From Candidatus Omnitrophota bacterium (GTDB lineage Bacteria; Omnitrophota; Gorgyraeia; Gygaellales; JBFMHM01): a stretch of DNA of 64,000 nucleotides. The DNA lies in assembly GCA_040753015.1 (NCBI GenBank), contig JBFMHM010000003.1:218-64217 (forward strand), written 5' to 3'. Below the pieces are notes generated by a model. It was given only the letters and a program-made list of their open reading frames with translations, ran no database searches and was not told the origin of the DNA. Positions 1-64,000 of the stretch are shown here, piece by piece (the first letter of the stretch is position 1; each line of letters begins with the position of its first letter). The translations under genes and the position numbers were made by a program.

Positions 1-375
1 ATCACGATAATCAATCGTCAACACAAAATTACTTAAGAAGCTTCTTGTGCCAAGCAACGGAACATTTAAGTTAGGCATAAAATCTATTAAAACATTTTTC
101 ACTGTAAAATTATCGATTTTTATACTTATTGTATGCGAATAAACAAGCGTTTTACCATTTCCAGTATTTATTTCTTTGGGAAAACCAGCCTGTAGATTAT
201 GCCCTAATAAACCTGCATATTGCGCTGGTAAAGCGCATTCATCAGCACCAGTATCAATTAAACCGTACACTTCAATTTCTCTATTTGCATGAGGATTTAT
301 AATAATAACTGGTAGCCACGGCCTTGGAATATCATTTGGCCCAAACCTTCTGAAAGGTATATTTAATATCTGCAT
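1..375 (-). CDS. retropepsin-like (clan AA) aspartic protease, C-terminus cut by window edge
   Basis: Minus-strand translation from the ATG at 375..373 reads MQILNIPFRRFGPNDIPRPWLPVIIINPHANREIEVYGLIDTGADECALPAQYAGLLGHNLQAGFPKEINTGNGKTLVYSHTISIKIDNFTVKNVLIDFMPNLNVPLLGTRSF... It has a hydrophobic-hydrophobic-D-T-G-A active-site motif, then a Gly-rich flap-like segment (NTGNGKT) and an LLG segment, the layout of single-domain retropepsin-like proteases. The start overlaps the stop of the upstream ORF (TAATG). The ORF is open to position 1. Confidence 0.6.
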   Translation of the reverse strand, partial: MQILNIPFRRFGPNDIPRPWLPVIIINPHANREIEVYGLIDTGADECALPAQYAGLLGHNLQAGFPKEINTGNGKTLVYSHTISIKIDNFTVKNVLIDFMPNLNVPLLGTRSFLSNFVLTIDYRD

Positions 376-572
376 TAATAAATTTGCACCATGTCTTTAA
401 CAGGTACAAAAATTAATACTGGCCGAGCAAAGCCTTTCTCTATAGCTTTTTCGTAAGCCTCTTGGGGGGTAATTCCATTACTAATAACAGTAGAATCATT
501 AAAGCTTTTTAAAGCTACATATTTCCCCTCATACCCACTATCTTTTATCAACGTCTGAATCATTATCATCAC
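375..572 (-). CDS. small DUF5678-like protein, translationally coupled to the downstream aspartic protease
   Basis: 65-aa ORF, MMIMIQTLIKDSGYEGKYVALKSFNDSTVISNGITPQEAYEKAIEKGFARPVLIFVPVKDMV. The pattern aromatic-x-GK-(Y/W)-VA(L/I), then a short insert, then (T/D)P(Q/E)E(A/V)YEKA, then a prolyl C-terminus matches my recollection of the DUF5678 family. The stop overlaps the protease ATG. Confidence 0.5.
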   Translation of the reverse strand: MMIMIQTLIKDSGYEGKYVALKSFNDSTVISNGITPQEAYEKAIEKGFARPVLIFVPVKDMVQIY

Positions 573-606
573 CCATAATTAAGCCTACATTGGAACTACA
601 CACTAA

Positions 607-634
607 AATATACCATATAGCGTTAAAATGTCAA
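607..634 (-). promoter_or_regulatory. sigma70-like promoter for the DUF5678-protease pair
   Basis: Minus strand reads TTGACA (634..629), a 16-nt spacer, then TATATT (612..607). This lies ~35 nt upstream of the ATG at 572 and immediately downstream of the stop of the preceding gene (651). Confidence 0.4.
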
Positions 635-650
635 ATTTTCTTCTTTTTTA

Positions 651-1766
651 TCACTTAATCTTAATAGGCACCTCGGAAACTAACCCGGGATCGTTTACTG
701 AAGCGCGAAATTTCTTATAACCAGCGATATCAAATTCTAATCTAAGCGGCAAATTAACCGAACCGACTATTTTTTTATCTTGTCTTTGCAAATTTGCCTC
801 TAAATATGTATATGCTTCATTACCTTGCGGGCCAACATATACAATACTTATCTGAACTTGCTCTGGAGCAACGTTACTATCACAAATAATCTCAATAGGA
901 AGCCTCTGGCCTAATCTATAAATGCCTTCTCTAGGATTGATTAAATTAAAAAGTGCGGGTATGGCAATATCAAAGCTAATTCGATCTTCTAAATCGCCTT
1001 GAATATTTTGCGCCCTAATAATTGCCGTATATAGTCCTGGCTCTAAATCGCCAGTATCTATTCTCCAAAAATATTGATTAGCAAATCCAGAAAGCGCGTT
1101 TTGGCCGCTTTTATTAATTACAGCATCGCCGTTTGAATTATGGATAATTAAATTAACTGTATTTTTATCAATATTATACGCCGCAAACTGTAGTTCAAAA
1201 GGCCTATTAATTCTTTCCTTATCACCTATTCCTATAAATTTTATTATTGGCCGCCTAAGAACAATCGGCACTTCGTTAGTTACTGTTTCTTTCTCGTTAA
1301 TAAATTTTAACTCGGTTAATAATTTCATACCATGAATTAAATCGGAATCTTGGGAAATATGAACGAATTCGCGAGCTTGAGGCATTTGTATCTGACAAGT
1401 CAATGTATTAGTTAAAGCGACCTTCTGCCATATAGGTTCAAGTTTAATTTTCTTACCATAACCTTCTAGATAAATAAAAGAGCTGCCTGCTTCTAAAGAA
1501 GAAGGATAATTAAGTATTATACGCATACCAAAAGTAGTCCCTGTCGATATAATCTGATTATTTTGAGGCTGTTGAATCTGAACTCGTACTAGAGGTTTTT
1601 TAACCATAGATGATTTATCATCCTTTTTAACATCCAAAACAAAAGAATTTTTATTATCCTTAATATTGATATCTTTATCTTTAGCAAATATTGCCGTAGA
1701 AGCCATAAAATAAATAAGTAAAAAATAAATTAAAGAATAATAATATTTTTTCATATTACCTCCCAT
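651..1766 (-). CDS. secreted protein of unknown function (N-terminal signal peptide)
   Basis: 371-aa ORF with an N-terminus KKYYYSLIYFLLIYFMASTAIFA-KD, which has an h-region plus an AxA-like cleavage site. Consensus SD (GGAGG) sits 5 nt upstream of the ATG. No recognisable catalytic motif, and composition suggests beta-rich repeats. Confidence 0.6.
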   Translation of the reverse strand: MGGNMKKYYYSLIYFLLIYFMASTAIFAKDKDINIKDNKNSFVLDVKKDDKSSMVKKPLVRVQIQQPQNNQIISTGTTFGMRIILNYPSSLEAGSSFIYLEGYGKKIKLEPIWQKVALTNTLTCQIQMPQAREFVHISQDSDLIHGMKLLTELKFINEKETVTNEVPIVLRRPIIKFIGIGDKERINRPFELQFAAYNIDKNTVNLIIHNSNGDAVINKSGQNALSGFANQYFWRIDTGDLEPGLYTAIIRAQNIQGDLEDRISFDIAIPALFNLINPREGIYRLGQRLPIEIICDSNVAPEQVQISIVYVGPQGNEAYTYLEANLQRQDKKIVGSVNLPLRLEFDIAGYKKFRASVNDPGLVSEVPIKIK

Positions 1767-1805
1767 GTTAATCTTTATAAAAATTATATCACAAATATAA
1801 TTAAA

Positions 1806-2126
1806 TTATATTTCTTTTATGAACTCTATTTGCGTTGTCTTAGGTGCAAAGGTGTTTGATTCAACCTCAATTAGTTTTAAAATTGCTGCAGGCACACTGC
1901 AACTATTACGGCAAACGAACTTCGACGCCTTACGATAAACTTCTGTTTCAAGCAAACTCTGAGATAAGGCTTCTCCAACATTAATTTCACCCAAATAATT
2001 AGCCAAATTATTTATATAAGGACAGCTTGTTTGAAAATTAAGTTTAAATTTAATCTTAGAAATTTTATTTACAGTAATTAAAATTTCTTTTTCACAAGCA
2101 CCTTCTTTTACGAAACAACTTGGCAT
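1806..2126 (-). CDS. small cysteine-rich protein of unknown function
   Basis: The ORF track starts at a TTG at 2147. An in-frame ATG at 2126..2124 preceded by AGGG is the likelier start, giving MPSCFVKEGACEKE... Five Cys residues include Cx5C near the N-terminus and CRNSC (Cx3C) near residue 70. Same strand as lipA and immediately downstream of it. Confidence 0.5.
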   Translation of the reverse strand: MPSCFVKEGACEKEILITVNKISKIKFKLNFQTSCPYINNLANYLGEINVGEALSQSLLETEVYRKASKFVCRNSCSVPAAILKLIEVESNTFAPKTTQIEFIKEI

Positions 2127-2221
2127 AAATACCCTATCAATCCCCAATTATCCAATTTCCAATTAAAAACTTATTGAACTGTTGATTGGTCATTGGAATT
2201 TTATTTGACATTAGAATTTGG

Positions 2222-3067
2222 TTATTGGTCATTAATTATGTATTTCTCCGCCATATATGAACTTCTAACATACGGCGAGCTTGCAACATATTTAAAGCCT
2301 AAATCTAAAGCAATTTTTCTGTAATTATTAAACTCTTCTTGGCTAATATATTCTTTCACAGGAAAATGATTTTTGCTTGGTGCTAGATATTGGCCTAAAC
2401 TTAAAAATTCACATCCTATCTTGCGTAAATCTTTTAAAACATTTATAACCTCTTCCCTTGCCTCCCCAAGCCCAAGCATAAGGCCAGATTTTGTGTGTAT
2501 TATTTCGTCTAGTATCTTTATCATCCTTAATAACTCTAGCGACCTTTTATAATCTGCATTTTCCCTAACTTGATTATATAATCGCGGCACCGTCTCTAAA
2601 TTGTGCCCGATAATTTCTGGTTTTGCATTAACAATTTTTTTGATTGCGATTTTATTTAAATTAAAGTCTGGCACCAATAATTCAATTTTTGCCGGGCTTA
2701 TTTTTCTAATTTCACCTACTGTACTAACAAAAACTTCTGCACCACCATCGTCTAAATCATCACGCGTAACAGAAGTAATTACAACATGCTTTAAGCCAAG
2801 TTTTTCTATTGCCTTAGCAATATTCTCTGGTTCACTCGGATTAATTTCTCCCGGCAACCCTTTTTTAACGCCGCAAAATTTACAATTACGAGTACAGATA
2901 TCACCCAGAATTAAAAATGTCGCGGTTTTTTTAGAAAAGCACTCTGAAATATTAGGACAAGCTGCTTCCTGGCAAACAGTATTCAATTTTAAATCCTTAA
3001 AAAGACTACTTAACTCTCTTAATTCATTGAGATTAATTTTTTTCTTTAGCCATGGCGGTTTGGGCAT
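2222..3067 (-). CDS. lipA: lipoyl synthase
   Basis: N-terminal auxiliary-cluster motif CQEAACPNISEC (Cx4Cx5C). Radical-SAM CTRNCKFC motif. 281 aa. Confidence 0.92.
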   Translation of the reverse strand: MPKPPWLKKKINLNELRELSSLFKDLKLNTVCQEAACPNISECFSKKTATFLILGDICTRNCKFCGVKKGLPGEINPSEPENIAKAIEKLGLKHVVITSVTRDDLDDGGAEVFVSTVGEIRKISPAKIELLVPDFNLNKIAIKKIVNAKPEIIGHNLETVPRLYNQVRENADYKRSLELLRMIKILDEIIHTKSGLMLGLGEAREEVINVLKDLRKIGCEFLSLGQYLAPSKNHFPVKEYISQEEFNNYRKIALDLGFKYVASSPYVRSSYMAEKYIINDQ

Positions 3068-3812
3068 ATTTTTCTTTCAATTCATCTAATAAATTAAATT
3101 CAAAATTTGTTAAATTTTCTTGGATTAATTCACAATTATGTATTTCTTCAAAACTTGCCTTAATAATTTTTTTAAGTTCGCCCAAGCTAATCGCCCGGAA
3201 TAATACATCTTTTAATGCGCATGTATTTTTATTGAAATCTATTGGTATATTTTTTAAACAAGCCAAAGCATCCTTGAAATCTAACTCTAGTGGAATCACG
3301 CCATGTTGAAAAATTAAATCATGCGATCGTTTCTGGGCATTACCGCCAATTTTTTTACCATTAATCACAATGTCGTAAAACTCTCTTCCTGCAAAACAAA
3401 AAGAATTACTACCTGTTTCTTGGCAAGAAAAATTTACACTTAAACCTAATTTTCTATAACTATGAATTAAAAATGCGCAAATTTTTTTATAGCTTTCTTT
3501 GACTTTACTATCTGCGCCAATCTCTTCTTGCCTACAAGAGATACTATACGTAAGTTCTTTGTTATGATAAATTATTCCGCCGCCTGTAAGACGCCTAACA
3601 AAATCAATTTTCCTCTTACTACATTCATCTAAATTAAATTCTTTTTCTGGTATTTGTGAATATCCAAATGAGAATGCCGCTGGCTCCCATCCATAAAACC
3701 TTAAAGTCGGGCCAACTAAATTATTTTTTCTGGCAGTAAATATTGCCTCATCAATTGCCATATTTGTATAGCAATTAGATGAGCCTGAATCAATAAATCG
3801 CCAATAAGTCAT
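3033..3812 (-). CDS. lipoate-protein ligase / octanoyltransferase family protein (LplA/LipM-type BPL_LplA_LipB domain)
   Basis: RRLTGGGIIYH motif (the lipoyl-AMP-binding RRxxGGG(A/I)(V/I)(F/Y)H signature) and N-terminus MAIDEAI.... 259 aa. Overlaps lipA by 35 nt. Confidence 0.8.
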   Translation of the reverse strand: MTYWRFIDSGSSNCYTNMAIDEAIFTARKNNLVGPTLRFYGWEPAAFSFGYSQIPEKEFNLDECSKRKIDFVRRLTGGGIIYHNKELTYSISCRQEEIGADSKVKESYKKICAFLIHSYRKLGLSVNFSCQETGSNSFCFAGREFYDIVINGKKIGGNAQKRSHDLIFQHGVIPLELDFKDALACLKNIPIDFNKNTCALKDVLFRAISLGELKKIIKASFEEIHNCELIQENLTNFEFNLLDELKEKYAQTAMAKEKN

Positions 3813-3816
3813 CGGA

Positions 3817-5214
3817 TTAGCAGTTATATTTTAATTTTAAATCTTTCACTGCTTTGGTTTCATCTAAACGACTAATAGGCGTTGTAAGCGGGGCATCTTT
3901 AATTGCTTGCGGATTAGTTTTTGCTAAATTTGCAATTTCAATCATTACTTCAATAAATTTATCCAAAGTTTCTTTCGATTCAGTTTCAGTTGGCTCGATC
4001 ATTAATGATTCTTTTACAATTAAAGGAAAGTAAACTGTCGGCGGATGTATTCCTTTGTCAATTAAATATTTTGCGATATCAATTGCATGCACGCCATTTT
4101 CTAGCTGAAAACTTGCGGAAAACACGCACTCATGCATACAAATGCGCTCATAGGGAAGCTCGTAATAATCCTTTAGTTTAACACGGATATAATTTGCATT
4201 TAAAACCGACATTTTAGCAACATCGATTAATCCTTCTTTACCCAACATTAAAATATAGGCATAAGCCTTTAAAATCACGCCAAAATTTCCGTAGAACGGC
4301 GCAACAGAGCCAATTGACCTTTTTCCGCCAGGTAAAAAATCGACTAATTTTTCGCTAACTCCAACTGGCCCCGCACCCGGCCCGCCACCACCATGAGGCG
4401 TAGCAAATGTTTTGTGTAAATTTACATGCACAACATCAAAACCCAAATCTCCGGGACGAGCAATGCCTAAAATTGCATTTAAATTTGCTCCGTCATAATA
4501 AACTAATGCGCCATTTTTATGGGCAAGGTCGGTAACTTCTTTTATCTCTGTCTCAAATAAACCCAAAGTGTTTGGGCAAGTAAGCATAACTGCCGCAGTT
4601 TCGTTATTAATATGCTTTTTATATTCCTCTAAATCAACACAACCATTTTTATTACTTGGTATAACAACGGTTTGATACCCAGCAATTGTAGAGCTAGCGG
4701 GATTAGTACCATGGGAAGAATTGGGAACAATCACATATTTTTTTCTATTCCCTTGATGTTTGTGATATGCAGCAATCAACATTAACCCAGTTAACTCGCC
4801 GTGGGCGCCGGCCATTGGCTCTAAGGTAAATGCCTTCATCCCAAGAATTTCAGATAATAATTTCTCTGTTTCAGAAATTACCGAAAATGCACCACTAGTA
4901 AATTCGCTGCCTAAAACAAGCGGTATCATCGGATGTAAATTACAAAAACCCTCTAATACGGCAACTTTTTCGCTAAATTTTGGGTTATATTTCATCGTGC
5001 AGGAACCAAGCGGATAAAAATTTGTGTCCACAGAAAAATTCATACGCGATAAATTCGTAAAATGCCGCACGCAATCTAGCTCAGAAACTTCTGGAAGATT
5101 CGGCTCTTCTTGGCGTAAATATTTTTTAGGCAGTTTATTATATCCTTCTACACCAGAAGAACTAACCTTAAACCCACACTTACCCTTTACAGATTTCTCG
5201 AAGATTAATTGCAT
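3817..5214 (-). CDS. gcvPB: glycine dehydrogenase (decarboxylating) subunit 2
   Basis: 465 aa. PLP-fold region with the HxNLHKTF motif (HVNLHKTFATPHGGGGPGAGP) typical of GcvPB. Confidence 0.92.
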   Translation of the reverse strand: MQLIFEKSVKGKCGFKVSSSGVEGYNKLPKKYLRQEEPNLPEVSELDCVRHFTNLSRMNFSVDTNFYPLGSCTMKYNPKFSEKVAVLEGFCNLHPMIPLVLGSEFTSGAFSVISETEKLLSEILGMKAFTLEPMAGAHGELTGLMLIAAYHKHQGNRKKYVIVPNSSHGTNPASSTIAGYQTVVIPSNKNGCVDLEEYKKHINNETAAVMLTCPNTLGLFETEIKEVTDLAHKNGALVYYDGANLNAILGIARPGDLGFDVVHVNLHKTFATPHGGGGPGAGPVGVSEKLVDFLPGGKRSIGSVAPFYGNFGVILKAYAYILMLGKEGLIDVAKMSVLNANYIRVKLKDYYELPYERICMHECVFSASFQLENGVHAIDIAKYLIDKGIHPPTVYFPLIVKESLMIEPTETESKETLDKFIEVMIEIANLAKTNPQAIKDAPLTTPISRLDETKAVKDLKLKYNC

Positions 5215-6517
5215 AATTTTCTATTTCTTCTTTTGTCCTTTTCTCAGTGATAGCTACAAGTAAATAATTTTCCATTCCTTTATAATATTTGCCCAAAGAT
5301 ACTCCTGCAACAAAACCTTTTTTCGCCATTTCTTTTACTACAAACTCTGCTGGCTTTGGCAAAAATACAGTGAATTCGTTAAATGTCGGAGAACTTCTCT
5401 TAACCTCAACGCCGGGAATTTTTGAAAGCTCGGTTTTTGCGAACTCCGCACGGTCAAGTAATATTTGGCATAATTTCTTTATGCCGCATTTTCCTAAAAG
5501 TGATAAATAAATTACTGCCCTAAGCGCACACAACGCTTCATTAGAACAAATATTAGAAGTTGCTTTTTCCCGTCGAATATGTTGCTCTCGGGCCTGAAGC
5601 GTTAAAACAAACCCTCGCCTACCTTGTTTATCAACAGTTTCGCCAACAATACGCCCGGGTAGCTGCCGAACATAATCTCTCTTTGTTGCTATAAATCCTA
5701 AGTATGGCCCGCCAAAAGACAAATAATTGCCTAATGACTGGCCTTCACCAGTTACAATATCTGCTTTCATTTCAGCAGGTGTTTTTAGTAAGCCTAAAGA
5801 TATTGGATAAACCGACTCAATTGCAATTGCCCCAACACTATGAACTTTCTCAATTATATCTGAGTGATCATCAATCGCTCCAAAAAAATTCGGGTTCTGT
5901 AAAATTAATGCAGCGGTTTTATCGTCTAAATATTTCAAAATTTCTTCGCGCGAGCTTTGGCCATGCACAATAGGTGTTTCAATAAATTCAATTGATAAAT
6001 TAGCGCAATATGTATACATCATTTTACGGTAAATTGGGTTTACGCCTGAAGACATAATAATTTTATTGCGCCCAGTTATGCGCAAAGACATCATTGCTGC
6101 CTCAAACAAAGCCGTACCTCCGTCGTAAAGCGAGGCATTAGTTACTTGCATGCCAGTTAGCTCACAAATACAAGTCTGGTATTCAAAAATTGCCTGTAGA
6201 GTGCCTTGAGAACATTCTGGCTGATAAGGAGTGTAAGCAGTGTAAAATTCTGCACGGCTAGTAAGGCTATCTACTACTGCTGGAATATAATGATCGTAAA
6301 AACCTGCGCCTAAAAAATTTACGAGATGAGTATTATTTTGGTCACTAAGTTTTTTTACGTACCCTACTACTTCTTGCTCGCTTTTACTATTTGGTAAATT
6401 AAAAGATTTTGCACGCAAGGCTGGCTTGATATCGCTAAATAAATCATCAATTGACTTTACACCAATTGCCTTTAGCATCTCAGCAATTTCTTCTTGCGTA
6501 TGCGGGGTATAATTCAT
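5180..6517 (-). CDS. gcvPA: glycine dehydrogenase (decarboxylating) subunit 1
   Basis: 445 aa. N-terminal MNYTPHTQEEIAEMLKAIGV... and YTPYQPE motif. Overlaps gcvPB by 35 nt. Confidence 0.92.
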   Translation of the reverse strand: MNYTPHTQEEIAEMLKAIGVKSIDDLFSDIKPALRAKSFNLPNSKSEQEVVGYVKKLSDQNNTHLVNFLGAGFYDHYIPAVVDSLTSRAEFYTAYTPYQPECSQGTLQAIFEYQTCICELTGMQVTNASLYDGGTALFEAAMMSLRITGRNKIIMSSGVNPIYRKMMYTYCANLSIEFIETPIVHGQSSREEILKYLDDKTAALILQNPNFFGAIDDHSDIIEKVHSVGAIAIESVYPISLGLLKTPAEMKADIVTGEGQSLGNYLSFGGPYLGFIATKRDYVRQLPGRIVGETVDKQGRRGFVLTLQAREQHIRREKATSNICSNEALCALRAVIYLSLLGKCGIKKLCQILLDRAEFAKTELSKIPGVEVKRSSPTFNEFTVFLPKPAEFVVKEMAKKGFVAGVSLGKYYKGMENYLLVAITEKRTKEEIENYAINLREICKG

Positions 6518-6901
6518 TTACAAAGTTTTTAAATATTCTCTATAGTTATCTGCGGGCATTAAGTTATTTTTTTCGGCTAAATCCGTTAATTCTATAACAC
6601 AAAACCAACCATTCTCATATGGCGACTTATTAATTGTTTCTGGGGTGTTTTTCAAGGCATCATTTACCTTAACAATTTTTCCTGACATTGGCGCATAAAC
6701 ATCTGAAGCTGCTTTTACCGACTCAACAGTTGCAATAATATCGCCTTTTTTATATAAATTGCCTATTTTGGGCAATTCAATAAAAGTAACATCACCAAGG
6801 GCTTCTTGTGCATGATTAGTTATTCCCATTGTACCAACATTACCTTCAATCTTTATCCATTCGTGATCTTTTGTGTAAAATAGACTATCTAAAACACTCA
6901 T
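6518..6901 (-). CDS. gcvH: glycine cleavage system H protein
   Basis: 127 aa. Lipoyl-lysine motif ESVKAASDVYAPMSG. Confidence 0.92.
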   Translation of the reverse strand: MSVLDSLFYTKDHEWIKIEGNVGTMGITNHAQEALGDVTFIELPKIGNLYKKGDIIATVESVKAASDVYAPMSGKIVKVNDALKNTPETINKSPYENGWFCVIELTDLAEKNNLMPADNYREYLKTL

Positions 6902-6910
6902 TACTTCCTC

Positions 6911-8011
6911 CTAATTTTTGAGCGAGCCGTTTTTATAAAATGGCCTATCGACAATTCTTGCTGCGATCTCAACATTTGTATCTTTTAAAATAATTTTGGT
7001 TTCTGATTTTGTAAAGCTATTTTTTGCAAAACCTATACCAAGACCAACGCCTAAGCTAGGCGAAAAGCTTCCGCTTGTAACAATCCCTATCTGTTGATTA
7101 TCTAAAGAATAAATTTTATAATTATGCCTCGGGGTACGGCGCGAATTACAGGTAAAAAATATCCGTCTTCGGCTAAAATCATCTTTAGCTTTTTCTAAAG
7201 CGCCCTCTCCGATAAAACCATTGTCAGATGTAATAAAATTTTCTAGTCCTGCCTCAATAGGGTTTATTGATTCATCCATATCTTGCCCATATAAAGGGTA
7301 ACCCATCTCAATCCTAAGTGTATCTCTTGCTCCAAGGCCGGCTGGCTTAATATCTGAATCGGCTAAAAATATATTCCATAATTCTGTTACTTTGTCCATT
7401 GAAATATAAATTTCATATCCTAATTCGCCTGTATAACCCGTACGACTGATAATACATTTTTCTCCTAGCAATTCAAAATAATCAAAAGTATAGTATTTAA
7501 GCTTTTCTATTTGCGCCCCAACAATTTTTTTCATAACATCTTTTGACTTAGGGCCTTGGATATCCAGTTTCCCGGTTTCTCCCGAAATATTTACGAAATT
7601 CTTCTCTTTATAAAGATGCCTTTTAATATGTGTAAAATCTTTGTCGCCAGTTGCAGCATTAACCACAATCATAAATTTATCTTGCCTAATCTTATAAATA
7701 ATTAAATCATCCATAATGCCGCCTCTTTCGTTAAGCATTAAGGTATAACGGCAGGAATTTAACGGCATTTTATCAAAGGAAAGAGGCAATACTTTATCTA
7801 AACCACAGCCTAAAGGATCATCCTCAAATATAAATTCGCCCATATGACAAATATCAAATACCGATGCTTGTGTACGCGTCCAATTATGCTCAGCAATTAT
7901 ACCTTCATATTGAATCGGCATCAGCCATCCGCCAAAACTAGCCATCTTTGCACCAAGCCTTTTATGTTCACTGGCAAGGGGCGTTTGTTTTAAATTATCT
8001 ATTTTTTCCAT
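6911..8011 (-). CDS. gcvT: aminomethyltransferase (glycine cleavage T protein)
   Basis: 366 aa. TPLASEHKRLGAKMASFGGWLMPIQY N-terminus typical of GcvT. Confidence 0.92.
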   Translation of the reverse strand: MEKIDNLKQTPLASEHKRLGAKMASFGGWLMPIQYEGIIAEHNWTRTQASVFDICHMGEFIFEDDPLGCGLDKVLPLSFDKMPLNSCRYTLMLNERGGIMDDLIIYKIRQDKFMIVVNAATGDKDFTHIKRHLYKEKNFVNISGETGKLDIQGPKSKDVMKKIVGAQIEKLKYYTFDYFELLGEKCIISRTGYTGELGYEIYISMDKVTELWNIFLADSDIKPAGLGARDTLRIEMGYPLYGQDMDESINPIEAGLENFITSDNGFIGEGALEKAKDDFSRRRIFFTCNSRRTPRHNYKIYSLDNQQIGIVTSGSFSPSLGVGLGIGFAKNSFTKSETKIILKDTNVEIAARIVDRPFYKNGSLKN

Positions 8012-8931
8012 CTAAACTCTCTAACAGTTTTAATAACCGCTTCCCTCGTTGGTAGCGGCCTATAATCCAAAAATTTTTCTATTCTTGAAATATCATAACT
8101 TCTGTCTTTACTATAAAATTTTATGCCATTTTTTATTAATGAAACCGGTAGATAAGAAAGAATGCCTGTAAAACAAGATGAAATATGCCAGGGATGCATT
8201 ACCTTCAATGTATCTGCTAGCAAATTTAAAAATTCTTCTGCAGTAAAAATTTCTTTATCTGCAACAATATATGTTCCATTAAAAGCCTCATCCTTATCAA
8301 TAGCACTTAACAATGCTTTAACAACATTTTCTACATATACCAGATGTAAAAGCTTCTCTCCACTGCCTATTATCGGCAAAAGCCGTAATTTAATTAATTT
8401 TAAAAGTAAACCAAGAACGTGCGGCTCATCTTCGCCATAAACCATGCATGGACGAAAAATTGCTACGGCTAAACCTTTATTACGATAATCTAAAGCGATT
8501 CTTTCTGCTTCAATTTTTGAAACGCCATAAAGATTGGTAGCCAGATATGGCAAATCATCTGTCAGGGGATTCTGATTATTACCGCTTATTACGGCGACCG
8601 AACTTAAGTATATTAATTTCTTTATACCAACATCAAGCGCAGCCCGGCAAACATTCTCCGTGCCGACAACATTAGCTGTAAATAATTTATCTCTTGGGCC
8701 GCCTGAAACCTCCGCGGCACAATGGAATACTATATCTACCCCCGAAAAACTATCTTTCAAAGAATCAAAATTAAGAATATCGGCATAAATAAATTCTACT
8801 GGTTTATCTTTAAAATAATCAATCCTGCTTGTCCTTCTAATCAAAAGCTTTGGCCTAATCCCACGCTTGATTAATCCATCAACTAAATGCCTACCGATAA
8901 AACCCGTTGCACCAGTAATTAAAATATTCAC
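7999..8931 (-). CDS. NAD-dependent epimerase/dehydratase (SDR family)
   Basis: N-terminal Rossmann motif ILITGATGFIGRHL. 310 aa. Its 3' end overlaps the gcvT start by 13 nt. Confidence 0.8.
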   Translation of the reverse strand: MNILITGATGFIGRHLVDGLIKRGIRPKLLIRRTSRIDYFKDKPVEFIYADILNFDSLKDSFSGVDIVFHCAAEVSGGPRDKLFTANVVGTENVCRAALDVGIKKLIYLSSVAVISGNNQNPLTDDLPYLATNLYGVSKIEAERIALDYRNKGLAVAIFRPCMVYGEDEPHVLGLLLKLIKLRLLPIIGSGEKLLHLVYVENVVKALLSAIDKDEAFNGTYIVADKEIFTAEEFLNLLADTLKVMHPWHISSCFTGILSYLPVSLIKNGIKFYSKDRSYDISRIEKFLDYRPLPTREAVIKTVREFRWKK

Positions 8932-8973
8932 ACTAATAATTATAGAATCTTCTAGTAATAGGTCAAGTAATTA

Positions 8974-9002
8974 TTGACACTCTCTTTGTGTAGGATTATA
9001 CT
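8974..9002 (+). promoter_or_regulatory. sigma70 consensus promoter of tRNA-Leu
   Basis: TTGACA (8974..8979), a 17-nt spacer, then TATACT (8997..9002). The tRNA 5' end at 9012 lies ~9 nt downstream of the -10 element. Confidence 0.5.
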
Positions 9003-9011
9003 AAAACTCAC

Positions 9012-9093
9012 GCGGAGGTGGCGGAACTGGCATACGCGCGGGTCTCAGAAGCCCGTGCCGCAAGGCTTGAGGGTTCAACTCCCTCCCTCCGCA
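9012..9093 (+). tRNA. tRNA-Leu (anticodon CAG), class II with long variable arm
   Basis: Folded by hand. Acceptor stem GCGGAGG/CCTCCGC. Anticodon stem CGGGT/GCCCG with loop CTCAGAA, giving anticodon CAG. A 13-nt variable arm carries the gcc/ggc stem. T-arm GAGGG-TTCAACT-CCCTC. Discriminator is A. CCA is not encoded. Confidence 0.85.
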
Positions 9094-9094
9094 T

Positions 9095-9913
9095 TTATTG
9101 GCTCACCCGTCCTGGCATTGCTTCTAAATTTAAATAATCATCAAAATCAACGCCCTTACCCATCGCGTGTTTCACAGCTGCGATACGTTCACTGGTAAAA
9201 GGATGTGTTCTATCATAAGAAAATGGACGTGTAGGGCCTCTTTGATTAATTTTATGAAGCCGGTTTAAAAGTGCAATCATTTTATCTGGATTATAACCTG
9301 CTTTCAGCATATATTTTGCGCCTAATTTATCTGCTTGATACTCATCTTCTTTTGAATAACCTAACAAAATTTGATTAAAAGCAACGTCTATACCCTGGCC
9401 AACATTGCCTGTTTGGGGAGTCGAAGCAACTAAGACTCTTGCCAGCATATATCCCCACATTGCCTGAAGTTTTTTTATCGCATGACGAGCTGTAATATGA
9501 GCTACTTCGTGCGCCAAAATTCCAGCCAGTTCATCATCGTCATCGCCAATTTTATCTAACATTCCTTTAAAAACATAAACATACCCTCCGGGGAGCGCAA
9601 ATGCATTTACTTCATCAACCTTTAAAACTTTAAAATGATATCTTAAATCCTTTCTATCACATACCTCGGCAATTCTTTGCCCAATTTGATTAACGCGCTC
9701 CTGTACGAAGCTATCGTCCAAAACCTTAAATTCTTTTTCTACCTCTTTGCTTAAATTATACCCCATCACCTGTTCTTTCTCTGTGGAATAAATATATAAT
9801 TCTTGCTTTCTCGTCGCAAGATTATATTCAGAAGTAACACAACCCAACAAACCAGATAAAAGAAATAAGATAAAAGAAATAAGATAAAACCTATTAAACA
9901 ATATTAACCCCAA
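9095..9913 (-). CDS. M48 family zinc metallopeptidase, probable lipoprotein
   Basis: HEVAH zinc motif (ILAHEVAHITARHA). N-terminal signal with lipobox LLGC. 272 aa. Confidence 0.8.
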   Translation of the reverse strand: MGLILFNRFYLISFILFLLSGLLGCVTSEYNLATRKQELYIYSTEKEQVMGYNLSKEVEKEFKVLDDSFVQERVNQIGQRIAEVCDRKDLRYHFKVLKVDEVNAFALPGGYVYVFKGMLDKIGDDDDELAGILAHEVAHITARHAIKKLQAMWGYMLARVLVASTPQTGNVGQGIDVAFNQILLGYSKEDEYQADKLGAKYMLKAGYNPDKMIALLNRLHKINQRGPTRPFSYDRTHPFTSERIAAVKHAMGKGVDFDDYLNLEAMPGRVSQ

Positions 9914-10469
9914 TTTTTTTTAACATTTTACCAAGTTTATAGACTGGCAAACCAACAACATTATAATAATCACCTTCTATACGTTTAATAAATAATGCAC
10001 CCTTGCCCTGAATATCAAAACCTCCAGCTAGATTATATGGTTTTACGTGTAAGAAATAAGCATTAATTTCAGCATCACTTAATTTTTCTAAATAAATTTT
10101 TGTCTTTTCCCAAGAAACAATTGTCTTACCAGTTAAAATATCAATTACAGCAATCCCTGAATAAACTAAATGCGGCCTTTTCGAAAATCGTCTTAACATT
10201 TGACGAGCTTCTTTAATATTAACAGGTTTACCAAAAGTTTGCTTGCCATCTAAAACAACTGTGTCTGAAGCAACAATAACCCCATGGTTAAACTTTGTTG
10301 CCACATCTTTTGCTTTATCTAAAGCATTTGCCATAACCATAACAGCGCAACTGGTTTTAATTTCTCTTCTTTCTCTTATATGCGAAGGAAAAACCTTAAC
10401 CTTAAACCCTAAATTTTCCAAGATTTCTTTTCGCGCCTTTGATTTTGATGCTAATATTAATTCTCTCAT
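9894..10469 (-). CDS. maf: Maf-like nucleoside triphosphate pyrophosphatase
   Basis: N-terminal LILASKSKARKEIL and overall 191-aa Maf architecture. Confidence 0.85.
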   Translation of the reverse strand: MRELILASKSKARKEILENLGFKVKVFPSHIRERREIKTSCAVMVMANALDKAKDVATKFNHGVIVASDTVVLDGKQTFGKPVNIKEARQMLRRFSKRPHLVYSGIAVIDILTGKTIVSWEKTKIYLEKLSDAEINAYFLHVKPYNLAGGFDIQGKGALFIKRIEGDYYNVVGLPVYKLGKMLKKIGVNIV

Positions 10470-11695
10470 AATTTACCTACATAACTACCCGCTAAATAGC
10501 CTGTTGAAAATGCTGCTTGAATATTATACCCGCCGGATATCCCGTCAATATCAATTACCTCTCCGCAAAAATACAACCCTTTAATAATCTTTGACTGCAT
10601 TGTTTTTGGGTCTATTTCTTTAGTAGCCACTCCACCTTTTGTTACCATTGCTTCTTCTAAAGGCAAAGTTTTTATTACAGTTACCGGCAATCTTTTTAAT
10701 AACCCTATAATCTTTAACCGTTCTTCTCTTGTAATTTGACATAATTTTTTATTTTCATCAACCCTGCTTAAATTAATAAAAACTAGAATCAATTTTCTGG
10801 GCAACAATTCTTTTAAATAATTTTTATACAAAAGAGCTGTATTTTTAAAATCTTTTAGCAATCTTGCTTCGAGTTCTTGTTCGCTCAAAGCTGGCTTTAA
10901 ATCAATAGTTAGCTCAACTTCACCATTAGTTAACCAATCAGAAATTTTACCGCTCAAATCTAATACAAGCGGCCCAGAAATCCCGAAATGCGTAAATAAC
11001 AATTCACTAATAGTTGATTTTATTTTATGTTTGCCTTGTTTAAAAGTTAATTGAATATTGATTAAAGTCAGGCCTTGAAGTTCTTTTACAAATTGTTCTT
11101 TCGTAACTAATGGCACAAGCCCTGCTTTTAAATCGATTATTGTATGCCCTAAATGTTTTATTATATCAAAAAATTCTCCGCTTGATCCAGTATGAGAAAA
11201 GCTTTTTCCGCCGGTCGCAACTATTATGGCATCAGCTACATAAATCTTGCCATTATCTAAAACTACGCTTTTTACTTTTGCTCGTTCTACTAAAATATCT
11301 TTTACCAAAGAATTACAAATTATTTTTACATTATAATCCGTAAGATACTTTTTTAATACTTCTAACACGCTGGACGCCTTATCATCAGCAGGAAAAATCC
11401 TATCCTGCCTTTCAACCTTAAGTGCCAAACCTTTATCCTCAAAAAATTTAATTAGATCAGGATAAAAGAAATATTTAAACGCGTCACGTAAGAATTCACC
11501 ATTATGAATATTTTTAATAAACTCCGAGATTCCTTTTGCGTTTGAAAGGTTACCTCTGGTTTTGCCACTTATTAAAAGTTTATTTGCTAAGGTTGGTTTT
11601 TTTTCAAAAAGAATAACGTTTTTTTTATGTTTTGCGGCTTGGATTGCTGCCATTATTCCGGCTGGACCTGCACCTATAACAATAACATCTGGCAT
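10466..11695 (-). CDS. NAD(P)/FAD-dependent oxidoreductase, HI0933/BaiN-like flavoprotein
   Basis: N-terminal dinucleotide-binding motif VIVIGAGPAGIMAA. 409 aa, with the family's typical C-terminal GGYN segment. Confidence 0.8.
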   Translation of the reverse strand: MPDVIVIGAGPAGIMAAIQAAKHKKNVILFEKKPTLANKLLISGKTRGNLSNAKGISEFIKNIHNGEFLRDAFKYFFYPDLIKFFEDKGLALKVERQDRIFPADDKASSVLEVLKKYLTDYNVKIICNSLVKDILVERAKVKSVVLDNGKIYVADAIIVATGGKSFSHTGSSGEFFDIIKHLGHTIIDLKAGLVPLVTKEQFVKELQGLTLINIQLTFKQGKHKIKSTISELLFTHFGISGPLVLDLSGKISDWLTNGEVELTIDLKPALSEQELEARLLKDFKNTALLYKNYLKELLPRKLILVFINLSRVDENKKLCQITREERLKIIGLLKRLPVTVIKTLPLEEAMVTKGGVATKEIDPKTMQSKIIKGLYFCGEVIDIDGISGGYNIQAAFSTGYLAGSYVGKL

Positions 11696-12244
11696 TTACT
11701 TAAAGTCAGCACGGGTGAATAAAGAAATAAGCTGGCAATTTTTTTGGGCAAGCGCCTCTTTTGCTCCTTCTTGGCGGTCAATTACAACAATTGCTTTTTC
11801 AACTTCAATATTTTCCTTATCTAAAACACCTATCGCTTCGATTAATGACCCGCCAGAAGTTGCCACGTCATCAATTAGAATTACTTTTGAACCATTTGGA
11901 ATACTCGGCCCTTCAATCTGCTTGGCCATGCCATGGGCTTTAGCGGTCTTTCTGACAATAAATGTATTTATTGGTTTATTATTTTCAAAACTTACAGTTG
12001 CAATTGCCCCAACAAGTGGATCTGCGCCAATAGTTGGCCCGCCAATTGCACTGATATTTTCATTTTTAATTAAATCAAAAATAATTTTCCCGCAAAGGTA
12101 AGCCCCTTCGGCAGAAAGCGTAACCACACGGCAATCAACATAAAAATTGCTGATTTTCCCGCTAGAAAGCTTTACTTCACCTTTTTTATAGGCAAATTTC
12201 ACCAATAACTCAAGCAATCTTGCTTTATCATTCTGCATAATCAT
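11696..12244 (-). CDS. pyrE: orotate phosphoribosyltransferase
   Basis: 182 aa. FKLSSGKISNFYVDCR and the PRPP-binding loop VILIDDVATSGGS. Confidence 0.9.
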   Translation of the reverse strand: MIMQNDKARLLELLVKFAYKKGEVKLSSGKISNFYVDCRVVTLSAEGAYLCGKIIFDLIKNENISAIGGPTIGADPLVGAIATVSFENNKPINTFIVRKTAKAHGMAKQIEGPSIPNGSKVILIDDVATSGGSLIEAIGVLDKENIEVEKAIVVIDRQEGAKEALAQKNCQLISLFTRADFK

Positions 12245-12377
12245 TAATTCTACGATATTTATATACCTCTGTCAATTGTAAACAAAAAACCCTAAGTTAG
12301 TTGTTCCTTTGAAAGTTTTAGTTTGACCGGGATTAAGTAGATCATGAGAATTTTGAATTTTTTATTTTTAATCTTAA

Positions 12378-13673
12378 TTACATATACCAACAGGGATAAA
12401 AAAGCACGGTGCTTTTATTAATCTTTATCTTTTTTTGATAACCAACGGTTAAAATTAATGCTTTATCGGGCTGGTATGCTTCAATAAAATTCCTGAAACT
12501 TTTTGTAATTTCTGGGGAATTAAGATTAGAAAATTTTATCTCAACCGGCAATATTTTATTATTATTTAATTCAAGGATAAAATCAACCTCGGCCTTGCCC
12601 AGTGTCCGCCAATAACGAATTGATTCTACTTGAGGATAAATTTGATTAAAAATAGTATTTTCTACTAAAAGCCCTGCATCGCTTCTTATATCAAAAGTAT
12701 TAAAATTATTTATGATATAATTTCGTAGACCGGTGTCAGAAAAATAAATTTTTGGATTCTTCTTAAGCTCGGTAGTTTTATTTTTAAAGTAGGGCCTAAT
12801 TTGCCTAATTACAAAAGTTTCCTCTAAGATATTTAGCCATTTTTTCGTTCTTTTAAAATAGCTTTTTGAATCTGTGGTTAAACTATGATAATTAAGCAAT
12901 CCGCCAATTTGATTTGATAACAATTTTAAAATCGTCCTAAAATCAGAAATATCTCCAATATGGAGAAGTTCAATGATATCTTTTGAAATATATGTATCAT
13001 ATATATTTTTAAGAATGATTTTTTTTGTTTCTGTATTAGAGGCCTTCACAACTTCCGGATAGCCCCCAAAGGTAGCATAATCTTCAAAATATTGCCTTAG
13101 TTCTTTTTCGTAAATACTTCCTCTTATTTCTAAATCAGCGCTATTTAAAATAAAATTTTTTAGTTTACTTGATTCTTCTAAATAGTTATTAAATATATTC
13201 TGCTCTTTTGTCTGCAAAAATTCCGCAAAACTAAATTGATAAAGATGAAAAGAAAATAAACGGCCAACGAGATATTTGGCGCAAGCGGCTGTCAGTTCTA
13301 AAGACGAAGAACCGGTTATAATAAATTTAATGTTTTCGTAAATATCATAGAGTAACTTAATTTTTTGGCCGCCGTCTTCTAAATATTGAAACTCATCAAT
13401 CAAAAAATAAAATTTTTGATCTGCCTTGTCGGCTATAAAACTTTTCACGTAAGACTTTGGGTCTTTACTAAAATTCTCTAATATATCCCTATCTTCAAAA
13501 TTCAAATAGATAATTGTTTTAGGGTCAACTTTCCTTTTTGTTTCTAAATACTCTTTAAGTATCTTAAGTAAGGTCGTCTTTCCGGATTGACGCGGGCCTT
13601 TGATTGCAATAATCTCTCTTCTATCAAGCCACTTTTCAACTTCCCCTTCAAGCCTTCTTTTTAAATACTCCAT
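12378..13673 (-). CDS. AAA+ ATPase with DUF4143-type C-terminal domain (paralog 1)
   Basis: Walker A GPRQSGKTTLLK, Walker B FLIDEFQY, and a long C-terminal region. 431 aa. Confidence 0.75.
   Translation of the reverse strand: MEYLKRRLEGEVEKWLDRREIIAIKGPRQSGKTTLLKILKEYLETKRKVDPKTIIYLNFEDRDILENFSKDPKSYVKSFIADKADQKFYFLIDEFQYLEDGGQKIKLLYDIYENIKFIITGSSSLELTAACAKYLVGRLFSFHLYQFSFAEFLQTKEQNIFNNYLEESSKLKNFILNSADLEIRGSIYEKELRQYFEDYATFGGYPEVVKASNTETKKIILKNIYDTYISKDIIELLHIGDISDFRTILKLLSNQIGGLLNYHSLTTDSKSYFKRTKKWLNILEETFVIRQIRPYFKNKTTELKKNPKIYFSDTGLRNYIINNFNTFDIRSDAGLLVENTIFNQIYPQVESIRYWRTLGKAEVDFILELNNNKILPVEIKFSNLNSPEITKSFRNFIEAYQPDKALILTVGYQKKIKINKSTVLFYPCWYM
12398..12416. terminator. bidirectional rho-independent terminator-like hairpin between the ATPase gene and pyrE
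   Basis: Perfect palindrome AAAAGCAC-g-GTGCTTTT flanked by T-runs on both strands. It overlaps the last codons of the 12378..13673 ORF. Confidence 0.4.
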
Positions 13674-13770
13674 AAAAACTCCTTTTTCCTATATTTGCTA
13701 ACTATCTGTTAATAAATATAGCATTAAAATTAACAATTGTCAAATATTTATTTACTTTCCCGCATTATTT

Positions 13771-13779
13771 TGTTATAAT
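13771..13779 (+). promoter_or_regulatory. extended -10 promoter (TGtTATAAT) directly abutting the helicase start codon
   Basis: TGTTATAAT at 13771..13779 ends 6 nt before the ATG at 13786. No Shine-Dalgarno sequence in between (TTTTTT). Confidence 0.3.
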
Positions 13780-13785
13780 TTTTTT

Positions 13786-15660
13786 ATGCTTTACGACCCA
13801 TTCCAGAAAGAGGCGATTGATTATATCAATCAGGGATATTCTGTAATTGTTTCTGCACCAACCGGCGCAGGAAAAACTGCGATTGCCGAACACATTATTA
13901 ACGAATCAATCATCCAAGAGCAAGGCGTAATTTATACTGCACCAATAAAAACGCTCTCTAATCAAAAATTCCGTGATTTCCAAGCACGATTCAACGAAAA
14001 TGTTGGCATCCTAACTGGTGATGTTTCTTTAAATCCCCATGCCCATATACTAATTATGACTACTGAGATATTTCGTAACAAAATTTTAGATGAACCAGAA
14101 TCACTATCTAAATACCACTGGGTAATTTTTGATGAAATCCATTATATCGATAATCCCGAACGCGGCACTGTCTGGGAAGAATCTCTTATATTTATGCCGC
14201 CGCACATCAAGATACTTGCGCTTTCTGCAACTATCCCAAATATAAAACAATTTGCATTGTGGATTGAAACAATACATAAAAAACCAATTAAGGTAGTTAT
14301 TGAGGACAAACGGCCTGTACCGTTGCATTTTTTCTTTCAATCTAATAACGAAGTAGTTGATAATTTAAATAAGGTAAAAAAGTCATTCCACGGCCGCCCA
14401 AATAAGTTAAACACGTTAATAAATTATATTCGTAGAAAAGACGGCCTGCCCTGTATATATTTTGTCTTTGGCAGGCGCCGTGCAGAAGATTTAGCATATG
14501 AACTATATAGCCATAATTTTCTAAACACTGAAGAAAGAAACGCAATAATCGAACTCTATGATTCATTATGTAAGCGTTTTGATCTGATACATGAAAAAAG
14601 CTCAATAAGTATGCAGCCTCTAATCCAAAACGGCATCGCCTTTCATCATGCTGGAATGCTCCCTACTTTAAAAGAAGTAATCGAGCGGCTTTTTACAAGC
14701 CGCCTTTTAAAAGTAATATTTACTACGGAAACATTTGCCTTAGGTATTAATATGCCTAGCCGATCGGTTATCTTCGATGACCTAAGAAAATTTTATGGCC
14801 GTTATGTGAGAAACCTAAAAACCCGTGATTTTTATCAAATGGCTGGCCGCGCCGGCAGACGCGGAATTGATAAAGAAGGATTTATTTATTGCCGAATAAA
14901 TCCTCATAAAATCAGCATTAATGAAGTAAAGCAAATAATCTATTCACGGCCAGAAGAAGTACGCTCTCAACTAAATAACTCATACGCCACAATATTAAAT
15001 TTATATGAAATTTATAAAGATAATATTTTTAAAATTTATCCATACTCTCTACACTATTTCCAGGGCCGTAAAAACGACCAGAAAGAAGCCCTACGCTTAA
15101 TTGAAGCAAAATTAAGACTATTGCATGACTTCGGTTATATAAAAAATAATGAAATAACAGATAAGGGTGAGTTCGCAAAAAACGTTTATGGCTATGAATT
15201 AATCCTATCCGAACTGTACATGCAGGGGTATTTAGAAAAATTTAGTAACACCGAACTTGGTATTATCTGTTCAGCGGTTGTTTTTGAGCCGAGAAAAAAT
15301 CAACGCCTGCCAAGACTTTCGAATAACGTAAAACAAATAAAAACGATATGTGAGCAATTATATGCTGAAATACGATACGCTGAACAAAAATTAAAAATAT
15401 ACCCTTATTCTAAACTCCCCTATTTTAATCTAAGCCCGAGTATCGAAGCTTGGATAAGCGGGGAAAATTTTCAAAAAACTCTTCAATTAGGTGATACTGA
15501 TGAAGGAGAAATCATCAGATATTTCCGTATGTCGGTTCAAATCTTAAGGGAAATAAATAAAGCTAAGATATCGTCTAACAGCCTAAAACAAAAAACTAGC
15601 CAAACAATTCAATCTTTAAACAGAGATATTATTGATGCAGAAAAACAATTACGCAGCTAA
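13786..15660 (+). CDS. Ski2/Mtr4/HelY-like superfamily-2 helicase (DEIH box)
   Basis: Motif I SAPTGAGKT. Motif II DEIHYIDNPERGTVWEESLIFMP, closely resembling the Ski2/Mtr4 DEVHY..ERGVVWEE signature. Motif VI QMAGRAGRRG. 624 aa. Confidence 0.8.
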   Translation: MLYDPFQKEAIDYINQGYSVIVSAPTGAGKTAIAEHIINESIIQEQGVIYTAPIKTLSNQKFRDFQARFNENVGILTGDVSLNPHAHILIMTTEIFRNKILDEPESLSKYHWVIFDEIHYIDNPERGTVWEESLIFMPPHIKILALSATIPNIKQFALWIETIHKKPIKVVIEDKRPVPLHFFFQSNNEVVDNLNKVKKSFHGRPNKLNTLINYIRRKDGLPCIYFVFGRRRAEDLAYELYSHNFLNTEERNAIIELYDSLCKRFDLIHEKSSISMQPLIQNGIAFHHAGMLPTLKEVIERLFTSRLLKVIFTTETFALGINMPSRSVIFDDLRKFYGRYVRNLKTRDFYQMAGRAGRRGIDKEGFIYCRINPHKISINEVKQIIYSRPEEVRSQLNNSYATILNLYEIYKDNIFKIYPYSLHYFQGRKNDQKEALRLIEAKLRLLHDFGYIKNNEITDKGEFAKNVYGYELILSELYMQGYLEKFSNTELGIICSAVVFEPRKNQRLPRLSNNVKQIKTICEQLYAEIRYAEQKLKIYPYSKLPYFNLSPSIEAWISGENFQKTLQLGDTDEGEIIRYFRMSVQILREINKAKISSNSLKQKTSQTIQSLNRDIIDAEKQLRS

Positions 15661-16345
15661 CAAAAGTTATGTTAAAAAAATATCTGACTCTTTGGCTAAT
15701 ATAATTTTTCCTCATATCTGCCTTGTGTGTAAAAAAAGATTACTCGATAAAAAACAAGTTATCTGCGCAAGTTGTGAGAAAAAATTCGCGGTTAAGCGCC
15801 TGAGCGCGCCGGAAAATTTTAAAAAATTTCATCTAGATTCCTCTAATAGCGTCTTTATTTATCAAGAACCTGTATCCAGCTTAATCTGCCTTTTTAAATA
15901 TAAAGCAAAATTATCACTGGGTAATTTTTTTGGCCAGAAAATGGTTGAATACATTAAAAACTTCCCTCTATTGAATAATATTGATATAATTGTTCCTATA
16001 CCCCTGCATCAAAAAAGGCTTAGAGAAAGAGAGTTTAATCAGGCTGAAATTTTGGCAGGAATAATTTCTAGAGAGTATAATTTTAAATTGGAATCTAAGG
16101 CAATAGTTAGAATTCATATGAAAAACGTTCAAAGTTCACTTAAAAAAGATAAAAGGTTCGAGAATATTAAAGGGGCATTTAAAATAAAGCAAGATATTTT
16201 TAGAAACAAAAATATCTTGCTTGTTGACGACGTTTTTACAACAGGCGCAACCCTATCTGAAGCAGCGCTTACATTAAAAGAAGCTGGGGCAAGCCAAGTT
16301 CGTGCGTTTACCCTAGCAAGGACAATAAATGAGAATATTGCGTGA
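15632..16345 (+). CDS. comF: ComF family protein (ComFC-like phosphoribosyltransferase with N-terminal double zinc ribbon)
   Basis: CLVCKK...CASCEKKF zinc ribbon, then the type-I PRT PRPP loop ILLVDDVFTTGATL. 237 aa. Overlaps the helicase 3' end by 29 nt. Confidence 0.8.
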   Translation: MMQKNNYAANKSYVKKISDSLANIIFPHICLVCKKRLLDKKQVICASCEKKFAVKRLSAPENFKKFHLDSSNSVFIYQEPVSSLICLFKYKAKLSLGNFFGQKMVEYIKNFPLLNNIDIIVPIPLHQKRLREREFNQAEILAGIISREYNFKLESKAIVRIHMKNVQSSLKKDKRFENIKGAFKIKQDIFRNKNILLVDDVFTTGATLSEAALTLKEAGASQVRAFTLARTINENIA

Positions 16346-17417
16346 TTATGTTTTAAATGAGTTTTGGGGGCCTTTTCTAGGTTGTTTAGGTGTTATGACT
16401 ATAGTCATGGTTTTAGGCAACCTAATCAAGCTTGCTAATATGGTAATTAACCGCGGCGTAAATATAATTATCATAGGAAAACTATTTATGTATCTTCTAC
16501 CATTTCTGTTGTCTTATACTATCCCCATCAGTATGCTTTTAGCTGCCTTGATTTGTTTAGGTAGGCTTTCTTCAGATAATGAAATTATAGCAATACAGGC
16601 AAGCGGCATTAACACTTTTAGAATTATCCTACCATTAATTATTATTTCTTTTATCTTAAGCTTATTTTTACTTATTTTAAATGACCGTATTATCCCAAAA
16701 GTGCATTATGCCTCAAGAAAAACCGTTGAAGAAATCGGCTTAAAAAGCCCGGCTGCCGCTCTTGAGCCAGGTACCTTTATAGACGCATTCCAGGGCAATA
16801 TTATTTTTATTTATAGGATTGAAGGTAATAAGTTATATGATATACGTATATATCAGCCCGAAGAAGGAAAACCAACAAGAACTATAATTGCAAAACAAGG
16901 TGAATTTATTGCGTTGCCTGAAAGAAAAGCTATTAAGTTAAAACTAGTTGATGGATCAACAGATGAACCAGACCCAGAAAATCCAAAAAATTTCTATAAA
17001 CTAACATTTAAACAATATTTTATGACTATGGATTTGGCTAAAGTATCGCAAAAATTAGAAAAGAAACTCAAAGACATGACTGTTAAAGAATTAAAAAAAG
17101 AGGTTGTCAAATATCAAGCTAAGAAAGTGGATGTTAACCCACTTTACACAGAAATACACAGAAAGCTTGCTCTCTCTTTTGCCCCTCTAGCATTCATTCT
17201 AATCGGAGCTCCTCTCGCAATGGTAACGAAGCGCCGCCAAGTTTCAATAAATTTCGGCCTTGGTTTTTTTATTATAATGATTTATTACCTTCTAGTTCTT
17301 GCGTTTCAAGCGCTTTCAGTAGAAGCAAAAATTACGCCTGTGCTAGGAATGTGGATAACAAATATTATATTTATTTCAACCGGAAGCTATTTAATATATA
17401 AACAATGCGTATCATAG
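16329..17417 (+). CDS. LptF/LptG family LPS export permease
   Basis: YjgP/YjgQ-type architecture: three N-terminal TM segments, a periplasmic beta-jellyroll region, then C-terminal TMs. 362 aa. Confidence 0.8.
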   Translation: MRILRDYVLNEFWGPFLGCLGVMTIVMVLGNLIKLANMVINRGVNIIIIGKLFMYLLPFLLSYTIPISMLLAALICLGRLSSDNEIIAIQASGINTFRIILPLIIISFILSLFLLILNDRIIPKVHYASRKTVEEIGLKSPAAALEPGTFIDAFQGNIIFIYRIEGNKLYDIRIYQPEEGKPTRTIIAKQGEFIALPERKAIKLKLVDGSTDEPDPENPKNFYKLTFKQYFMTMDLAKVSQKLEKKLKDMTVKELKKEVVKYQAKKVDVNPLYTEIHRKLALSFAPLAFILIGAPLAMVTKRRQVSINFGLGFFIIMIYYLLVLAFQALSVEAKITPVLGMWITNIIFISTGSYLIYKQCVS

Positions 17418-18490
17418 ATAAGTATATTTTAAAATCTCAAGTTAAATTATTTATTGGGGCTGTCGGCTCTTTTTTCTTCCTTTATTTAATCATCGATATA
17501 TTGGGCCATCTCGATGATTATATAAAATTAAAGGTGCCGTTTAGCCTTCTTAAAACATATTATTTAAATTTTCTTCCCAGTATTTTCATACAAACTTCGC
17601 CTGTTGCCTGCCTGCTTGCAAGCCTATACACACTCGGAAAATTAAATAAGAATAACGAAATAATTGCTATGCGTTCTGCAGGTTTAAGTTTCTGGCAAAT
17701 TGCAAAGCCAATATTCAGCTTTGCCTTAATTTTAAGCGTATCTATATTTTATGTAAATGAAAAAATTGTACCGTCATCTGAAAGGAAAAATGCTACGATA
17801 AAAATGGATCTTGCTGCAGAAAAGGTAAACGTCAGTGAAAATACTCTAAAAAATCTAACCCTCTACGGCATGGATAATCGGCTTTTCTTCATAAATACCT
17901 TCGATTTTAAAAAGAAAAGAATGGAAGATATAATTATTTTAGAAGAAGATAACCGTCAGAACGTAAAATCAAAAATTATTGCTAAAGAGGCTGTGTATCG
18001 TGATGGACTTTGGAATTTTTACCAATGTTTCATATATGATTTTAAAAAAACATCTAACCCTGAACCAGAATTCTATCAAGAACATATAATAAATATTGCT
18101 GAAAAACCAGAAGATTTTCTAAAAGAACGGGCACGGCCGGAATTAATGAATTTGATCGAACTCAACAGTTATATTTGGCGGCTTTCTCAAAGCAATGTTC
18201 CACAGGTAATCAGAAATTTAAAAGTCGACCTATATCACAAAATACTTTTCCCTTTTACAAGCCTCGTACTTATACTTATCGGCATACCATTTACCTTTAT
18301 GACAAAGAAAAAAGTTGCTGTAATCGCGTCGTTCGGCATCTCTTTAATAATTGGTTTTCTTTATTTTGCAATTGATGCAATCAGTCTAGCTCTTGGAAAG
18401 GGCAAAATCCTGCCTCCGCTTATCGCGGCTTCGTTTAGTTATATTCTGTTTTCTTTTATCGGCTTTAAATTAATCCGCAAAATCCCTTAA
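17405..18490 (+). CDS. LptF/LptG family LPS export permease (second paralog)
   Basis: Same architecture as the preceding gene. 361 aa. Overlaps it by 13 nt, the typical lptF-lptG pair. Confidence 0.8.
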   Translation: MRIIDKYILKSQVKLFIGAVGSFFFLYLIIDILGHLDDYIKLKVPFSLLKTYYLNFLPSIFIQTSPVACLLASLYTLGKLNKNNEIIAMRSAGLSFWQIAKPIFSFALILSVSIFYVNEKIVPSSERKNATIKMDLAAEKVNVSENTLKNLTLYGMDNRLFFINTFDFKKKRMEDIIILEEDNRQNVKSKIIAKEAVYRDGLWNFYQCFIYDFKKTSNPEPEFYQEHIINIAEKPEDFLKERARPELMNLIELNSYIWRLSQSNVPQVIRNLKVDLYHKILFPFTSLVLILIGIPFTFMTKKKVAVIASFGISLIIGFLYFAIDAISLALGKGKILPPLIAASFSYILFSFIGFKLIRKIP

Positions 18491-19067
18491 ATAATTTTTC
18501 GCTTTTAAAAGTAAGCTCAATTTTTTGCTTATAATTTTCAAACTTCTTTATATTGTTAAGATAAAAATTATGAAAAATTGTTGAATAATCCAAAGGGCTT
18601 GCTAGTTTTAAATCAAGCTCTAATTTATTTACAATTTTTTTAATCTTTCGCTGGCTACTTGATTCAATCTCTAAAAAATAACCTAAAAATGGTAGCTTAT
18701 CTACAAGCAACAAACAACTATCCAATCTATAAGTTTCTCTAATTTTTTCTTTACGCATTGACTCTTTAAAACCTAACCGCTTTAATATATATAAGATACT
18801 TTTTGCACTATCTACAAATGATTCAATTTCATTACGCTGCTTAAAAAATTTTGTATCGCTGCCTCCATACTTTAATGTCAATAAGCCTTTTTTTCCGTAA
18901 TCTCTTAAACGAAAAATTAATTCTTTATTATTTTTAGAAAAACTTGGAGATTTAAAATAAATATCAGCTTCTTTAGCTTTTCCTAAAAATTTTGCTTTTA
19001 TTTTATTTAGCTTATTTTTTATCTCTTCTGTATTATTTAATTTAAATTTTAATTCTATCTCCATCAA
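18465..19067 (-). CDS. CYTH-domain protein (triphosphate tunnel metalloenzyme / CyaB-like)
   Basis: N-terminal EIELKF (ExExK) motif, then further alternating acidic/basic beta-strand motifs (FRLRD, LTLKYGG, EIE). 200 aa. Confidence 0.7.
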   Translation of the reverse strand: MMEIELKFKLNNTEEIKNKLNKIKAKFLGKAKEADIYFKSPSFSKNNKELIFRLRDYGKKGLLTLKYGGSDTKFFKQRNEIESFVDSAKSILYILKRLGFKESMRKEKIRETYRLDSCLLLVDKLPFLGYFLEIESSSQRKIKKIVNKLELDLKLASPLDYSTIFHNFYLNNIKKFENYKQKIELTFKSEKLFKGFCGLI

Positions 19068-19094
19068 GTATATCCTCTTGCCTATCCTTTATTA

Positions 19095-20213
19095 TCACTT
19101 ATCTATATATACATGGTTAAGCCGTCCAAAACCACAAACTATTTCATAAGCAATAGTAGATGCTTTATCCGCAAGTTCACTAGCGGTAATTTTATTGTTT
19201 TTTGATTCTCCTAATAAAATAACTTCATCTTCAAATTTTGCTCTTGAGCTACTGCCTAAATCAACTAAAATCTGGTCCATACAAACCCGCCCGGCAATTC
19301 TATACCGCTTATCATTAATTATAACATCGGCCTTATTTGATAGAACTCTGGGGTAACCATCACCATATCCTAAAGGTAATGTAGCAATATAACGGCTTGT
19401 TTTTGCAATATAGGTATGGCCGTAACTAATACCTTGGCCTCGGGATACTTTTTTTATAAAAATAATTTTTGTTTTAACACTCATCAAGGGCCTTAAATGT
19501 AATTTAAGGTTCTCCTTGGGAGACAAACCATAAATTACTATTCCAGGACGAATTAAGTTAAAATGGCTTAAGCTATATTTTAAAACACCCACACTATTTG
19601 CTGCATGAATTAATGGTATATCAATACTAGAACGGCTTAATTGAACTAATATATTATTAAATAAACTAATCTGATAATAAGTATATTCTTTATCGCTATC
19701 GGCTTTTGGAAAATGCGTAAACAATCCCTCTATTTTAATTGATTTTAACTTGTTCGTATCTCTAATAAAATTAAAAGCATCGCTATAATTTATACCTAAT
19801 CTCCCCATACCCGTGTCAATTTTTATATGTATCGGGCTTATCAAACCCCTCCTGGCTGATTCTTTATCTAGAATCAATGCCTGTTCTCTGCTGCAAATTG
19901 TAGGAGTTAATTTAAACCTAGGCAATAAATGAATATCCTTATTAAATATGAGGCTTAAGATTAAAATTGGCAATTTTATATTTGCTTCTCTTAATTTAAT
20001 TGCCTCATCAATATCCCTAACACCAAGAAAATCAACACCTAGATCAATGAGTTTTTTTGATATAGGTATTAAACCATGGCCGTAGGCATCAGATTTCACT
20101 GGCACAAGAATTTTTGTCTTAGGCCTAATAATACTTTTTATATGCTTAAAATTATACTCTAGATTTTTTAAATTTATCTCGGCCTGCGTTTGTCTAAAAA
20201 AATTATTTATCAT
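19095..20213 (-). CDS. alr: alanine racemase
   Basis: PLP-lysine motif VPVKSDAYGHG. 372 aa. Confidence 0.9.
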   Translation of the reverse strand: MINNFFRQTQAEINLKNLEYNFKHIKSIIRPKTKILVPVKSDAYGHGLIPISKKLIDLGVDFLGVRDIDEAIKLREANIKLPILILSLIFNKDIHLLPRFKLTPTICSREQALILDKESARRGLISPIHIKIDTGMGRLGINYSDAFNFIRDTNKLKSIKIEGLFTHFPKADSDKEYTYYQISLFNNILVQLSRSSIDIPLIHAANSVGVLKYSLSHFNLIRPGIVIYGLSPKENLKLHLRPLMSVKTKIIFIKKVSRGQGISYGHTYIAKTSRYIATLPLGYGDGYPRVLSNKADVIINDKRYRIAGRVCMDQILVDLGSSSRAKFEDEVILLGESKNNKITASELADKASTIAYEIVCGFGRLNHVYIDK

Positions 20214-20896
20214 TTTCTAACCTGACAATGTTTCGGATATATATATAAGGGTTTTAATTTATCTATGCTAATAAATTTTTTATCTCGATACATCTGTTTT
20301 GCAGCCAAGCATAAATTTTTTGCCCGAGGGTACCAAAACGCTTCATCTAAAATTATGCTATTCTTTAAAGAGTTTCTAATCTTATCTCTATAAATACCTA
20401 GACCATTACCTAAAAAATATGTCGGGGCACAGAATATTTTGTCCCTACAAATATTTAAAACAGAATCCACACTTAATAATTTAATAAACCACTGTCTAGT
20501 TATCAAACCATTCTTTTTTTTATAAAAACCAGAATATAATAAATTTCTTTTTGCATCAATAATCACACATATATTTCCGTCTTCTCTAACATTATAAGCA
20601 ATCAAATCAAGCGAACAAATACCGATTATTTTTTTATTCATACAAAAACTAAGCGCTTTGATTGTTGCCGTAGCAATACGTAGTCCGGTGAATGAACCAG
20701 GACCAAGGCCAACAGAAAATGCATCAAAATCAACTAATTTTAATTTATATTTTTTTAATAATTTGTGAATTGTCGGAATTATAATATCGGAAGTCCTTAA
20801 TTTTGCATGAATATCAACTGTCGATAAAACTTGCCCCCTAAAAAGTATACCAATAGATAAATATTCGGTTGACGTATCGATACACAAAATATTCAT
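20210..20896 (-). CDS. tsaB: tRNA threonylcarbamoyladenosine biosynthesis protein TsaB
   Basis: MNILCIDTST N-terminus of the YeaZ family. 228 aa. Confidence 0.85.
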   Translation of the reverse strand: MNILCIDTSTEYLSIGILFRGQVLSTVDIHAKLRTSDIIIPTIHKLLKKYKLKLVDFDAFSVGLGPGSFTGLRIATATIKALSFCMNKKIIGICSLDLIAYNVREDGNICVIIDAKRNLLYSGFYKKKNGLITRQWFIKLLSVDSVLNICRDKIFCAPTYFLGNGLGIYRDKIRNSLKNSIILDEAFWYPRAKNLCLAAKQMYRDKKFISIDKLKPLYIYPKHCQVRK

Positions 20897-21342
20897 AGTA
20901 ATTTAATAAGATTTATATATCTTGGTCCATGCGGTTTAAATTCTATTGTGCGAGATTTATTATTGTTTATCCTAAAGTTTATCAAAAGATATTCCTTTGG
21001 CAACAACTCTCTTGCTCTGTCAGCCCATTCAATAATACTAACCCCACAACCATCTAGGTATTCTTCAAAACCTATTAGATAGAGCTCTCTTAAATCTTTA
21101 ACCCTATATAAATCAAAATGATATATTGAGAATTTTGTTTTATATTCCTGCATCAATACAAATGATGGACTAATTACCTTTTCTTTTTTTATACCAAGAC
21201 CAAAGGCAAGCCCTTTAGCAAAAACAGTTTTTCCGGAACCAAGTTCACCTGTTAAAGCCAAAACATCTCTTTCTTTTAAATGATGCGAAATTTTTTTAGC
21301 AAAATTAATTGTCTCTTTAACTTGTTTTGTTATTATCTTCAT
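20893..21342 (-). CDS. tsaE: tRNA threonylcarbamoyladenosine biosynthesis ATPase TsaE
   Basis: P-loop GELGSGKT. 149 aa. Between thiL and tsaB. Confidence 0.85.
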   Translation of the reverse strand: MKIITKQVKETINFAKKISHHLKERDVLALTGELGSGKTVFAKGLAFGLGIKKEKVISPSFVLMQEYKTKFSIYHFDLYRVKDLRELYLIGFEEYLDGCGVSIIEWADRARELLPKEYLLINFRINNNKSRTIEFKPHGPRYINLIKLL

Positions 21343-22232
21343 TAAAAGTGCTTAAAACCCTTTGGTTTCAAGGTAATTTCTTTACAATTTTTGTTAATAA
21401 ATTTTACACCAAGAATTTTATCTACAACTTCTCCGATCTCATAGAAATTTTTATCTTTTATAAGCTTTTTAGCATACTCTTTAGGCACTGTAAACAATAG
21501 TTTAAAATCTTCGCCCATAAACAAAGCCTCATGAATGTTTGATTGAGCATTTATTGGAATTAAGTTTTCATAAAGCACTATTCCAACATTACTTTGTTTT
21601 GCAATAATATTTGTACTAATCGCCAAACTATCTGATAAATCAATCATTGAATTAATTTTGAAATTACTAACCAAATATTGGGCTTGTTTTATTTGCGGCT
21701 CAAATAAATAATGCCTTTTTCTAATTGATCCGCCGAGCGGGCCGCTCACAAATAAAAGATCTCCCTTCCTTGCCCTATCTCGCAAAATTAATTTAGCTTT
21801 GCTGACTTCGCCAATTACTGTTACATCTATGACAATTTTTTGTGACCTAACTGTATCCCCGCCAACAATATTAATTTTGTATTTTTTTGCTAAAGAATTT
21901 ATTCCATGATATAAATCATCAACAAATTTCATCTTTGTATTTTTAGGCAAACCAATGCTAACATTTGCATACTTTGGAATTCCTCCCATTGCTGCAATAT
22001 CACTCAAAGAAACCGCTAAGGCCTTTCTACCGATATAAAACACAGGGATCATCTTCGTAAAATGCACTCCCTCGACTAGCATATCACTAGTTAACAATAA
22101 ATACTTATCTTTTGTATATTTTAAAACTGCCGTATCATCGCCAATACCACAAACAACATCTTTAGAAACTATTATATTTTTCTTAATCCTTTCAATTAAT
22201 CTAAATTCTCCGATCTGAATAATATTTTTCAT
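21342..22232 (-). CDS. thiL: thiamine-monophosphate kinase
   Basis: GDDTAVL and TSDMLVEGVHF motifs of the AIR-synthase-related ThiL family. 296 aa. Confidence 0.85.
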   Translation of the reverse strand: MKNIIQIGEFRLIERIKKNIIVSKDVVCGIGDDTAVLKYTKDKYLLLTSDMLVEGVHFTKMIPVFYIGRKALAVSLSDIAAMGGIPKYANVSIGLPKNTKMKFVDDLYHGINSLAKKYKINIVGGDTVRSQKIVIDVTVIGEVSKAKLILRDRARKGDLLFVSGPLGGSIRKRHYLFEPQIKQAQYLVSNFKINSMIDLSDSLAISTNIIAKQSNVGIVLYENLIPINAQSNIHEALFMGEDFKLLFTVPKEYAKKLIKDKNFYEIGEVVDKILGVKFINKNCKEITLKPKGFKHF

Positions 22233-23269
22233 TTTTCTAAAATTTTTGCTATATTTTCTTTAAATGGTGGATAAATAATACCTCTTTCCGTAACAATTGC
22301 TGTAATTAAGCCATTATCAGTTACATCAAAAGCTGGATTATATACTTTTATGCCTTTGGGTGCAATTGGCTGCTTAAAAAAATCATGCGTTAATTCTTTA
22401 GCTTTTCTTTCTTCGATAGGGATTTGACGGCCATCTTTAAGCTTTAAATCAAATGTTGAAAAAGGCGCAACAATATAAAAAGGAACCTTATGAAATTTTG
22501 CTAAAATAGCCAGGCCATAGGTGCCAATCTTATTGGCTGTATCTCCATTTCTCGCGATTCTGTCTGCACCTGCAATAATTAAATCAACTTTTTTTGTTTT
22601 TAGAACTGTAGCGGCCATATTATCTGATATTAAAGTTACATCGATGCCGGATTTTTTTAGCTCCCAGCTAGTTAAACGCGCACCTTGTAAAAAAGGCCGT
22701 GTCTCTAGGGCATAAACTTCTAGATTCTTACCTTTATTCTTAGCTTCATAAATTAAAGAAAGCGCTGTGCCAAAATCAACTGCCGCCAATGCTCCAGCAT
22801 TACAGATTGTCATTATTGTAACATTATTTTTTATTAATTTTTGGCCGAGTTGACCTAATTTTCTACAAAGAATAACATCTTCTTTATAAATTGCAATTGC
22901 TTCATCAAAGGCTGCCTTTTTTATTGAAGCCACATTATTATAGCCCATATCTATAACTTTATTTTTAATTCTCTCTAATGCCCAAGATAAATTTTTTGCT
23001 GTCGGCCGGGATGTTTTTAGATAATAAATAATCTTATCAAACTCTTTATAGAATAAATTTACATTTTTTGTTTTTATTTGTTCTGTGCCAAAGGCCAAGC
23101 CAAAACCAGCCACTACCCCAATAGCCGGTGCGCCGCGCACTTGCATTGTATGAATTGCTTTCCACACATCAGATTTATTTCTGCATATGATATATTTTAA
23201 TATTTTTGGCAATTTAGTTTGATCAATTAATTTTAATTTGCCACTCTTCCATCTAATTGTTTCTATCAT
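22229..23269 (-). CDS. mtnA: S-methyl-5-thioribose-1-phosphate isomerase (eIF-2B alpha/beta/delta family)
   Basis: 346 aa. N-terminus IRWKSGKLKLIDQTKLP... and RGAPAIGVVAG typical of MtnA/eIF2B-like proteins. Confidence 0.8.
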   Translation of the reverse strand: MIETIRWKSGKLKLIDQTKLPKILKYIICRNKSDVWKAIHTMQVRGAPAIGVVAGFGLAFGTEQIKTKNVNLFYKEFDKIIYYLKTSRPTAKNLSWALERIKNKVIDMGYNNVASIKKAAFDEAIAIYKEDVILCRKLGQLGQKLIKNNVTIMTICNAGALAAVDFGTALSLIYEAKNKGKNLEVYALETRPFLQGARLTSWELKKSGIDVTLISDNMAATVLKTKKVDLIIAGADRIARNGDTANKIGTYGLAILAKFHKVPFYIVAPFSTFDLKLKDGRQIPIEERKAKELTHDFFKQPIAPKGIKVYNPAFDVTDNGLITAIVTERGIIYPPFKENIAKILEK

Positions 23270-24051
23270 AATTTAAAAAACTCCTTAGCATTAGCTGAAG
23301 TTATCATAGCTATTTTTTCCAATGGTTCATTTTTTATTTTGGCAATTTCTTCAGCAACAAATCTGACATATGTTGGTTCATTCTTGGCCTTACCGCGGTA
23401 TATCTGCGGCGTTAGATATGGAGCATCCGTTTCAATAAATATTTTATCAAGCGGCACGATCTTCACAAGCCGGCGTAATTGAAAGGCATTTTTATATGTT
23501 ATATTTGCTGTAAAAGAAATAAAAAAACCCAGGTTTAAATACTCTTTTAAATAATTTTCATCATCAGAAAAACAATGAATTACAGCCGGAATTGGCAAAT
23601 ATTTTTTTACAATATTTAGAATGTCATCGGCTGCCTGTTCGCCTCGCGGCGAAGCCGAGGACCGGCTATGCACGATAATCGGCAAATTCAATTCCTTTGC
23701 AATTAAAATACTATCACAAAATATTTTTTTTTGATTATCAGGCTTAGATAAATTCCGATAATAATCTAAACCGATCTCGCCGATTGCTTTAACTTTATTA
23801 TTTTTTGCTAATTCTTTAAGTGTAGCTAAATCAAAACTACTTACGTTATCACTATCATGAGGATGGATACCGACTGAAGCATAAATAAAATCATAATTTT
23901 CTGAAAGCAGGCAAGAATTTTTGCTTGATTCTATAGTTGCGCCAACATTGATAATGTAATCAACACCTGCATCTTTAGCGCGTTTTATCACGCAATCGCG
24001 GTCAAAGTTAAAATCAGGAAAATCTAAGTGACAATGAGTGTCAATAAACAT
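23266..24051 (-). CDS. tatD: TatD family metal-dependent hydrolase
   Basis: FIDTHCHLD N-terminal motif. 261 aa. Confidence 0.85.
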   Translation of the reverse strand: MFIDTHCHLDFPDFNFDRDCVIKRAKDAGVDYIINVGATIESSKNSCLLSENYDFIYASVGIHPHDSDNVSSFDLATLKELAKNNKVKAIGEIGLDYYRNLSKPDNQKKIFCDSILIAKELNLPIIVHSRSSASPRGEQAADDILNIVKKYLPIPAVIHCFSDDENYLKEYLNLGFFISFTANITYKNAFQLRRLVKIVPLDKIFIETDAPYLTPQIYRGKAKNEPTYVRFVAEEIAKIKNEPLEKIAMITSANAKEFFKL

Positions 24052-24059
24052 CTATATAT

Positions 24060-25559
24060 TTATTTAATCTCAATTCGCGGGAATAAAGGATTTGTTTTTT
24101 TAATTATCTCTTTGCTTAGTACCTCTAAAATATTTTTTGATGTTTCTGGCATAAATGGTTCAAGGCAACTGCCTACATCTTTCAATAGTTTAACTAGAAA
24201 ATTAACGAAAATTGCTAATTCCTTAGTCTTATTTTCTTTAAATAAAACCCAGGGCTTAGTATCTTCAATTAGCTTATTTGCAAAGTTTATATTTTTCCAA
24301 ATTTCATCTAAAGCCAAATTAAAATTTAAACTTTTAATATTTTCAAAAACTTTTATTTGTAAATTATTTAAACCTTTTATCACTTCGGGTTGAAAATTTT
24401 CTAAGGCCTGCCTATCTGCCGCTGGCAGTTTACCATAAAAATATTTCTCAACCATCGTAACTGTTCTATGTAATAAATTACCTAAATCATTAGATAAATC
24501 ACTATTAATACGTTTAATTAAAAGATCTTCACTGAAATTACCATCTAGACCAAAAGGAATCTCTCTTAAAAGAAAATAACGGTAGGCGTCTAAACCAAAT
24601 TTATCGATCAAATACTGAGGACGCACAATATTGCCTACAGATTTAGACATTTTAGAATCTCCGATTAACCACCAACCATGAGCAAAAATCTGTTTTGGCG
24701 GTTCCAGACCAATTGCCCTTAACATAATTGGCCAATAAACTGCATGCTGCCTTAAGATATCTTTACCAATTAGATGCAAATCCGCTGGCCAATATTTTTT
24801 AAATTTCTCTTTTTCTTCGTCTTTGTCGCTTGAAAAACCTATGGCACTAATATAATTAATCAAAGCATCAAACCAAACGTAACAGACATGTTCTGGGCTA
24901 AAAGGAAAAACAATCCCCCAAGAAAGCCTTTTTTTTGGCCGCGATATACAAAGATCTTCTAATTTATTTTCATTTAAAAAAGTTAAAACTTCATTGTAAC
25001 GCGAACTTGGCTTAATAAAATCCCGGTTTGATTTAATATGCTCGATTAACCAATCTTGATACTTTGATAAAGAAAAAAAGTAATTCTCTTCGCTGATTTC
25101 TTCTAGTTGCCTTTTGCAATCTGGGCAGAGATTATTGGTAATTTGTGTCTTTGGCCAAAAAGTCTCACAAGGCGTACAATAAAAACCAGTATATTTATCT
25201 TTATAAAGATCTCCCTTTTTATAAAGAATCTCTAAGACTTTTTTTACCGTCTCAACGTGGCGTTCTTCGGTTGTGCGAATAAAATCATTGTAAGAAATAT
25301 CAAGTTTTTGCCAAATAATCTGAAAACTAGTTGCGCTACGAGCGGCAAATTCTTCCGGAGATAAGTTGCTCTCTTGCGCTACTCTTGCAACTTTTTGCCC
25401 ATGCTCATCTGTACCAGTTGAGAAATATACATCATAGCCTGCCTTACGATAACTTCTAGAAAGACAATCTGCAGCAACATTTGTATAAGAATGCCCAATA
25501 TGCGCAGGAGCATTAATGTAATAAATCGGCGTTGTAATATAAAATTTTTTATTATCCAT
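24060..25559 (-). CDS. metG: methionine--tRNA ligase
   Basis: HIGH-type motif (AHIGHSYT) and KMSKS. Zinc knuckle CTPCETF...CPDCKR. 499 aa. Confidence 0.92.
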   Translation of the reverse strand: MDNKKFYITTPIYYINAPAHIGHSYTNVAADCLSRSYRKAGYDVYFSTGTDEHGQKVARVAQESNLSPEEFAARSATSFQIIWQKLDISYNDFIRTTEERHVETVKKVLEILYKKGDLYKDKYTGFYCTPCETFWPKTQITNNLCPDCKRQLEEISEENYFFSLSKYQDWLIEHIKSNRDFIKPSSRYNEVLTFLNENKLEDLCISRPKKRLSWGIVFPFSPEHVCYVWFDALINYISAIGFSSDKDEEKEKFKKYWPADLHLIGKDILRQHAVYWPIMLRAIGLEPPKQIFAHGWWLIGDSKMSKSVGNIVRPQYLIDKFGLDAYRYFLLREIPFGLDGNFSEDLLIKRINSDLSNDLGNLLHRTVTMVEKYFYGKLPAADRQALENFQPEVIKGLNNLQIKVFENIKSLNFNLALDEIWKNINFANKLIEDTKPWVLFKENKTKELAIFVNFLVKLLKDVGSCLEPFMPETSKNILEVLSKEIIKKTNPLFPRIEIK

Positions 25560-25562
25560 ATT

Positions 25563-26822
25563 CTATTCTTTTTCCCGTCTAATCTTTGCACCTAGGGCTT
25601 CAAACTTTTTCTCTAAGTCTTCATAACCTCTGTCTAAATGATAAATTCTTGAAATATGTGTTTGTCCTTTTGCAACAAGCCCTGCTAAAACTAAAGCCGC
25701 AGACGCACGTAAATCAGAAGCCATAACTGTTGTACCTGATAAACTCTTTACCCCCTGTATAATTGCATGCGGCCCTTCTTTCTGAATTTGCGCGCCCATA
25801 CGATCTAATTCAGCAACATGCATAAACCTATCTGGATATATCTTCTCAGTAATAACACTAATGCCCTTTACTACTGAAAGCAAAGCCATGATTTGAGCTT
25901 GTAAATCTGTCGGAAAACCCGGATAAGGCAAAGTCGTAATATTGATTGGTTTTAAAGAATTATTTCCTTTTACTCTAATAGAATCCTTTTTGCAATGAAT
26001 ATGAGCACCCATTGTTTTCAATATATCTAATAAGCTGCCTAAATGATCGGGCCGGCAGTTTTTAATTATAATCTCGCCTTTAGTAATTAAACCCGCTAAG
26101 ATAAACGTTCCTACCTCGATACGATCGGGTATAATCTTGTAATCCGTACCTTTCAATTCTTTTACACCAGTTACTTCTATAATTGGAGTTCCGTGCCCTT
26201 TTATCTTTGCTCCCATTTTTATTAAGAAATTTGCTAAATCCGTAACTTCTGGTTCACAGGCTGCAGCTTCAATTATAGTTTTACCTTTTGCTCTAACTGC
26301 CGCCATCATTACATTATCTGTAGCAAGAACGGAAGAACCAAAATCACCGCCTAAATATACATGCCTGCCCTTAAGACTGCTAGCGTCTGCTTCAATATAA
26401 CCAGATACTACCCCCAGCTTAACACCAAGAGTACTTAACCCTTTAAGATGTAAATCCACAGGCCTAACCCCAATAACACACCCTCCAGGCAAAGACACTT
26501 TTGCCTTTTTAAGTTTAGAGATTAACGGACCTAATACACAAAATGAGGCGCGCATTTTAGAAACCAATTCATAATCAGCGATATGATTAGAAGTTATACC
26601 TATAATCTGAATTTCATCTCTTTCCATAACAGCTTCTTTACCTAATGAACGTAATATTTTAAGCATCGTAACGGTATCTTCTAAATCAGGCGCACCCTTT
26701 ATTTTACACGGTTCATCAGTAAGTAATGTTGCAGCTAGAATAGGGAGAACAGAATTTTTAGATCCGCTAATCGTAACTTCACCTTTCAGGCTAAGTCCAC
26801 CATCAATAACTAATTTATCCAT
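25563..26822 (-). CDS. murA: UDP-N-acetylglucosamine 1-carboxyvinyltransferase
   Basis: 419 aa. N-terminus LVIDGG..LKGEVTISGSKNSVLPILAA of the EPT family. Confidence 0.92.
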   Translation of the reverse strand: MDKLVIDGGLSLKGEVTISGSKNSVLPILAATLLTDEPCKIKGAPDLEDTVTMLKILRSLGKEAVMERDEIQIIGITSNHIADYELVSKMRASFCVLGPLISKLKKAKVSLPGGCVIGVRPVDLHLKGLSTLGVKLGVVSGYIEADASSLKGRHVYLGGDFGSSVLATDNVMMAAVRAKGKTIIEAAACEPEVTDLANFLIKMGAKIKGHGTPIIEVTGVKELKGTDYKIIPDRIEVGTFILAGLITKGEIIIKNCRPDHLGSLLDILKTMGAHIHCKKDSIRVKGNNSLKPINITTLPYPGFPTDLQAQIMALLSVVKGISVITEKIYPDRFMHVAELDRMGAQIQKEGPHAIIQGVKSLSGTTVMASDLRASAALVLAGLVAKGQTHISRIYHLDRGYEDLEKKFEALGAKIRREKE

Positions 26823-27594
26823 TATTTACTATCACCACCCTATCTAATTTATTGTAATCTCTTGTGATTCCAACTAATTTTAAATTTGAATTCTCTTCTA
26901 TCAACCTAATAATTTGATCTGTTTGGATAAAACCAATTTCGAATATAAAGAATCCTCTATTCTTAAGATAAATATGCACGTCTTTTAAAATACGCTGATA
27001 AAAATCTAAACCTAAGTTACCACCGTCCAAAGCAACCCTCGGCTCAAAACTAATTTCTTTATCCAATGTATCTATTGTATTACTTGGAATATATGGCGGA
27101 TTAGAAATAATAATATCATACTGTTTATTTTTTAAATTTTTAAATAAATCGCTTCTAATAAATTTTATTTGCTCAGCAGTATTATTTAATACAGCATTCT
27201 CCTTAGCTAAATCCAAAGCACTATTAGAAATATCGCTTGCGGTTATCTGTGCATGTTTAAAAAATTTAGCAATTGAAATTGCAATACACCCCGAACCCGT
27301 ACAAAGATCCAGTAAATTAAATTTTTTTAGGTTCAAAGATTTAATTATATTAATTGCCTTATCAACTAAAATCTCGGTTTCAAAACGCGGAATTAAAGCC
27401 CTTTTATCCACTTTAAAATCAAAACCAAAGAAATTTATTTTACCCAATAAATACTGTAAAGGCATGCCTTTCTTTCTTTCTTCAAGTATAGCCTCTAATT
27501 GTATTTTTACTCTTGGGCTGATCACTTGTTTAAAATAAAGACTGTCTCTAGAACAGCCTAAAATATCGGTTAGAATTAATTCTCTTTCTGTCAT
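26815..27594 (-). CDS. prmC: release factor glutamine N5-methyltransferase
   Basis: NPPY motif plus SAM-binding LDLCTGSGCIAI. Immediately downstream of prfA. Confidence 0.88.
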   Translation of the reverse strand: MTERELILTDILGCSRDSLYFKQVISPRVKIQLEAILEERKKGMPLQYLLGKINFFGFDFKVDKRALIPRFETEILVDKAINIIKSLNLKKFNLLDLCTGSGCIAISIAKFFKHAQITASDISNSALDLAKENAVLNNTAEQIKFIRSDLFKNLKNKQYDIIISNPPYIPSNTIDTLDKEISFEPRVALDGGNLGLDFYQRILKDVHIYLKNRGFFIFEIGFIQTDQIIRLIEENSNLKLVGITRDYNKLDRVVIVNNG

Positions 27595-28664
27595 ATGCGC
27601 TTATGTTTCTTTATTTCTTCTAACTCATTTTTTAAAAGACCATCTACAAATTCATCAATCTCGCCTTCCATAACTTTATCTAATTGATATATAGTTAAGC
27701 CGATTCTATGATCTGTAACTCTACGATCGGGAAAATTATAGGTACGTATTTTCTCACTTCGCTCTCCAGTTCCAATTTGAGATTTTCTAGCTTCAGAAAT
27801 CTTGCGCGTTTCTTCACTCTGTTTTGCATCGAGCAGCTTCGCCCGCAATACTCTCATTGCTTTAGCTTTATTTTTTAGCTGTGAACGTTCGTCTTGGCAA
27901 GTTACAACCATGCCTATTGGCAAATAAGTAATCCTTACGGCTGAATCAGTAGTATTAACTCCCTGCCCGCCAGGGCCAGATGACCTAAACACGTCAATCT
28001 TTAGATCTTTTGGGTTAATTTCAAAATCAATTTCTTTTGGCTCAACTAAAACTGCTACCGTAACGGTTGAAGTATGAATTCTACCCGATGCCTCAGTAGC
28101 TGGTACACGCTGAACCCGATGTACGCCGCTTTCAAATTTTAATCTTCGAAAAGCATCATGGCCGCTTATGCTAAAGATAATTTCCTTGAACCCCCCCAGT
28201 TCTGTAGGATGGCTTGACATAATCTCTACCTTCCAATTATGTAATGCGGCATACTTAGTATACATTCTATAGAGATCTGCAGCGAAAAGACTTGCTTCGT
28301 TACCGCCTGTGCCTGCGCGAATCTCAATAATAACATCCTTATCTAAATCATCATTTGAACCATAAAGATAAATTTCCAGTTCATTCAATAATTCATTTTT
28401 TTTATTAACTAAACTCGTTAACTCTTCCTCGGCAAGCGCTAAAAAATCAACATCATGCTTCTCCTTCAATGTTTTCTCTAAACTAATAATCTCGGAATCA
28501 ATCCTATTAAACTGATGGTATTTTTTCAGAATTGCACTAAGGACAGAGTGTTCTTTAGCTAGATTCTGATATTTAACCTTATCAGAAAGAGTGACTGGGT
28601 CTGATAACAGCTCCTCTAATTCATTAAAACGCTTCTCTAAAACTTCAAATTCTTTCTGCATCAA
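27591..28664 (-). CDS. prfA: peptide chain release factor 1
   Basis: GGQ motif (SGPGGQGVN). 357 aa. No internal frameshift site, so RF1 rather than RF2. Confidence 0.92.
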   Translation of the reverse strand: MMQKEFEVLEKRFNELEELLSDPVTLSDKVKYQNLAKEHSVLSAILKKYHQFNRIDSEIISLEKTLKEKHDVDFLALAEEELTSLVNKKNELLNELEIYLYGSNDDLDKDVIIEIRAGTGGNEASLFAADLYRMYTKYAALHNWKVEIMSSHPTELGGFKEIIFSISGHDAFRRLKFESGVHRVQRVPATEASGRIHTSTVTVAVLVEPKEIDFEINPKDLKIDVFRSSGPGGQGVNTTDSAVRITYLPIGMVVTCQDERSQLKNKAKAMRVLRAKLLDAKQSEETRKISEARKSQIGTGERSEKIRTYNFPDRRVTDHRIGLTIYQLDKVMEGEIDEFVDGLLKNELEEIKKHKRI

Positions 28665-28862
28665 TTATTTTTTATATTTTTTAATAAACTTATCAACTCT
28701 GCCTGCGGAATCAACAAATTTTTGCTTTCCTGTGAAAAACGGATGACAGTTAGAACAAATATCAACTCTAATGCTTGGTTTTGTTGAGCGAGTATGAATT
28801 GTTGCACCACACGCACACACGATTACTGAATCTTGGTATTTTGGATGAATATCTTTTTTCAT
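28665..28862 (-). CDS. rpmE: 50S ribosomal protein L31
   Basis: MKKDIHPKY... with the CxxC...CxxC zinc motif. 65 aa. Confidence 0.9.
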
Positions 28863-28884
28863 ATTAACCCCCTGTTATTTATTA

Positions 28885-30159
28885 TTATTGTCCTTGGCTC
28901 ATACTTGCCAAAAAATCTTTGTTAGTTTTTGTTTTACCTAATTTTTGAATTAAAAGCTCCATTGCCTCGGCAGGATTCAAATCATTCAAAACTTTCCTTA
29001 AAATCCAACAGCGCCTTAATTCATCTTCCTTAAGCAGTAATTCTTCATGCCGCGTATTAGAACGCTTAATATCAATTGCTGGATAAATTCTCCTCTGAAA
29101 AAGCATCCTGTCTAATGTTAATTCCATATTACCCGTGCCTTTAAACTCTTCAAAAATAACGTCATCCATGCGGCTGCCAGTATCAATAAGCGCTGTTGCA
29201 ATAATACTAAGGCTCCCCCCTTCTTCAATCTTTCTTGCTGCACCAAAAAATCTTTTTGGTTTCTGAAGCGCATTTGAATCAACACCACCCGATAAAACCT
29301 TTCCGCTGTGCGGAACAACAGAGTTATAAGCACGCGCAAGCCGCGTAATACTATCCAGAAGAATTACAACATCACGTTTCTGCTCAACTAGGCGCTTTGC
29401 TTTTTCCAAGATAATTTCTGCAACTTGTATATGCCTCTCTGGAGGCTCATCAAAAGTAGAAGAAACAACCTCTCCCTTCACATGCCTTTGCATATCGGTA
29501 ACTTCTTCTGGGCGTTCGTCGATTAAAAGAACCATTAAAATAACATCGGGAAAATTCAATGTTATAGCGTTTGCTATTTTCTGTAAAAGGACAGTTTTGC
29601 CACTATAAGGTGGCGCAACAATTAAAGCACGCTGGCCCTTGCCTAATGGAGTAAGTAAATCCATAATCCTTGTTGATATCTCCTCTTGAACTGTCTCTAA
29701 AGTCAGGCGCTCGTGAGGATAAAGCGGCGTTAAATTATCAAATAACACACGCTCTTTAATCTTCTCAGGATTTTCAAAATTTACTGCTTCTACTTTGAGT
29801 AACGCGAAATATTTTTCTCCCTCTTTAGGAGGCCGAATCTGGCCACTCACCGTATCTCCTGTCTTTAAGTCAAATTTTCTTATTTGGGAAGGTGAAATAT
29901 AAATATCATCTGGTCCTGGTAAATAGTTATAGTTTGACGATCGTAAAAATCCAAAACCTTCTGGTAATATTTCAAGCACACCTTCCCCAAACATAAACCC
30001 TTCTTTCTCGGCTTGGGCTTGCAATATCTTAAAAATCAAATCCTGTTTTTTAAGGCCGCTTACACCATTTACAGACAAACTTTTTGCAATCTTATTCAGA
30101 TCAACAATTTTCTTTTCTTTTAAATGTTCTATATCCATCTTTTTTAACGTCTCTTCCAT
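28885..30159 (-). CDS. rho: transcription termination factor Rho
   Basis: N-terminal RNA-binding domain ([14 protein letters not shown]) and a RecA-like ATPase core. 424 aa. Confidence 0.92.
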
Positions 30160-30161
30160 CT

Positions 30162-30695
30162 TTATTTTTCTCCCTTGTTTTTGATTTCTCGCCAGATATA
30201 CCTGGCCTGCTTTTTCATATCTGCTAAACTCCCCCGATTATCAATTACGAAATCCGCTTGTTTAATTTTTTTTCTTAGAGGCATCTGTCTTTTTATTAAT
30301 TTAACCGCCTGTGCCCTGCTCAAGCCCAAATATTCTTTTGCTCGCTTTAGCTGTACAAATCTATCCGCCTTAACAACTATTAAAAAATCTGTTAATTTAT
30401 CTAAACCTGCCTCAATCAATAAAGGCGCATCAATTATTAAATCAAAATTTTCTTCTCGTGATTTTTTTATACTTTGCTTTATTTGGTCAATTATAAAAGG
30501 ATGGGTCAGGCGTTCCAATTTTTTAAATTCTGTTTCATTATTGAAAATTATTTTTCTTAAGTTTCGCCTAGTTCTATAATCCAATAATTTATGGGCTATC
30601 TTATCAGCATTTATAACCTTAAATCCAAACTTCGAAAAAAAACTACTTACTGTAGTTTTTCCGCAAGCCAAACCACCGGTCACACCTAAAATCAT
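30162..30695 (-). CDS. coaE: dephospho-CoA kinase
   Basis: P-loop [14 protein letters not shown]. 177 aa. Confidence 0.88.
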
Positions 30696-32083
30696 TTTAT
30701 AGATTTATAAAGTTGAATATATTTCTTTATTTGTTTATCCCAAGAAAAATCATACCTAAAGGCATTTTGCACTAATTTTCGCCATTTCAACTTATTATTA
30801 TAAATTAATAATGCTTTTTTAACAGTTTGAATAAATGATTGTTTATCGTAACTATCAAAAATAAACCCGTTGTCTTTATTGACTGTATCGCTTAGACCGC
30901 CTGTTTTAAATACCAATGGAAGTGTGCCATATTTAAGGCTAATCATCTGGCCCAAACCACAAGGTTCATAGTGCGATGGCATTAAGAAAATATCACATCC
31001 TGCATAAATTTTATGGGCTAATTCATTATCAAATTTTATAAAGCTTACTATTCTATCCGGGTATTCATTTGAAATTTTTCCAAGCAAACTATGATAGTAA
31101 TCTTCACCTGTGCCCAAGAAAATAAATTGTAAATTTAGTTGGCATAACTCATTAATGCTCGAGGCAATCAAATCCATCCCCTTTTGGCCAGCAAGCCTGC
31201 CAACAAATCCTAATAAAGGAACTTTTATTTGTTTGAGACCACACTCATCTCTCAATTTTTGTTTATTAATATATTTCTTATTAATACTTTTTTGTCCATA
31301 TTTATTATAAATTAAGTTATCACGACTAGGATTCCAAAGACTATAGTCAAGCCCATTTATAATACCGCTTAAGTCTTTGTCCCTCTTTAATAAAACTCCT
31401 TGGAGTCCGGCGCCTAATTCTTTTGTCTGGATTTCTTTGGAATAGGTAGGGCTTACAGTAGTGATTTTATCGCTAAATAAAATACCACCTTTCAAAAAAC
31501 TTATCTTATCATAAAATTCCAAACCATCAATATTAAAAATTTTCCAATCAAGGCCTAATTTTGGAAATTCATCCTTTGAAAATAACCCTTGATAACCCAA
31601 GTTATGAATAGTAAGAACCGATTTTATACCCCTATAAAAATCATCGTGCGCATAGATATTCTTTAAATAAACAGGAATCAACGAAGTCTGCCAATCATGA
31701 CAATGAACTATATCTGCTCTGAAATTTATTATTCTTAATAACTCAAGCGCTTTAATGGAAAAATATGAAAATCTTGCTAGATTATCCTGATAATCCCCCA
31801 GCGTTTCACCATAAAGCCCAAATCTATCATAATACCAATTATTTTCAATAAAATAGACCTCTACATTTCTACCAATTTTTGTCATAAGTATTTCATCATT
31901 AACCCTTTTTAACTTTGATTCTTTACTAAAAAAATAATTTTTAACATGTTTATAGAACGGCAATACCGCCTTTACTTCTACTTTTTGTTTTTCAAGATAC
32001 AAAGGTATCGCTCCGCAAACATCTGCAAGGCCGCCTGTCTTTGCGAACGGCACCATTTCACTAGAAATCAATAGGACTCTCAT
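30692..32083 (-). CDS. glgA: glycogen synthase (ADP-glucose type, GT5)
   Basis: N-terminal EMVPFAKTGGLADV motif. 463 aa. Confidence 0.88.
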   Translation of the reverse strand: MRVLLISSEMVPFAKTGGLADVCGAIPLYLEKQKVEVKAVLPFYKHVKNYFFSKESKLKRVNDEILMTKIGRNVEVYFIENNWYYDRFGLYGETLGDYQDNLARFSYFSIKALELLRIINFRADIVHCHDWQTSLIPVYLKNIYAHDDFYRGIKSVLTIHNLGYQGLFSKDEFPKLGLDWKIFNIDGLEFYDKISFLKGGILFSDKITTVSPTYSKEIQTKELGAGLQGVLLKRDKDLSGIINGLDYSLWNPSRDNLIYNKYGQKSINKKYINKQKLRDECGLKQIKVPLLGFVGRLAGQKGMDLIASSINELCQLNLQFIFLGTGEDYYHSLLGKISNEYPDRIVSFIKFDNELAHKIYAGCDIFLMPSHYEPCGLGQMISLKYGTLPLVFKTGGLSDTVNKDNGFIFDSYDKQSFIQTVKKALLIYNNKLKWRKLVQNAFRYDFSWDKQIKKYIQLYKSIK

Positions 32084-32097
32084 TTTACTCTTTCATA

Positions 32098-34641
32098 TTA
32101 AGCATCTAGCCAATTTTTGCCGATTTTGATATCAATCTTTATCGGTACATCTAATTTAAAAACATTTTCCATTCTATCTCTGGCAATTCTTTTAACTAAA
32201 TCTAGTTCCTTATTATTAACTTCAAATAATAATTCATCGTGAATCTGTAGAATCATTTTTGATAATAGCTGCTCTTTATCAAACTCTTTATCGATATTAA
32301 TCATTGCTATTTTTATGATATCAGCGCTTGACCCCTGTATAGGGCTGTTAATTGCCTGGCGCTGGCTAAACTCACGCAAGCTCTTATTTTGACTATTGAT
32401 TTCGCGAATAAATCTTTTTCTTCCAAAAATAGTTGTAACAAACCCATTGTTTTTCGCAAACTCAATCTGTTTTTCTATAAATTCTTTAACACCATTATAT
32501 TTTATAAAATAAGTATCAATAAAACTTTGCGCAGCATCTTGATTAATTTCTAAATCCTGGCTTAAACCATAAGCACTCATACCATAAACAATTGCAAAAT
32601 TTATTCTTTTTGCAACATTTCTCATATCAGCAGTTATATTTTTTTTATCTACGCCATAAATAAGGCCGGCTGTATGTAAATGAACATCCTCACCATTTTT
32701 GAATGCCTGGGTTAATTCTTTATCCTTGGACATATGGGCCAAAATTCTTAATTCTATCTGCGAATAATCACAAGATACTATAAAATCTTCTTTATTTTTA
32801 GGAACAAATGCCTTCCTTAACTGACTTGAAATATCGGTCTTAATTGGAATATTTTGCAAATTAGGATTATTCATACTTAAACGCCCTGTTTCTGTGCCAA
32901 CCTGGTTAAAATATGCATGTATCCTATTTGTATTTTTATCAACAAGTTCTGGCAAAGAATCAATGTAACCCGTTTTTAGCTTAATCAGATGCCGATATTC
33001 TAATATTAATTTTGCGATTTTATAGTCTTTACTTAACTGTTTCAATACAAACTCATTTGTAGAAGGCCCCGTTTTACCCCGCTTGATTACCGGAAGACCT
33101 AACTCCTGAAACAATATTACCGCAAGCTGTTTTGGTGAATTTAAATTAAATTTCTTGCTAGCATTAGTAAAAATTTCATTCTCTAACCCATTAATTTTAT
33201 ATTCGATATCTTTTGATAAACTATTTATTAATTTTAAATCTAAAGCTATACCATTTATTTCCATTTTTGCAAGAATTTTGACTAGCGGCATCTCAATATC
33301 ATAAAATAAAGACTCCATATTGTTTTCTTCTATTTTTTTTCTTAAAACTTCATAGAGGCGGGCGATTAAAACTAGATTTTTCTCTGGACTGGCGTTTCTA
33401 ACCGTTAACCCTAAATAATCATAAATTAAACCCCCGAGGCTAAAATCTGTCTTCGATGAATCAATCAAGTAAGCCGCAATCATTACATCGAAAATTTTAC
33501 CATTAATATTAAATTTAAGCTTGTTGGAAACTTTGAATTCTTGCTTTAAATCAAATCCTATCTTGTTAATATCTACATTCTCAAATAATGATTTCAATCT
33601 TTCAGGGCTATCTGTTTTAAAAATATTATTTTCATCAATAAAAGTATAAAAATTATAATTACTATCGTTATCCGGTGTAGATATAAAAATAAGCTCTCTT
33701 AATTTATCATAACCTTTAGTTGATTCCTTATTTACCGCAATATTTAAATTACTTAATTCATCATCTTTTATAGGAAGATCTTTTAAAAAAGTTCTAAATT
33801 CAAGCTCTTTGTAAATATCGAAAAGTTCTTTATAATTGGGCGTTTTTAGTTCTAGGTCTCTTAAATTAAAATCTAAAGGCACACAATCTTCTAATTCTAC
33901 CAATTCTCTGCTTAAATTTAAAATATTAGTATCTTTTTTAATCAGATCTGCAACTCTCTGGGGTTTTAAAGAATCAATATTTTCAAGCAAGTTTTCTATA
34001 TTATCATATTGTTTAATTAACGAAATAGCTGTTTTTTCTCCAATACCTTTGACGCCTGGAATATTATCGGTTGCATCACCCATAAGCGCAATAACCTCTG
34101 GTATCAGTTTTGGCGAAACGCCAAATCTATTTAAAACTTCCTTTTCATCGTATAGGATATTTTTTTCTTTATGAGGAATTATTATACTGACTTTTGAAGA
34201 GATTAATTGTAATAAATCTTTATCTGCTGTCAGAATTTTAACATTAAGGCCTTCTTCAACGGATTTTTTACATAATGTAGCAATTAAATCATCTGCCTCG
34301 TAACCTTGGTATTCAAAAATTGAGATATTAAAAGCGGCCAAAATCTTTTTAATAATTGTTAATTGATTTACTAAATCATCGGGCATTTTTGGACGCTGAA
34401 TTTTATAATCTGAAAACTTTCTCTGCCTAAATGTATCTCGTGAAACATCAAAACAAGCTGCAATATAACCATATTTTCCACCTTCCAAGAACTTATTCAA
34501 CATATTAACAAAACCATATATTGCACCTGTTGGCATACCCTTAGTATTCGTCAATGCGGGCAAAGCAAAAAAAGCCCTATAACATAAGGCATTAGCATCA
34601 ATAATAAATAGATCAGAATGTTTTTCTTTAGCTGTAAGCAT
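32098..34641 (-). CDS. polA: DNA polymerase I
   Basis: N-terminal 5'-3' exonuclease/FEN region, and the C-terminal family-A polymerase motifs RRxAKxxNFGxxYG-like (RNVAKRINFAIVYG) and HDE (QIHDELLFE). 847 aa. Confidence 0.92.
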   Translation of the reverse strand: MLTAKEKHSDLFIIDANALCYRAFFALPALTNTKGMPTGAIYGFVNMLNKFLEGGKYGYIAACFDVSRDTFRQRKFSDYKIQRPKMPDDLVNQLTIIKKILAAFNISIFEYQGYEADDLIATLCKKSVEEGLNVKILTADKDLLQLISSKVSIIIPHKEKNILYDEKEVLNRFGVSPKLIPEVIALMGDATDNIPGVKGIGEKTAISLIKQYDNIENLLENIDSLKPQRVADLIKKDTNILNLSRELVELEDCVPLDFNLRDLELKTPNYKELFDIYKELEFRTFLKDLPIKDDELSNLNIAVNKESTKGYDKLRELIFISTPDNDSNYNFYTFIDENNIFKTDSPERLKSLFENVDINKIGFDLKQEFKVSNKLKFNINGKIFDVMIAAYLIDSSKTDFSLGGLIYDYLGLTVRNASPEKNLVLIARLYEVLRKKIEENNMESLFYDIEMPLVKILAKMEINGIALDLKLINSLSKDIEYKINGLENEIFTNASKKFNLNSPKQLAVILFQELGLPVIKRGKTGPSTNEFVLKQLSKDYKIAKLILEYRHLIKLKTGYIDSLPELVDKNTNRIHAYFNQVGTETGRLSMNNPNLQNIPIKTDISSQLRKAFVPKNKEDFIVSCDYSQIELRILAHMSKDKELTQAFKNGEDVHLHTAGLIYGVDKKNITADMRNVAKRINFAIVYGMSAYGLSQDLEINQDAAQSFIDTYFIKYNGVKEFIEKQIEFAKNNGFVTTIFGRKRFIREINSQNKSLREFSQRQAINSPIQGSSADIIKIAMINIDKEFDKEQLLSKMILQIHDELLFEVNNKELDLVKRIARDRMENVFKLDVPIKIDIKIGKNWLDA

Positions 34642-34695
34642 TAATTAGTACAATTTTGGATTAAGGAAAAAATATTGAAGGGTAGTATAATTTTA

Positions 34696-35406
34696 TTACA
34701 TTAATAATTTTTTCTGTGTAGCTCTTAATAAATCTTGCGCCTCTTGATTGTATGGATCTACCTCCATAACTTTAACAAGTTCATTAAAGGCGGGCACATA
34801 ATCTCCTTTATAATAAAGCGCCTTTGCATGCATAAGAGTATTTTTCTGGTGAGTTTTCTCTTGCACAGCTTCAACTTGTTTTTGTTTTATCAAATCTGCC
34901 GTTAATGCTAGCGATTCCTGCTCAACTAATTCTTGTTTAACTGAAGGACAGACCTCTGCGATTTTATAGAGTCTTTCTTGCGCTTTATATGTCCATGGAT
35001 CAGCTGGATTGCCTAATTTTATTCTTAATTTTAAATAATATGCGGCTTGCTCATATTCACCTTTTCTTTCATAAATACTCGCCATATTAGAATAAGCGCT
35101 TAAACAAGCAGGATCAATTTCTATAGCCTTCATATATACGGATTCTGCGCGGTCGTACATCCCCTTGGCCTCATAAATAACGCCTAAATCATTGTAAGCT
35201 GTCGTAAAATAGGGATCTAGCTCTATTGCCTTTTGATAATAAGTCATTGCTAAATTAGCGTCGCCGCTTGATTGCGCCTGCAACCCTAAATCCCTATACG
35301 TTTTAGCATCTTGAGTTAAATCTAAGGCAAAACTTAAAGAAATATTTGTAGAAACAAATACAAAAATAAATAACATTAAACTTATATATTTCTTTAAAAA
35401 TTTCAT
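34696..35406 (-). CDS. tetratricopeptide-repeat protein with signal peptide
   Basis: N-terminal signal peptide, then repeated AxxYxxLGxxYxxxGxYxxA TPR-like units. 236 aa. Confidence 0.65.
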   Translation of the reverse strand: MKFLKKYISLMLFIFVFVSTNISLSFALDLTQDAKTYRDLGLQAQSSGDANLAMTYYQKAIELDPYFTTAYNDLGVIYEAKGMYDRAESVYMKAIEIDPACLSAYSNMASIYERKGEYEQAAYYLKLRIKLGNPADPWTYKAQERLYKIAEVCPSVKQELVEQESLALTADLIKQKQVEAVQEKTHQKNTLMHAKALYYKGDYVPAFNELVKVMEVDPYNQEAQDLLRATQKKLLM

Positions 35407-35480
35407 TTATTTTACCCCCTGTTACTTGTTAGGATAATATGAAAGTTCATTTTAGTCAAGAAAAAAATTTAATTCTTAAG

Positions 35481-36683
35481 CTAATTTTGATCAAAAATTG
35501 TATTTTTTATATTTGATATATCTTGTTTTTCTTTTAACAATTTTAATATATTATCTTTATTAATTAAATCGCCTATAAGAACCGCGCCAACGATTTTATT
35601 ATCTTGTATTATAATTCTTTTATAAATAGAATTTTTATTATCAATCAATTTGCTTTCTTCTAATCCTGATTCTAAATTAAATTTACCCAAAGAGACGATT
35701 CCTAATCCTAATAGATTTAACATTTTTATATTTATAAATCCTTCATATTTTATCGGATTTTCCACAATATTCTCTCCGACAATTTCTCCTTGGCTCAAGG
35801 CGCCCTGCCAGTCATAATTTATATCGTATTTATTCAAAATAAAATTGTAGGCCTCACAGGCCTGCCCAGCTGCATAGATACCAGGAATATTTGTTTTAAA
35901 ATTTTCATCGACAGTAATACCTTTATTTATTTTTATAGAAGTATCCTTTATAAAATTAAGGTTGGGAATACTCCCTTTAGCTATTAAAATTAAAGAGCTT
36001 GAGATAACTTTACCTGATTCAAGCTTTATTGCCCGAGCTTCTTGCTCTCCAATAATCTCGATAACATCCTGGTCAAAAATAAACCTTACTCCAAAATCAT
36101 CCAAATGTCTTTTAATTATAGATGAGGCATATTCATCTAAATAACTAGATAAAGCAAATTTTGATTTTGTTACTACTGTTACATCGAGGTTTCTTTTTCT
36201 GAAACTAACCGCTGCACGAAGGCCAATACTTCCTGAACCAATTATACAAACATCTGATACAACGGGAATTATCTGTAAAATCTTATCTATATCTTCTAAA
36301 GACCTAATCTCAAATACACCATATTTATATGTACCTTTTATTTCTGGAATCTTATTTGTTGCACCGCTAGCTATAAGCAAAATATCATAATCTATATTCG
36401 ACTTATCATCTAGAAAAACTATCTTTTTTTTCTCATTAATCCTTGTAACACTTTTCTCAGAAATAAATTCAATATTATTATCTAAATAAAAATTATTATT
36501 TAAGTAAAATAAGTCGTCTTTTTTTATTTCGCCTGCAAGATAATCTAATAAACGCGGCTTTAAATAAGGAAAATGCTTTTCCTGAGAAATAACTGTGATA
36601 GTAGAACTGGAATCTTTCTTTCGGATAGTTTGAGCAGCGCGAACACCGCTTGCAGAATTACCTATAATGACTATTTTTTTCAT
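35481..36683 (-). CDS. FAD-dependent pyridine nucleotide-disulfide oxidoreductase family flavoprotein (no redox-active CxxxxC seen)
   Basis: Two dinucleotide-binding motifs (IVIIGNSASG and VCIIGSGSIGLRAA). 400 aa. Its stop overlaps the metF-like start (ATGA). Confidence 0.75.
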   Translation of the reverse strand: MKKIVIIGNSASGVRAAQTIRKKDSSSTITVISQEKHFPYLKPRLLDYLAGEIKKDDLFYLNNNFYLDNNIEFISEKSVTRINEKKKIVFLDDKSNIDYDILLIASGATNKIPEIKGTYKYGVFEIRSLEDIDKILQIIPVVSDVCIIGSGSIGLRAAVSFRKRNLDVTVVTKSKFALSSYLDEYASSIIKRHLDDFGVRFIFDQDVIEIIGEQEARAIKLESGKVISSSLILIAKGSIPNLNFIKDTSIKINKGITVDENFKTNIPGIYAAGQACEAYNFILNKYDINYDWQGALSQGEIVGENIVENPIKYEGFINIKMLNLLGLGIVSLGKFNLESGLEESKLIDNKNSIYKRIIIQDNKIVGAVLIGDLINKDNILKLLKEKQDISNIKNTIFDQN

Positions 36684-37549
36684 AATTCTGATTTAGCCAA
36701 TATCTCTGGTATGAATCTCGACCAACCTAATGGCATTATATGAATACCTGCTACCATGGACCGGATTTGCTGTATCGTTTCTGAAGCAATCCTAACACAT
36801 TCTGCATGTTTGTCTTTTGCCTGATTCATCCTTTTGATCAATTCTTCAGGCACAAAAATTCCGGGTATATTTTTATTCATATAATCGGCCATCTTAGATG
36901 ACTTAATTAAAATTATCCCTCCTAGAATAATTGTTTTAATATGTGAAATTTTTTTCATAAAAACTTCGAATCTCCTTAGATCAAATATCCCCTGTGTTTG
37001 GAAAAATTGTGCGCCACAGGCAATTTTTTTTTCCATTTTTATAATTTCTGGTTCGATTGGATCGCAAAAAGGATTAACCACTGCTCCAATGCAAAACTTA
37101 GGAGCAGGACCTTCTAATTTATTTCCTTCCATATCAACACCCTTTTCAAGAGTCTTAACGATATTCAAGAGCTGCACTGAATCAACATCAAAAACTGGTT
37201 TTGCACTAGGATGATCCCCCAGCTTCGGATGATCTCCGGTTAAAACTAGAATATTCTCGATACCAAATAACGCGGCAGATAATATATCTGATTGAAGCGC
37301 AATTCTATTTCTGTCGCGGCAAATAAGCTGATAGATTGGCTCATACCCTTTTTGTTTTAATGCTATACTTACTGCCAAAGACCCGAGCCTCATCACTGAA
37401 CTCTGTGATTCAGTTATATTTATAGCGTCAACTTTCTGGTTTAAAAAATTTAATTCGCTAAAAACACCTGTTAAATCAATGCCCTTTGGTGGGCCAATCT
37501 CTGAAGTAATAATAAATTTTTTATCTTGGATTTTTTCTTTTAATGTCAT
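36680..37549 (-). CDS. metF: methylenetetrahydrofolate reductase
   Basis: 289-aa MTHFR TIM-barrel pattern (ITSEIGPPKG..., LVLTGDHP). Lies between the flavoprotein and folD. Confidence 0.82.
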   Translation of the reverse strand: MTLKEKIQDKKFIITSEIGPPKGIDLTGVFSELNFLNQKVDAINITESQSSVMRLGSLAVSIALKQKGYEPIYQLICRDRNRIALQSDILSAALFGIENILVLTGDHPKLGDHPSAKPVFDVDSVQLLNIVKTLEKGVDMEGNKLEGPAPKFCIGAVVNPFCDPIEPEIIKMEKKIACGAQFFQTQGIFDLRRFEVFMKKISHIKTIILGGIILIKSSKMADYMNKNIPGIFVPEELIKRMNQAKDKHAECVRIASETIQQIRSMVAGIHIMPLGWSRFIPEILAKSEL

Positions 37550-38409
37550 TTTTCTTGCACCCTATATGCGCTTACTACATTTTTCATTAATATTGCTGTT
37601 GTCAACGGGCCAACCCCGCCAGGAACAGGCGTTATGAATGAGGCCTTTTTAATAGCTTCGCTAAAGTCAATATCGCCTACAAGTCTATCACCTACCCTGC
37701 TAATACCAACATCTACTACAACCGCCGCCTTTTTTATCCAATCCGACTTGATTAAATTAGGTTTACCTACTGCAGAAATTAAAATATCGGCTTCTTTAGT
37801 ATGAGAAATTAATTTTCCAGCTTCATATGTTGCGATATGGCATACTGTTACTGTCGCAAATTCTTTCAGCAAAAGTAAAACGAGTGGTTTGCCTACAATT
37901 TCGCTTGAACCGACAATAACAACCTCTTTACCATATAAACCAATGTTATAATTCTTTAATATTTCTATAATTGCCTGTGGCGCACAAGGAGAAAAACGTG
38001 GTTTGCCTAGGGTTAAAAAACCGAGATTCTCTGGATGCATACCCTCAACATCTTTCTCTGGATTAATCTTATAAATCAATTCCTGATAATTTATGTTTTT
38101 TGGGACTGGTGCAATAATAATTATTCCTGTAATCTTTTTATCTTTATTTAAATCATAAATTGTCGAAACAACCTCTGCTTCCTTTACGCTATCAGCCAAT
38201 TTATAATGCAAATATTGTATGCCAATATTTTCGGCAAATTTTTTCTGAGCATTTATATAAACAGATGCGCCCTGATTATCCCCAACTTGAATTGCAGCCA
38301 AATTAGGCAAAAAATCTTTATCTTGTTTAATCCTAGCAATCTCTACGGTAAGCTCTTTTTTTATTTTATCGGCCAGAGGCCTTCCCTCTAAGAGCACTGA
38401 CTGCATCAT
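37546..38409 (-). CDS. folD: bifunctional methylene-THF dehydrogenase / methenyl-THF cyclohydrolase
   Basis: 287 aa. LAAIQVGDN..., GKPL (VGKPLVLLLL) and PVPGGVGPLT motifs. Confidence 0.92.
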   Translation of the reverse strand: MMQSVLLEGRPLADKIKKELTVEIARIKQDKDFLPNLAAIQVGDNQGASVYINAQKKFAENIGIQYLHYKLADSVKEAEVVSTIYDLNKDKKITGIIIIAPVPKNINYQELIYKINPEKDVEGMHPENLGFLTLGKPRFSPCAPQAIIEILKNYNIGLYGKEVVIVGSSEIVGKPLVLLLLKEFATVTVCHIATYEAGKLISHTKEADILISAVGKPNLIKSDWIKKAAVVVDVGISRVGDRLVGDIDFSEAIKKASFITPVPGGVGPLTTAILMKNVVSAYRVQEK

Positions 38410-38881
38410 TATTCTCCTTCATAAAAAGATTTGCGCTTTTAAAAGCAGCCTCTAATAAATATACTCCCGCCTCTAAATCACTTATTAAATAAAAATTTGA
38501 CACCTTAACTAATTGCCTGGCTAGAGCTATAGCATTGTAACAATTCTGACAAATTATATTACTAATATTTACACACTCTTCATAAGCTTTAATTTTTACC
38601 CCATTATCCAAATTCCTCGCTAAAACAACAAGATTATATGCCTCGGTATCTAAAAAAACTAAGAGTTTAAGATTATTTCGTATATTCTCTAGATCCTCTA
38701 AAATTTTTTTTGTTTTACTCCTGGTGTCTTTAAATTTTTTTCCTGTGCTAAAAAGACCCACCATACAAAGTAAACCTGTACCAAGACATCCAGCTAAAGC
38801 GCTAGCTGATCCACCGCCGGGCGTAGGCAAAGACGATGCTAAGTCATCCAAATATTTATTAAGCAATAAGTTTTTTTTCAT
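38366..38881 (-). CDS. fchA: cyclodeaminase/cyclohydrolase family protein (FTCD C-terminal domain-like methenyl-THF cyclohydrolase)
   Basis: 171 aa. SLPTPGGGSASALAGCLG motif, characteristic of the formiminotransferase-cyclodeaminase C-domain family. Confidence 0.8.
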   Translation of the reverse strand: MKKNLLLNKYLDDLASSLPTPGGGSASALAGCLGTGLLCMVGLFSTGKKFKDTRSKTKKILEDLENIRNNLKLLVFLDTEAYNLVVLARNLDNGVKIKAYEECVNISNIICQNCYNAIALARQLVKVSNFYLISDLEAGVYLLEAAFKSANLFMKENNDAVSALRGKASGR

Positions 38882-40527
38882 GACAATCCCTGTATCGTGC
38901 CATTATCATCTATATCAATTTTTTCAGCTTGAGGATTCTTTGGAAGCCCTGGCATCGTAAGAATATCCCCTAGTATCGCAGTAATAAACCTTGCCCCTGA
39001 ATTTATATGCAAATCTTTTATTGGAATAATAAAATCCTTTGGCCTGCCTTTTAAGATCGGATTATGTGATAAAGAAAATTGGGTTTTCGCCATACAAATA
39101 GGTAATTTATCAAAACCTTCTCTTTTATACAACAATATTTTTTTAAAAGCCTCATCTGAAATTTCTATATCTTTTGCGCCATAAATTTTAGTTGCAATCT
39201 TTCGCATCTTATCTTCGATAGAACTATCTAAAGAGTAAAGAAATTTAAATTCGTTTTTCTGATTCACTGCTTTTATGACTGCTTTTGCTAGATTGACTCC
39301 GCCTAAAGAACCATGATTATACATTGTTGATACAATACAATCAAATGCACCGAAATCTTTAGCCTTATTTTTAATTAAAGCTATTTCCTTATCGCTATCT
39401 TGATCGAACTTATTAATTACAACGATAGCCGGCAAGCCAAAAATTTTAATATTTTCAATCTGTTTTTCTAAGTTTACACAGCCCTCTTCAAGCGCTATTA
39501 AATCCTCCTTTAATAACCTATCATCATTATAATCTCTAAATCTGTTAGAATGTAATTTTAAAGCCCTGACTGTGCAAACAAGGACAACTGCATTTGGAAT
39601 CAATCCACTATAGCGGCATTTTATATTAAAAAATTTCTCTGCGCCACAGTCAGCGCCAAAACCAGCTTCGGTAACAACATAATTAGATAATTTAAGAGCA
39701 ATTTTATCAGCGATAATTGAGCTATTACCATGCGCAATATTTGCAAATGGTCCAGTATGTGCAAAACAAGGAGTATTTTCCTTAGTTTGTATTAAATTTG
39801 GTAAAATTGTATACTTTAAAAGCGCTGCCATTGCGCCTGTCACTTTTAGCTCCTTACTCTTTATAAATTTTCCATTCTTATTTTGAGCAACAATGATATC
39901 ATCTAAAGAATCGTGAAGCTCTTTTCTTGAATTTACTAAAGCCATGATTGCCATTAGCTCTGAACTAGGTGTTAGCTCAAAACCACTTTGATAAGAATAA
40001 TTCTTTGTCTCTATTTTTATATTGCGAAGAGATCTGTCAATTAGATCAGATACACGCCGTAAGAATATTTTTTGACAATCAATATTTAATGGATTGTTTC
40101 GATATAACGAGTTATCTATAAAAGATGCACATAAATTATGAGCTAACTCAATAGCAGTAAAATCTCCTAAGAAATTAAAACAAAAATCGTCTAAAGGAAT
40201 AATCTGACACTTGCCACCACCAGATGCTCCTTTTATACCAAATAACGGCCCCAAAGAAGGCTGCCTTATGCAAGCGAATGATTTTTTGCCTAGTCTATTT
40301 AAAGACATAGATAAGCCAAGGGTAGTTACGGTTTTTCCTTCACCTAAAGGAGTAGGAGTAATGCCAGTTACTAAAATATATTTTGAATTTTTATTTCTGG
40401 ATGGATTATCAAGACGTTTTAGGATAGAAATATCTACCTTGGCAATATAATTGCCAAATAGTTTAAGCTCGTGTTTTTTTATGCCAAATTTCGCGGCAAT
40501 TTTTTCGATCGGCAGGATTCTTCCCAT
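38878..40527 (-). CDS. fhs: formate--tetrahydrofolate ligase
   Basis: 549 aa. PTPLGEGKTVTTLGL P-loop region typical of FTHFS. Confidence 0.92.
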   Translation of the reverse strand: MGRILPIEKIAAKFGIKKHELKLFGNYIAKVDISILKRLDNPSRNKNSKYILVTGITPTPLGEGKTVTTLGLSMSLNRLGKKSFACIRQPSLGPLFGIKGASGGGKCQIIPLDDFCFNFLGDFTAIELAHNLCASFIDNSLYRNNPLNIDCQKIFLRRVSDLIDRSLRNIKIETKNYSYQSGFELTPSSELMAIMALVNSRKELHDSLDDIIVAQNKNGKFIKSKELKVTGAMAALLKYTILPNLIQTKENTPCFAHTGPFANIAHGNSSIIADKIALKLSNYVVTEAGFGADCGAEKFFNIKCRYSGLIPNAVVLVCTVRALKLHSNRFRDYNDDRLLKEDLIALEEGCVNLEKQIENIKIFGLPAIVVINKFDQDSDKEIALIKNKAKDFGAFDCIVSTMYNHGSLGGVNLAKAVIKAVNQKNEFKFLYSLDSSIEDKMRKIATKIYGAKDIEISDEAFKKILLYKREGFDKLPICMAKTQFSLSHNPILKGRPKDFIIPIKDLHINSGARFITAILGDILTMPGLPKNPQAEKIDIDDNGTIQGLS

Positions 40528-40529
40528 TA

Positions 40530-41108
40530 TTATTCTATAAACGTTTTTCTATGAATTGGGCATGGGCCGAATTTTTTCAAATACTTAAAATGCTCTTTAG
40601 TACCATAGCCCTTATTTTTATTAAAATTATAGTTAGGATAAATCTTATGATAAATATTCATAATCCTATCACGGTATACCTTAGCAATAATTGAAGCGCA
40701 GGCAATAGATAAACTTTTTGTGTCACCTTTTATAATTTTTTTTAGTGGATGCTCTAGGTTCAAATCAATATTACCATCAATTAATAAATAATCTGGCTTT
40801 GTTTTTAAATTCAAAACAGCTAATTCAAACGCTTTTTTTGTCGCTTTCAAAATATTAATTGCATCAATGATAGTTTCATTAACAATACCAAAAGCAAAAC
40901 TAGTTTTCTCAACTATCTCAAAGAACGCTTCTTCCCTTTGATGAGCACTAAGGCATTTAGAATCATAAATCCTATGCTTAAATTTCTTTTCTTTTAATAT
41001 AACTGCAGCTGTTACTACCGGGCCAGATAAAGCACCTCTGCCTACTTCGTCAAGGCCGCAAATAACATTATAGCCATTTTTGATAGCCTTTGACTCATAG
41101 TAAAACAC
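40530..41108 (-). CDS. rnhB: ribonuclease HII
   Basis: GLDEVGRGAL active-site motif. 192 aa. Confidence 0.9.
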   Translation of the reverse strand: MFYYESKAIKNGYNVICGLDEVGRGALSGPVVTAAVILKEKKFKHRIYDSKCLSAHQREEAFFEIVEKTSFAFGIVNETIIDAINILKATKKAFELAVLNLKTKPDYLLIDGNIDLNLEHPLKKIIKGDTKSLSIACASIIAKVYRDRIMNIYHKIYPNYNFNKNKGYGTKEHFKYLKKFGPCPIHRKTFIE

Positions 41109-41452
41109 TAAATGCCTTCTATTTTACTCGCCTTCTGACTCACTGTTTTGCGTAAATAATATAACTTAGACCTCTTAACTCTACCCTTTTTCACAATCTC
41201 AATTGAGTCGACATTTGGAGAATTAACTGGAAAAACACGCTCAACACCCTCTCCATAAGATACCTTGCGAACAGTTATAGAAGTTTTAATCCCCATGCCA
41301 TTTTTTGCAATAATTAAACCTTCGAAAGGCTGCAACCTATATTTATCTTCGGCTTCTTTCAACCTAACTAAAACTCTTACTTGATCTCCAACTTTAAAAT
41401 CTGGCAATTCTTTTTTTATCAAATCTTTCTCAATTTCTCTAATTTTTTGCAT
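41108..41452 (-). CDS. rplS: 50S ribosomal protein L19
   Basis: 114 aa. [10 protein letters not shown] motif. Downstream of trmD as in the conserved operon. Confidence 0.9.
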
Positions 41453-42126
41453 TTTTTACCTCCGTTCAATAAATCCGGCCTTATTTGTTTTGTCTTTTTT
41501 AAAGATTGAATCTTCCGCCATTGCTCAATTTGTTTATGGTCTCCTGATAAAAGGATCTTTGGAACCTTCAAACCACGAAAATTAGCTGGGCGGGTATATT
41601 GAGGATACTCGAGTAGATTAGCGCAAAATGATTCAAATGTCAATGATTCATTTCTACCAACTACACCCTTAATTAACCTTGCCACAGCATCAACAATAAC
41701 CAACGATGGTATCTCTCCCCCAGTCAATACATAATCACCAATTGATATTTCTTCATCAATAATCGCTTTAACGCGCTCATCCACTCCTTCGTAATGCCCG
41801 CAAATTAAAATCAAGTGCCTGTATTTTGATAGGCGCATAGCCTCTTTCTGGTTAAAAAGCCTGCCAGAAGCTGACAGCAGTATTACTCTGGTATTTTTTT
41901 TACGCAGAGTACTAACTGCGCGAAAGATTGGCTCTGCACAAAATACCATTCCCGGCCCTCCGCCAAACGGCCTATCATCAACTTTTTTATGCTTATCAAG
42001 AGTATAATCCCTTAAATTATGAACCTTAATAGAAACTATACCTTTCTTTTGCGCACGTCCAAGTATCGACTCGCTAATAATTGGCTCTAAGCTTTTTGGA
42101 AAAATAGTTATGATATCAAATTTCAT
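41419..42126 (-). CDS. trmD: tRNA (guanine37-N1)-methyltransferase
   Basis: [11 protein letters not shown]-terminus and SPOUT knot region. 235 aa. Confidence 0.9.
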
Positions 42127-42147
42127 ATCTTTCTAGCATACAACAAC

Positions 42148-43329
42148 TTAAATTAACCCGCTAAGAAATTTACTTGCATCAATAACGCGAATATTATCTT
42201 TTAAAATATCAATTCCTTCTTCCTTTATAATTTGATAACTAAAAGGAATTTTAAGTTTTTCGTTAAAATACTTGAGATGGCTAGAAATTTCTTTCGATGA
42301 GTTTTTGACTTCAGCAGAAAACCATGGTTTACCATCTACTGTAACTAAGAAATCAACTTCTCTTTGTTCTTTATCACGTAAATAGTATAGTTCTAATCTA
42401 TAACCTTCGGCATCAAATATAAAATTACAAAATTTCAAAAGATGGCTAGCAACTATATTTTCAAGCTTTATGTCATCATCTTTAATTTCAGACCAATCCC
42501 AAAGATAAAGCTTTGGTTCTTTTCTAAGTGATTTTATTAAATTACTATTAAAAGGGTATATTCGAAAGTGATAGTAGAATTTTTCTAAGATATCTACCCA
42601 ATGTGATAATGTTTTATGCGTAGTATTTAGATCTTCACGTAAAGAATTTAGGGAAAACAACGAGCCAACTTTTGATGGTAAAAGTTCAACCAATACTTCT
42701 AAGGCGGATAGATCTCTTAAATTTTCAATATCACGGATATCTTCTTTAATTAGCCTATCTACTCTTTCGTTATGCCACCGCCTTAATTCTTTTTCATTTT
42801 TGCTTAGAAAAACTTCCGGAAATCCACCAAACTTAAAAAGATTATTAAAAATTTCGCTTTGTTTATTTGTGTTGTTCGTAAAATTCAATTCATGAAATGG
42901 CACGAAAGAAGAATTATAATCCATTACTTCTGCCAAAGAAAACGGATGCAAACGGTATAAATGATACCTGCCTAATAAAGAATCTCCGCCTTTTCTAAAA
43001 ATATCTAGCCTAGCACTTCCGGTTACAATAATATTGCATTTTTCTTTATACTTATCATATTGGCCTTTTAAATAATTCTTCCAAACTTTATATTTGTGTA
43101 TTTCATCGAATATTAATAATCTTTTGTCGGCCTCGAAAGCTAAATCCAATATTTTCCTTCTGTCTTGACGCGCATCCCAATTTAAATATTCATATTTTTT
43201 ATCAAAATAATTATTACCGAGAAGCTTCGCAAGGGTAGTCTTGCCTACCTGCCTTGGCCCGCTAATAAAAACCATTTTCGCCTTTAGATCTTCAAAGATT
43301 TTATTCTCTAGGTATCTTTTAATCATCAT
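42148..43329 (-). CDS. AAA+ ATPase with DUF4143-type C-terminal domain (paralog 2)
   Basis: Walker A GPRQVGKTTLAK, Walker B LIFDEIHKY. 393 aa. Same architecture as the ORF at 12378..13673 but highly divergent in sequence. Confidence 0.75.
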   Translation of the reverse strand: MMIKRYLENKIFEDLKAKMVFISGPRQVGKTTLAKLLGNNYFDKKYEYLNWDARQDRRKILDLAFEADKRLLIFDEIHKYKVWKNYLKGQYDKYKEKCNIIVTGSARLDIFRKGGDSLLGRYHLYRLHPFSLAEVMDYNSSFVPFHELNFTNNTNKQSEIFNNLFKFGGFPEVFLSKNEKELRRWHNERVDRLIKEDIRDIENLRDLSALEVLVELLPSKVGSLFSLNSLREDLNTTHKTLSHWVDILEKFYYHFRIYPFNSNLIKSLRKEPKLYLWDWSEIKDDDIKLENIVASHLLKFCNFIFDAEGYRLELYYLRDKEQREVDFLVTVDGKPWFSAEVKNSSKEISSHLKYFNEKLKIPFSYQIIKEEGIDILKDNIRVIDASKFLSGLI

Positions 43330-43419
43330 TGCACCTCTCCTACAAATTATACCGAAGTATAATTTTTTGTCAAGATTTTTCTACTTTGGTAAAAATAATT
43401 AGAGGAGATATCGTAATCG

Positions 43420-45537
<2,118 letters not shown>

Positions 45538-45557
<20 letters not shown>

Positions 45558-46083
45558 TTATCTTCCGCTCTTTTATAGAATAACTACAGCCACAATATTT
45601 TTGCAAATAGAGATTATTTTCGCGAGCTTCTATACGCGAATTTACAAACCCTCTGCGAAAATCATAATAAAAAAACTTAACACCTGTTTTTGATGCAATA
45701 TCCTCACCCAATTGTCTTAAATTACCATGATTCTGGTAAGGGCTAACTAAAAGCGTAGTTGTGAAATATTCAAAATTTAATTCTTTAGCTATTTTAGCTG
45801 TCTTTTTAAGACGTAACTCATAACAAAGACTACATCTCTTATTTCTTTCTTCGTTATCAGATATATAATCAAAAAATTCATTTGAATTATATCTCTCTTC
45901 TATCATATTAATATTAGCTTTTTTTAAATAAAGTTGCGCAGACCCTAACCTTAAATTATATTCGCTTTCCGGATGAATATTGGGATTATAAAAAAATCCC
46001 GTAATATTAAAGTTATTTTCTTTTAGGATTTTATAAGGATAAATTAGGCATGGGCCGCAACAAATATGAACTAATAATTCCAT
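45538..46083 (-). CDS. queH: epoxyqueuosine reductase QueH (DUF208)
   Basis: N-terminal HICCGPC motif and further Cys residues. 181 aa. Clustered with queA and tgt. Confidence 0.85.
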
Positions 46084-46089
46084 ATATAT

Positions 46090-47127
46090 CTAGAACAATT
46101 CTTTTTGGAGTTTTTTGCTAGTTAAATTTAGATGTTTGAAAGAAAGCTCTGTAGCCTCCCTGCCGCGAGGAGTACGTTTAATAAACCCTGCTTTCAATAA
46201 AAACGGTTCGATAGTATCAATAAGGGTATCGTTTTCTTCATTTAGAGTTGCCGCTAAAGACTCCACGCCAACCGGACCGCCATTATAATTATCAATTAAA
46301 ACTTTTAGAAATTTTCTATCAAATTCATCAAGCCCCGCACTATCTATGCCTAATCTTTTCAAGGCATCTATGGCGCATTCGGAGTCAACTGTCTCAATTT
46401 TTTTAACCTGCGCATAATCTCTTATCCTACGCACTAACCTATTTGCAATTCGCGGCGTGCCGCGAGATCTTTTAGCTATTTCGCCTGCCGCATCATTATC
46501 TATTTTTAAATTAAGGAGCGAACTTGAATTTTTAATTATTTTTTTGAGATCGTCGTCGCTATAAAAATCAACATGGTGAAAAAGCCCAAACCTGGTCCTC
46601 AAAGGGCTGGATAAAAGGCCGGTTCTTGTAGTTGCACCTACTAATGTAAAAGGTTTTAAATTAAATTTGATTGTCTTTGCATACGGCCCCTTATCAATAA
46701 CAAAATCGATCTGAAATTCTTCCATCGCTGGATATAAAAATTCCTCAACTACTTTAGAAAGCCTATGAATTTCGTCGATGAATAATATATCGCCTTTTTC
46801 TAGATTAGTAAGTATACCTATTAGATCGCCTGCCTTCGCAATTGCTGGGCCTGAAGTTGCAGTAATCTTTGTATTCATCTCATGCGCAACTATGTGAGCA
46901 AGCGTAGTTTTACCAAGCCCTGGCGGGCCTGATAAAAGTAAATGCTCAAGCTGCTCGTTTCTTTGACGAGCTGCAGTTATAGAAATATTCAAATTATCAA
47001 TAATTGCTTTTTGCCCGACAAAATCAGTTAAATTTTTCGGCCGAAGCGACAAATTTAATACAACATCTTCCTCAGACTCAATATTTTTGAATACTGGATT
47101 TATTATATCTAAATCTTTTTCTTTCAT
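46090..47127 (-). CDS. ruvB: Holliday junction branch migration ATPase RuvB
   Basis: Walker A LLSGPPGLGKTTLA. 345 aa. Confidence 0.92.
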   Translation of the reverse strand: MKEKDLDIINPVFKNIESEEDVVLNLSLRPKNLTDFVGQKAIIDNLNISITAARQRNEQLEHLLLSGPPGLGKTTLAHIVAHEMNTKITATSGPAIAKAGDLIGILTNLEKGDILFIDEIHRLSKVVEEFLYPAMEEFQIDFVIDKGPYAKTIKFNLKPFTLVGATTRTGLLSSPLRTRFGLFHHVDFYSDDDLKKIIKNSSSLLNLKIDNDAAGEIAKRSRGTPRIANRLVRRIRDYAQVKKIETVDSECAIDALKRLGIDSAGLDEFDRKFLKVLIDNYNGGPVGVESLAATLNEENDTLIDTIEPFLLKAGFIKRTPRGREATELSFKHLNLTSKKLQKELF

Positions 47128-47861
47128 TATTTTTCTAAAGGGATTATATTACGGTCGTTTTTAACAATTTCGATATCGCCAAAAACTGTATTTTGCATTA
47201 CACCTATTTCTCTTAAACGTATTAATTCTAAAATCGCTAAGAATGTAGCTACAATTTCTAATTTGTTTTTTGTTTTGTTAAACAGCTCGTTTATTTTTAG
47301 TTTTGGTTCAATTAAAAGCAAATGTAAAATACTATGCATTTTTTCGCTAACCGTAAACTCATCCTTAATGACTTCGATAAATATATCTTTTGGTATTTCA
47401 GAAAGGGCTTTAGAAAAAGCATTTATTAATTCAAAAAGGCTGGCCTCAAAGTAAACTTCGCTATCTTTATCTTCAGGTAAGCCTATAGTTTTTCTTGTAA
47501 ATACTTCTTGGCGTTTTTCTTCATGGTTACGTAAAAGCTTGGCTACTTCTTTGTAACGTTGGTATTCAATAAGCTTCTCAATAAGCTCTTCTCTGGGGTC
47601 TATCTCTTCAGGCAATTCGGCTGTTTCTTGTTTAGGCAAAAGCATCTGTGATTTAATCTTCATTAATGTTGCTGCCATGACTAGAAATTCACCAGCTATC
47701 TCTAGATCAAGAAGTCTAAATAATTCTATGTATTCAAGATATTGTTCGGTAACTCTTGCGATAGGAATATCATAAATATTCAAATGGTCTTTTTTTACTA
47801 AATATAAAAGTAAATCTAAAGGCCCTTCAAACATTTCTAATTTTATCTTATACCTACTCAT
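47127..47861 (-). CDS. scpA: segregation and condensation protein A (kleisin)
   Basis: FEGPLDLLLYLVKKDHLNIYDIPIARVTEQYL N-terminus. 244 aa. Confidence 0.85.
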   Translation of the reverse strand: MSRYKIKLEMFEGPLDLLLYLVKKDHLNIYDIPIARVTEQYLEYIELFRLLDLEIAGEFLVMAATLMKIKSQMLLPKQETAELPEEIDPREELIEKLIEYQRYKEVAKLLRNHEEKRQEVFTRKTIGLPEDKDSEVYFEASLFELINAFSKALSEIPKDIFIEVIKDEFTVSEKMHSILHLLLIEPKLKINELFNKTKNKLEIVATFLAILELIRLREIGVMQNTVFGDIEIVKNDRNIIPLEK

Positions 47862-48849
47862 ATACTAGACTGACTGCCTTCATCGCATCCGAAAGTGTTT
47901 GGCCGGCAGTTTCAGAAGCCCGCTTTTTTCCTTCTTCTAAAATATCTTTTAAAGTTTTTTTATCTTTTAAAATACTCTGGCGTTTGACAAAAATCGGCTC
48001 AAGTTTATTATATAAAAGTTCACTAAGTTTTTTTTTGCATTCTGTGCAGCCAATCTTTGCATTCTCGCAGAGCGGCTGAAGCTCTTTTGTTCTTTCAGGC
48101 AGAAAAACCGAAATATAACTAAACACATTACATTCTTTTGGATGGCCAGAATCTGCGAGTTTTATCCTTTTTGGATCAGTAAACATCTTTTGCATCTTAG
48201 CCATAAATTCGTCTTTTGAATCAGAAAAATTAATTGTATTGCCATAGCTCTTGCTCATCTTACGGCCATCTAAGCCTAAAAGTTTTGGTACTTTCGACAA
48301 GAACGCTTCTGGCTCTGGAAAGGTTTCTTTATACAAATTATTAAACCGTCTAGCAATTTCTCTAGTTAATTCTAGATGTGGAATTTGATCTTGACCTACC
48401 GGAACAAAATTGGCTCTATACAAAAGGATGTCTGCAGCCTGTAAAACTGGATAACCTAAAAACGCATAGGTCTGAATATCTCTATCTTTAATTTCTCGAA
48501 GTTGTTCTTTATAAGTTGGACAACGTTCAAGCCAGCCAAGCGGCGTAAGACAAGATAGAAACATATTTAGATAAAGATGCTCTTTGACCCCTGACTGCAC
48601 AAAAATTACCGATTTATCTGGATCAATACCACAAGCAATCCAAGTTGCTACATTATCAAAGATGTAATTTTTTATATTAGACGGATTTTCATATTCACTC
48701 ATTAAAGCATGCCAATCGGCAACCATAAAAAAACAACTATATTCTTCTTGCAGTTTAACCCAATTATTTATTGCCCCAACTAAATGCCCTAAATGAAGGC
48801 ATCCTGTCGGGCGCATTCCGCTTAAGACTATTTTTTTCGATTGATTCAT
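47854..48849 (-). CDS. trpS: tryptophan--tRNA ligase
   Basis: HLGH (GCLHLGHLVGA) and KMSKS motifs. 331 aa. Confidence 0.92.
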   Translation of the reverse strand: MNQSKKIVLSGMRPTGCLHLGHLVGAINNWVKLQEEYSCFFMVADWHALMSEYENPSNIKNYIFDNVATWIACGIDPDKSVIFVQSGVKEHLYLNMFLSCLTPLGWLERCPTYKEQLREIKDRDIQTYAFLGYPVLQAADILLYRANFVPVGQDQIPHLELTREIARRFNNLYKETFPEPEAFLSKVPKLLGLDGRKMSKSYGNTINFSDSKDEFMAKMQKMFTDPKRIKLADSGHPKECNVFSYISVFLPERTKELQPLCENAKIGCTECKKKLSELLYNKLEPIFVKRQSILKDKKTLKDILEEGKKRASETAGQTLSDAMKAVSLVYE

Positions 48850-50810
48850 ATTTTACGTGCTATCTTTTGAATCTCAAAGGCATCAATACAATCATTTTCT
48901 TGATAATCTTCAAATTTTTCTAGACTAATACCACATTCAAAACCAGTCTCGACACTACGCACATCATCTTTAAATCTTTTTAAAGCAGAAATTTTTCCTT
49001 CATAGATAACTGCACCATTTCTAACTAAAGAAACCGCTGCGTTCCTATTAATTACACCACGCTCTACAAAACATCCGGCAACATTTCCTGCCTTAGAAGT
49101 TTTAAATACTTTACGGATAATTGCCCTGCCAATAAATACTTTTTTAATTTTTGGCTCTAATAAACCCTCAAGCGCAGCCTTAATATCCTTTATTAATTCA
49201 TAAATTATATTATAAGTTCGAACATCAATATCTTCCTTTTTAATTTCCTCTTCTGCACGGTCTTCGATATTAACGTTAAAACCAATAATGATTGCGCTAG
49301 ATGCGCTTGCTAATACAACATCCGAAGTATTAATTGAACCTACTCCTTTATGAATAATATGTATTTTTATTTCGGGATGTTGGATATTTTTCAAGGATTC
49401 ATCGATTGCCTCAAGCGACCCTTGCGTATCTGCCTTTAGAATAACAGCAAGATCTTTAATCTTATGCTCTTTGATCTGCTGATATAAATCATCTAAACTG
49501 ATCTTTTTAACTTTTTGCTGTTCTTTGAGCTTGAAAGAATCTTTTCGTTTTTCTAAAAATTCTTTCGCCTGTCTCTCGTCAGTTACAACAAAAAATTGTT
49601 CTCCGGCTAAAGGGGTACCGTCAAAACCTAAAATCTCAACAGGAGTTGCGGGTGGCGCTATTTTTACCGCATGCCCCCTATCATCATACATTGCTCTAAC
49701 TTTTGCAAAATAATGCCCAGCAATAAGCATATCGCCAATATTAAGCGTGCCATCCTGAACAAGAACAGTAGCAACCGGGCCTCTACCTTTTGTTATTTTA
49801 GATTCCAGAACTACACCTTGCGCTCTTTTCTCATAATTTGCTTTTAATTCAAGCATCTCTGCCTCAAGTAAAAGCATCTCTAAAAGGTTATCAATTCCTT
49901 CTTTTGTCTTCGCGGAAACACCAACCATAATTGTCTTACCGCCCCAATCTTCGGCTAAAAGTCCATATTCTGAAAGTTGCTTTTTTATACGATCAACATC
50001 GGCCTGTGGTTTATCGATTTTATTAATTGCAACAACGATTGGCACTTCTGCAGCCTTAGCATGATCAATAGCTTCAATTGTTTGAGGCATAACACCATCA
50101 TCGGCTGCTACAACTAAAATAACAATGTCAGTAGCTTTCGCTCCACGAGCACGCATTGCAGTAAATGCTTCATGACCAGGAGTATCTAAAAATGTTATTT
50201 TGCCTCTTTTTGTGCTCACCTCATAAGCGCCTATAGCCTGGGTTATACCACCATGTTCGGCATCGGCAACCTTACTTATTCTTATTGCATCTAAAAGCGA
50301 AGTTTTCCCATGGTCTACATGGCCCATTAAAGTAACAACCGGCCAGCGCGGCTTTAGGTTATCCTTACTTTCGTCCGTGTGCGTCTGCAAAAGACGCTCT
50401 TCAATAGTAGCGGCCTTTTTTACTGTAAAGCCATAATCTGCAATAACCTTTGTAATAATTTCTTCATCTAGCATCTGATTTAAAGTCGCCATGATCCGCA
50501 TGTCCATCAACTTTTTAATTAAAATGCTCGGTTTAACTGCAAGCTTAACCGAAAGATCCTTGAGTGCGATTGGTATATCTAGCTCAAGATACTTTAATCC
50601 GCTCGATACTACAGTTTCTTTGATACAGACATCCTCTTTTGGTTTATCCTGAACTTTCGGTGGTTCTATTTTTGGTTTAGTCAATCTATCAATTGCTTCA
50701 TCTGGAACACTAGACATATGCCCTTTGACTGAAAAACCTAATGTATTCAATTTATCGATTAAATCTTTACTTGTAATATTTAATTTTTTTGATAACTCGT
50801 GGACTCTCAT
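48846..50810 (-). CDS. infB: translation initiation factor IF-2
   Basis: G-domain motifs GHVDHGKTS, DTPGH and NKID. 654 aa. Confidence 0.92.
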   Translation of the reverse strand: MRVHELSKKLNITSKDLIDKLNTLGFSVKGHMSSVPDEAIDRLTKPKIEPPKVQDKPKEDVCIKETVVSSGLKYLELDIPIALKDLSVKLAVKPSILIKKLMDMRIMATLNQMLDEEIITKVIADYGFTVKKAATIEERLLQTHTDESKDNLKPRWPVVTLMGHVDHGKTSLLDAIRISKVADAEHGGITQAIGAYEVSTKRGKITFLDTPGHEAFTAMRARGAKATDIVILVVAADDGVMPQTIEAIDHAKAAEVPIVVAINKIDKPQADVDRIKKQLSEYGLLAEDWGGKTIMVGVSAKTKEGIDNLLEMLLLEAEMLELKANYEKRAQGVVLESKITKGRGPVATVLVQDGTLNIGDMLIAGHYFAKVRAMYDDRGHAVKIAPPATPVEILGFDGTPLAGEQFFVVTDERQAKEFLEKRKDSFKLKEQQKVKKISLDDLYQQIKEHKIKDLAVILKADTQGSLEAIDESLKNIQHPEIKIHIIHKGVGSINTSDVVLASASSAIIIGFNVNIEDRAEEEIKKEDIDVRTYNIIYELIKDIKAALEGLLEPKIKKVFIGRAIIRKVFKTSKAGNVAGCFVERGVINRNAAVSLVRNGAVIYEGKISALKRFKDDVRSVETGFECGISLEKFEDYQENDCIDAFEIQKIARKI

Positions 50811-50816
50811 ATTTAA

Positions 50817-51977
50817 TTAAATCCCATTTATCTGTTTAATAATTTTATCGGCTTTCTTCTCGCCGATACCTTTTATTTTTAATAAATCTTCTTTTTTAAT
50901 ATTTTTTAATGCTTCTGGGCTCGTAAAACCGGCCGCTCCTAAGGCCTCTAATATTTTTTTAGTTAAACCGGGTATATTAATTATTTTAGGCCTGGATTCT
51001 TTCGCTTGTTCCTTGGGTAGTTTTTGCTTGGCCTCTTCAAGTTGCCTAAGTGTTCTAATATCTAATTCCCATCCAACTAAAGAAGAAGCGAGCCGTACAT
51101 TTTGCCCATGTTTTCCGATTGCCAAAGATAATTGGTCTTCAGCGACAATCACAAGAGCAGATTTCTTCTCTTTATTAATACGTATCTCTAAAATCTTAGC
51201 TGGCTGCAAAGCACCAGATATATATTCATGGATGCTTTCTGAATATCTAACAATATCAATCTTTTCGCCCTGTAGCTCATTTACAATATTTTTAACGCGC
51301 GAACCTCTCATACCAACACAAGCGCCAACAGAATCAACTTTTGTATCCTTCGAGCAAACAGCTATTTTAGTACGCTCACCCGGATCACGGGCAATTGATT
51401 TTATCTCTACTATGCCTTCATATATCTCAGGCACTTCTAATTCAAAAAGTTTTTTAACAAAGTTGAGATTTATACGAGACAGTATAATTTGAGGGCCCTT
51501 AGATTCTTTTTTCACATCTAAAATATAGGCGCGTACTGTCTGGCCTTGCCTAAAATCCTCACGCGCTATTTGTTCCTTGCGAGGCAAAAGGCCTTCTGCT
51601 TTACCAAGTAAATCAATGATAATATCTCCATGGACAAAACGATACACATTACCACTGATAATTTGGCCTACCTTTGAAAAAAAATCATTATATACTACAT
51701 CTTTTTCTGCCTCTCGGATCTTTTGAATAATTACCTGCTTTGCAGTTTGCGCAGCAATCCTTCCAAAATCTCCTTGAAGCTTTTTGCCATTAACAATGAC
51801 ATCGATTTTGCCGCTTTCTGAATCAAGCGTAACTTTTATTTCCTCATCTTCCTTCACATCTATTACCTTTTTAACAGCACTTGTTAATGCTGATTCAACC
51901 GCCTGGATTAAAACTTCTTTTTTAATCCCTTTTTCCCGCTGCAGATATTCTAAAATCGATAATATTTCGCCGTTCAT
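50817..51977 (-). CDS. nusA: transcription termination/antitermination factor NusA
   Basis: S1 + KH1/KH2 architecture. N-terminus ILEYLQREKGIKKEVL. 386 aa. Lies between rimP and infB. Confidence 0.92.
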   Translation of the reverse strand: MNGEILSILEYLQREKGIKKEVLIQAVESALTSAVKKVIDVKEDEEIKVTLDSESGKIDVIVNGKKLQGDFGRIAAQTAKQVIIQKIREAEKDVVYNDFFSKVGQIISGNVYRFVHGDIIIDLLGKAEGLLPRKEQIAREDFRQGQTVRAYILDVKKESKGPQIILSRINLNFVKKLFELEVPEIYEGIVEIKSIARDPGERTKIAVCSKDTKVDSVGACVGMRGSRVKNIVNELQGEKIDIVRYSESIHEYISGALQPAKILEIRINKEKKSALVIVAEDQLSLAIGKHGQNVRLASSLVGWELDIRTLRQLEEAKQKLPKEQAKESRPKIINIPGLTKKILEALGAAGFTSPEALKNIKKEDLLKIKGIGEKKADKIIKQINGI

Positions 51978-51982
51978 TTAAT

Positions 51983-52453
51983 TCACCGCCCTATATTAAT
52001 TATTTGTTTTGCTTTAGCAATAGCTGTAAGCTTAATTTCATATTCTTTTGTATTCATAACTATAATAGAATCATCAGTAACGTTAATTAATTCACCCCTA
52101 ACTTCTGTTTTACCTTCAAGAGGTAATGATAAAAAACAAACTATATTTTTATTTATAACACGCAAGAAATCATCGTGCGTCTTCAAGGCGCGATCCAGCC
52201 CCGGAGAAGCTACCTCTAGAGTAAAACCATCCTCCAATATTTTTGACTCATCGATTAAGCGCACGAGCTGCTTATTTAAACTAGAACATTCATCTATCAA
52301 TATTCCGCCTTCAGGCTTATCCACTAAAAATCTTAAAACTAGATTATTTGCCTCTCTAAAAATTTTAAAATCAAAAATTTTTATATTATTCTGGCTGAAT
52401 AAATTTTGTGCAATATCTCTAATTTCACACTCTAGGTCTTTATCTAAATACAT
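51983..52453 (-). CDS. rimP: ribosome maturation factor RimP
   Basis: 156 aa. Conserved rimP-nusA-infB order. Confidence 0.88.
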   Translation of the reverse strand: MYLDKDLECEIRDIAQNLFSQNNIKIFDFKIFREANNLVLRFLVDKPEGGILIDECSSLNKQLVRLIDESKILEDGFTLEVASPGLDRALKTHDDFLRVINKNIVCFLSLPLEGKTEVRGELINVTDDSIIVMNTKEYEIKLTAIAKAKQIINIGR

Positions 52454-53634
52454 TTTAATTCTCTTAATTTATCGAGTAGGGAAGTGGTATTTTGTGCCCC
52501 TACATTAAAATCGAATTTTTTGCCGTTACTTCTTATCTTTATCTCTATAGTATTATTCTCTATTGTCTTCTTACCTATAACTATTATTATAGGTACGCCG
52601 ATTAATTCTGCATCATTAAATTTTACGCCCGCAGGCAAACTACGGTCATCAATTAAAACATTCATACCGGAATCTTTTAGTTGACTATATACCTTTTGGG
52701 AAATATTTCTAATTACATCATCCTGAAAATTAACAGCCGTAATTAATATATCATAAGGTGCAACCTCACGAGGCCAGATAATACCCTTATCGTCATAGTT
52801 TTGTTCAATAATAGCCGCGATTAAACGAGAAACACCAATCCCATAACAACCCATAATAATTGGATTCAGCTTGCCGTCTTTATCTAAGAAGTTTGCGCCG
52901 AGAGCTTGGCTATATTTTATGCCAAGCTGAAAAATATGGGCAATTTCAATCGCTGGTTTTCCCTCAACGGTATCTTCTCCGCTTTCTGCAGGAACTAAAA
53001 ATTCATGTGAAACACTACCACCCATTACACCCGGATCTGCCTGAATAATTTTCACATCTAGCCCACATCTTTTAAAAATATTTACATACGCTTCATACAT
53101 AAACTTATAATTTTTCTCAAGGCCAATTTTGTCTTTATCAAAACTATAAGCATCTTTCATAATAAACTCGCACGACCTTATTAGGCCAAAACGTGGCCTG
53201 GTCTCATCGCGAAATTTTGTTTGAATCTGATACAAAGTAATTGGTAATTGCTTATAAGAATTAACATAGCTTTTAACTAATTCTGTAATCACCTCTTCAT
53301 GTGTCGGCCCAAGACAAAGTTCTCTATTTTTTCTATCAGTAAATTTAATCATTACATCCTGCATTTGAGCATCTCTGCCCGACTTAAGCCAGATATCACG
53401 AGGCTGAAGACAACTTAAATAAACCTCATTAGCGCCTACTCTATCCATTTCATCGCGTATAATGTTTTCGATATTATTTAAAACTTTTAACCCGAGAGGA
53501 AGATAAAGATAAACTCCCGCAGTAAGCATTTTAACTAAACCAGCCCTTAACATTAGTTTATGGCTAATTGCCTCTGCATCTTTTGGCGTTTCTTTTAGTG
53601 TCGGTATAAATGCATTTGACCAATACATAATCAA
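52444..53634 (-). CDS. proS: proline--tRNA ligase (short bacterial-type, no INS editing domain)
   Basis: N-terminus FIPTLKETPKDAEAISHKLMLRAG (class II motif region). C-terminal anticodon-binding alpha/beta domain (VPIIIVIGKK). Only 396 aa. Confidence 0.85.
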   Translation of the reverse strand: MIMYWSNAFIPTLKETPKDAEAISHKLMLRAGLVKMLTAGVYLYLPLGLKVLNNIENIIRDEMDRVGANEVYLSCLQPRDIWLKSGRDAQMQDVMIKFTDRKNRELCLGPTHEEVITELVKSYVNSYKQLPITLYQIQTKFRDETRPRFGLIRSCEFIMKDAYSFDKDKIGLEKNYKFMYEAYVNIFKRCGLDVKIIQADPGVMGGSVSHEFLVPAESGEDTVEGKPAIEIAHIFQLGIKYSQALGANFLDKDGKLNPIIMGCYGIGVSRLIAAIIEQNYDDKGIIWPREVAPYDILITAVNFQDDVIRNISQKVYSQLKDSGMNVLIDDRSLPAGVKFNDAELIGVPIIIVIGKKTIENNTIEIKIRSNGKKFDFNVGAQNTTSLLDKLRELKCI

Positions 53635-54698
53635 ATTATCCTTTTAATTTCCTGAAATAAATTTTCTGCAGCAGTTATAGCATCAACTTTTTTAATAATT
53701 TTTCCCTTTTTAAAAAGTATAGCGCTTTTTCGCCCAAAGGCAAGGCCTAAATCTGCCTCTCTAGCCTCACCAGGCCCGTTAACGATACAACCCATTATAG
53801 CTACTTTTAATGGCATAGCTGATGGTTGATAATCAATGGCTAATAATTTTTGTTCTAGATCCCCAACAACCTTAGCTAAATCAACTTCACACCTGCCACA
53901 AGTAGGACAAGATATTACTTCTAGCCTGTCAAATCTTCTTAAATTAAGCGCATTTAGTATCTGCTTTGCAGTGATAACTTCATTTACAGATGGCCCTGTA
54001 AGAGAAACTCTAATTGTATCGCCTATCCCTTCACTTAAAAGCGCGCCTATGCCAATTGCTGATTTAATCTGCGCTTGGCCGCTTGCGCCTGCAGCAGTTA
54101 TTCCTAAATGCAAAGGATAATCACAGATTGAAGCAAATTTCCTATATGCAGCTATTGTTTGAATAACGTCCGAAGCTTTTAAAGAAACCACAATATCATA
54201 AAACCCCATTTTCTCAATCAATCTTAAATAATCTAAAGCACTTCTAACCATTTTAATAACCGGCGATTGTATATTCGAAACTTTTTTACTAATTGAACCG
54301 GAGTTAACACCTACTCTAATTGGAATATGAGCTTTTTTTGCTTCTAAAACAATCTGTTTAATCTCATCCTTCTTATAGATATTGCCCGGGTTAATGCGAA
54401 TTTTATCAACGCCATTATTAATCGCTGCTACGGCTAAACGCCAGTCAAAATGAATATCGGCAATTAAAGGCACCTTAACTAATTCTTTAATATGCTTGAG
54501 AGAATCAACATCTCTTTTATCTTTTACAGCTAACCTTATAGCCTCTGCCCCATTCTTTTCTAAATCATGCATCTCCCTAACTATTGATTTAATATCCTGG
54601 GTTTTTGCTTTTGCCATTGCTTGAATACTCACGGGAAATTTATAACCAATACCAATATTACCAATCCTTACCAATCTAGTTTTACGACGTTTAATCAT
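53631..54698 (-). CDS. ispG: 4-hydroxy-3-methylbut-2-enyl diphosphate synthase
   Basis: 355 aa. C-terminal CPTCGRC [4Fe-4S] motif. Confidence 0.9.
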   Translation of the reverse strand: MIKRRKTRLVRIGNIGIGYKFPVSIQAMAKAKTQDIKSIVREMHDLEKNGAEAIRLAVKDKRDVDSLKHIKELVKVPLIADIHFDWRLAVAAINNGVDKIRINPGNIYKKDEIKQIVLEAKKAHIPIRVGVNSGSISKKVSNIQSPVIKMVRSALDYLRLIEKMGFYDIVVSLKASDVIQTIAAYRKFASICDYPLHLGITAAGASGQAQIKSAIGIGALLSEGIGDTIRVSLTGPSVNEVITAKQILNALNLRRFDRLEVISCPTCGRCEVDLAKVVGDLEQKLLAIDYQPSAMPLKVAIMGCIVNGPGEAREADLGLAFGRKSAILFKKGKIIKKVDAITAAENLFQEIKRII

Positions 54699-55768
54699 TT
54701 GAACAATTTGATATTTTTAAAAACTCCGAATTTAGCTAAATCATTATAGAAAACAAACACAGCTAAAATAATTATCATGGCCAAACCAATATTATTAAGT
54801 ATATTTTCTGCTTTTTCTGAAAGAGGCCTTCTTCTAATTTTCTCTAAACCTAGTAAAACAATATGCCCTCCATCAAAAATTGGAAGCGGCAGGAGATTAA
54901 ATATAGCAAGGCTCAAATTTAATACAGCCATTAAATGTAAAAGTGCCGATATTCCAAAACTCGCAGCTTTTTTTGTAATATAAAATATGCCCAGCGGGCC
55001 GGTAACGCTTTCTTTAAAAGACAACCTGCCAATTACCATGCGCCAAATTGATTTATATGTAAGAACGGTAAAATCAATAAGTGTTGATCCTGCGACAAAA
55101 AATGATTTTACAGGATTATATTTTAAAATAATCCACTCATCTTCCGGCATAATTCCGATCATTGAAATATTCTTTTTTGATCCAAGCAAATCTTTTGTTT
55201 CCTTAATTTCAGGTGTAATCAAAAAATTAATTATTTTATCATTCCTCTTTACTTTTATATCTATTTCACCTGTTGACGGCTGAATAGCTTTTTGCATTTG
55301 TTCCCAATTTTCAACTTTTTTACTGCCTACTTCAATTATTTGATCACCCTTCTTAATACCAGCATTAGAAGCAGGATAATCTTTTATTACATCGCCTATC
55401 TTTGTAGTTAAACTAGGAAATCCAATCGTAAAAACAAGCCAAAAACAAAGAAAAGCTAAACAGTAATTCAAAAATGGCCCGGCAAAGATAATCTTTGCAC
55501 GGCTGCCGCATGATTTTGAAAAATATTCGAACGGCTCTCCTTTAATTTCAGAGCGGTTATCTCCAGCTAATTTAACATAACCGCCAAGAGGAAATAAAGA
55601 TATTAGATACTCAGTATCATTTTTTTTAATAGAGAATATTTTTGGGCCAAATCCTAAAGAAAATTTCTCTATCCTTACGCCCTGCTTCTTTGCAGCAGTA
55701 AAATGGCCTAACTCATGAATTAAAATAATAATACTTAAAACGATAATAAAAATTAAAAGTGAAAACAT
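54695..55768 (-). CDS. rseP: RIP zinc metalloprotease RseP (site-2 protease, M50)
   Basis: HELGH motif in the first TM. Central PDZ region. 357 aa. Confidence 0.88.
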   Translation of the reverse strand: MFSLLIFIIVLSIIILIHELGHFTAAKKQGVRIEKFSLGFGPKIFSIKKNDTEYLISLFPLGGYVKLAGDNRSEIKGEPFEYFSKSCGSRAKIIFAGPFLNYCLAFLCFWLVFTIGFPSLTTKIGDVIKDYPASNAGIKKGDQIIEVGSKKVENWEQMQKAIQPSTGEIDIKVKRNDKIINFLITPEIKETKDLLGSKKNISMIGIMPEDEWIILKYNPVKSFFVAGSTLIDFTVLTYKSIWRMVIGRLSFKESVTGPLGIFYITKKAASFGISALLHLMAVLNLSLAIFNLLPLPIFDGGHIVLLGLEKIRRRPLSEKAENILNNIGLAMIIILAVFVFYNDLAKFGVFKNIKLFK

Positions 55769-55807
55769 ATTTAACTCCTGCCCATAATGGCATACCCGCG
55801 CAATTGC

Positions 55808-56968
55808 TTATAAGCGCAGAGTATTTTGTTTATTAATATAACGCACTGCTTCATCTCTTGCCCAAGTATCCATACTTAAGATCTCTATAATATTGGGTTT
55901 AGTAATCTGCCTATGCCTAGATAAGACTTTTTCTAGAAGCTTTGGAATATCCATAAATTTTATTTTTCTGGCTAAAAATGCTTTTACCAACTCTTCATTA
56001 GCGGCATTCAAAACAGTGCAAACAGTACCCCTAGAAAAAGCAGCCTTATAAGCTAATTTTAAACATGGAAATTTATTAAAATCTGGTTTTAAAAAATTTA
56101 AATTTTTAATTTTTATAAAATCGACTTTTTTAAATCTGTTTTTTGTGCGACTAGGAAAATTTAAAGCATAAAAGATAGGAAATTTCATATGTGGCTGTGA
56201 TAATTGAGCCATAACTATCCCGTCAACAAATTCAACCATCGAGTGGATTATGACTTCAGGATGTATAAGAATATTGATATTTTTTGGATGCATCTTGAAT
56301 AAATACATCGCCTCAATTACTTCTAAGCCCTTATTCATCATCGTTGCAGAATCTATAGTTATTTTCTTACCCATATTCCAGCAAGGATGCCTTAAGGCTT
56401 GATCTGGCGTAATATTTTCTAATTTGTCCTTACTATAATTATAAAATGGGCCGCCGGATGCTGTTAAATAAATTTTATTCAAATCGTTATTATCTTCATT
56501 TCTAATACACTGAAATATTGCGCTCTGCTCGCTGTCAATTGGAATCAAATTAACGCCCGACTTAGTTAACTCGTCGTTAATTATATCCCCTGCCATAACT
56601 ATGGTTTCCTTATTTGCTAAAGCTATGTCTTTTTTTGACCTAATACTGGAGATCAAAGGAAAAAGAGTGTTAGCGCCAGAAGTTGCTATAACAACTAAAT
56701 CCGCATCTTGAGATTTCACTAATTCATTAATACCGGAGAGCCCTCTAAAAATACGTGTATGCGAAGGCGCACTAAATAATTTTTTTTCATCAAAAATAGC
56801 AACTGCCTTAGGCCTAAATTCTTCAATTTGGCGTTTCAATAATTCTGTATTTGACCCAGCAGTTAAACCGATAATACGAAAACGTTTGCGATCTTGCCTG
56901 ACCACATTTAAAGTAGTTTGGCCAATAGACCCAGTTGACCCTAAAATTATAATCTTTTTAGATTTCAT
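55808..56968 (-). CDS. dxr: 1-deoxy-D-xylulose 5-phosphate reductoisomerase
   Basis: ILGSTGSIGQ NADPH-binding motif. 386 aa. Confidence 0.92.
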   Translation of the reverse strand: MKSKKIIILGSTGSIGQTTLNVVRQDRKRFRIIGLTAGSNTELLKRQIEEFRPKAVAIFDEKKLFSAPSHTRIFRGLSGINELVKSQDADLVVIATSGANTLFPLISSIRSKKDIALANKETIVMAGDIINDELTKSGVNLIPIDSEQSAIFQCIRNEDNNDLNKIYLTASGGPFYNYSKDKLENITPDQALRHPCWNMGKKITIDSATMMNKGLEVIEAMYLFKMHPKNINILIHPEVIIHSMVEFVDGIVMAQLSQPHMKFPIFYALNFPSRTKNRFKKVDFIKIKNLNFLKPDFNKFPCLKLAYKAAFSRGTVCTVLNAANEELVKAFLARKIKFMDIPKLLEKVLSRHRQITKPNIIEILSMDTWARDEAVRYINKQNTLRL

Positions 56969-57771
56969 ATAATTGGGTTGTTATAAATAATTGAAATATA
57001 GAAATAATAAGCTGGAATTGTAAATAAAAGACTGTCTATGATATCTAAGATTCCCCCAAGCCCAGGAAAAATACTTCCGGAATCCTTCACATTACAATCA
57101 CGTTTAATCAAAGATTCAAATAAGTCTCCTAGTTGACCTAAAAGCCCTAAAAATAATCCTATAAATAATAGATGCAAAAAAGAGAATGGCAGGCTTAGCT
57201 TAAAAATAAGTGCGGCGATAACACTAAATAATAAACCACCCACCATACCCTCAACTGTTTTTTTAGGGCTTATTTTTGGAATCAAAGGTTTTTTTCCAAA
57301 TCGTGAACCAATTAAATATGCGCCAATATCGCTCGATTTTGTAATAAAGATTACAGCTAAAGCATGGAATGTACCAAATGGCAAAAATTTTATTTTAATA
57401 AAAAAGCTTAAAAACCAAGCAATATAAAAAATACCGAATATCGTCGAAGAAATACCAATTATTGCCTGATTATGATCTTCTCTTTTTAACTGCAAGATAA
57501 TTAAAGTAAGAATACTAATTCCAAAAAATAAAAGTTCCCAAGTTTTTGTAATCTCAAATCTAAAATATACAGATAGCGGAATCAAAGCGCCGATTGTAAT
57601 ACCTAGATATTTATAAATATAAACTCCCTTTCTTTCGATCATCGAAAAGAATTCATAGAGGCCGCGTATTACAATAATTGCAATAAATATTGCTGCAAAC
57701 CAATTAAAACAAATAGTAAAAAATACTAATATACCAAGAATAAACGAACTAATTAGTCTTTTATTCATCAT
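56965..57771 (-). CDS. cdsA: phosphatidate cytidylyltransferase
   Basis: Polytopic membrane protein, 268 aa. Located between uppS and dxr as in the conserved cluster. Confidence 0.85.
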   Translation of the reverse strand: MMNKRLISSFILGILVFFTICFNWFAAIFIAIIVIRGLYEFFSMIERKGVYIYKYLGITIGALIPLSVYFRFEITKTWELLFFGISILTLIILQLKREDHNQAIIGISSTIFGIFYIAWFLSFFIKIKFLPFGTFHALAVIFITKSSDIGAYLIGSRFGKKPLIPKISPKKTVEGMVGGLLFSVIAALIFKLSLPFSFLHLLFIGLFLGLLGQLGDLFESLIKRDCNVKDSGSIFPGLGGILDIIDSLLFTIPAYYFYISIIYNNPII

Positions 57772-58469
57772 ATCCTACCAAAACGCCTCTGCCTTTGGCT
57801 ATATTCTTCTATTGCTTTTTTAAGTTCTGTTTTTGAAAAATCCGGCCAAAATACCGGAGTAAAATATAATTCAGCATAAGATAACTGCCATAACAAAAAA
57901 TTGCTGATACGTATTTCTCCAGAAGTTCTAATTAAAAAATCGGGATCGGGTAAATTTTTTGTGTAAAGATACCTAGAAAATTTCATCTCATTAATATCTT
58001 CAATTTTTAATTTATCATTTTTAACATCTTGACAAATTTTTTTTACCGCTTCGATTATCTCATCCCTTGAGCCATAATTAAAAGCAAGGTTTAGAATTAT
58101 CCCTGAATTTTTTTCTGTCAACACCTCTGTTTTTCTTATTTTGTCTAATAATTTTTCAGGAACCGGGTAATCTTTTCCGGAAACCATAAAACGAATATTA
58201 TCTTTATTTAGATCGTCGACATGTTTATTTAAAAAATCATATAAGGAATTCATAAGCATATCAACTTCATCTTTAGGCCTTGACCAGTTCTCCGTTGAAA
58301 ACGCAAACAAAGTCAAAATTCCAATACCTAGGTCTTTTGCGGCCTTTATAATTTCTTTTATATTATCGATGCCCTGCTTATGCCCTGCAAAGCGGGGAAG
58401 ATTACGTTTTTTAGCCCAACGCCCATTGCCATCCATTATTATAGCTACATGTTTAGGTATACTATCCAT
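57768..58469 (-). CDS. uppS: isoprenyl transferase (undecaprenyl diphosphate synthase)
   Basis: HVAIIMDGNGRWA motif. 233 aa. Confidence 0.9.
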   Translation of the reverse strand: MDSIPKHVAIIMDGNGRWAKKRNLPRFAGHKQGIDNIKEIIKAAKDLGIGILTLFAFSTENWSRPKDEVDMLMNSLYDFLNKHVDDLNKDNIRFMVSGKDYPVPEKLLDKIRKTEVLTEKNSGIILNLAFNYGSRDEIIEAVKKICQDVKNDKLKIEDINEMKFSRYLYTKNLPDPDFLIRTSGEIRISNFLLWQLSYAELYFTPVFWPDFSKTELKKAIEEYSQRQRRFGRI

Positions 58470-58529
58470 CTCTTATAAATAAAAAAAGGGGTTAAATCTT
58501 ATCCCCTTTTAAAAGTAAATAAATTCTTG

Positions 58530-58883
58530 TTACCTTTTCTTTGAAACCTTGCCAGAATTTGTTAGATTATCTTCTAATGCCTCTTTTACATCTTTAGTTT
58601 TTTGCAGCTGCTCTTTCAAATTATCGTTTAATAATTGTTGATCGGCTAAAAGCTTTTTTGTTGCGTCAAAATCCTGATTAGTTTTATTCAATATTTCTTT
58701 TAATTTAGAAACCTCTACATCTAAACTCATTATCCTCTCTTCAAGATTCATACGTAGAGCTTGTTCTTGATCTAAATTCTTTGCTCTCGATTTTACAGCA
58801 TTACAAGAATTAATATTAAAAATTAATAATGTAACACTAAAAATTAGTAATATTAAAATAATCCTATTTTTTGTTGTTTCCAT
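58530..58883 (-). CDS. small exported coiled-coil protein of unknown function
   Basis: 117 aa. N-terminal hydrophobic segment ending in NSC (possible lipobox), then a heptad-rich region. Confidence 0.5.
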   Translation of the reverse strand: METTKNRIILILLIFSVTLLIFNINSCNAVKSRAKNLDQEQALRMNLEERIMSLDVEVSKLKEILNKTNQDFDATKKLLADQQLLNDNLKEQLQKTKDVKEALEDNLTNSGKVSKKR

Positions 58884-58888
58884 AATTC

Positions 58889-59539
58889 TTATTTTAGATG
58901 GGGATCTTGTTTAATTACATCTTCATCAGAAACTGTATCTTTCTCTTTGGTTATCTTGTTAATTCTTGGCAAAATAACTATTTCAACGCGCCTGTTTAAT
59001 TGCCGGCCTTCCTTGGTATCGTTCGAGGCAACAGGATGAAACTCGCCGTATCCAATAGCCCGAAGCCTATCAGGCCGTACGCCTTGTGCGTCGATTAAGT
59101 AATGCACTACACTTAAAGCACGTGCGCTAGATAATTCCCAATTCGACTTCCAACCAGAGTGGAGTATTGGCTGATTATCGGTATAACCTTCAACACCCAC
59201 ATTTAAATCCGGAACATTCTCTTTTAAAACTTGTGCTACCTTATTTAAAGCCTCATAGCTTTCCGGACGAAGTTTTGCCTTGCCAGAATCAAATAATACA
59301 TCAGAAACAAAAGTAACCACAAGCCCTTTTTCAGCCATTTCAAGACGCACTTCTTTATCAGCTATTTCTTTTTGTAGGCGTTCTTCTAAAATTATTTTGG
59401 CATTAGCTAGCTCGTCTACTTGCTTTGAAAGCGACTGAATTTTTTCTAAATCTGACGTCCTGCCTTTCTGAAAAACAACAGTACAACCAGAAACCATAAA
59501 AATTACCATTAAACAACTTAGAAACCTAATATTTTTCAT
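58889..59539 (-). CDS. OmpA/MotB-domain lipoprotein
   Basis: The ORF track starts at 59596, but the likelier start is the internal MKNIRFLSCLMVIFMVSGC (lipobox). Coiled-coil linker, then a C-terminal OmpA-like domain with NRRVEI. Confidence 0.7.
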   Translation of the reverse strand: MKNIRFLSCLMVIFMVSGCTVVFQKGRTSDLEKIQSLSKQVDELANAKIILEERLQKEIADKEVRLEMAEKGLVVTFVSDVLFDSGKAKLRPESYEALNKVAQVLKENVPDLNVGVEGYTDNQPILHSGWKSNWELSSARALSVVHYLIDAQGVRPDRLRAIGYGEFHPVASNDTKEGRQLNRRVEIVILPRINKITKEKDTVSDEDVIKQDPHLK

Positions 59540-59605
59540 AATATTTTTTGACAATAATGTTTGTTTTAGAATAACATAAATATTATAATCCGTCAAGCGT
59601 TAGAA

Positions 59606-63003
<3,398 letters not shown>

Positions 63004-63017
63004 TTACTTTTGCGCTT

Positions 63018-64000
63018 CTACGGTGTCATTGTAAAAATTTGCTTTGCAATTTTTGGGTATTTTGCAACAAATAAAAGCTCATCCTCTGTTAGAGGTTTTT
63101 GATTATGCACATTAGCATAACGTACAAGCTCTAAAACTTCTGTTGCTTCTTTTTCGTCTTTAAACTCAAGCTCTAATTTTTCAAAAACATTTCTAAAGCC
63201 TTTTATCCCAGAATATTCGCCAACAGTAATTTTTCTTCCTGTGTCCACTAGTTCTGGCTCGCCGCGTCCTAGTTCCTCATAATCATAAAGCTCATAATTA
63301 CGCCTGTCTTTTAATGCGCCGTCGGCATGAATACCCGACTCGTGAGCAAAGGCATTTGAACCAACACCCGGTTGATTTAAAGGTATTGGTATACCAAAGG
63401 CATAACTAGCATATTTACAAATTTTCCAAGCATGTTTTAAATCAATATTACTATCAAGCTCATACTTTTCTTCAAAATCTTGGGCATATTTTATCGCTAA
63501 TATGCAAGAAACTAAGTCGGCATTGCCTGCACGCTCGCCCATTCCATTAACACAAGTATTAATATAAGCATCACACCCTGCATCAATTGCTCCTTTTGCC
63601 CCCGCAATAGAGTTAGCCACAACTAAACCTAAATCATTGTGACAATGTACTTCAATAGGCAATTGAACCGTAGACGCTAGAGTTTTTATCCGTTCATAAA
63701 TACTAAATGGCGAATCTTTGCCTAATGTATCGCAATAACGAATCCTATCTACACCGGCTTCTTTTGCAGCAAGCGAAAATTCAATTAAATAATCCATATT
63801 CGTGCGTGAGGCATCTTCTGCATTTACACAAATACTCTTTGCACCAAACTCTCTTCCGCAACCCACAGCTTCAACCATCTCCTCAATAATCTTTTTATGA
63901 TCGAGTTTTCCCTGGAATTTATGCTTTATCATTTGATCTGATGTTGAAATGGAAAGATTAATAAATTTTAGTTTCGGCACTAATTTATAAGAGAGTTTTA
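63018..64000 (-). CDS. 2-isopropylmalate synthase / homocitrate synthase family protein (N-terminus beyond window end)
   Basis: HMGL-like TIM-barrel motifs (..LSISTSDQMIKHKF.., HCHNDLGLVVANS, AGNADL). The frame stays open upstream of the listed GTG at 63980 to the window edge. No long LeuA-type regulatory tail. Confidence 0.7.
   Translation of the reverse strand, partial: KLSYKLVPKLKFINLSISTSDQMIKHKFQGKLDHKKIIEEMVEAVGCGREFGAKSICVNAEDASRTNMDYLIEFSLAAKEAGVDRIRYCDTLGKDSPFSIYERIKTLASTVQLPIEVHCHNDLGLVVANSIAGAKGAIDAGCDAYINTCVNGMGERAGNADLVSCILAIKYAQDFEEKYELDSNIDLKHAWKICKYASYAFGIPIPLNQPGVGSNAFAHESGIHADGALKDRRNYELYDYEELGRGEPELVDTGRKITVGEYSGIKGFRNVFEKLELEFKDEKEATEVLELVRYANVHNQKPLTEDELLFVAKYPKIAKQIFTMTP

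Follow-up and report, generated by a model that had tools for sequence, protein, structure and literature searches.

Eukaryotic Mtr4 and Ski2 are RNA-dependent ATPases that unwind RNA in the 3′→5′ direction. Among bacterial systems, HelY of Mycobacterium smegmatis is biochemically the closest to the helicase described here; as summarized in PMC8931766 after Uson et al. (2015), HelY has an RNA-stimulated ATPase, unwinds RNA 3′→5′ and cannot load on DNA. In Gram-negative bacteria no ComFA has been found, in agreement with the background given in the preliminary description of our locus, and a partner for ComFC, as yet unidentified, was proposed (PMC9005727). A known fusion of a helicase with a PRTase is RqlH/PsyrT (PMC4670107).

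We analysed a stretch of 64,000 nt from a Candidatus Omnitrophota bacterium (GCA_040753015.1), a MAG sequence from this uncultured phylum, referred to below as the window, in which a Ski2-like helicase gene directly precedes comF and a DUF4143 ATPase gene diverges from the pair. Relatives lack the helicase–comF adjacency; therefore, we see here a local rearrangement, not a new DNA-uptake machine. The locus is very probably a lineage-specific juxtaposition of unrelated genes within a conserved Omnitrophota housekeeping region.

Organization of the locus

The three ORFs first described (12378–13673, 13786–15660 and 15635–16345) are all present. With their flanks, the features are:

11696..12244, minus strand: PRTase (PyrE-like), left synteny anchor (Pfam Pribosyltran, 1.8e-11)
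12378..13673, minus strand: AAA_14 + DUF4143 ATPase, accessory, outside the conserved synteny (Pfam; PADLOC PDC-S01)
13751..13779, plus strand: helicase promoter-like site (TTTACT, 17 nt, TGn-TATAAT; no SD)
13786..15660, plus strand: Ski2/Mtr4-like DEIH helicase, arch-less, with C-terminal DSHCT, 624 aa
15635..16345, plus strand: ComF-family protein, single 4-Cys zinc ribbon and PRTase domain
16329..17417, plus strand: lptF (Pfam LptF_LptG, 2.2e-83; TIGR04407, 6e-61)
17405..18490, plus strand: lptG, final gene of the plus-strand block (Pfam, 1.3e-76; TIGR04408, 1.7e-68)
19095..20213, minus strand: alanine racemase (alr), synteny anchor on the right; next to it come TsaB-like, TsaE and AIRS-family genes

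The helicase–comF unit had been drawn with its end at 16345. The overlap at its start is real, but this end is too early, as the overlaps continue: the start of lptF overlaps comF by 17 nt and that of lptG overlaps lptF by 13 nt, making a four-gene overlapping unit, helicase–comF–lptF–lptG. The helicase/comF overlap has the previously given length of 29 nt if counted from TTG 15632 and is 26 nt from ATG 15635, the comF start in the NCBI model (236 aa).

A Ski2/Mtr4-type helicase

The translated helicase contains motifs Q (PFQ), I (SAPTGAGKT), II (DEIH) and VI (QMAGRAGRRG), as well as DEIHYIDNPERGTVWEE. Pfam matches were DEAD (4.8e-28), Helicase_C (2.6e-07) and DSHCT (9e-26); the latter (PF08148, residues 454–617) scored 91.1 bits vs a cut-off of 22.7. 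Against PDB sequences the scores were 374 bits (1.2e-110) for Ski2, 361 bits (1.5e-106) for Mtr4, 154 bits (4.9e-44) for Hel308 and 140 bits for Brr2. Foldseek ranked the structures alike (Ski2/Mtr4, 1e-30; Hel308, 5e-17) from a helicase model with a pLDDT of only 68, and NCBIfam models of the Hel308 and Lhr types scored far under their cut-offs. Both the PDB sequence ranking and the DSHCT match over the Pfam cut-off place the helicase, as initially proposed, in the Ski2/Mtr4/HelY branch of SF2, not with Hel308 or Lhr.

The likeness to Ski2 and Mtr4 extends to the class and not to the arch: alignment to solved structures revealed no arch (insertion/KOW) domain of the eukaryotic proteins in the helicase. 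Its alignment with Ski2 (4a4z_A) skips chain residues ∼562 to ∼797 at query positions ∼435–442; with the arch-deleted Ski2 construct 4buj_A it aligns contiguously. Orthologues of ∼625 aa, 70–75% identical, occur in many Omnitrophota. By family membership (HelY, Mtr4/Ski2) the protein would be an RNA-dependent ATPase with 3′→5′ RNA unwinding activity, and its role is probably in RNA decay or processing.

Start of the helicase gene

The sequence TGTTATAAT occupies positions 13771–13779, and its box ends 6 nt before the helicase ATG (13786). A −35-like TTTACT is located 17 nt upstream of the −10, and no Shine–Dalgarno (SD) motif was found before the ATG; the arrangement TGTTATAAT-N6-ATG is thus as originally read. 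Promoter-like hexamers are frequent in this AT-rich DNA (37 found in the region vs 27.9 expected); therefore, the −10 box alone is weak evidence. Among 57 Omnitrophota helicase orthologues, whose loci are related and whose counts are not independent, 35 have a TATAAT-like box ending 5–8 nt before the ATG (vs 18 of 169 control genes) and 2 have SD-like motifs (vs 87/169). Given this spacing and the near-absence of SD motifs, the helicase mRNA is probably leaderless, and what had been guessed from one gene is backed across the orthologues. No promoter-like site occurs over the final ∼900 nt of the helicase ORF.

The ComF-family protein

An NCBIfam search gave TIGR00201 comF (4.9e-37) and PRK11595 GntX as the best family matches of the ComF protein. 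The TIGR00201 score, 127.7 bits, is below the trusted cut-off of 233.55, although this is still the best-matching family; a protein identical to the window ComF is named ‘ComF family protein’ by NCBI. The PRPP-binding loop LLVDDVFTTGAT is present, and Pfam Pribosyltran matched with 32.2 bits (cut-off 26.3). The TIGR00201 match and the loop agree with the ComFC-type assignment made earlier. The double zinc ribbon reported with it has to be corrected: the protein has four N-terminal cysteines (CLVC...CASC, residues 29–47 of 236 aa) and, therefore, a single ribbon. In comparison with the closest relatives (P0122–P0125), 21 residues carrying the second CxxC...CxxC are missing, and the Pfam DZR_2 match spans only profile positions 2–31 of 56.

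Only four protein clusters have at least 60% identity to the window ComF; the next clusters have at most 45%. In each of the eight Omnitrophota comF loci that we inspected (window, L005, L006 and L087–L091), comF is linked to lptF/lptG. From its family membership, ComF would have the same role as elsewhere in the phylum, ssDNA handling in transformation if the cells are competent.

Conservation of the helicase–comF adjacency

The helicase survey covered species-representative genomes, with the window's own genome left out, and the flanks (±6 kb) of the best 80 of at least 587 confirmed matches; together with L001–L004 these add up to 84 helicase loci from outside the clade of the window. Neither a ComF nor a DUF4143 homologue was found near the helicase in any of the 84, and the adjacency was likewise missing from all four distant comF loci. 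The order helicase–comF–lptF was present only in the window and in three close relatives, all metagenomic (L005, L006 and L091), which makes the adjacency nearly, but not strictly, unique to this genome. Three of the distant loci (L087–L089) have comF–lptF–lptG with the flanks of the window (PRTase, HI0933-like and Maf/M48 genes; alr, TsaB-like, TsaE and AIRS genes) and lack the helicase; the fourth, on a short contig (L090), has comF–lptF–lptG, PRTase and M48 to its left, and again no helicase. In the window and L006, comF begins before the helicase gene ends; an 8-nt gap separates the two genes in L005, and L091 has frameshift-like breaks.

These breaks, and the origin of the window from a MAG, could suggest that the helicase/comF junction is a chimeric join produced in assembly or binning. 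However, the helicase–comF–lptF order was recovered on three contigs that are independent of one another and differ in sample and source (Logan ERR15087771, Logan SRR16108674 and a JGI metagenome), whose junction sequences align, and we give such an artefact almost no chance.

Other genes surround the helicase elsewhere. Among the best 80 of 587 matches, the immediate upstream neighbour was DUF3786 in 8/65 and SNase in 6/65 loci; the immediate downstream one was NUDIX in 10/63 and Macro in 8/63. An SNase gene was upstream in 16 of these 80 loci, as well as in L001–L004; the window has none. The nearest group (helicase 66–75% identical) has the order DprA<-SKI<-SpoVG<-AroC<-SNase<-(DUF3786), helicase, <-Macro-NUDIX; in these nearest relatives the helicase gene stands alone, apparently leaderless, beside SNase/DUF3786 and Macro-NUDIX. 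Neighbours vary, with an SNase-domain gene in 16/80, and no constant 3′–5′ exonuclease partner was found among the best 80 of 587; a fixed association with an exosome-like nuclease, which the preliminary description had considered, is not what the survey gives. In a neighbour-joining tree the window and L005 helicases fall beside or inside the SNase-context group, a placement consistent with orthology.

The same contexts bear on the DNA-uptake motor first suggested for this locus, in which a Ski2-like helicase recruited as a ComFA analogue would pull or process incoming ssDNA with ComF, the overlapping ORFs matching their expression. It would fit the lack of ComFA in Gram-negative bacteria and the proposed ComFC partner (PMC9005727), the adjacency retained by four clade members and, in two of them, a comF gene that begins before the end of the helicase gene. 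Yet the helicase stands apart from comF at all 84 helicase loci outside the clade and at the four other comF loci, and in L005 a gap takes the place of the overlap. Helicase identity is 70–75% phylum-wide while that of ComF goes down to ∼43%, with no sign of co-evolution. There is no ComFA-type family among the 24 NCBIfam matches of the helicase, which belongs to the RNA-specific Ski2/Mtr4/HelY branch; in the account of PMC8931766, HelY is unable to load on DNA. We consider such recruitment very unlikely. A variant confined to the small clade of the window, in which the relocated arch-less helicase was recruited to fill the role of the absent ComFA-like ATPase beside ComF, with the ORF overlap and the loss of the second ribbon as adaptations, appears just as improbable. 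If true, this would be the first non-orthologous helicase–ComF DNA-uptake pair in a diderm.

The DUF4143 ATPase and the defence alternative

Two Pfam domains, both above cut-offs, make up the ATPase: N-terminal AAA_14 (1.3e-30, 106.5 bits) and C-terminal DUF4143 (3.5e-35, 121.6 bits). In PADLOC it matches PDC-S01, a candidate single-gene defence family (1.4e-80). Its nearest homologues are only 63% identical, with named matches in Omnitrophota, Elusimicrobiota and Aminicenantes. The gene is preceded by an SD of its own (AGGAG) and by a promoter-like TTGACA-17-TATATT at 13743–13715, and is absent at comF loci L087–L090. As judged by family membership, the ATPase would work on its own, with defence as a candidate role. 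A second DUF4143 paralogue is located in the window at 42148–43329.

The three proteins had alternatively been viewed as one nucleic-acid surveillance module; ATPase, helicase and ComF would then act in defence in the manner of the RqlH/PsyrT helicase–PRTase toxins or of Hachiman (HamB). Along with the PDC-S01 match, PADLOC related the helicase to HamB (9.2e-37) and matched ComF with ShosT (9.8e-14) and with the PRTase portion of PsyrT (2.4e-16), and the RqlH/PsyrT fusion is a precedent (PMC4670107). However, the PDC-S01 candidate consists of one gene, and the flanks of the 84 helicase loci outside the clade (best 80 of 587 plus L001–L004) contain no DUF4143. The similarity to HamB is that of Ski2-like helicases in general, and ComF scores 127.7 bits vs comF but 57.2 bits vs PsyrT. 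The genes for the helicase and ComF belong to the vertically inherited core and have conserved surroundings of other kinds; the locus has no adjacent HamA, PsyrA or ShosA-like partner, the neighbours being lptF/lptG and the PRTase. We regard a defence module as very unlikely.

Two particular identities were rejected as well. Hachiman (HamA–HamB) does not fit for want of HamA: Pfam and PADLOC found none beside the helicase, where the DUF4143 ATPase has no HamA match and the other neighbour is ComF. PsyrTA/RqlHI does not fit separate genes, a Ski2-like helicase, a ComF closer to comF and the lack of a partner gene.

Predicted history of the locus

The lineage-specific juxtaposition that we favour would have started from an ancestral comF–lptF–lptG unit, with divergent PRTase, HI0933-like and Maf/M48 genes on the left and convergent alr, tsaB-like, tsaE and AIRS genes on the right. 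A vertically inherited Ski2/Mtr4-type helicase gene would then have moved, in the small clade of the window, into the gap between the divergent genes, just ahead of comF; this direction follows by parsimony from outgroup contexts on separate contigs, not from one rooted genome tree. The side of the gap opposite the helicase, which has a glycosyltransferase/deacetylase pair in some relatives, is taken in the window by the accessory DUF4143 ATPase gene. The helicase, comF, lptF and lptG genes are now probably co-transcribed from the helicase promoter; LptFG, by family membership, would export lipopolysaccharide, and the ORF overlaps would reflect compaction, not shared function. Selection for co-expression may have acted, as the adjacency is kept in four sampled clade members, and in two of these comF begins within the helicase ORF.

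Comparison with known systems

The DUF4143/AAA_14 ATPase matches both Pfam domains and the PDC-S01 profiles over its full length and has nothing distinctive. The helicase shares with Ski2/Mtr4/HelY (COG4581, DSHCT SF2 RNA helicases) the DEIH, Q, I and VI motifs and the C-terminal DSHCT; unlike Ski2, it has only 624 aa, without the N-terminal extension and the ∼235-residue arch (4a4z_A ∼562–797). With RqlH/PsyrT, accompanied by RqlI/PsyrA, the locus has in common the pairing of a helicase with a ComF-like PRTase domain; here, however, the two parts are encoded by distinct core genes, the helicase resembles Ski2 rather than RecQ, and no RqlI/PsyrA-type partner is present. As in the Firmicute comFA-comFB-comFC operon, a comF-family gene is directly preceded, on its own strand, by an SF2 helicase gene; in contrast to ComFA, the window helicase is a Ski2-like, RNA-type protein and not a ComFA orthologue, and the adjacency is not conserved but limited to one small clade. 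The ComF protein has the N-terminal 4-Cys zinc finger and the PRTase fold with PRPP loop of the ComFC/ComF family (Bacillus ComFC, Helicobacter pylori ComFC, E. coli GntX). It differs in scoring under the NCBIfam trusted cut-offs, in missing the second ribbon of its nearest relatives and in being encoded in an operon with lptF/lptG.

Organization of the locus

The source of the window is a Candidatus Omnitrophota metagenome-assembled genome (MAG). Its helicase, ComF and DUF4143 proteins each match an NCBI protein at 100% identity, all three from one 169,526-bp contig. The three genes named in the preliminary description are real in the sequence and had mostly been called correctly. The unit goes on past comF into lptF and lptG: four overlapping or abutting ORFs form a plus-strand block (13786-18490), and nearly all other genes in the 64 kb lie on the minus strand. 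The features are:

12378-13673, minus strand: AAA_14 + DUF4143 ATPase gene, divergent from the plus-strand block across a 112-nt gap
112-nt gap, minus strand: promoter-like site of the ATPase gene, TTGACA-17-TATATT, then an AGGAG Shine-Dalgarno (SD) motif before the gene
112-nt gap, plus strand: promoter-like site of the helicase, TTTACT-17-(TG)TATAAT, ending 6 nt before the ATG, SD absent
13786-15660, plus strand: helicase (ORF, domain matches)
15635 (ATG) or 15632 (TTG) to 16345, plus strand: comF (ORF, family match)
16329-17417, plus strand: lptF (ORF, domain match)
17405-18490, plus strand: lptG (ORF, domain match)

The two promoter-like sites stand back-to-back within the divergent gap; -10-like hexamers are common in this AT-rich DNA (GC ~33%; 37 found versus 27.9 expected). 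Rfam and tRNA scans gave no match within the helicase-comF locus.

The overlap of helicase and comF varies even inside the clade that shares it. In the window and in L006, a close metagenomic relative, the comF ATG lies inside the last helicase codons (26-nt overlap); in L005, another such relative, one extra base places an in-frame ATG after the helicase stop, with an 8-nt gap. TTG 15692 is a further possible comF start in the window. The tight spacing makes co-transcription of helicase and comF likely. The final ~900 nt of the helicase ORF contain no promoter-like site; a TTGGCA-18-TATAAT site within comF (16052-16081) could drive lptFG.

Strand bias is strong over the whole window (1-64000), the exceptions being the block 13786-18490 and tRNA-Leu(CAG) at 9012-9093. 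GC skew is negative throughout, save at 16-18 kb.

Genomic distribution of the helicase-comF pair

A scan of genome contigs with the single helicase sequence produced no match, and an alignment-based scan was required. Using one genome per species, we considered the best 80 of 587 confirmed helicase matches, each with flanks of at most 6 kb. No ComF or DUF4143 homologue was found in the flanks of these 80 loci, nor was comF found near two close helicase homologues on the long contigs L001-L004.

The immediate neighbours of the helicase vary. Among the loci of the closest group, whose helicases are 66-75% identical, the genes run DprA<-SKI<-SpoVG<-AroC<-SNase<-(DUF3786), helicase->, <-Macro-NUDIX, so that the helicase is a lone gene with a divergent neighbour on one side and a convergent one on the other. 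SNase lies upstream and divergent in 16 of these best 80 loci, and likewise in L001-L004. A convergent Macro-NUDIX fusion gene is located downstream in about 16 of the 80 (L009, L010-L018, L022, L033, L057, L061 and L066). SNase and Macro-NUDIX make up a recurrent nucleotide/nucleic-acid-metabolism neighbourhood of the nearest relatives that is absent from the window; a search of the 64 kb for an empty ancestral site, by way of SNase, DUF3786, AroC, SpoVG, SKI, DprA and Macro-NUDIX, detected none of these genes.

On the comF side of the junction, three more distant Omnitrophota loci (L087-L089) share with the window comF-lptF-lptG and its left-hand (PRTase, HI0933-like, Maf/M48) and right-hand (alr, TsaB-like, TsaE, AIRS) neighbours, with the helicase absent; a PMT glycosyltransferase and a polysaccharide deacetylase occupy the place of the DUF4143 gene. 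The short contig L090 has PRTase and M48 to the left of comF-lptF-lptG and again no helicase. Outside the window, the order helicase-comF-lptF was present only in L005, L006 and L091 among the matches listed, all on short contigs with ComF 58-65% identical. L091 was the informative locus among the matches listed from a metagenome scan with a clade-level ComF alignment; L092 (28% identity) was left out. Only four protein clusters in a collection of 5.8 billion sequences are at least 60% identical to the window ComF, the next being at most 45%. The helicase-comF clade is small.

The adjacency was confined to close relatives, with no instance in the 80 surveyed loci (best 80 of 587), L001-L004 or L087-L090. 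A neighbour-joining tree of the C-terminal 400 helicase residues sets the window and L005 next to or inside the SNase-context group, which makes the window helicase an ordinary orthologue in a new place. Tight packing of comF-lptF-lptG was seen in 8/8 Omnitrophota comF loci examined (window, L005, L006, L087-L091); we know of no functional explanation for linkage of comF to LPS export permease genes.

Two differences were observed in the flanks. A CYTH-domain gene (18465-19067, minus strand) lies between lptG and alr in the window, convergent with lptG (3' ends overlapping by 26 nt); none is there in L087-L089. Maf and M48 peptidase form a single fused protein (~451-457 aa) in L087-L089, and are two minus-strand ORFs in different frames with a 20-nt overlap in the window (Maf 9894-10469, M48 9095-9913); in L090, M48 stands separate. 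A frameshift or a difference between lineages would explain this.

Helicase and ComF proteins

Motifs Q, I, II (DEIH) and VI are present in the helicase, as is a DSHCT domain that passes the Pfam threshold. Among solved structures, sequence search ranked Ski2 (1.2e-110) and Mtr4 (1.5e-106) first, with Hel308 (4.9e-44) and Brr2 far behind, which bears out the Ski2/Mtr4/HelY class proposed earlier. Foldseek gave the same ranking with an AlphaFold model that is mediocre and serves as support only (shallow 34-sequence alignment; pLDDT 68, pTM 0.43, RecA2 region <50). The alignment is unbroken with the arch-deleted Ski2 construct 4buj_A and skips ~235 residues of full Ski2 (4a4z_A); the protein is thus a natural arch-less member of this branch. 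Orthologues of ~625 aa with 70-75% identity occur on a great many Omnitrophota contigs; Planctomycetota and Fibrobacterota have remoter arch-less forms (35-42% identical). A literature search on bacterial arch-less DSHCT helicases returned nothing relevant.

ComF was assigned from TIGR00201 (4.9e-37, below the trusted cut-off), a zinc ribbon and a PRPP loop; sequence search against PDB gave generic PRTases only (E ~5e-4). The proteins closest to it are P0122-P0125; relative to these four, the window ComF has a 21-residue in-frame deletion at residues ~55-60 that removes the second CxxC...CxxC ribbon. A single 4-Cys ribbon is left, not the double one described previously. The gap is either a true deletion or an artefact of the MAG consensus.

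Probable leaderless start of the helicase gene

The leaderless helicase mRNA guessed at from the window gained from comparison, as both the -10 spacing and the scarcity of SD motifs are kept in orthologues. We used 57 Omnitrophota helicase orthologues with an assignable ATG and, as controls, 169 other genes of the same loci with an upstream gap of at least 40 nt. Allowing one mismatch at most, a -10 box ends 5-8 nt before the ATG in 35/57 orthologues versus 18/169 controls, and an SD-like motif is present in 2/57 versus 87/169; these counts come from phylogenetically related loci, so Fisher p-values overstate independence. The pattern persists over helicase identities from ~50% to 75%, and many orthologues share the upstream text TTGGATAAATCAA..ATTTTAGATTATAAT-N6-7-ATG. 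This comparison supports the view that a leaderless mRNA is a conserved trait of the helicase. Among other window genes, too, SD motifs are little used and a -10 box occasionally lies near the start; leaderless initiation may therefore not be rare in this genome. A literature search on leaderless translation in Omnitrophota returned nothing relevant.

The promoter spacer GATAAATCAAC/T…TTTTAGAT, 45 nt upstream of the helicase ATG, is kept in L001, L003, L007, L009, L010, L014, L057, L066 and L079 though the helicases are only 65-75% identical, which hints at a putative regulator-binding site in a shared divergent promoter region. The window promoter retains just the -10-proximal part of this text.

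The conserved promoter (…GATAAATCAA…TAGATTATAAT) is displaced upstream by 130-330 nt at five helicase loci (L008 ~3560-3883, L011 ~5700-6000, L013 ~5830-6000, L017 ~3110-3505, L050 ~5680-6000). Palindromic repeat units (…ATAACTTAyGGAGCG…CGTAAGTTAT…) fill the interval to the ATG and end in GTAAGTTATCTGCTCATT(T)AA-ATG. The same 18-mer of the repeat occurs elsewhere in L003 (7907/7929/13421) and L011 (9364). These units suggest a dispersed REP/MITE-like Omnitrophota repeat that may turn a leaderless gene into a long-leader one.

On the minus strand of the window, the PRTase gene has two in-frame ATGs just after a TTGACA-17-TAGAAT site (12238-12275): 2 nt separate the end of the site from the first ATG, and 8 nt from the second (MIM…). 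With a start at the latter, the PRTase gene may be a further leaderless one.

DUF4143 ATPase

The DUF4143 ATPase matches PADLOC PDC-S01, a single-gene candidate (1.4e-80). With its nearest relatives it shares only 63% identity, and named matches come from several phyla. A defence role for the helicase/ComF/DUF4143 locus could be read from PADLOC similarity to HamB and to the PsyrT/ShosT PRTase; these similarities are generic and the partner genes are missing (PMC4670107), so this reading is not supported. The Hachiman and PsyrTA/ShosTA assignments prompted by the PADLOC matches were rejected: partner genes are absent, and helicase and comF are both core genes. A literature search on DUF4143 function returned nothing relevant.

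A second AAA_14/DUF4143-type ATPase gene (42148-43329, minus strand) encodes a paralogue 26% identical to the 12378-13673 protein; TTGACA…TATAAT and AGGAG motifs stand in front of it.

Origin and significance of the locus

The simplest account of the locus is rearrangement in the divergent gap that precedes comF. The helicase gene would have come into this gap with its close-coupled -10 box, or re-formed the box there, and the accessory ATPase gene would have inserted on the opposite side. Later compaction would have produced the ORF overlaps. Expression of comF-lptFG would now proceed mainly by read-through from the helicase promoter.

The preliminary description had instead proposed a functional helicase-ComF module. 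ComFA has indeed not been found in Gram-negative bacteria (PMC9005727), as it had assumed, yet this does not rescue the inferred motor. The adjacency is limited to close relatives, ComFA is another kind of helicase, and a passage of PMC8931766 citing Uson et al. 2015 describes the Ski2/Mtr4/HelY branch as RNA-loading. Nothing requires a functional tie, several points speak against it, and it is not supported. If functional, the pairing would bear on how Gram-negative bacteria, which lack ComFA, drive DNA import; as the comparative evidence argues that it is not, the locus has no bearing on that question.

For this uncultured phylum, two modest, descriptive but usable results remain. Omnitrophota have a very conserved arch-less Ski2/Mtr4-type helicase that appears to be translated from leaderless mRNA, and comF is stably linked to lptF and lptG in the eight Omnitrophota comF loci examined. 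Both fit known gene families; what is new in the locus is the arrangement, its genes being of known kinds.

Follow-up and report, generated by a model that had tools for sequence, protein, structure and literature searches.

Folate genes of an Omnitrophota bacterium, probably the remainder of a Wood-Ljungdahl operon that lost CODH/ACS and kept an orphaned flavoprotein gene

The stretch of DNA analyzed here (the window) covers 64 kb of a 169.5-kb contig from an uncultured Omnitrophota bacterium and includes a block of five contiguous minus-strand genes in the order fhs-fchA-folD-metF-flavoprotein, all with unambiguous Pfam assignments. The first gene, fhs (40527..38878), which starts 2 nt past rnhB, encodes a 549-aa formate-tetrahydrofolate (THF) ligase (Pfam FTHFS, E = 1e-215; 670 bits against NCBIfam PRK13505, over the 652 cutoff) that shares 55–59% identity with the Fhs proteins of syntenic operons in Omnitrophota. 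The product of fchA (38881..38366; NCBI entry MEW5758549.1, ‘cyclodeaminase/cyclohydrolase family protein’) is an FTCD_C-type methenyl-THF cyclohydrolase (Pfam FTCD_C, E = 7e-31) that, at 171 aa, is shorter than its relatives (186–203 aa) and scores 76 bits with the NCBIfam FchA model, under the 275 cutoff. These are followed by folD (37546–38409, that is, 38409..37546), encoding a bifunctional 287-aa methylene-THF dehydrogenase/methenyl-THF cyclohydrolase (Pfam THF_DHG_CYH and THF_DHG_CYH_C, E = 4e-62; ~300 bits against NCBIfam FolD models), metF (37549..36680), encoding a 289-aa methylene-THF reductase (Pfam MTHFR, E = 1e-32), and the gene for a 400-aa FNOR-type FAD/NAD(P)-dependent oxidoreductase (36683..35481; Pfam Pyr_redox_2, 5e-48, and Rubredoxin_C, 6e-14; MEW5758546.1). 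An earlier note on this DNA identified the genes and their formate-to-methyl-THF logic correctly but placed the flavoprotein gene upstream of metF; by direction of transcription, it is downstream and last in the block. The combination of FchA with FolD, considered slightly redundant there, is normal in Wood-Ljungdahl operons.

On the minus strand as well, the block is flanked by trmD-rplS-rnhB (40530..42126; Pfam RNase_HII, ORFs), tightly packed on fhs, and, on the other side, by genes for a tetratricopeptide repeat (TPR) protein with a signal-like N-terminus (34696..35406; Pfam TPR families) and polA (32098..34641; ORF and translation). Overlaps of 4 nt join fhs to fchA, folD to metF and metF to the flavoprotein gene, the last one through ATGA. 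This overlap had been taken as a sign of partnership; it is indeed present, but 16 of the 57 adjacent co-directional gene pairs in the window share a 4-nt start/stop overlap, including the unrelated tsaB/alr, glgA/coaE and purA/hppA. Given that such overlaps are the default of this genome, the metF/flavoprotein overlap is not above chance and is no specific sign that the two proteins are partners.

The glycine cleavage and lipoylation genes reported in the earlier note are also in place, about 27 kb from the C1 block and, like it, on the minus strand: gcvT (8011..6911; Pfam GCV_T), gcvH (6901..6518; GCV_H), gcvPA (6517..5180) and gcvPB (5214..3817; GDC-P and GcvP2_C for the P proteins), an LplA-type ligase gene, lplA (3812..3033; LplA-B_cat), and lipA (3067..2222; TIGR00510, 349 bits, over the 310 cutoff). 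The distance between the two groups carries no linkage information. No L-protein gene adjoins the gcvT-gcvH-gcvPA-gcvPB-lplA-lipA array (2222..8011), and a Pfam survey of the 64-kb window detected no L-protein, formate dehydrogenase (FDH), GlyA, serine deaminase or glycine reductase.

The flavoprotein is a CooF-associated FAD/NAD(P) oxidoreductase (“FNOR”), related to NirB, NROR, PadH and AorC. In the HMM classification proposed earlier, the top NCBIfam models were PadH, the epsilon subunit of phenylglyoxylate:NAD+ oxidoreductase, which was the best, and the NirB N-terminus, both under cutoff. The top PDB sequence matches are the NROR-type 1xhc (P. furiosus) and 3klj (C. acetobutylicum), with E about 1e-33. 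The AF2 model (pLDDT 93) confidently predicts the three-domain fold common to NROR, and its best full-length structural match is AorC, the FAD subunit of the tungsten aldehyde oxidoreductase AorABC (PDB 8C0Z; 8c0z_E, TM 0.92/0.87, rmsd 2.4 Å). The C-terminal domain and the two GxGxxG-type dinucleotide motifs are preserved. As the earlier note stated, there is no CxxxxC disulfide; the position of the active Cys of Nox/CoADR enzymes is occupied by Pro, as in NROR, whereas most of the protein's own relatives have Cys there. A CoA-disulfide reductase was rejected because the redox-active Cys is absent. AorC and PadH, both FAD subunits linked to NAD, trade electrons with a polyferredoxin subunit of their complexes, but the window flavoprotein is only about 24% identical to these proteins and scores under their family cutoffs, and its surroundings encode neither an aldehyde oxidoreductase nor a catalytic Pad subunit nor an Fe-S subunit. 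Nor is there a rubredoxin among the annotated genes of the window (small ORFs outside the scan). The protein also lacks the ~20-aa C-terminal tail of its relatives and the family-conserved GD, WP, MNS and (C/P)LISY motifs. Among 76 columns conserved in at least 95% of the orthologues, it violates 21, a rate of 0.28 that is the highest among the proteins tested (0.12–0.22 for the others). With these sites violated, the FAD-ribitol Asp among them (GD to GQ; NROR keeps GD), activity is not assured.

The CooS-CooF-FNOR (COG1251) cluster is recognized in the literature (PMC6344411, PMC4703632, PMC13000667), for example, in Geobacter sulfurreducens (GSU2098-2095), Carboxydothermus hydrogenoformans (CODH-IV, CHY0735-0738), Clostridium ljungdahlii and C. 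autoethanogenum, although no FNOR of the family has been studied biochemically (PMC6344411). The window flavoprotein is homologous to these FNORs (COG1251-type, Pyr_redox_2 and Rubredoxin_C, FAD and NAD(P) motifs), and the exact cooS-cooF-FNOR order is found in its nearest relatives. All five of the nearest homologues looked up (37–47% identity) are encoded in the arrangement fhs-fchA-folD-metF-[cooC]-cooS-cooF-FNOR-acsB-TPR-polA, which recurs in ~26 more Omnitrophota loci (~30 in all), such that, unlike in the clusters named above, the module lies inside a Wood-Ljungdahl operon, directly upstream of acsB. Across 80 FNOR loci from many phyla, including Bacillota, Methanomassiliicoccales, Anaerolineae and other groups, a CooF-like gene is located at most 1.5 kb upstream in 71 and at most 300 nt upstream in 64, and a CooS match within 10 kb in 33, many non-Omnitrophota CooF-FNOR pairs having no cooS in that range. 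In the Omnitrophota relatives, cooF, where present, is always immediately upstream of FNOR. The family thus has a clear assignment other than that of a protein dedicated to MetF.

The window carries metF-FNOR-TPR-polA at the same chromosomal site. The left flank, trmD-rplS-rnhB 5′ of fhs, is common to the window and locus L008; TPR-polA pairs homologous to those of the window follow acsB in L001, L003, L005, L097, L103 and others, and the window PolA shares 43–52% identity with its positional counterparts in relatives. Neither a search of the 64-kb window nor the Pfam survey revealed any trace of cooS, cooF, cooC or acsB. This comparison indicates that cooS, cooF and acsB were deleted, and the block is probably the folate half of an Omnitrophota Wood-Ljungdahl operon without its CODH/ACS genes, in which the flavoprotein gene was orphaned next to metF by deletion. 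Partial Wood-Ljungdahl pathways are already described for Omnitrophota, including the Velamenicoccus archaeovorus type that lacks FDH, AcsA and CooS/F (PMC10066038), and the variable pathway completeness described there agrees with the loci without CooS in the present comparison. The window shares the operon backbone with that type but goes beyond it in that acsB is gone from the locus too and a near full-length FNOR is kept.

At this same locus in other lineages, the region 3′ of metF forms a graded series, from an FNOR of ~420 aa through a short form of 289–335 aa and a ~130-aa remnant, fused to AcsB in L094 and L097 and a free 113-aa ORF in L100, to nothing. The operon types are interleaved across the MetF tree, which indicates that FNOR was lost repeatedly. 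The short forms are nevertheless under purifying selection (dN/dS about 0.07, L103 vs L108).

MetF itself, identical (100%) to P0039, an NCBI Omnitrophota MAG protein, was compared with the E. coli-type enzymes. Among curated models, it scores best with the MTHFR half of the YitJ-type PRK08645 (255 bits), and it is far under the cutoffs of the E. coli-type equivalogs (TIGR00676, 66 bits vs 294). The AF2 model (pLDDT 85) resembles the MTHFR barrels of T. thermophilus and E. coli (TM about 0.8), and in the alignment, the catalytic Glu, Asp and Gln are in register, whereas Phe223 of the E. coli enzyme has no counterpart. The protein belongs to an uncharacterized, mainly Omnitrophota, MetV-less clade that is remote from the NADH-dependent type I MTHFR. 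In comparison with the acetogen fhs-fchA-folD-metV-metF operons and MTHFR types I–IV (PMC8760232), the window has the fhs-fchA-folD-metF order and the FchA-FolD pairing in common but lacks MetV, RnfC2 and HdrCBA/MvhD.

These features could suggest that the flavoprotein is the NAD(P)H-oxidizing electron-input subunit of a MetV-less MetF, that is, a new two-subunit methylene-THF reductase in which it would take the part of the RnfC2/MetV or Hdr partners of acetogens, as the earlier note proposed. Retention of both dinucleotide motifs and the purifying selection on the short forms agree with this, as does the position of a flavoprotein homologue directly after metF in 15 of 64 MetF-centered Omnitrophota loci and in L090, the closest relative. 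However, this junction occurs only where cooS and cooF are lost; in the nearest relatives, cooS-cooF separate metF from FNOR, the constant neighbors of which are cooF upstream and acsB downstream. In 23 of the 64 loci, metF is not followed by a flavoprotein gene of its own, and in 5 more, the neighbors are unrelated (for example, folD-metF-panB in L170). Conversely, in L058 and L079, the flavoprotein gene adjoins folD, with no metF between. Outside the window lineage, all complete metF-adjacent cases are shortened forms with degenerate NAD motifs that could not feed electrons from NAD(P)H, the remnants are fused to AcsB rather than to MetF, and the window encodes no Fe-S mediator, whereas the characterized relatives all dock Fe-S proteins or rubredoxin. 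Because MetF genes occur beside a full, shortened, remnant or no FNOR, MetF does not appear to need this flavoprotein, and we consider the two-subunit enzyme very unlikely.

If not a partner of MetF, the flavoprotein might be a dispensable, decaying relic of the lost CODH/ACS module, transcribed only through its operon position, as the loss series in sister lineages, the missing tail and invariant residues and the top violation rate would have it. The maintenance of the gene argues otherwise. The 400-codon ORF is intact at 31–34% G+C, where stop codons easily arise; the fold is confidently predicted; even short forms elsewhere are under purifying selection; and the protein is no more diverged overall than MetF, FolD and Fhs (distance ratio 1.46 vs 1.7–2.1 for Fhs, FolD and MetF). 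In L090, a single 1.5-kb contig encoding a MetF 80% identical to that of the window (dS about 1.5), the 4-nt overlap is kept and the first 19 flavoprotein codons, which constitute the whole comparison, are 79% identical. An untended ORF of this length is unlikely to survive across such a distance, so that the orphaned gene appears to be still under selection, the support from its own lineage being these 19 codons of one 1.5-kb contig; decay without function is, accordingly, an unlikely account. Relocation of CODH/ACS, with the flavoprotein still serving CooF and CooS encoded elsewhere, would be the meaning of any CODH/ACS and CooF genes in the rest of the genome, given that 64 kb of the 169.5-kb contig were read, and the CooF-FNOR pairs without a nearby cooS show that split arrangements exist. 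Nevertheless, the window protein and those of L058 and L079 lack the WP, MNS and LISY motifs of CooF-linked members, which fits partner loss, the tail of the window protein is gone as well, and Omnitrophota cooF is invariably next to FNOR; we regard relocation as highly improbable. Replacement of the lost acetyl-CoA route by the reductive glycine pathway of formate or CO2 assimilation, known from Desulfovibrio desulfuricans G11 (PMC7547702) and Clostridium drakei (PMC7132306), could be suggested by the presence of Fhs, FchA, FolD, GcvT, GcvH, GcvP, LplA and LipA within 64 kb and by the ancestral site without CODH/ACS; the first four reactions are common to both pathways, which lineages keep or lose independently (PMC7547702, PMC7132306, PMC12827605). 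The claim of a full gene set for this route was, however, overstated: the window shows neither FDH nor L-protein nor a glycine outlet (Grd, or GlyA with Sda), neither MetF nor the flavoprotein takes part in the pathway, and glycine cleavage is a common catabolic system. Given that Omnitrophota are mostly heterotrophs or fermenters with reduced genomes (PMC10066038), maintenance of the C1 pool or catabolism of glycine and serine to formate is simpler, and the assimilatory route seems quite unlikely.

Under the deletion scenario that we favor, family membership suggests that Fhs would ligate formate to THF at the expense of ATP, FchA and FolD would make methenyl-THF, FolD would use NAD(P)H to reduce this to methylene-THF, and MetF would yield methyl-THF. 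For relatives with cooS-cooF-FNOR-acsB, the literature model and the kinship with NROR, AorC and PadH suggest that the FAD of FNOR relays electrons between the CooF polyferredoxin and NAD(P)(H). The deletion of acsB may also have taken the last codons of the flavoprotein, which ends ~20 residues early; in either case, the abutment on metF would be a by-product of deletion, not a design. To go by its sequence and model, the flavoprotein has probably remained active as an NAD(P)H-dependent flavoenzyme, and candidates for its acceptor would be ferredoxin- or rubredoxin-type proteins and CooF-like proteins with genes in other parts of the genome. The scenario does not account for the persistence, in several lineages, of FNOR-like genes next to folate genes (L090, L058, L079, L104, short forms), which may point to a connection with C1 metabolism. 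At a locus without CODH/ACS, methyl-THF would most likely be directed to methionine synthesis, and the C1 block probably interconverts formate and C1-THF units, with the glycine cleavage system as its connection to glycine.

The block of five closely packed minus-strand genes described in the earlier note is present, and the families of all five were confirmed by Pfam and NCBIfam: fhs (40527..38878), fchA (38881..38366), folD (38409..37546), metF (37549..36680) and a gene encoding a 400-aa flavoprotein (36683..35481). That note placed the flavoprotein upstream of metF, but in the direction of transcription it lies downstream and is the last gene of the block. The metF stop and the flavoprotein start do overlap as ATGA, as claimed there. 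However, 4-nt start/stop overlaps occur in 16 of the 57 adjacent co-directional gene pairs of the window, many of them functionally unrelated, so that this overlap is unspecific and translational coupling was ruled out as a sign of a partnership between the two genes. A promoter and terminator scan yielded counts at the level of shuffled sequence and gave no operon boundary.

The trmD-rplS-rnhB genes run unbroken into the C1 block, and a TPR gene and polA follow it. The methyl branch of the Wood-Ljungdahl pathway (fhs, fchA/folD, metF) is complete in the window and syntenic with the full operons of relatives, whereas no gene of the carbonyl branch (cooS/acsA, acsB, acsCD, acsE) was found in the 64 kb; a Pfam survey combined with a targeted search within the 64-kb window detected no CODH/ACS, corrinoid protein, FDH, GlyA, glycine reductase or MetH either. 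A second set of relevant genes, gcvT, gcvH, gcvPA, gcvPB, an LplA-type ligase and LipA, occupies 2222..8011, with no adjacent L-protein. The remainder of the window consists of housekeeping genes. Two paralogous AAA_14/DUF4143 ATPase genes are present (12378-13673 and 42148-43329), one of which is inserted between trmD and tgt, with a 12/12 sigma-70-like promoter match at 43373-43346, and a 371-aa ORF (651-1766, minus strand) matches nothing in Pfam or NCBIfam, even with the threshold at E=1.

The flavoprotein consists of a Pyr_redox_2 domain (5e-48) and a Rubredoxin_C-type C-terminal domain (6e-14). In the HMM classification proposed in the earlier note, the best NCBIfam models are PadH epsilon and the NirB N-terminus, each below its cutoff, and the CoA-disulfide reductase (CoADR) models score 127–162 bits against cutoffs of 394–579. 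The statement that the protein has no redox-active disulfide was borne out: the position aligned with Cys42/43 is Pro (‘LKPRLL’), and there is neither a redox-active Cys nor a CxxxxC motif, so that the protein is not a CoA-disulfide reductase; NADH oxidase and Lpd identities were rejected on the same grounds. The closest PDB sequence matches are NROR-type (1xhc, 3klj), and AorC (8c0z_E) is also a strong match by sequence. The AlphaFold (AF2) model (pLDDT 93) shows a three-domain fold, for which the best full-length structural neighbor is AorC (TM 0.92/0.87), the FAD subunit that works with a polyferredoxin in AorABC. In a neighbor-joining tree, the protein falls beside the Omnitrophota clade of CooF-associated FAD/NAD(P) oxidoreductases (FNOR), grouped with the homologs from L058 and L079, two loci with an FNOR-like gene after folD and no cooF. 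This grouping may result from long-branch attraction, given that the FolD and FchA of these two loci are no closer to those of the window and that their indels are missing in the window's protein. The lack of a database entry raised the suspicion of a pseudogene, which was dismissed as a clustering artefact, the gene being annotated by NCBI as MEW5758546.1. In the 5.8-billion-sequence protein collection, the representative of this protein's 90%-identity cluster is a 54-aa fragment from TARA contigs that is unrelated to it, so that homology searches of the collection miss MEW5758546.1.

The nearest homologs of the flavoprotein (37–47% identical) come, without exception, from Omnitrophota, and every one of them with context examined is embedded in the same gene order, fhs-fchA-folD-metF-(cooC)-cooS-cooF-flavoprotein-acsB-TPR-polA, with cooC present in some; the left flank trmD-rplS-rnhB is common to the window and one of these loci (L008). 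A flavoprotein scan over 185,579 species genomes yielded 80 loci, and 71 of these, counted over all phyla, have a CooF-like gene no more than 1.5 kb upstream of FNOR; about 26 further Omnitrophota loci from the genome scan have the same cooS-cooF-FNOR-acsB order. In the window, by contrast, there is no CooF-like gene upstream of the flavoprotein, metF being there instead, and no CooF-like sequence elsewhere. The cooS-cooF-FNOR genes of the relatives correspond to the CooS-CooF-FNOR unit of Geobacter, Carboxydothermus and Clostridium, which is thought to couple CO oxidation to NAD(P)+ (PMC6344411, PMC4703632, PMC13000667), although, as of a 2019 survey, canonical FNORs were without reported biochemistry (PMC6344411). 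The conserved gene order in the relatives indicates that the window represents the same chromosomal site minus cooS/cooF and acsB. We consider it likely that the locus represents a truncated Wood-Ljungdahl operon, with the FNOR orphaned by deletion of these genes. The window's protein stops about 20 residues short of its relatives, and a shortened C-terminus of this kind would be consistent with a deletion of acsB that also took the 3′ end of the flavoprotein gene. Variable, partial Wood-Ljungdahl pathways have already been described in Omnitrophota (PMC10066038).

The MetF protein itself (289 aa) is an MTHFR barrel (model pLDDT 85; Foldseek TM ~0.8 to Thermus 1V93 and E. coli 1B5T), in which the SEIGPP, LTGDHP and QTQ motifs align with the catalytic Glu28, Asp120 and Gln183. 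It is far from the E. coli-type equivalogs (TIGR00676, 66 bits, cutoff 294; PRK09432, 21 bits, cutoff 382), its closest model being the MTHFR half of YitJ-type proteins, and a PDB profile search reached the known MTHFRs only at ~1e-7. The position of E. coli Phe223 is a gap or Ser in the alignment; NADH shares the folate site, and there is no separate motif for it. No MetV, RnfC2 or Hdr genes were found beside metF in the window or in any relative examined, and this MetF falls outside the acetogen MTHFR types II–IV (types as in PMC8760232).

The earlier note proposed the flavoprotein, with its gene next to metF, as a plausible electron-input partner of this MetF. In a bolder reading, the Omnitrophota FNOR would belong to the methyl branch, its FAD bifurcating electrons from NAD(P)H between methylene-THF reduction by MetF and CO2 reduction by CooS via CooF, and the window copy would be the NAD(P)H input subunit of the MetV-less MetF. 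Of these two reactions, the one at MetF is exergonic and the one at CooS endergonic. If true, the system of the complete operons (metF-cooS-cooF-FNOR-acsB) would be the bifurcating methylene-THF reductase that has long been sought, and that of the window, without CooS and CooF, a fifth MTHFR type. The distribution of the genes argues otherwise. Among the 64 informative loci from a MetF-centered metagenome scan, a flavoprotein homolog directly follows metF in 15, and the adjacency is also shared by L090, a 1.5-kb contig from SRR16108674 that is the only closer relative; however, cooS/cooF intervene in 20 loci (the next gene being cooC or cooS in 18 and cooF in 2), and 23 have no separate flavoprotein gene, with acsB following metF either after a gap of 360–506 nt (15) or directly (8). 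The other six comprise one locus with a 113-aa remnant and then TPR, and five with unrelated genes after metF, such as folD-metF-panB in L170, the nearest MetF outgroup to the window. Conversely, in L058 and L079 the flavoprotein occurs without an adjacent metF. Moreover, all 11 complete metF-adjacent flavoproteins from the metagenome loci are short (289–335 aa), with the C-terminal domain missing, an internal deletion and degenerate NAD motifs. Because these kinds of operon are intermixed on the MetF tree, loss of cooS/cooF and shrinkage of the flavoprotein must have occurred repeatedly. MetF orthologs are thus found with a full-length FNOR, with a crippled or fragmentary one, or without any, whereas the flavoprotein has cooF and acsB as its stable neighbors, which argues against an obligate partnership with MetF; we regard the methyl-branch assignment of FNOR as very unlikely.

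The reductive glycine route, the other reading of the locus in the earlier note, requires FDH, Fhs, FolD/FchA and glycine cleavage T/H/P/L, followed by glycine reductase or SHMT plus serine deaminase (PMC7547702). The claim of a full gene set holds for the shared steps, Fhs and FolD/FchA, and for glycine cleavage T, H and P with lipoylation, all of which are encoded in the window, but FDH, L-protein (Lpd) and a glycine outlet (glycine reductase, or GlyA and serine deaminase) were not seen in the 64-kb window, to which the survey of the source genome was confined, and MetF is off-route. The 27-kb spacing between the glycine cleavage genes and the C1 block is uninformative. Nothing in the window specifically supports this reading, and we consider it improbable.

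Under the operon-truncation scenario, the fate of FNOR can be followed at related loci. In L094 and L097, AcsB (L094:8928-11357; L097:8974-11550) carries at its N-terminus a ~130-aa remnant of the NAD domain, which matches FNOR residues 110–236, and in L100, from which acsB is gone, a free 113-aa ORF (7978-8319) corresponds to the same piece; both types of remnant match type-A FNOR at E ~1e-10. The gene fusion hints at a physical association between FNOR and AcsB. The short flavoproteins lie between metF and acsB in cooS-less operons (L103:8867-9736, L108:8867-9736, L095, L121, L123, L131, L132, L146, L147, L157 and L104), and eight of these 11 contain a conserved Cys-Gln-type motif (CQQTS, CQRTS) at the C-terminus. 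AcsB from cooS-less operons is 55–60% identical to the AcsB of L003, compared to 69–75% for AcsB from cooS operons (L093-L162). Given this split by operon type and the interleaving of both types in MetF trees, either AcsB evolved faster after the loss of its CODH partner or acsB has a separate history. A different arrangement is found in L058 (115-5936, Omnitrophota MAG STD1_12), where fchA and folD are followed by an FNOR-like gene (421 aa) that overlaps the folD stop, a 210-aa ORF with a weak match to the Met_synt_B12 activation domain (E=0.005) and a short metH (800 aa) lacking the activation domain. The flavoprotein thus sits beside an apparent split MetH reactivation module, a layout that hints that the FNOR-like protein may act as a reductase in corrinoid reactivation.

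Judging from its sequence, the window's flavoprotein is probably still alive. It retains the type-A architecture and both dinucleotide motifs. It violates 21 of 76 conserved columns (0.28), the most among the proteins tested (0.12–0.22 in the others); the GD motif that binds the FAD ribitol is changed to GQ, the family motifs WPxA, MNS and (C/P)LISY are replaced, and ~20 C-terminal residues are gone, several of these motif losses being common to L058 and L079. The possibility that it decays faster than its neighbors was not supported: site violations are only modestly higher, and its distance ratio to relatives is 1.46, against 1.7–2.1 for Fhs, FolD and MetF. The proteins of the C1 region (35481-40527) are, as a group, disproportionately diverged from those of other Omnitrophota (ratio 1.5–2.1 versus 1.19 for PolA, 32098-34641), and changed constraints after the loss of CODH/ACS may be behind the divergence of the C1 enzymes. 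The first ~12 residues of the Pfam model have no counterpart in Fhs, and no FchA seen was shorter than that of the window (171 aa). In L090, where MetF is 80% identical to that of the window at a MetF dS of ~1.5, the same 4-nt metF/flavoprotein overlap is found, and the first 19 flavoprotein codons are 79% identical; maintenance of this junction at such a distance points to selection, and one would not expect an untended 1.2-kb ORF at ~33% G+C to last through so much divergence. Purifying selection also acts on the short forms at other loci (dN 0.2–0.4 with saturated dS; dN/dS ~0.07 for L103 versus L108). No closer relatives turned up in a single-sequence metagenome scan, and a scan with the MetF profile topped out at 64–67%.

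What donates electrons to methylene-THF reductase is an unsolved question of Wood-Ljungdahl energetics, for which a new flavoprotein partner would have mattered. The juxtaposition of metF and the flavoprotein is, however, probably an accident of gene loss, so that citing the locus as a new type of MTHFR or a reductive-glycine module would be unwarranted. What is new here is the series of losses at the site, the joining of an FNOR remnant to AcsB and the question of the reductant of the MetV-less MetF clade. One conserved site in Omnitrophota genomes records the repeated dismantling of CODH/ACS, with FNOR left whole, shortened, fused to AcsB or erased, and this series constitutes a natural experiment on the interaction partners of FNOR.
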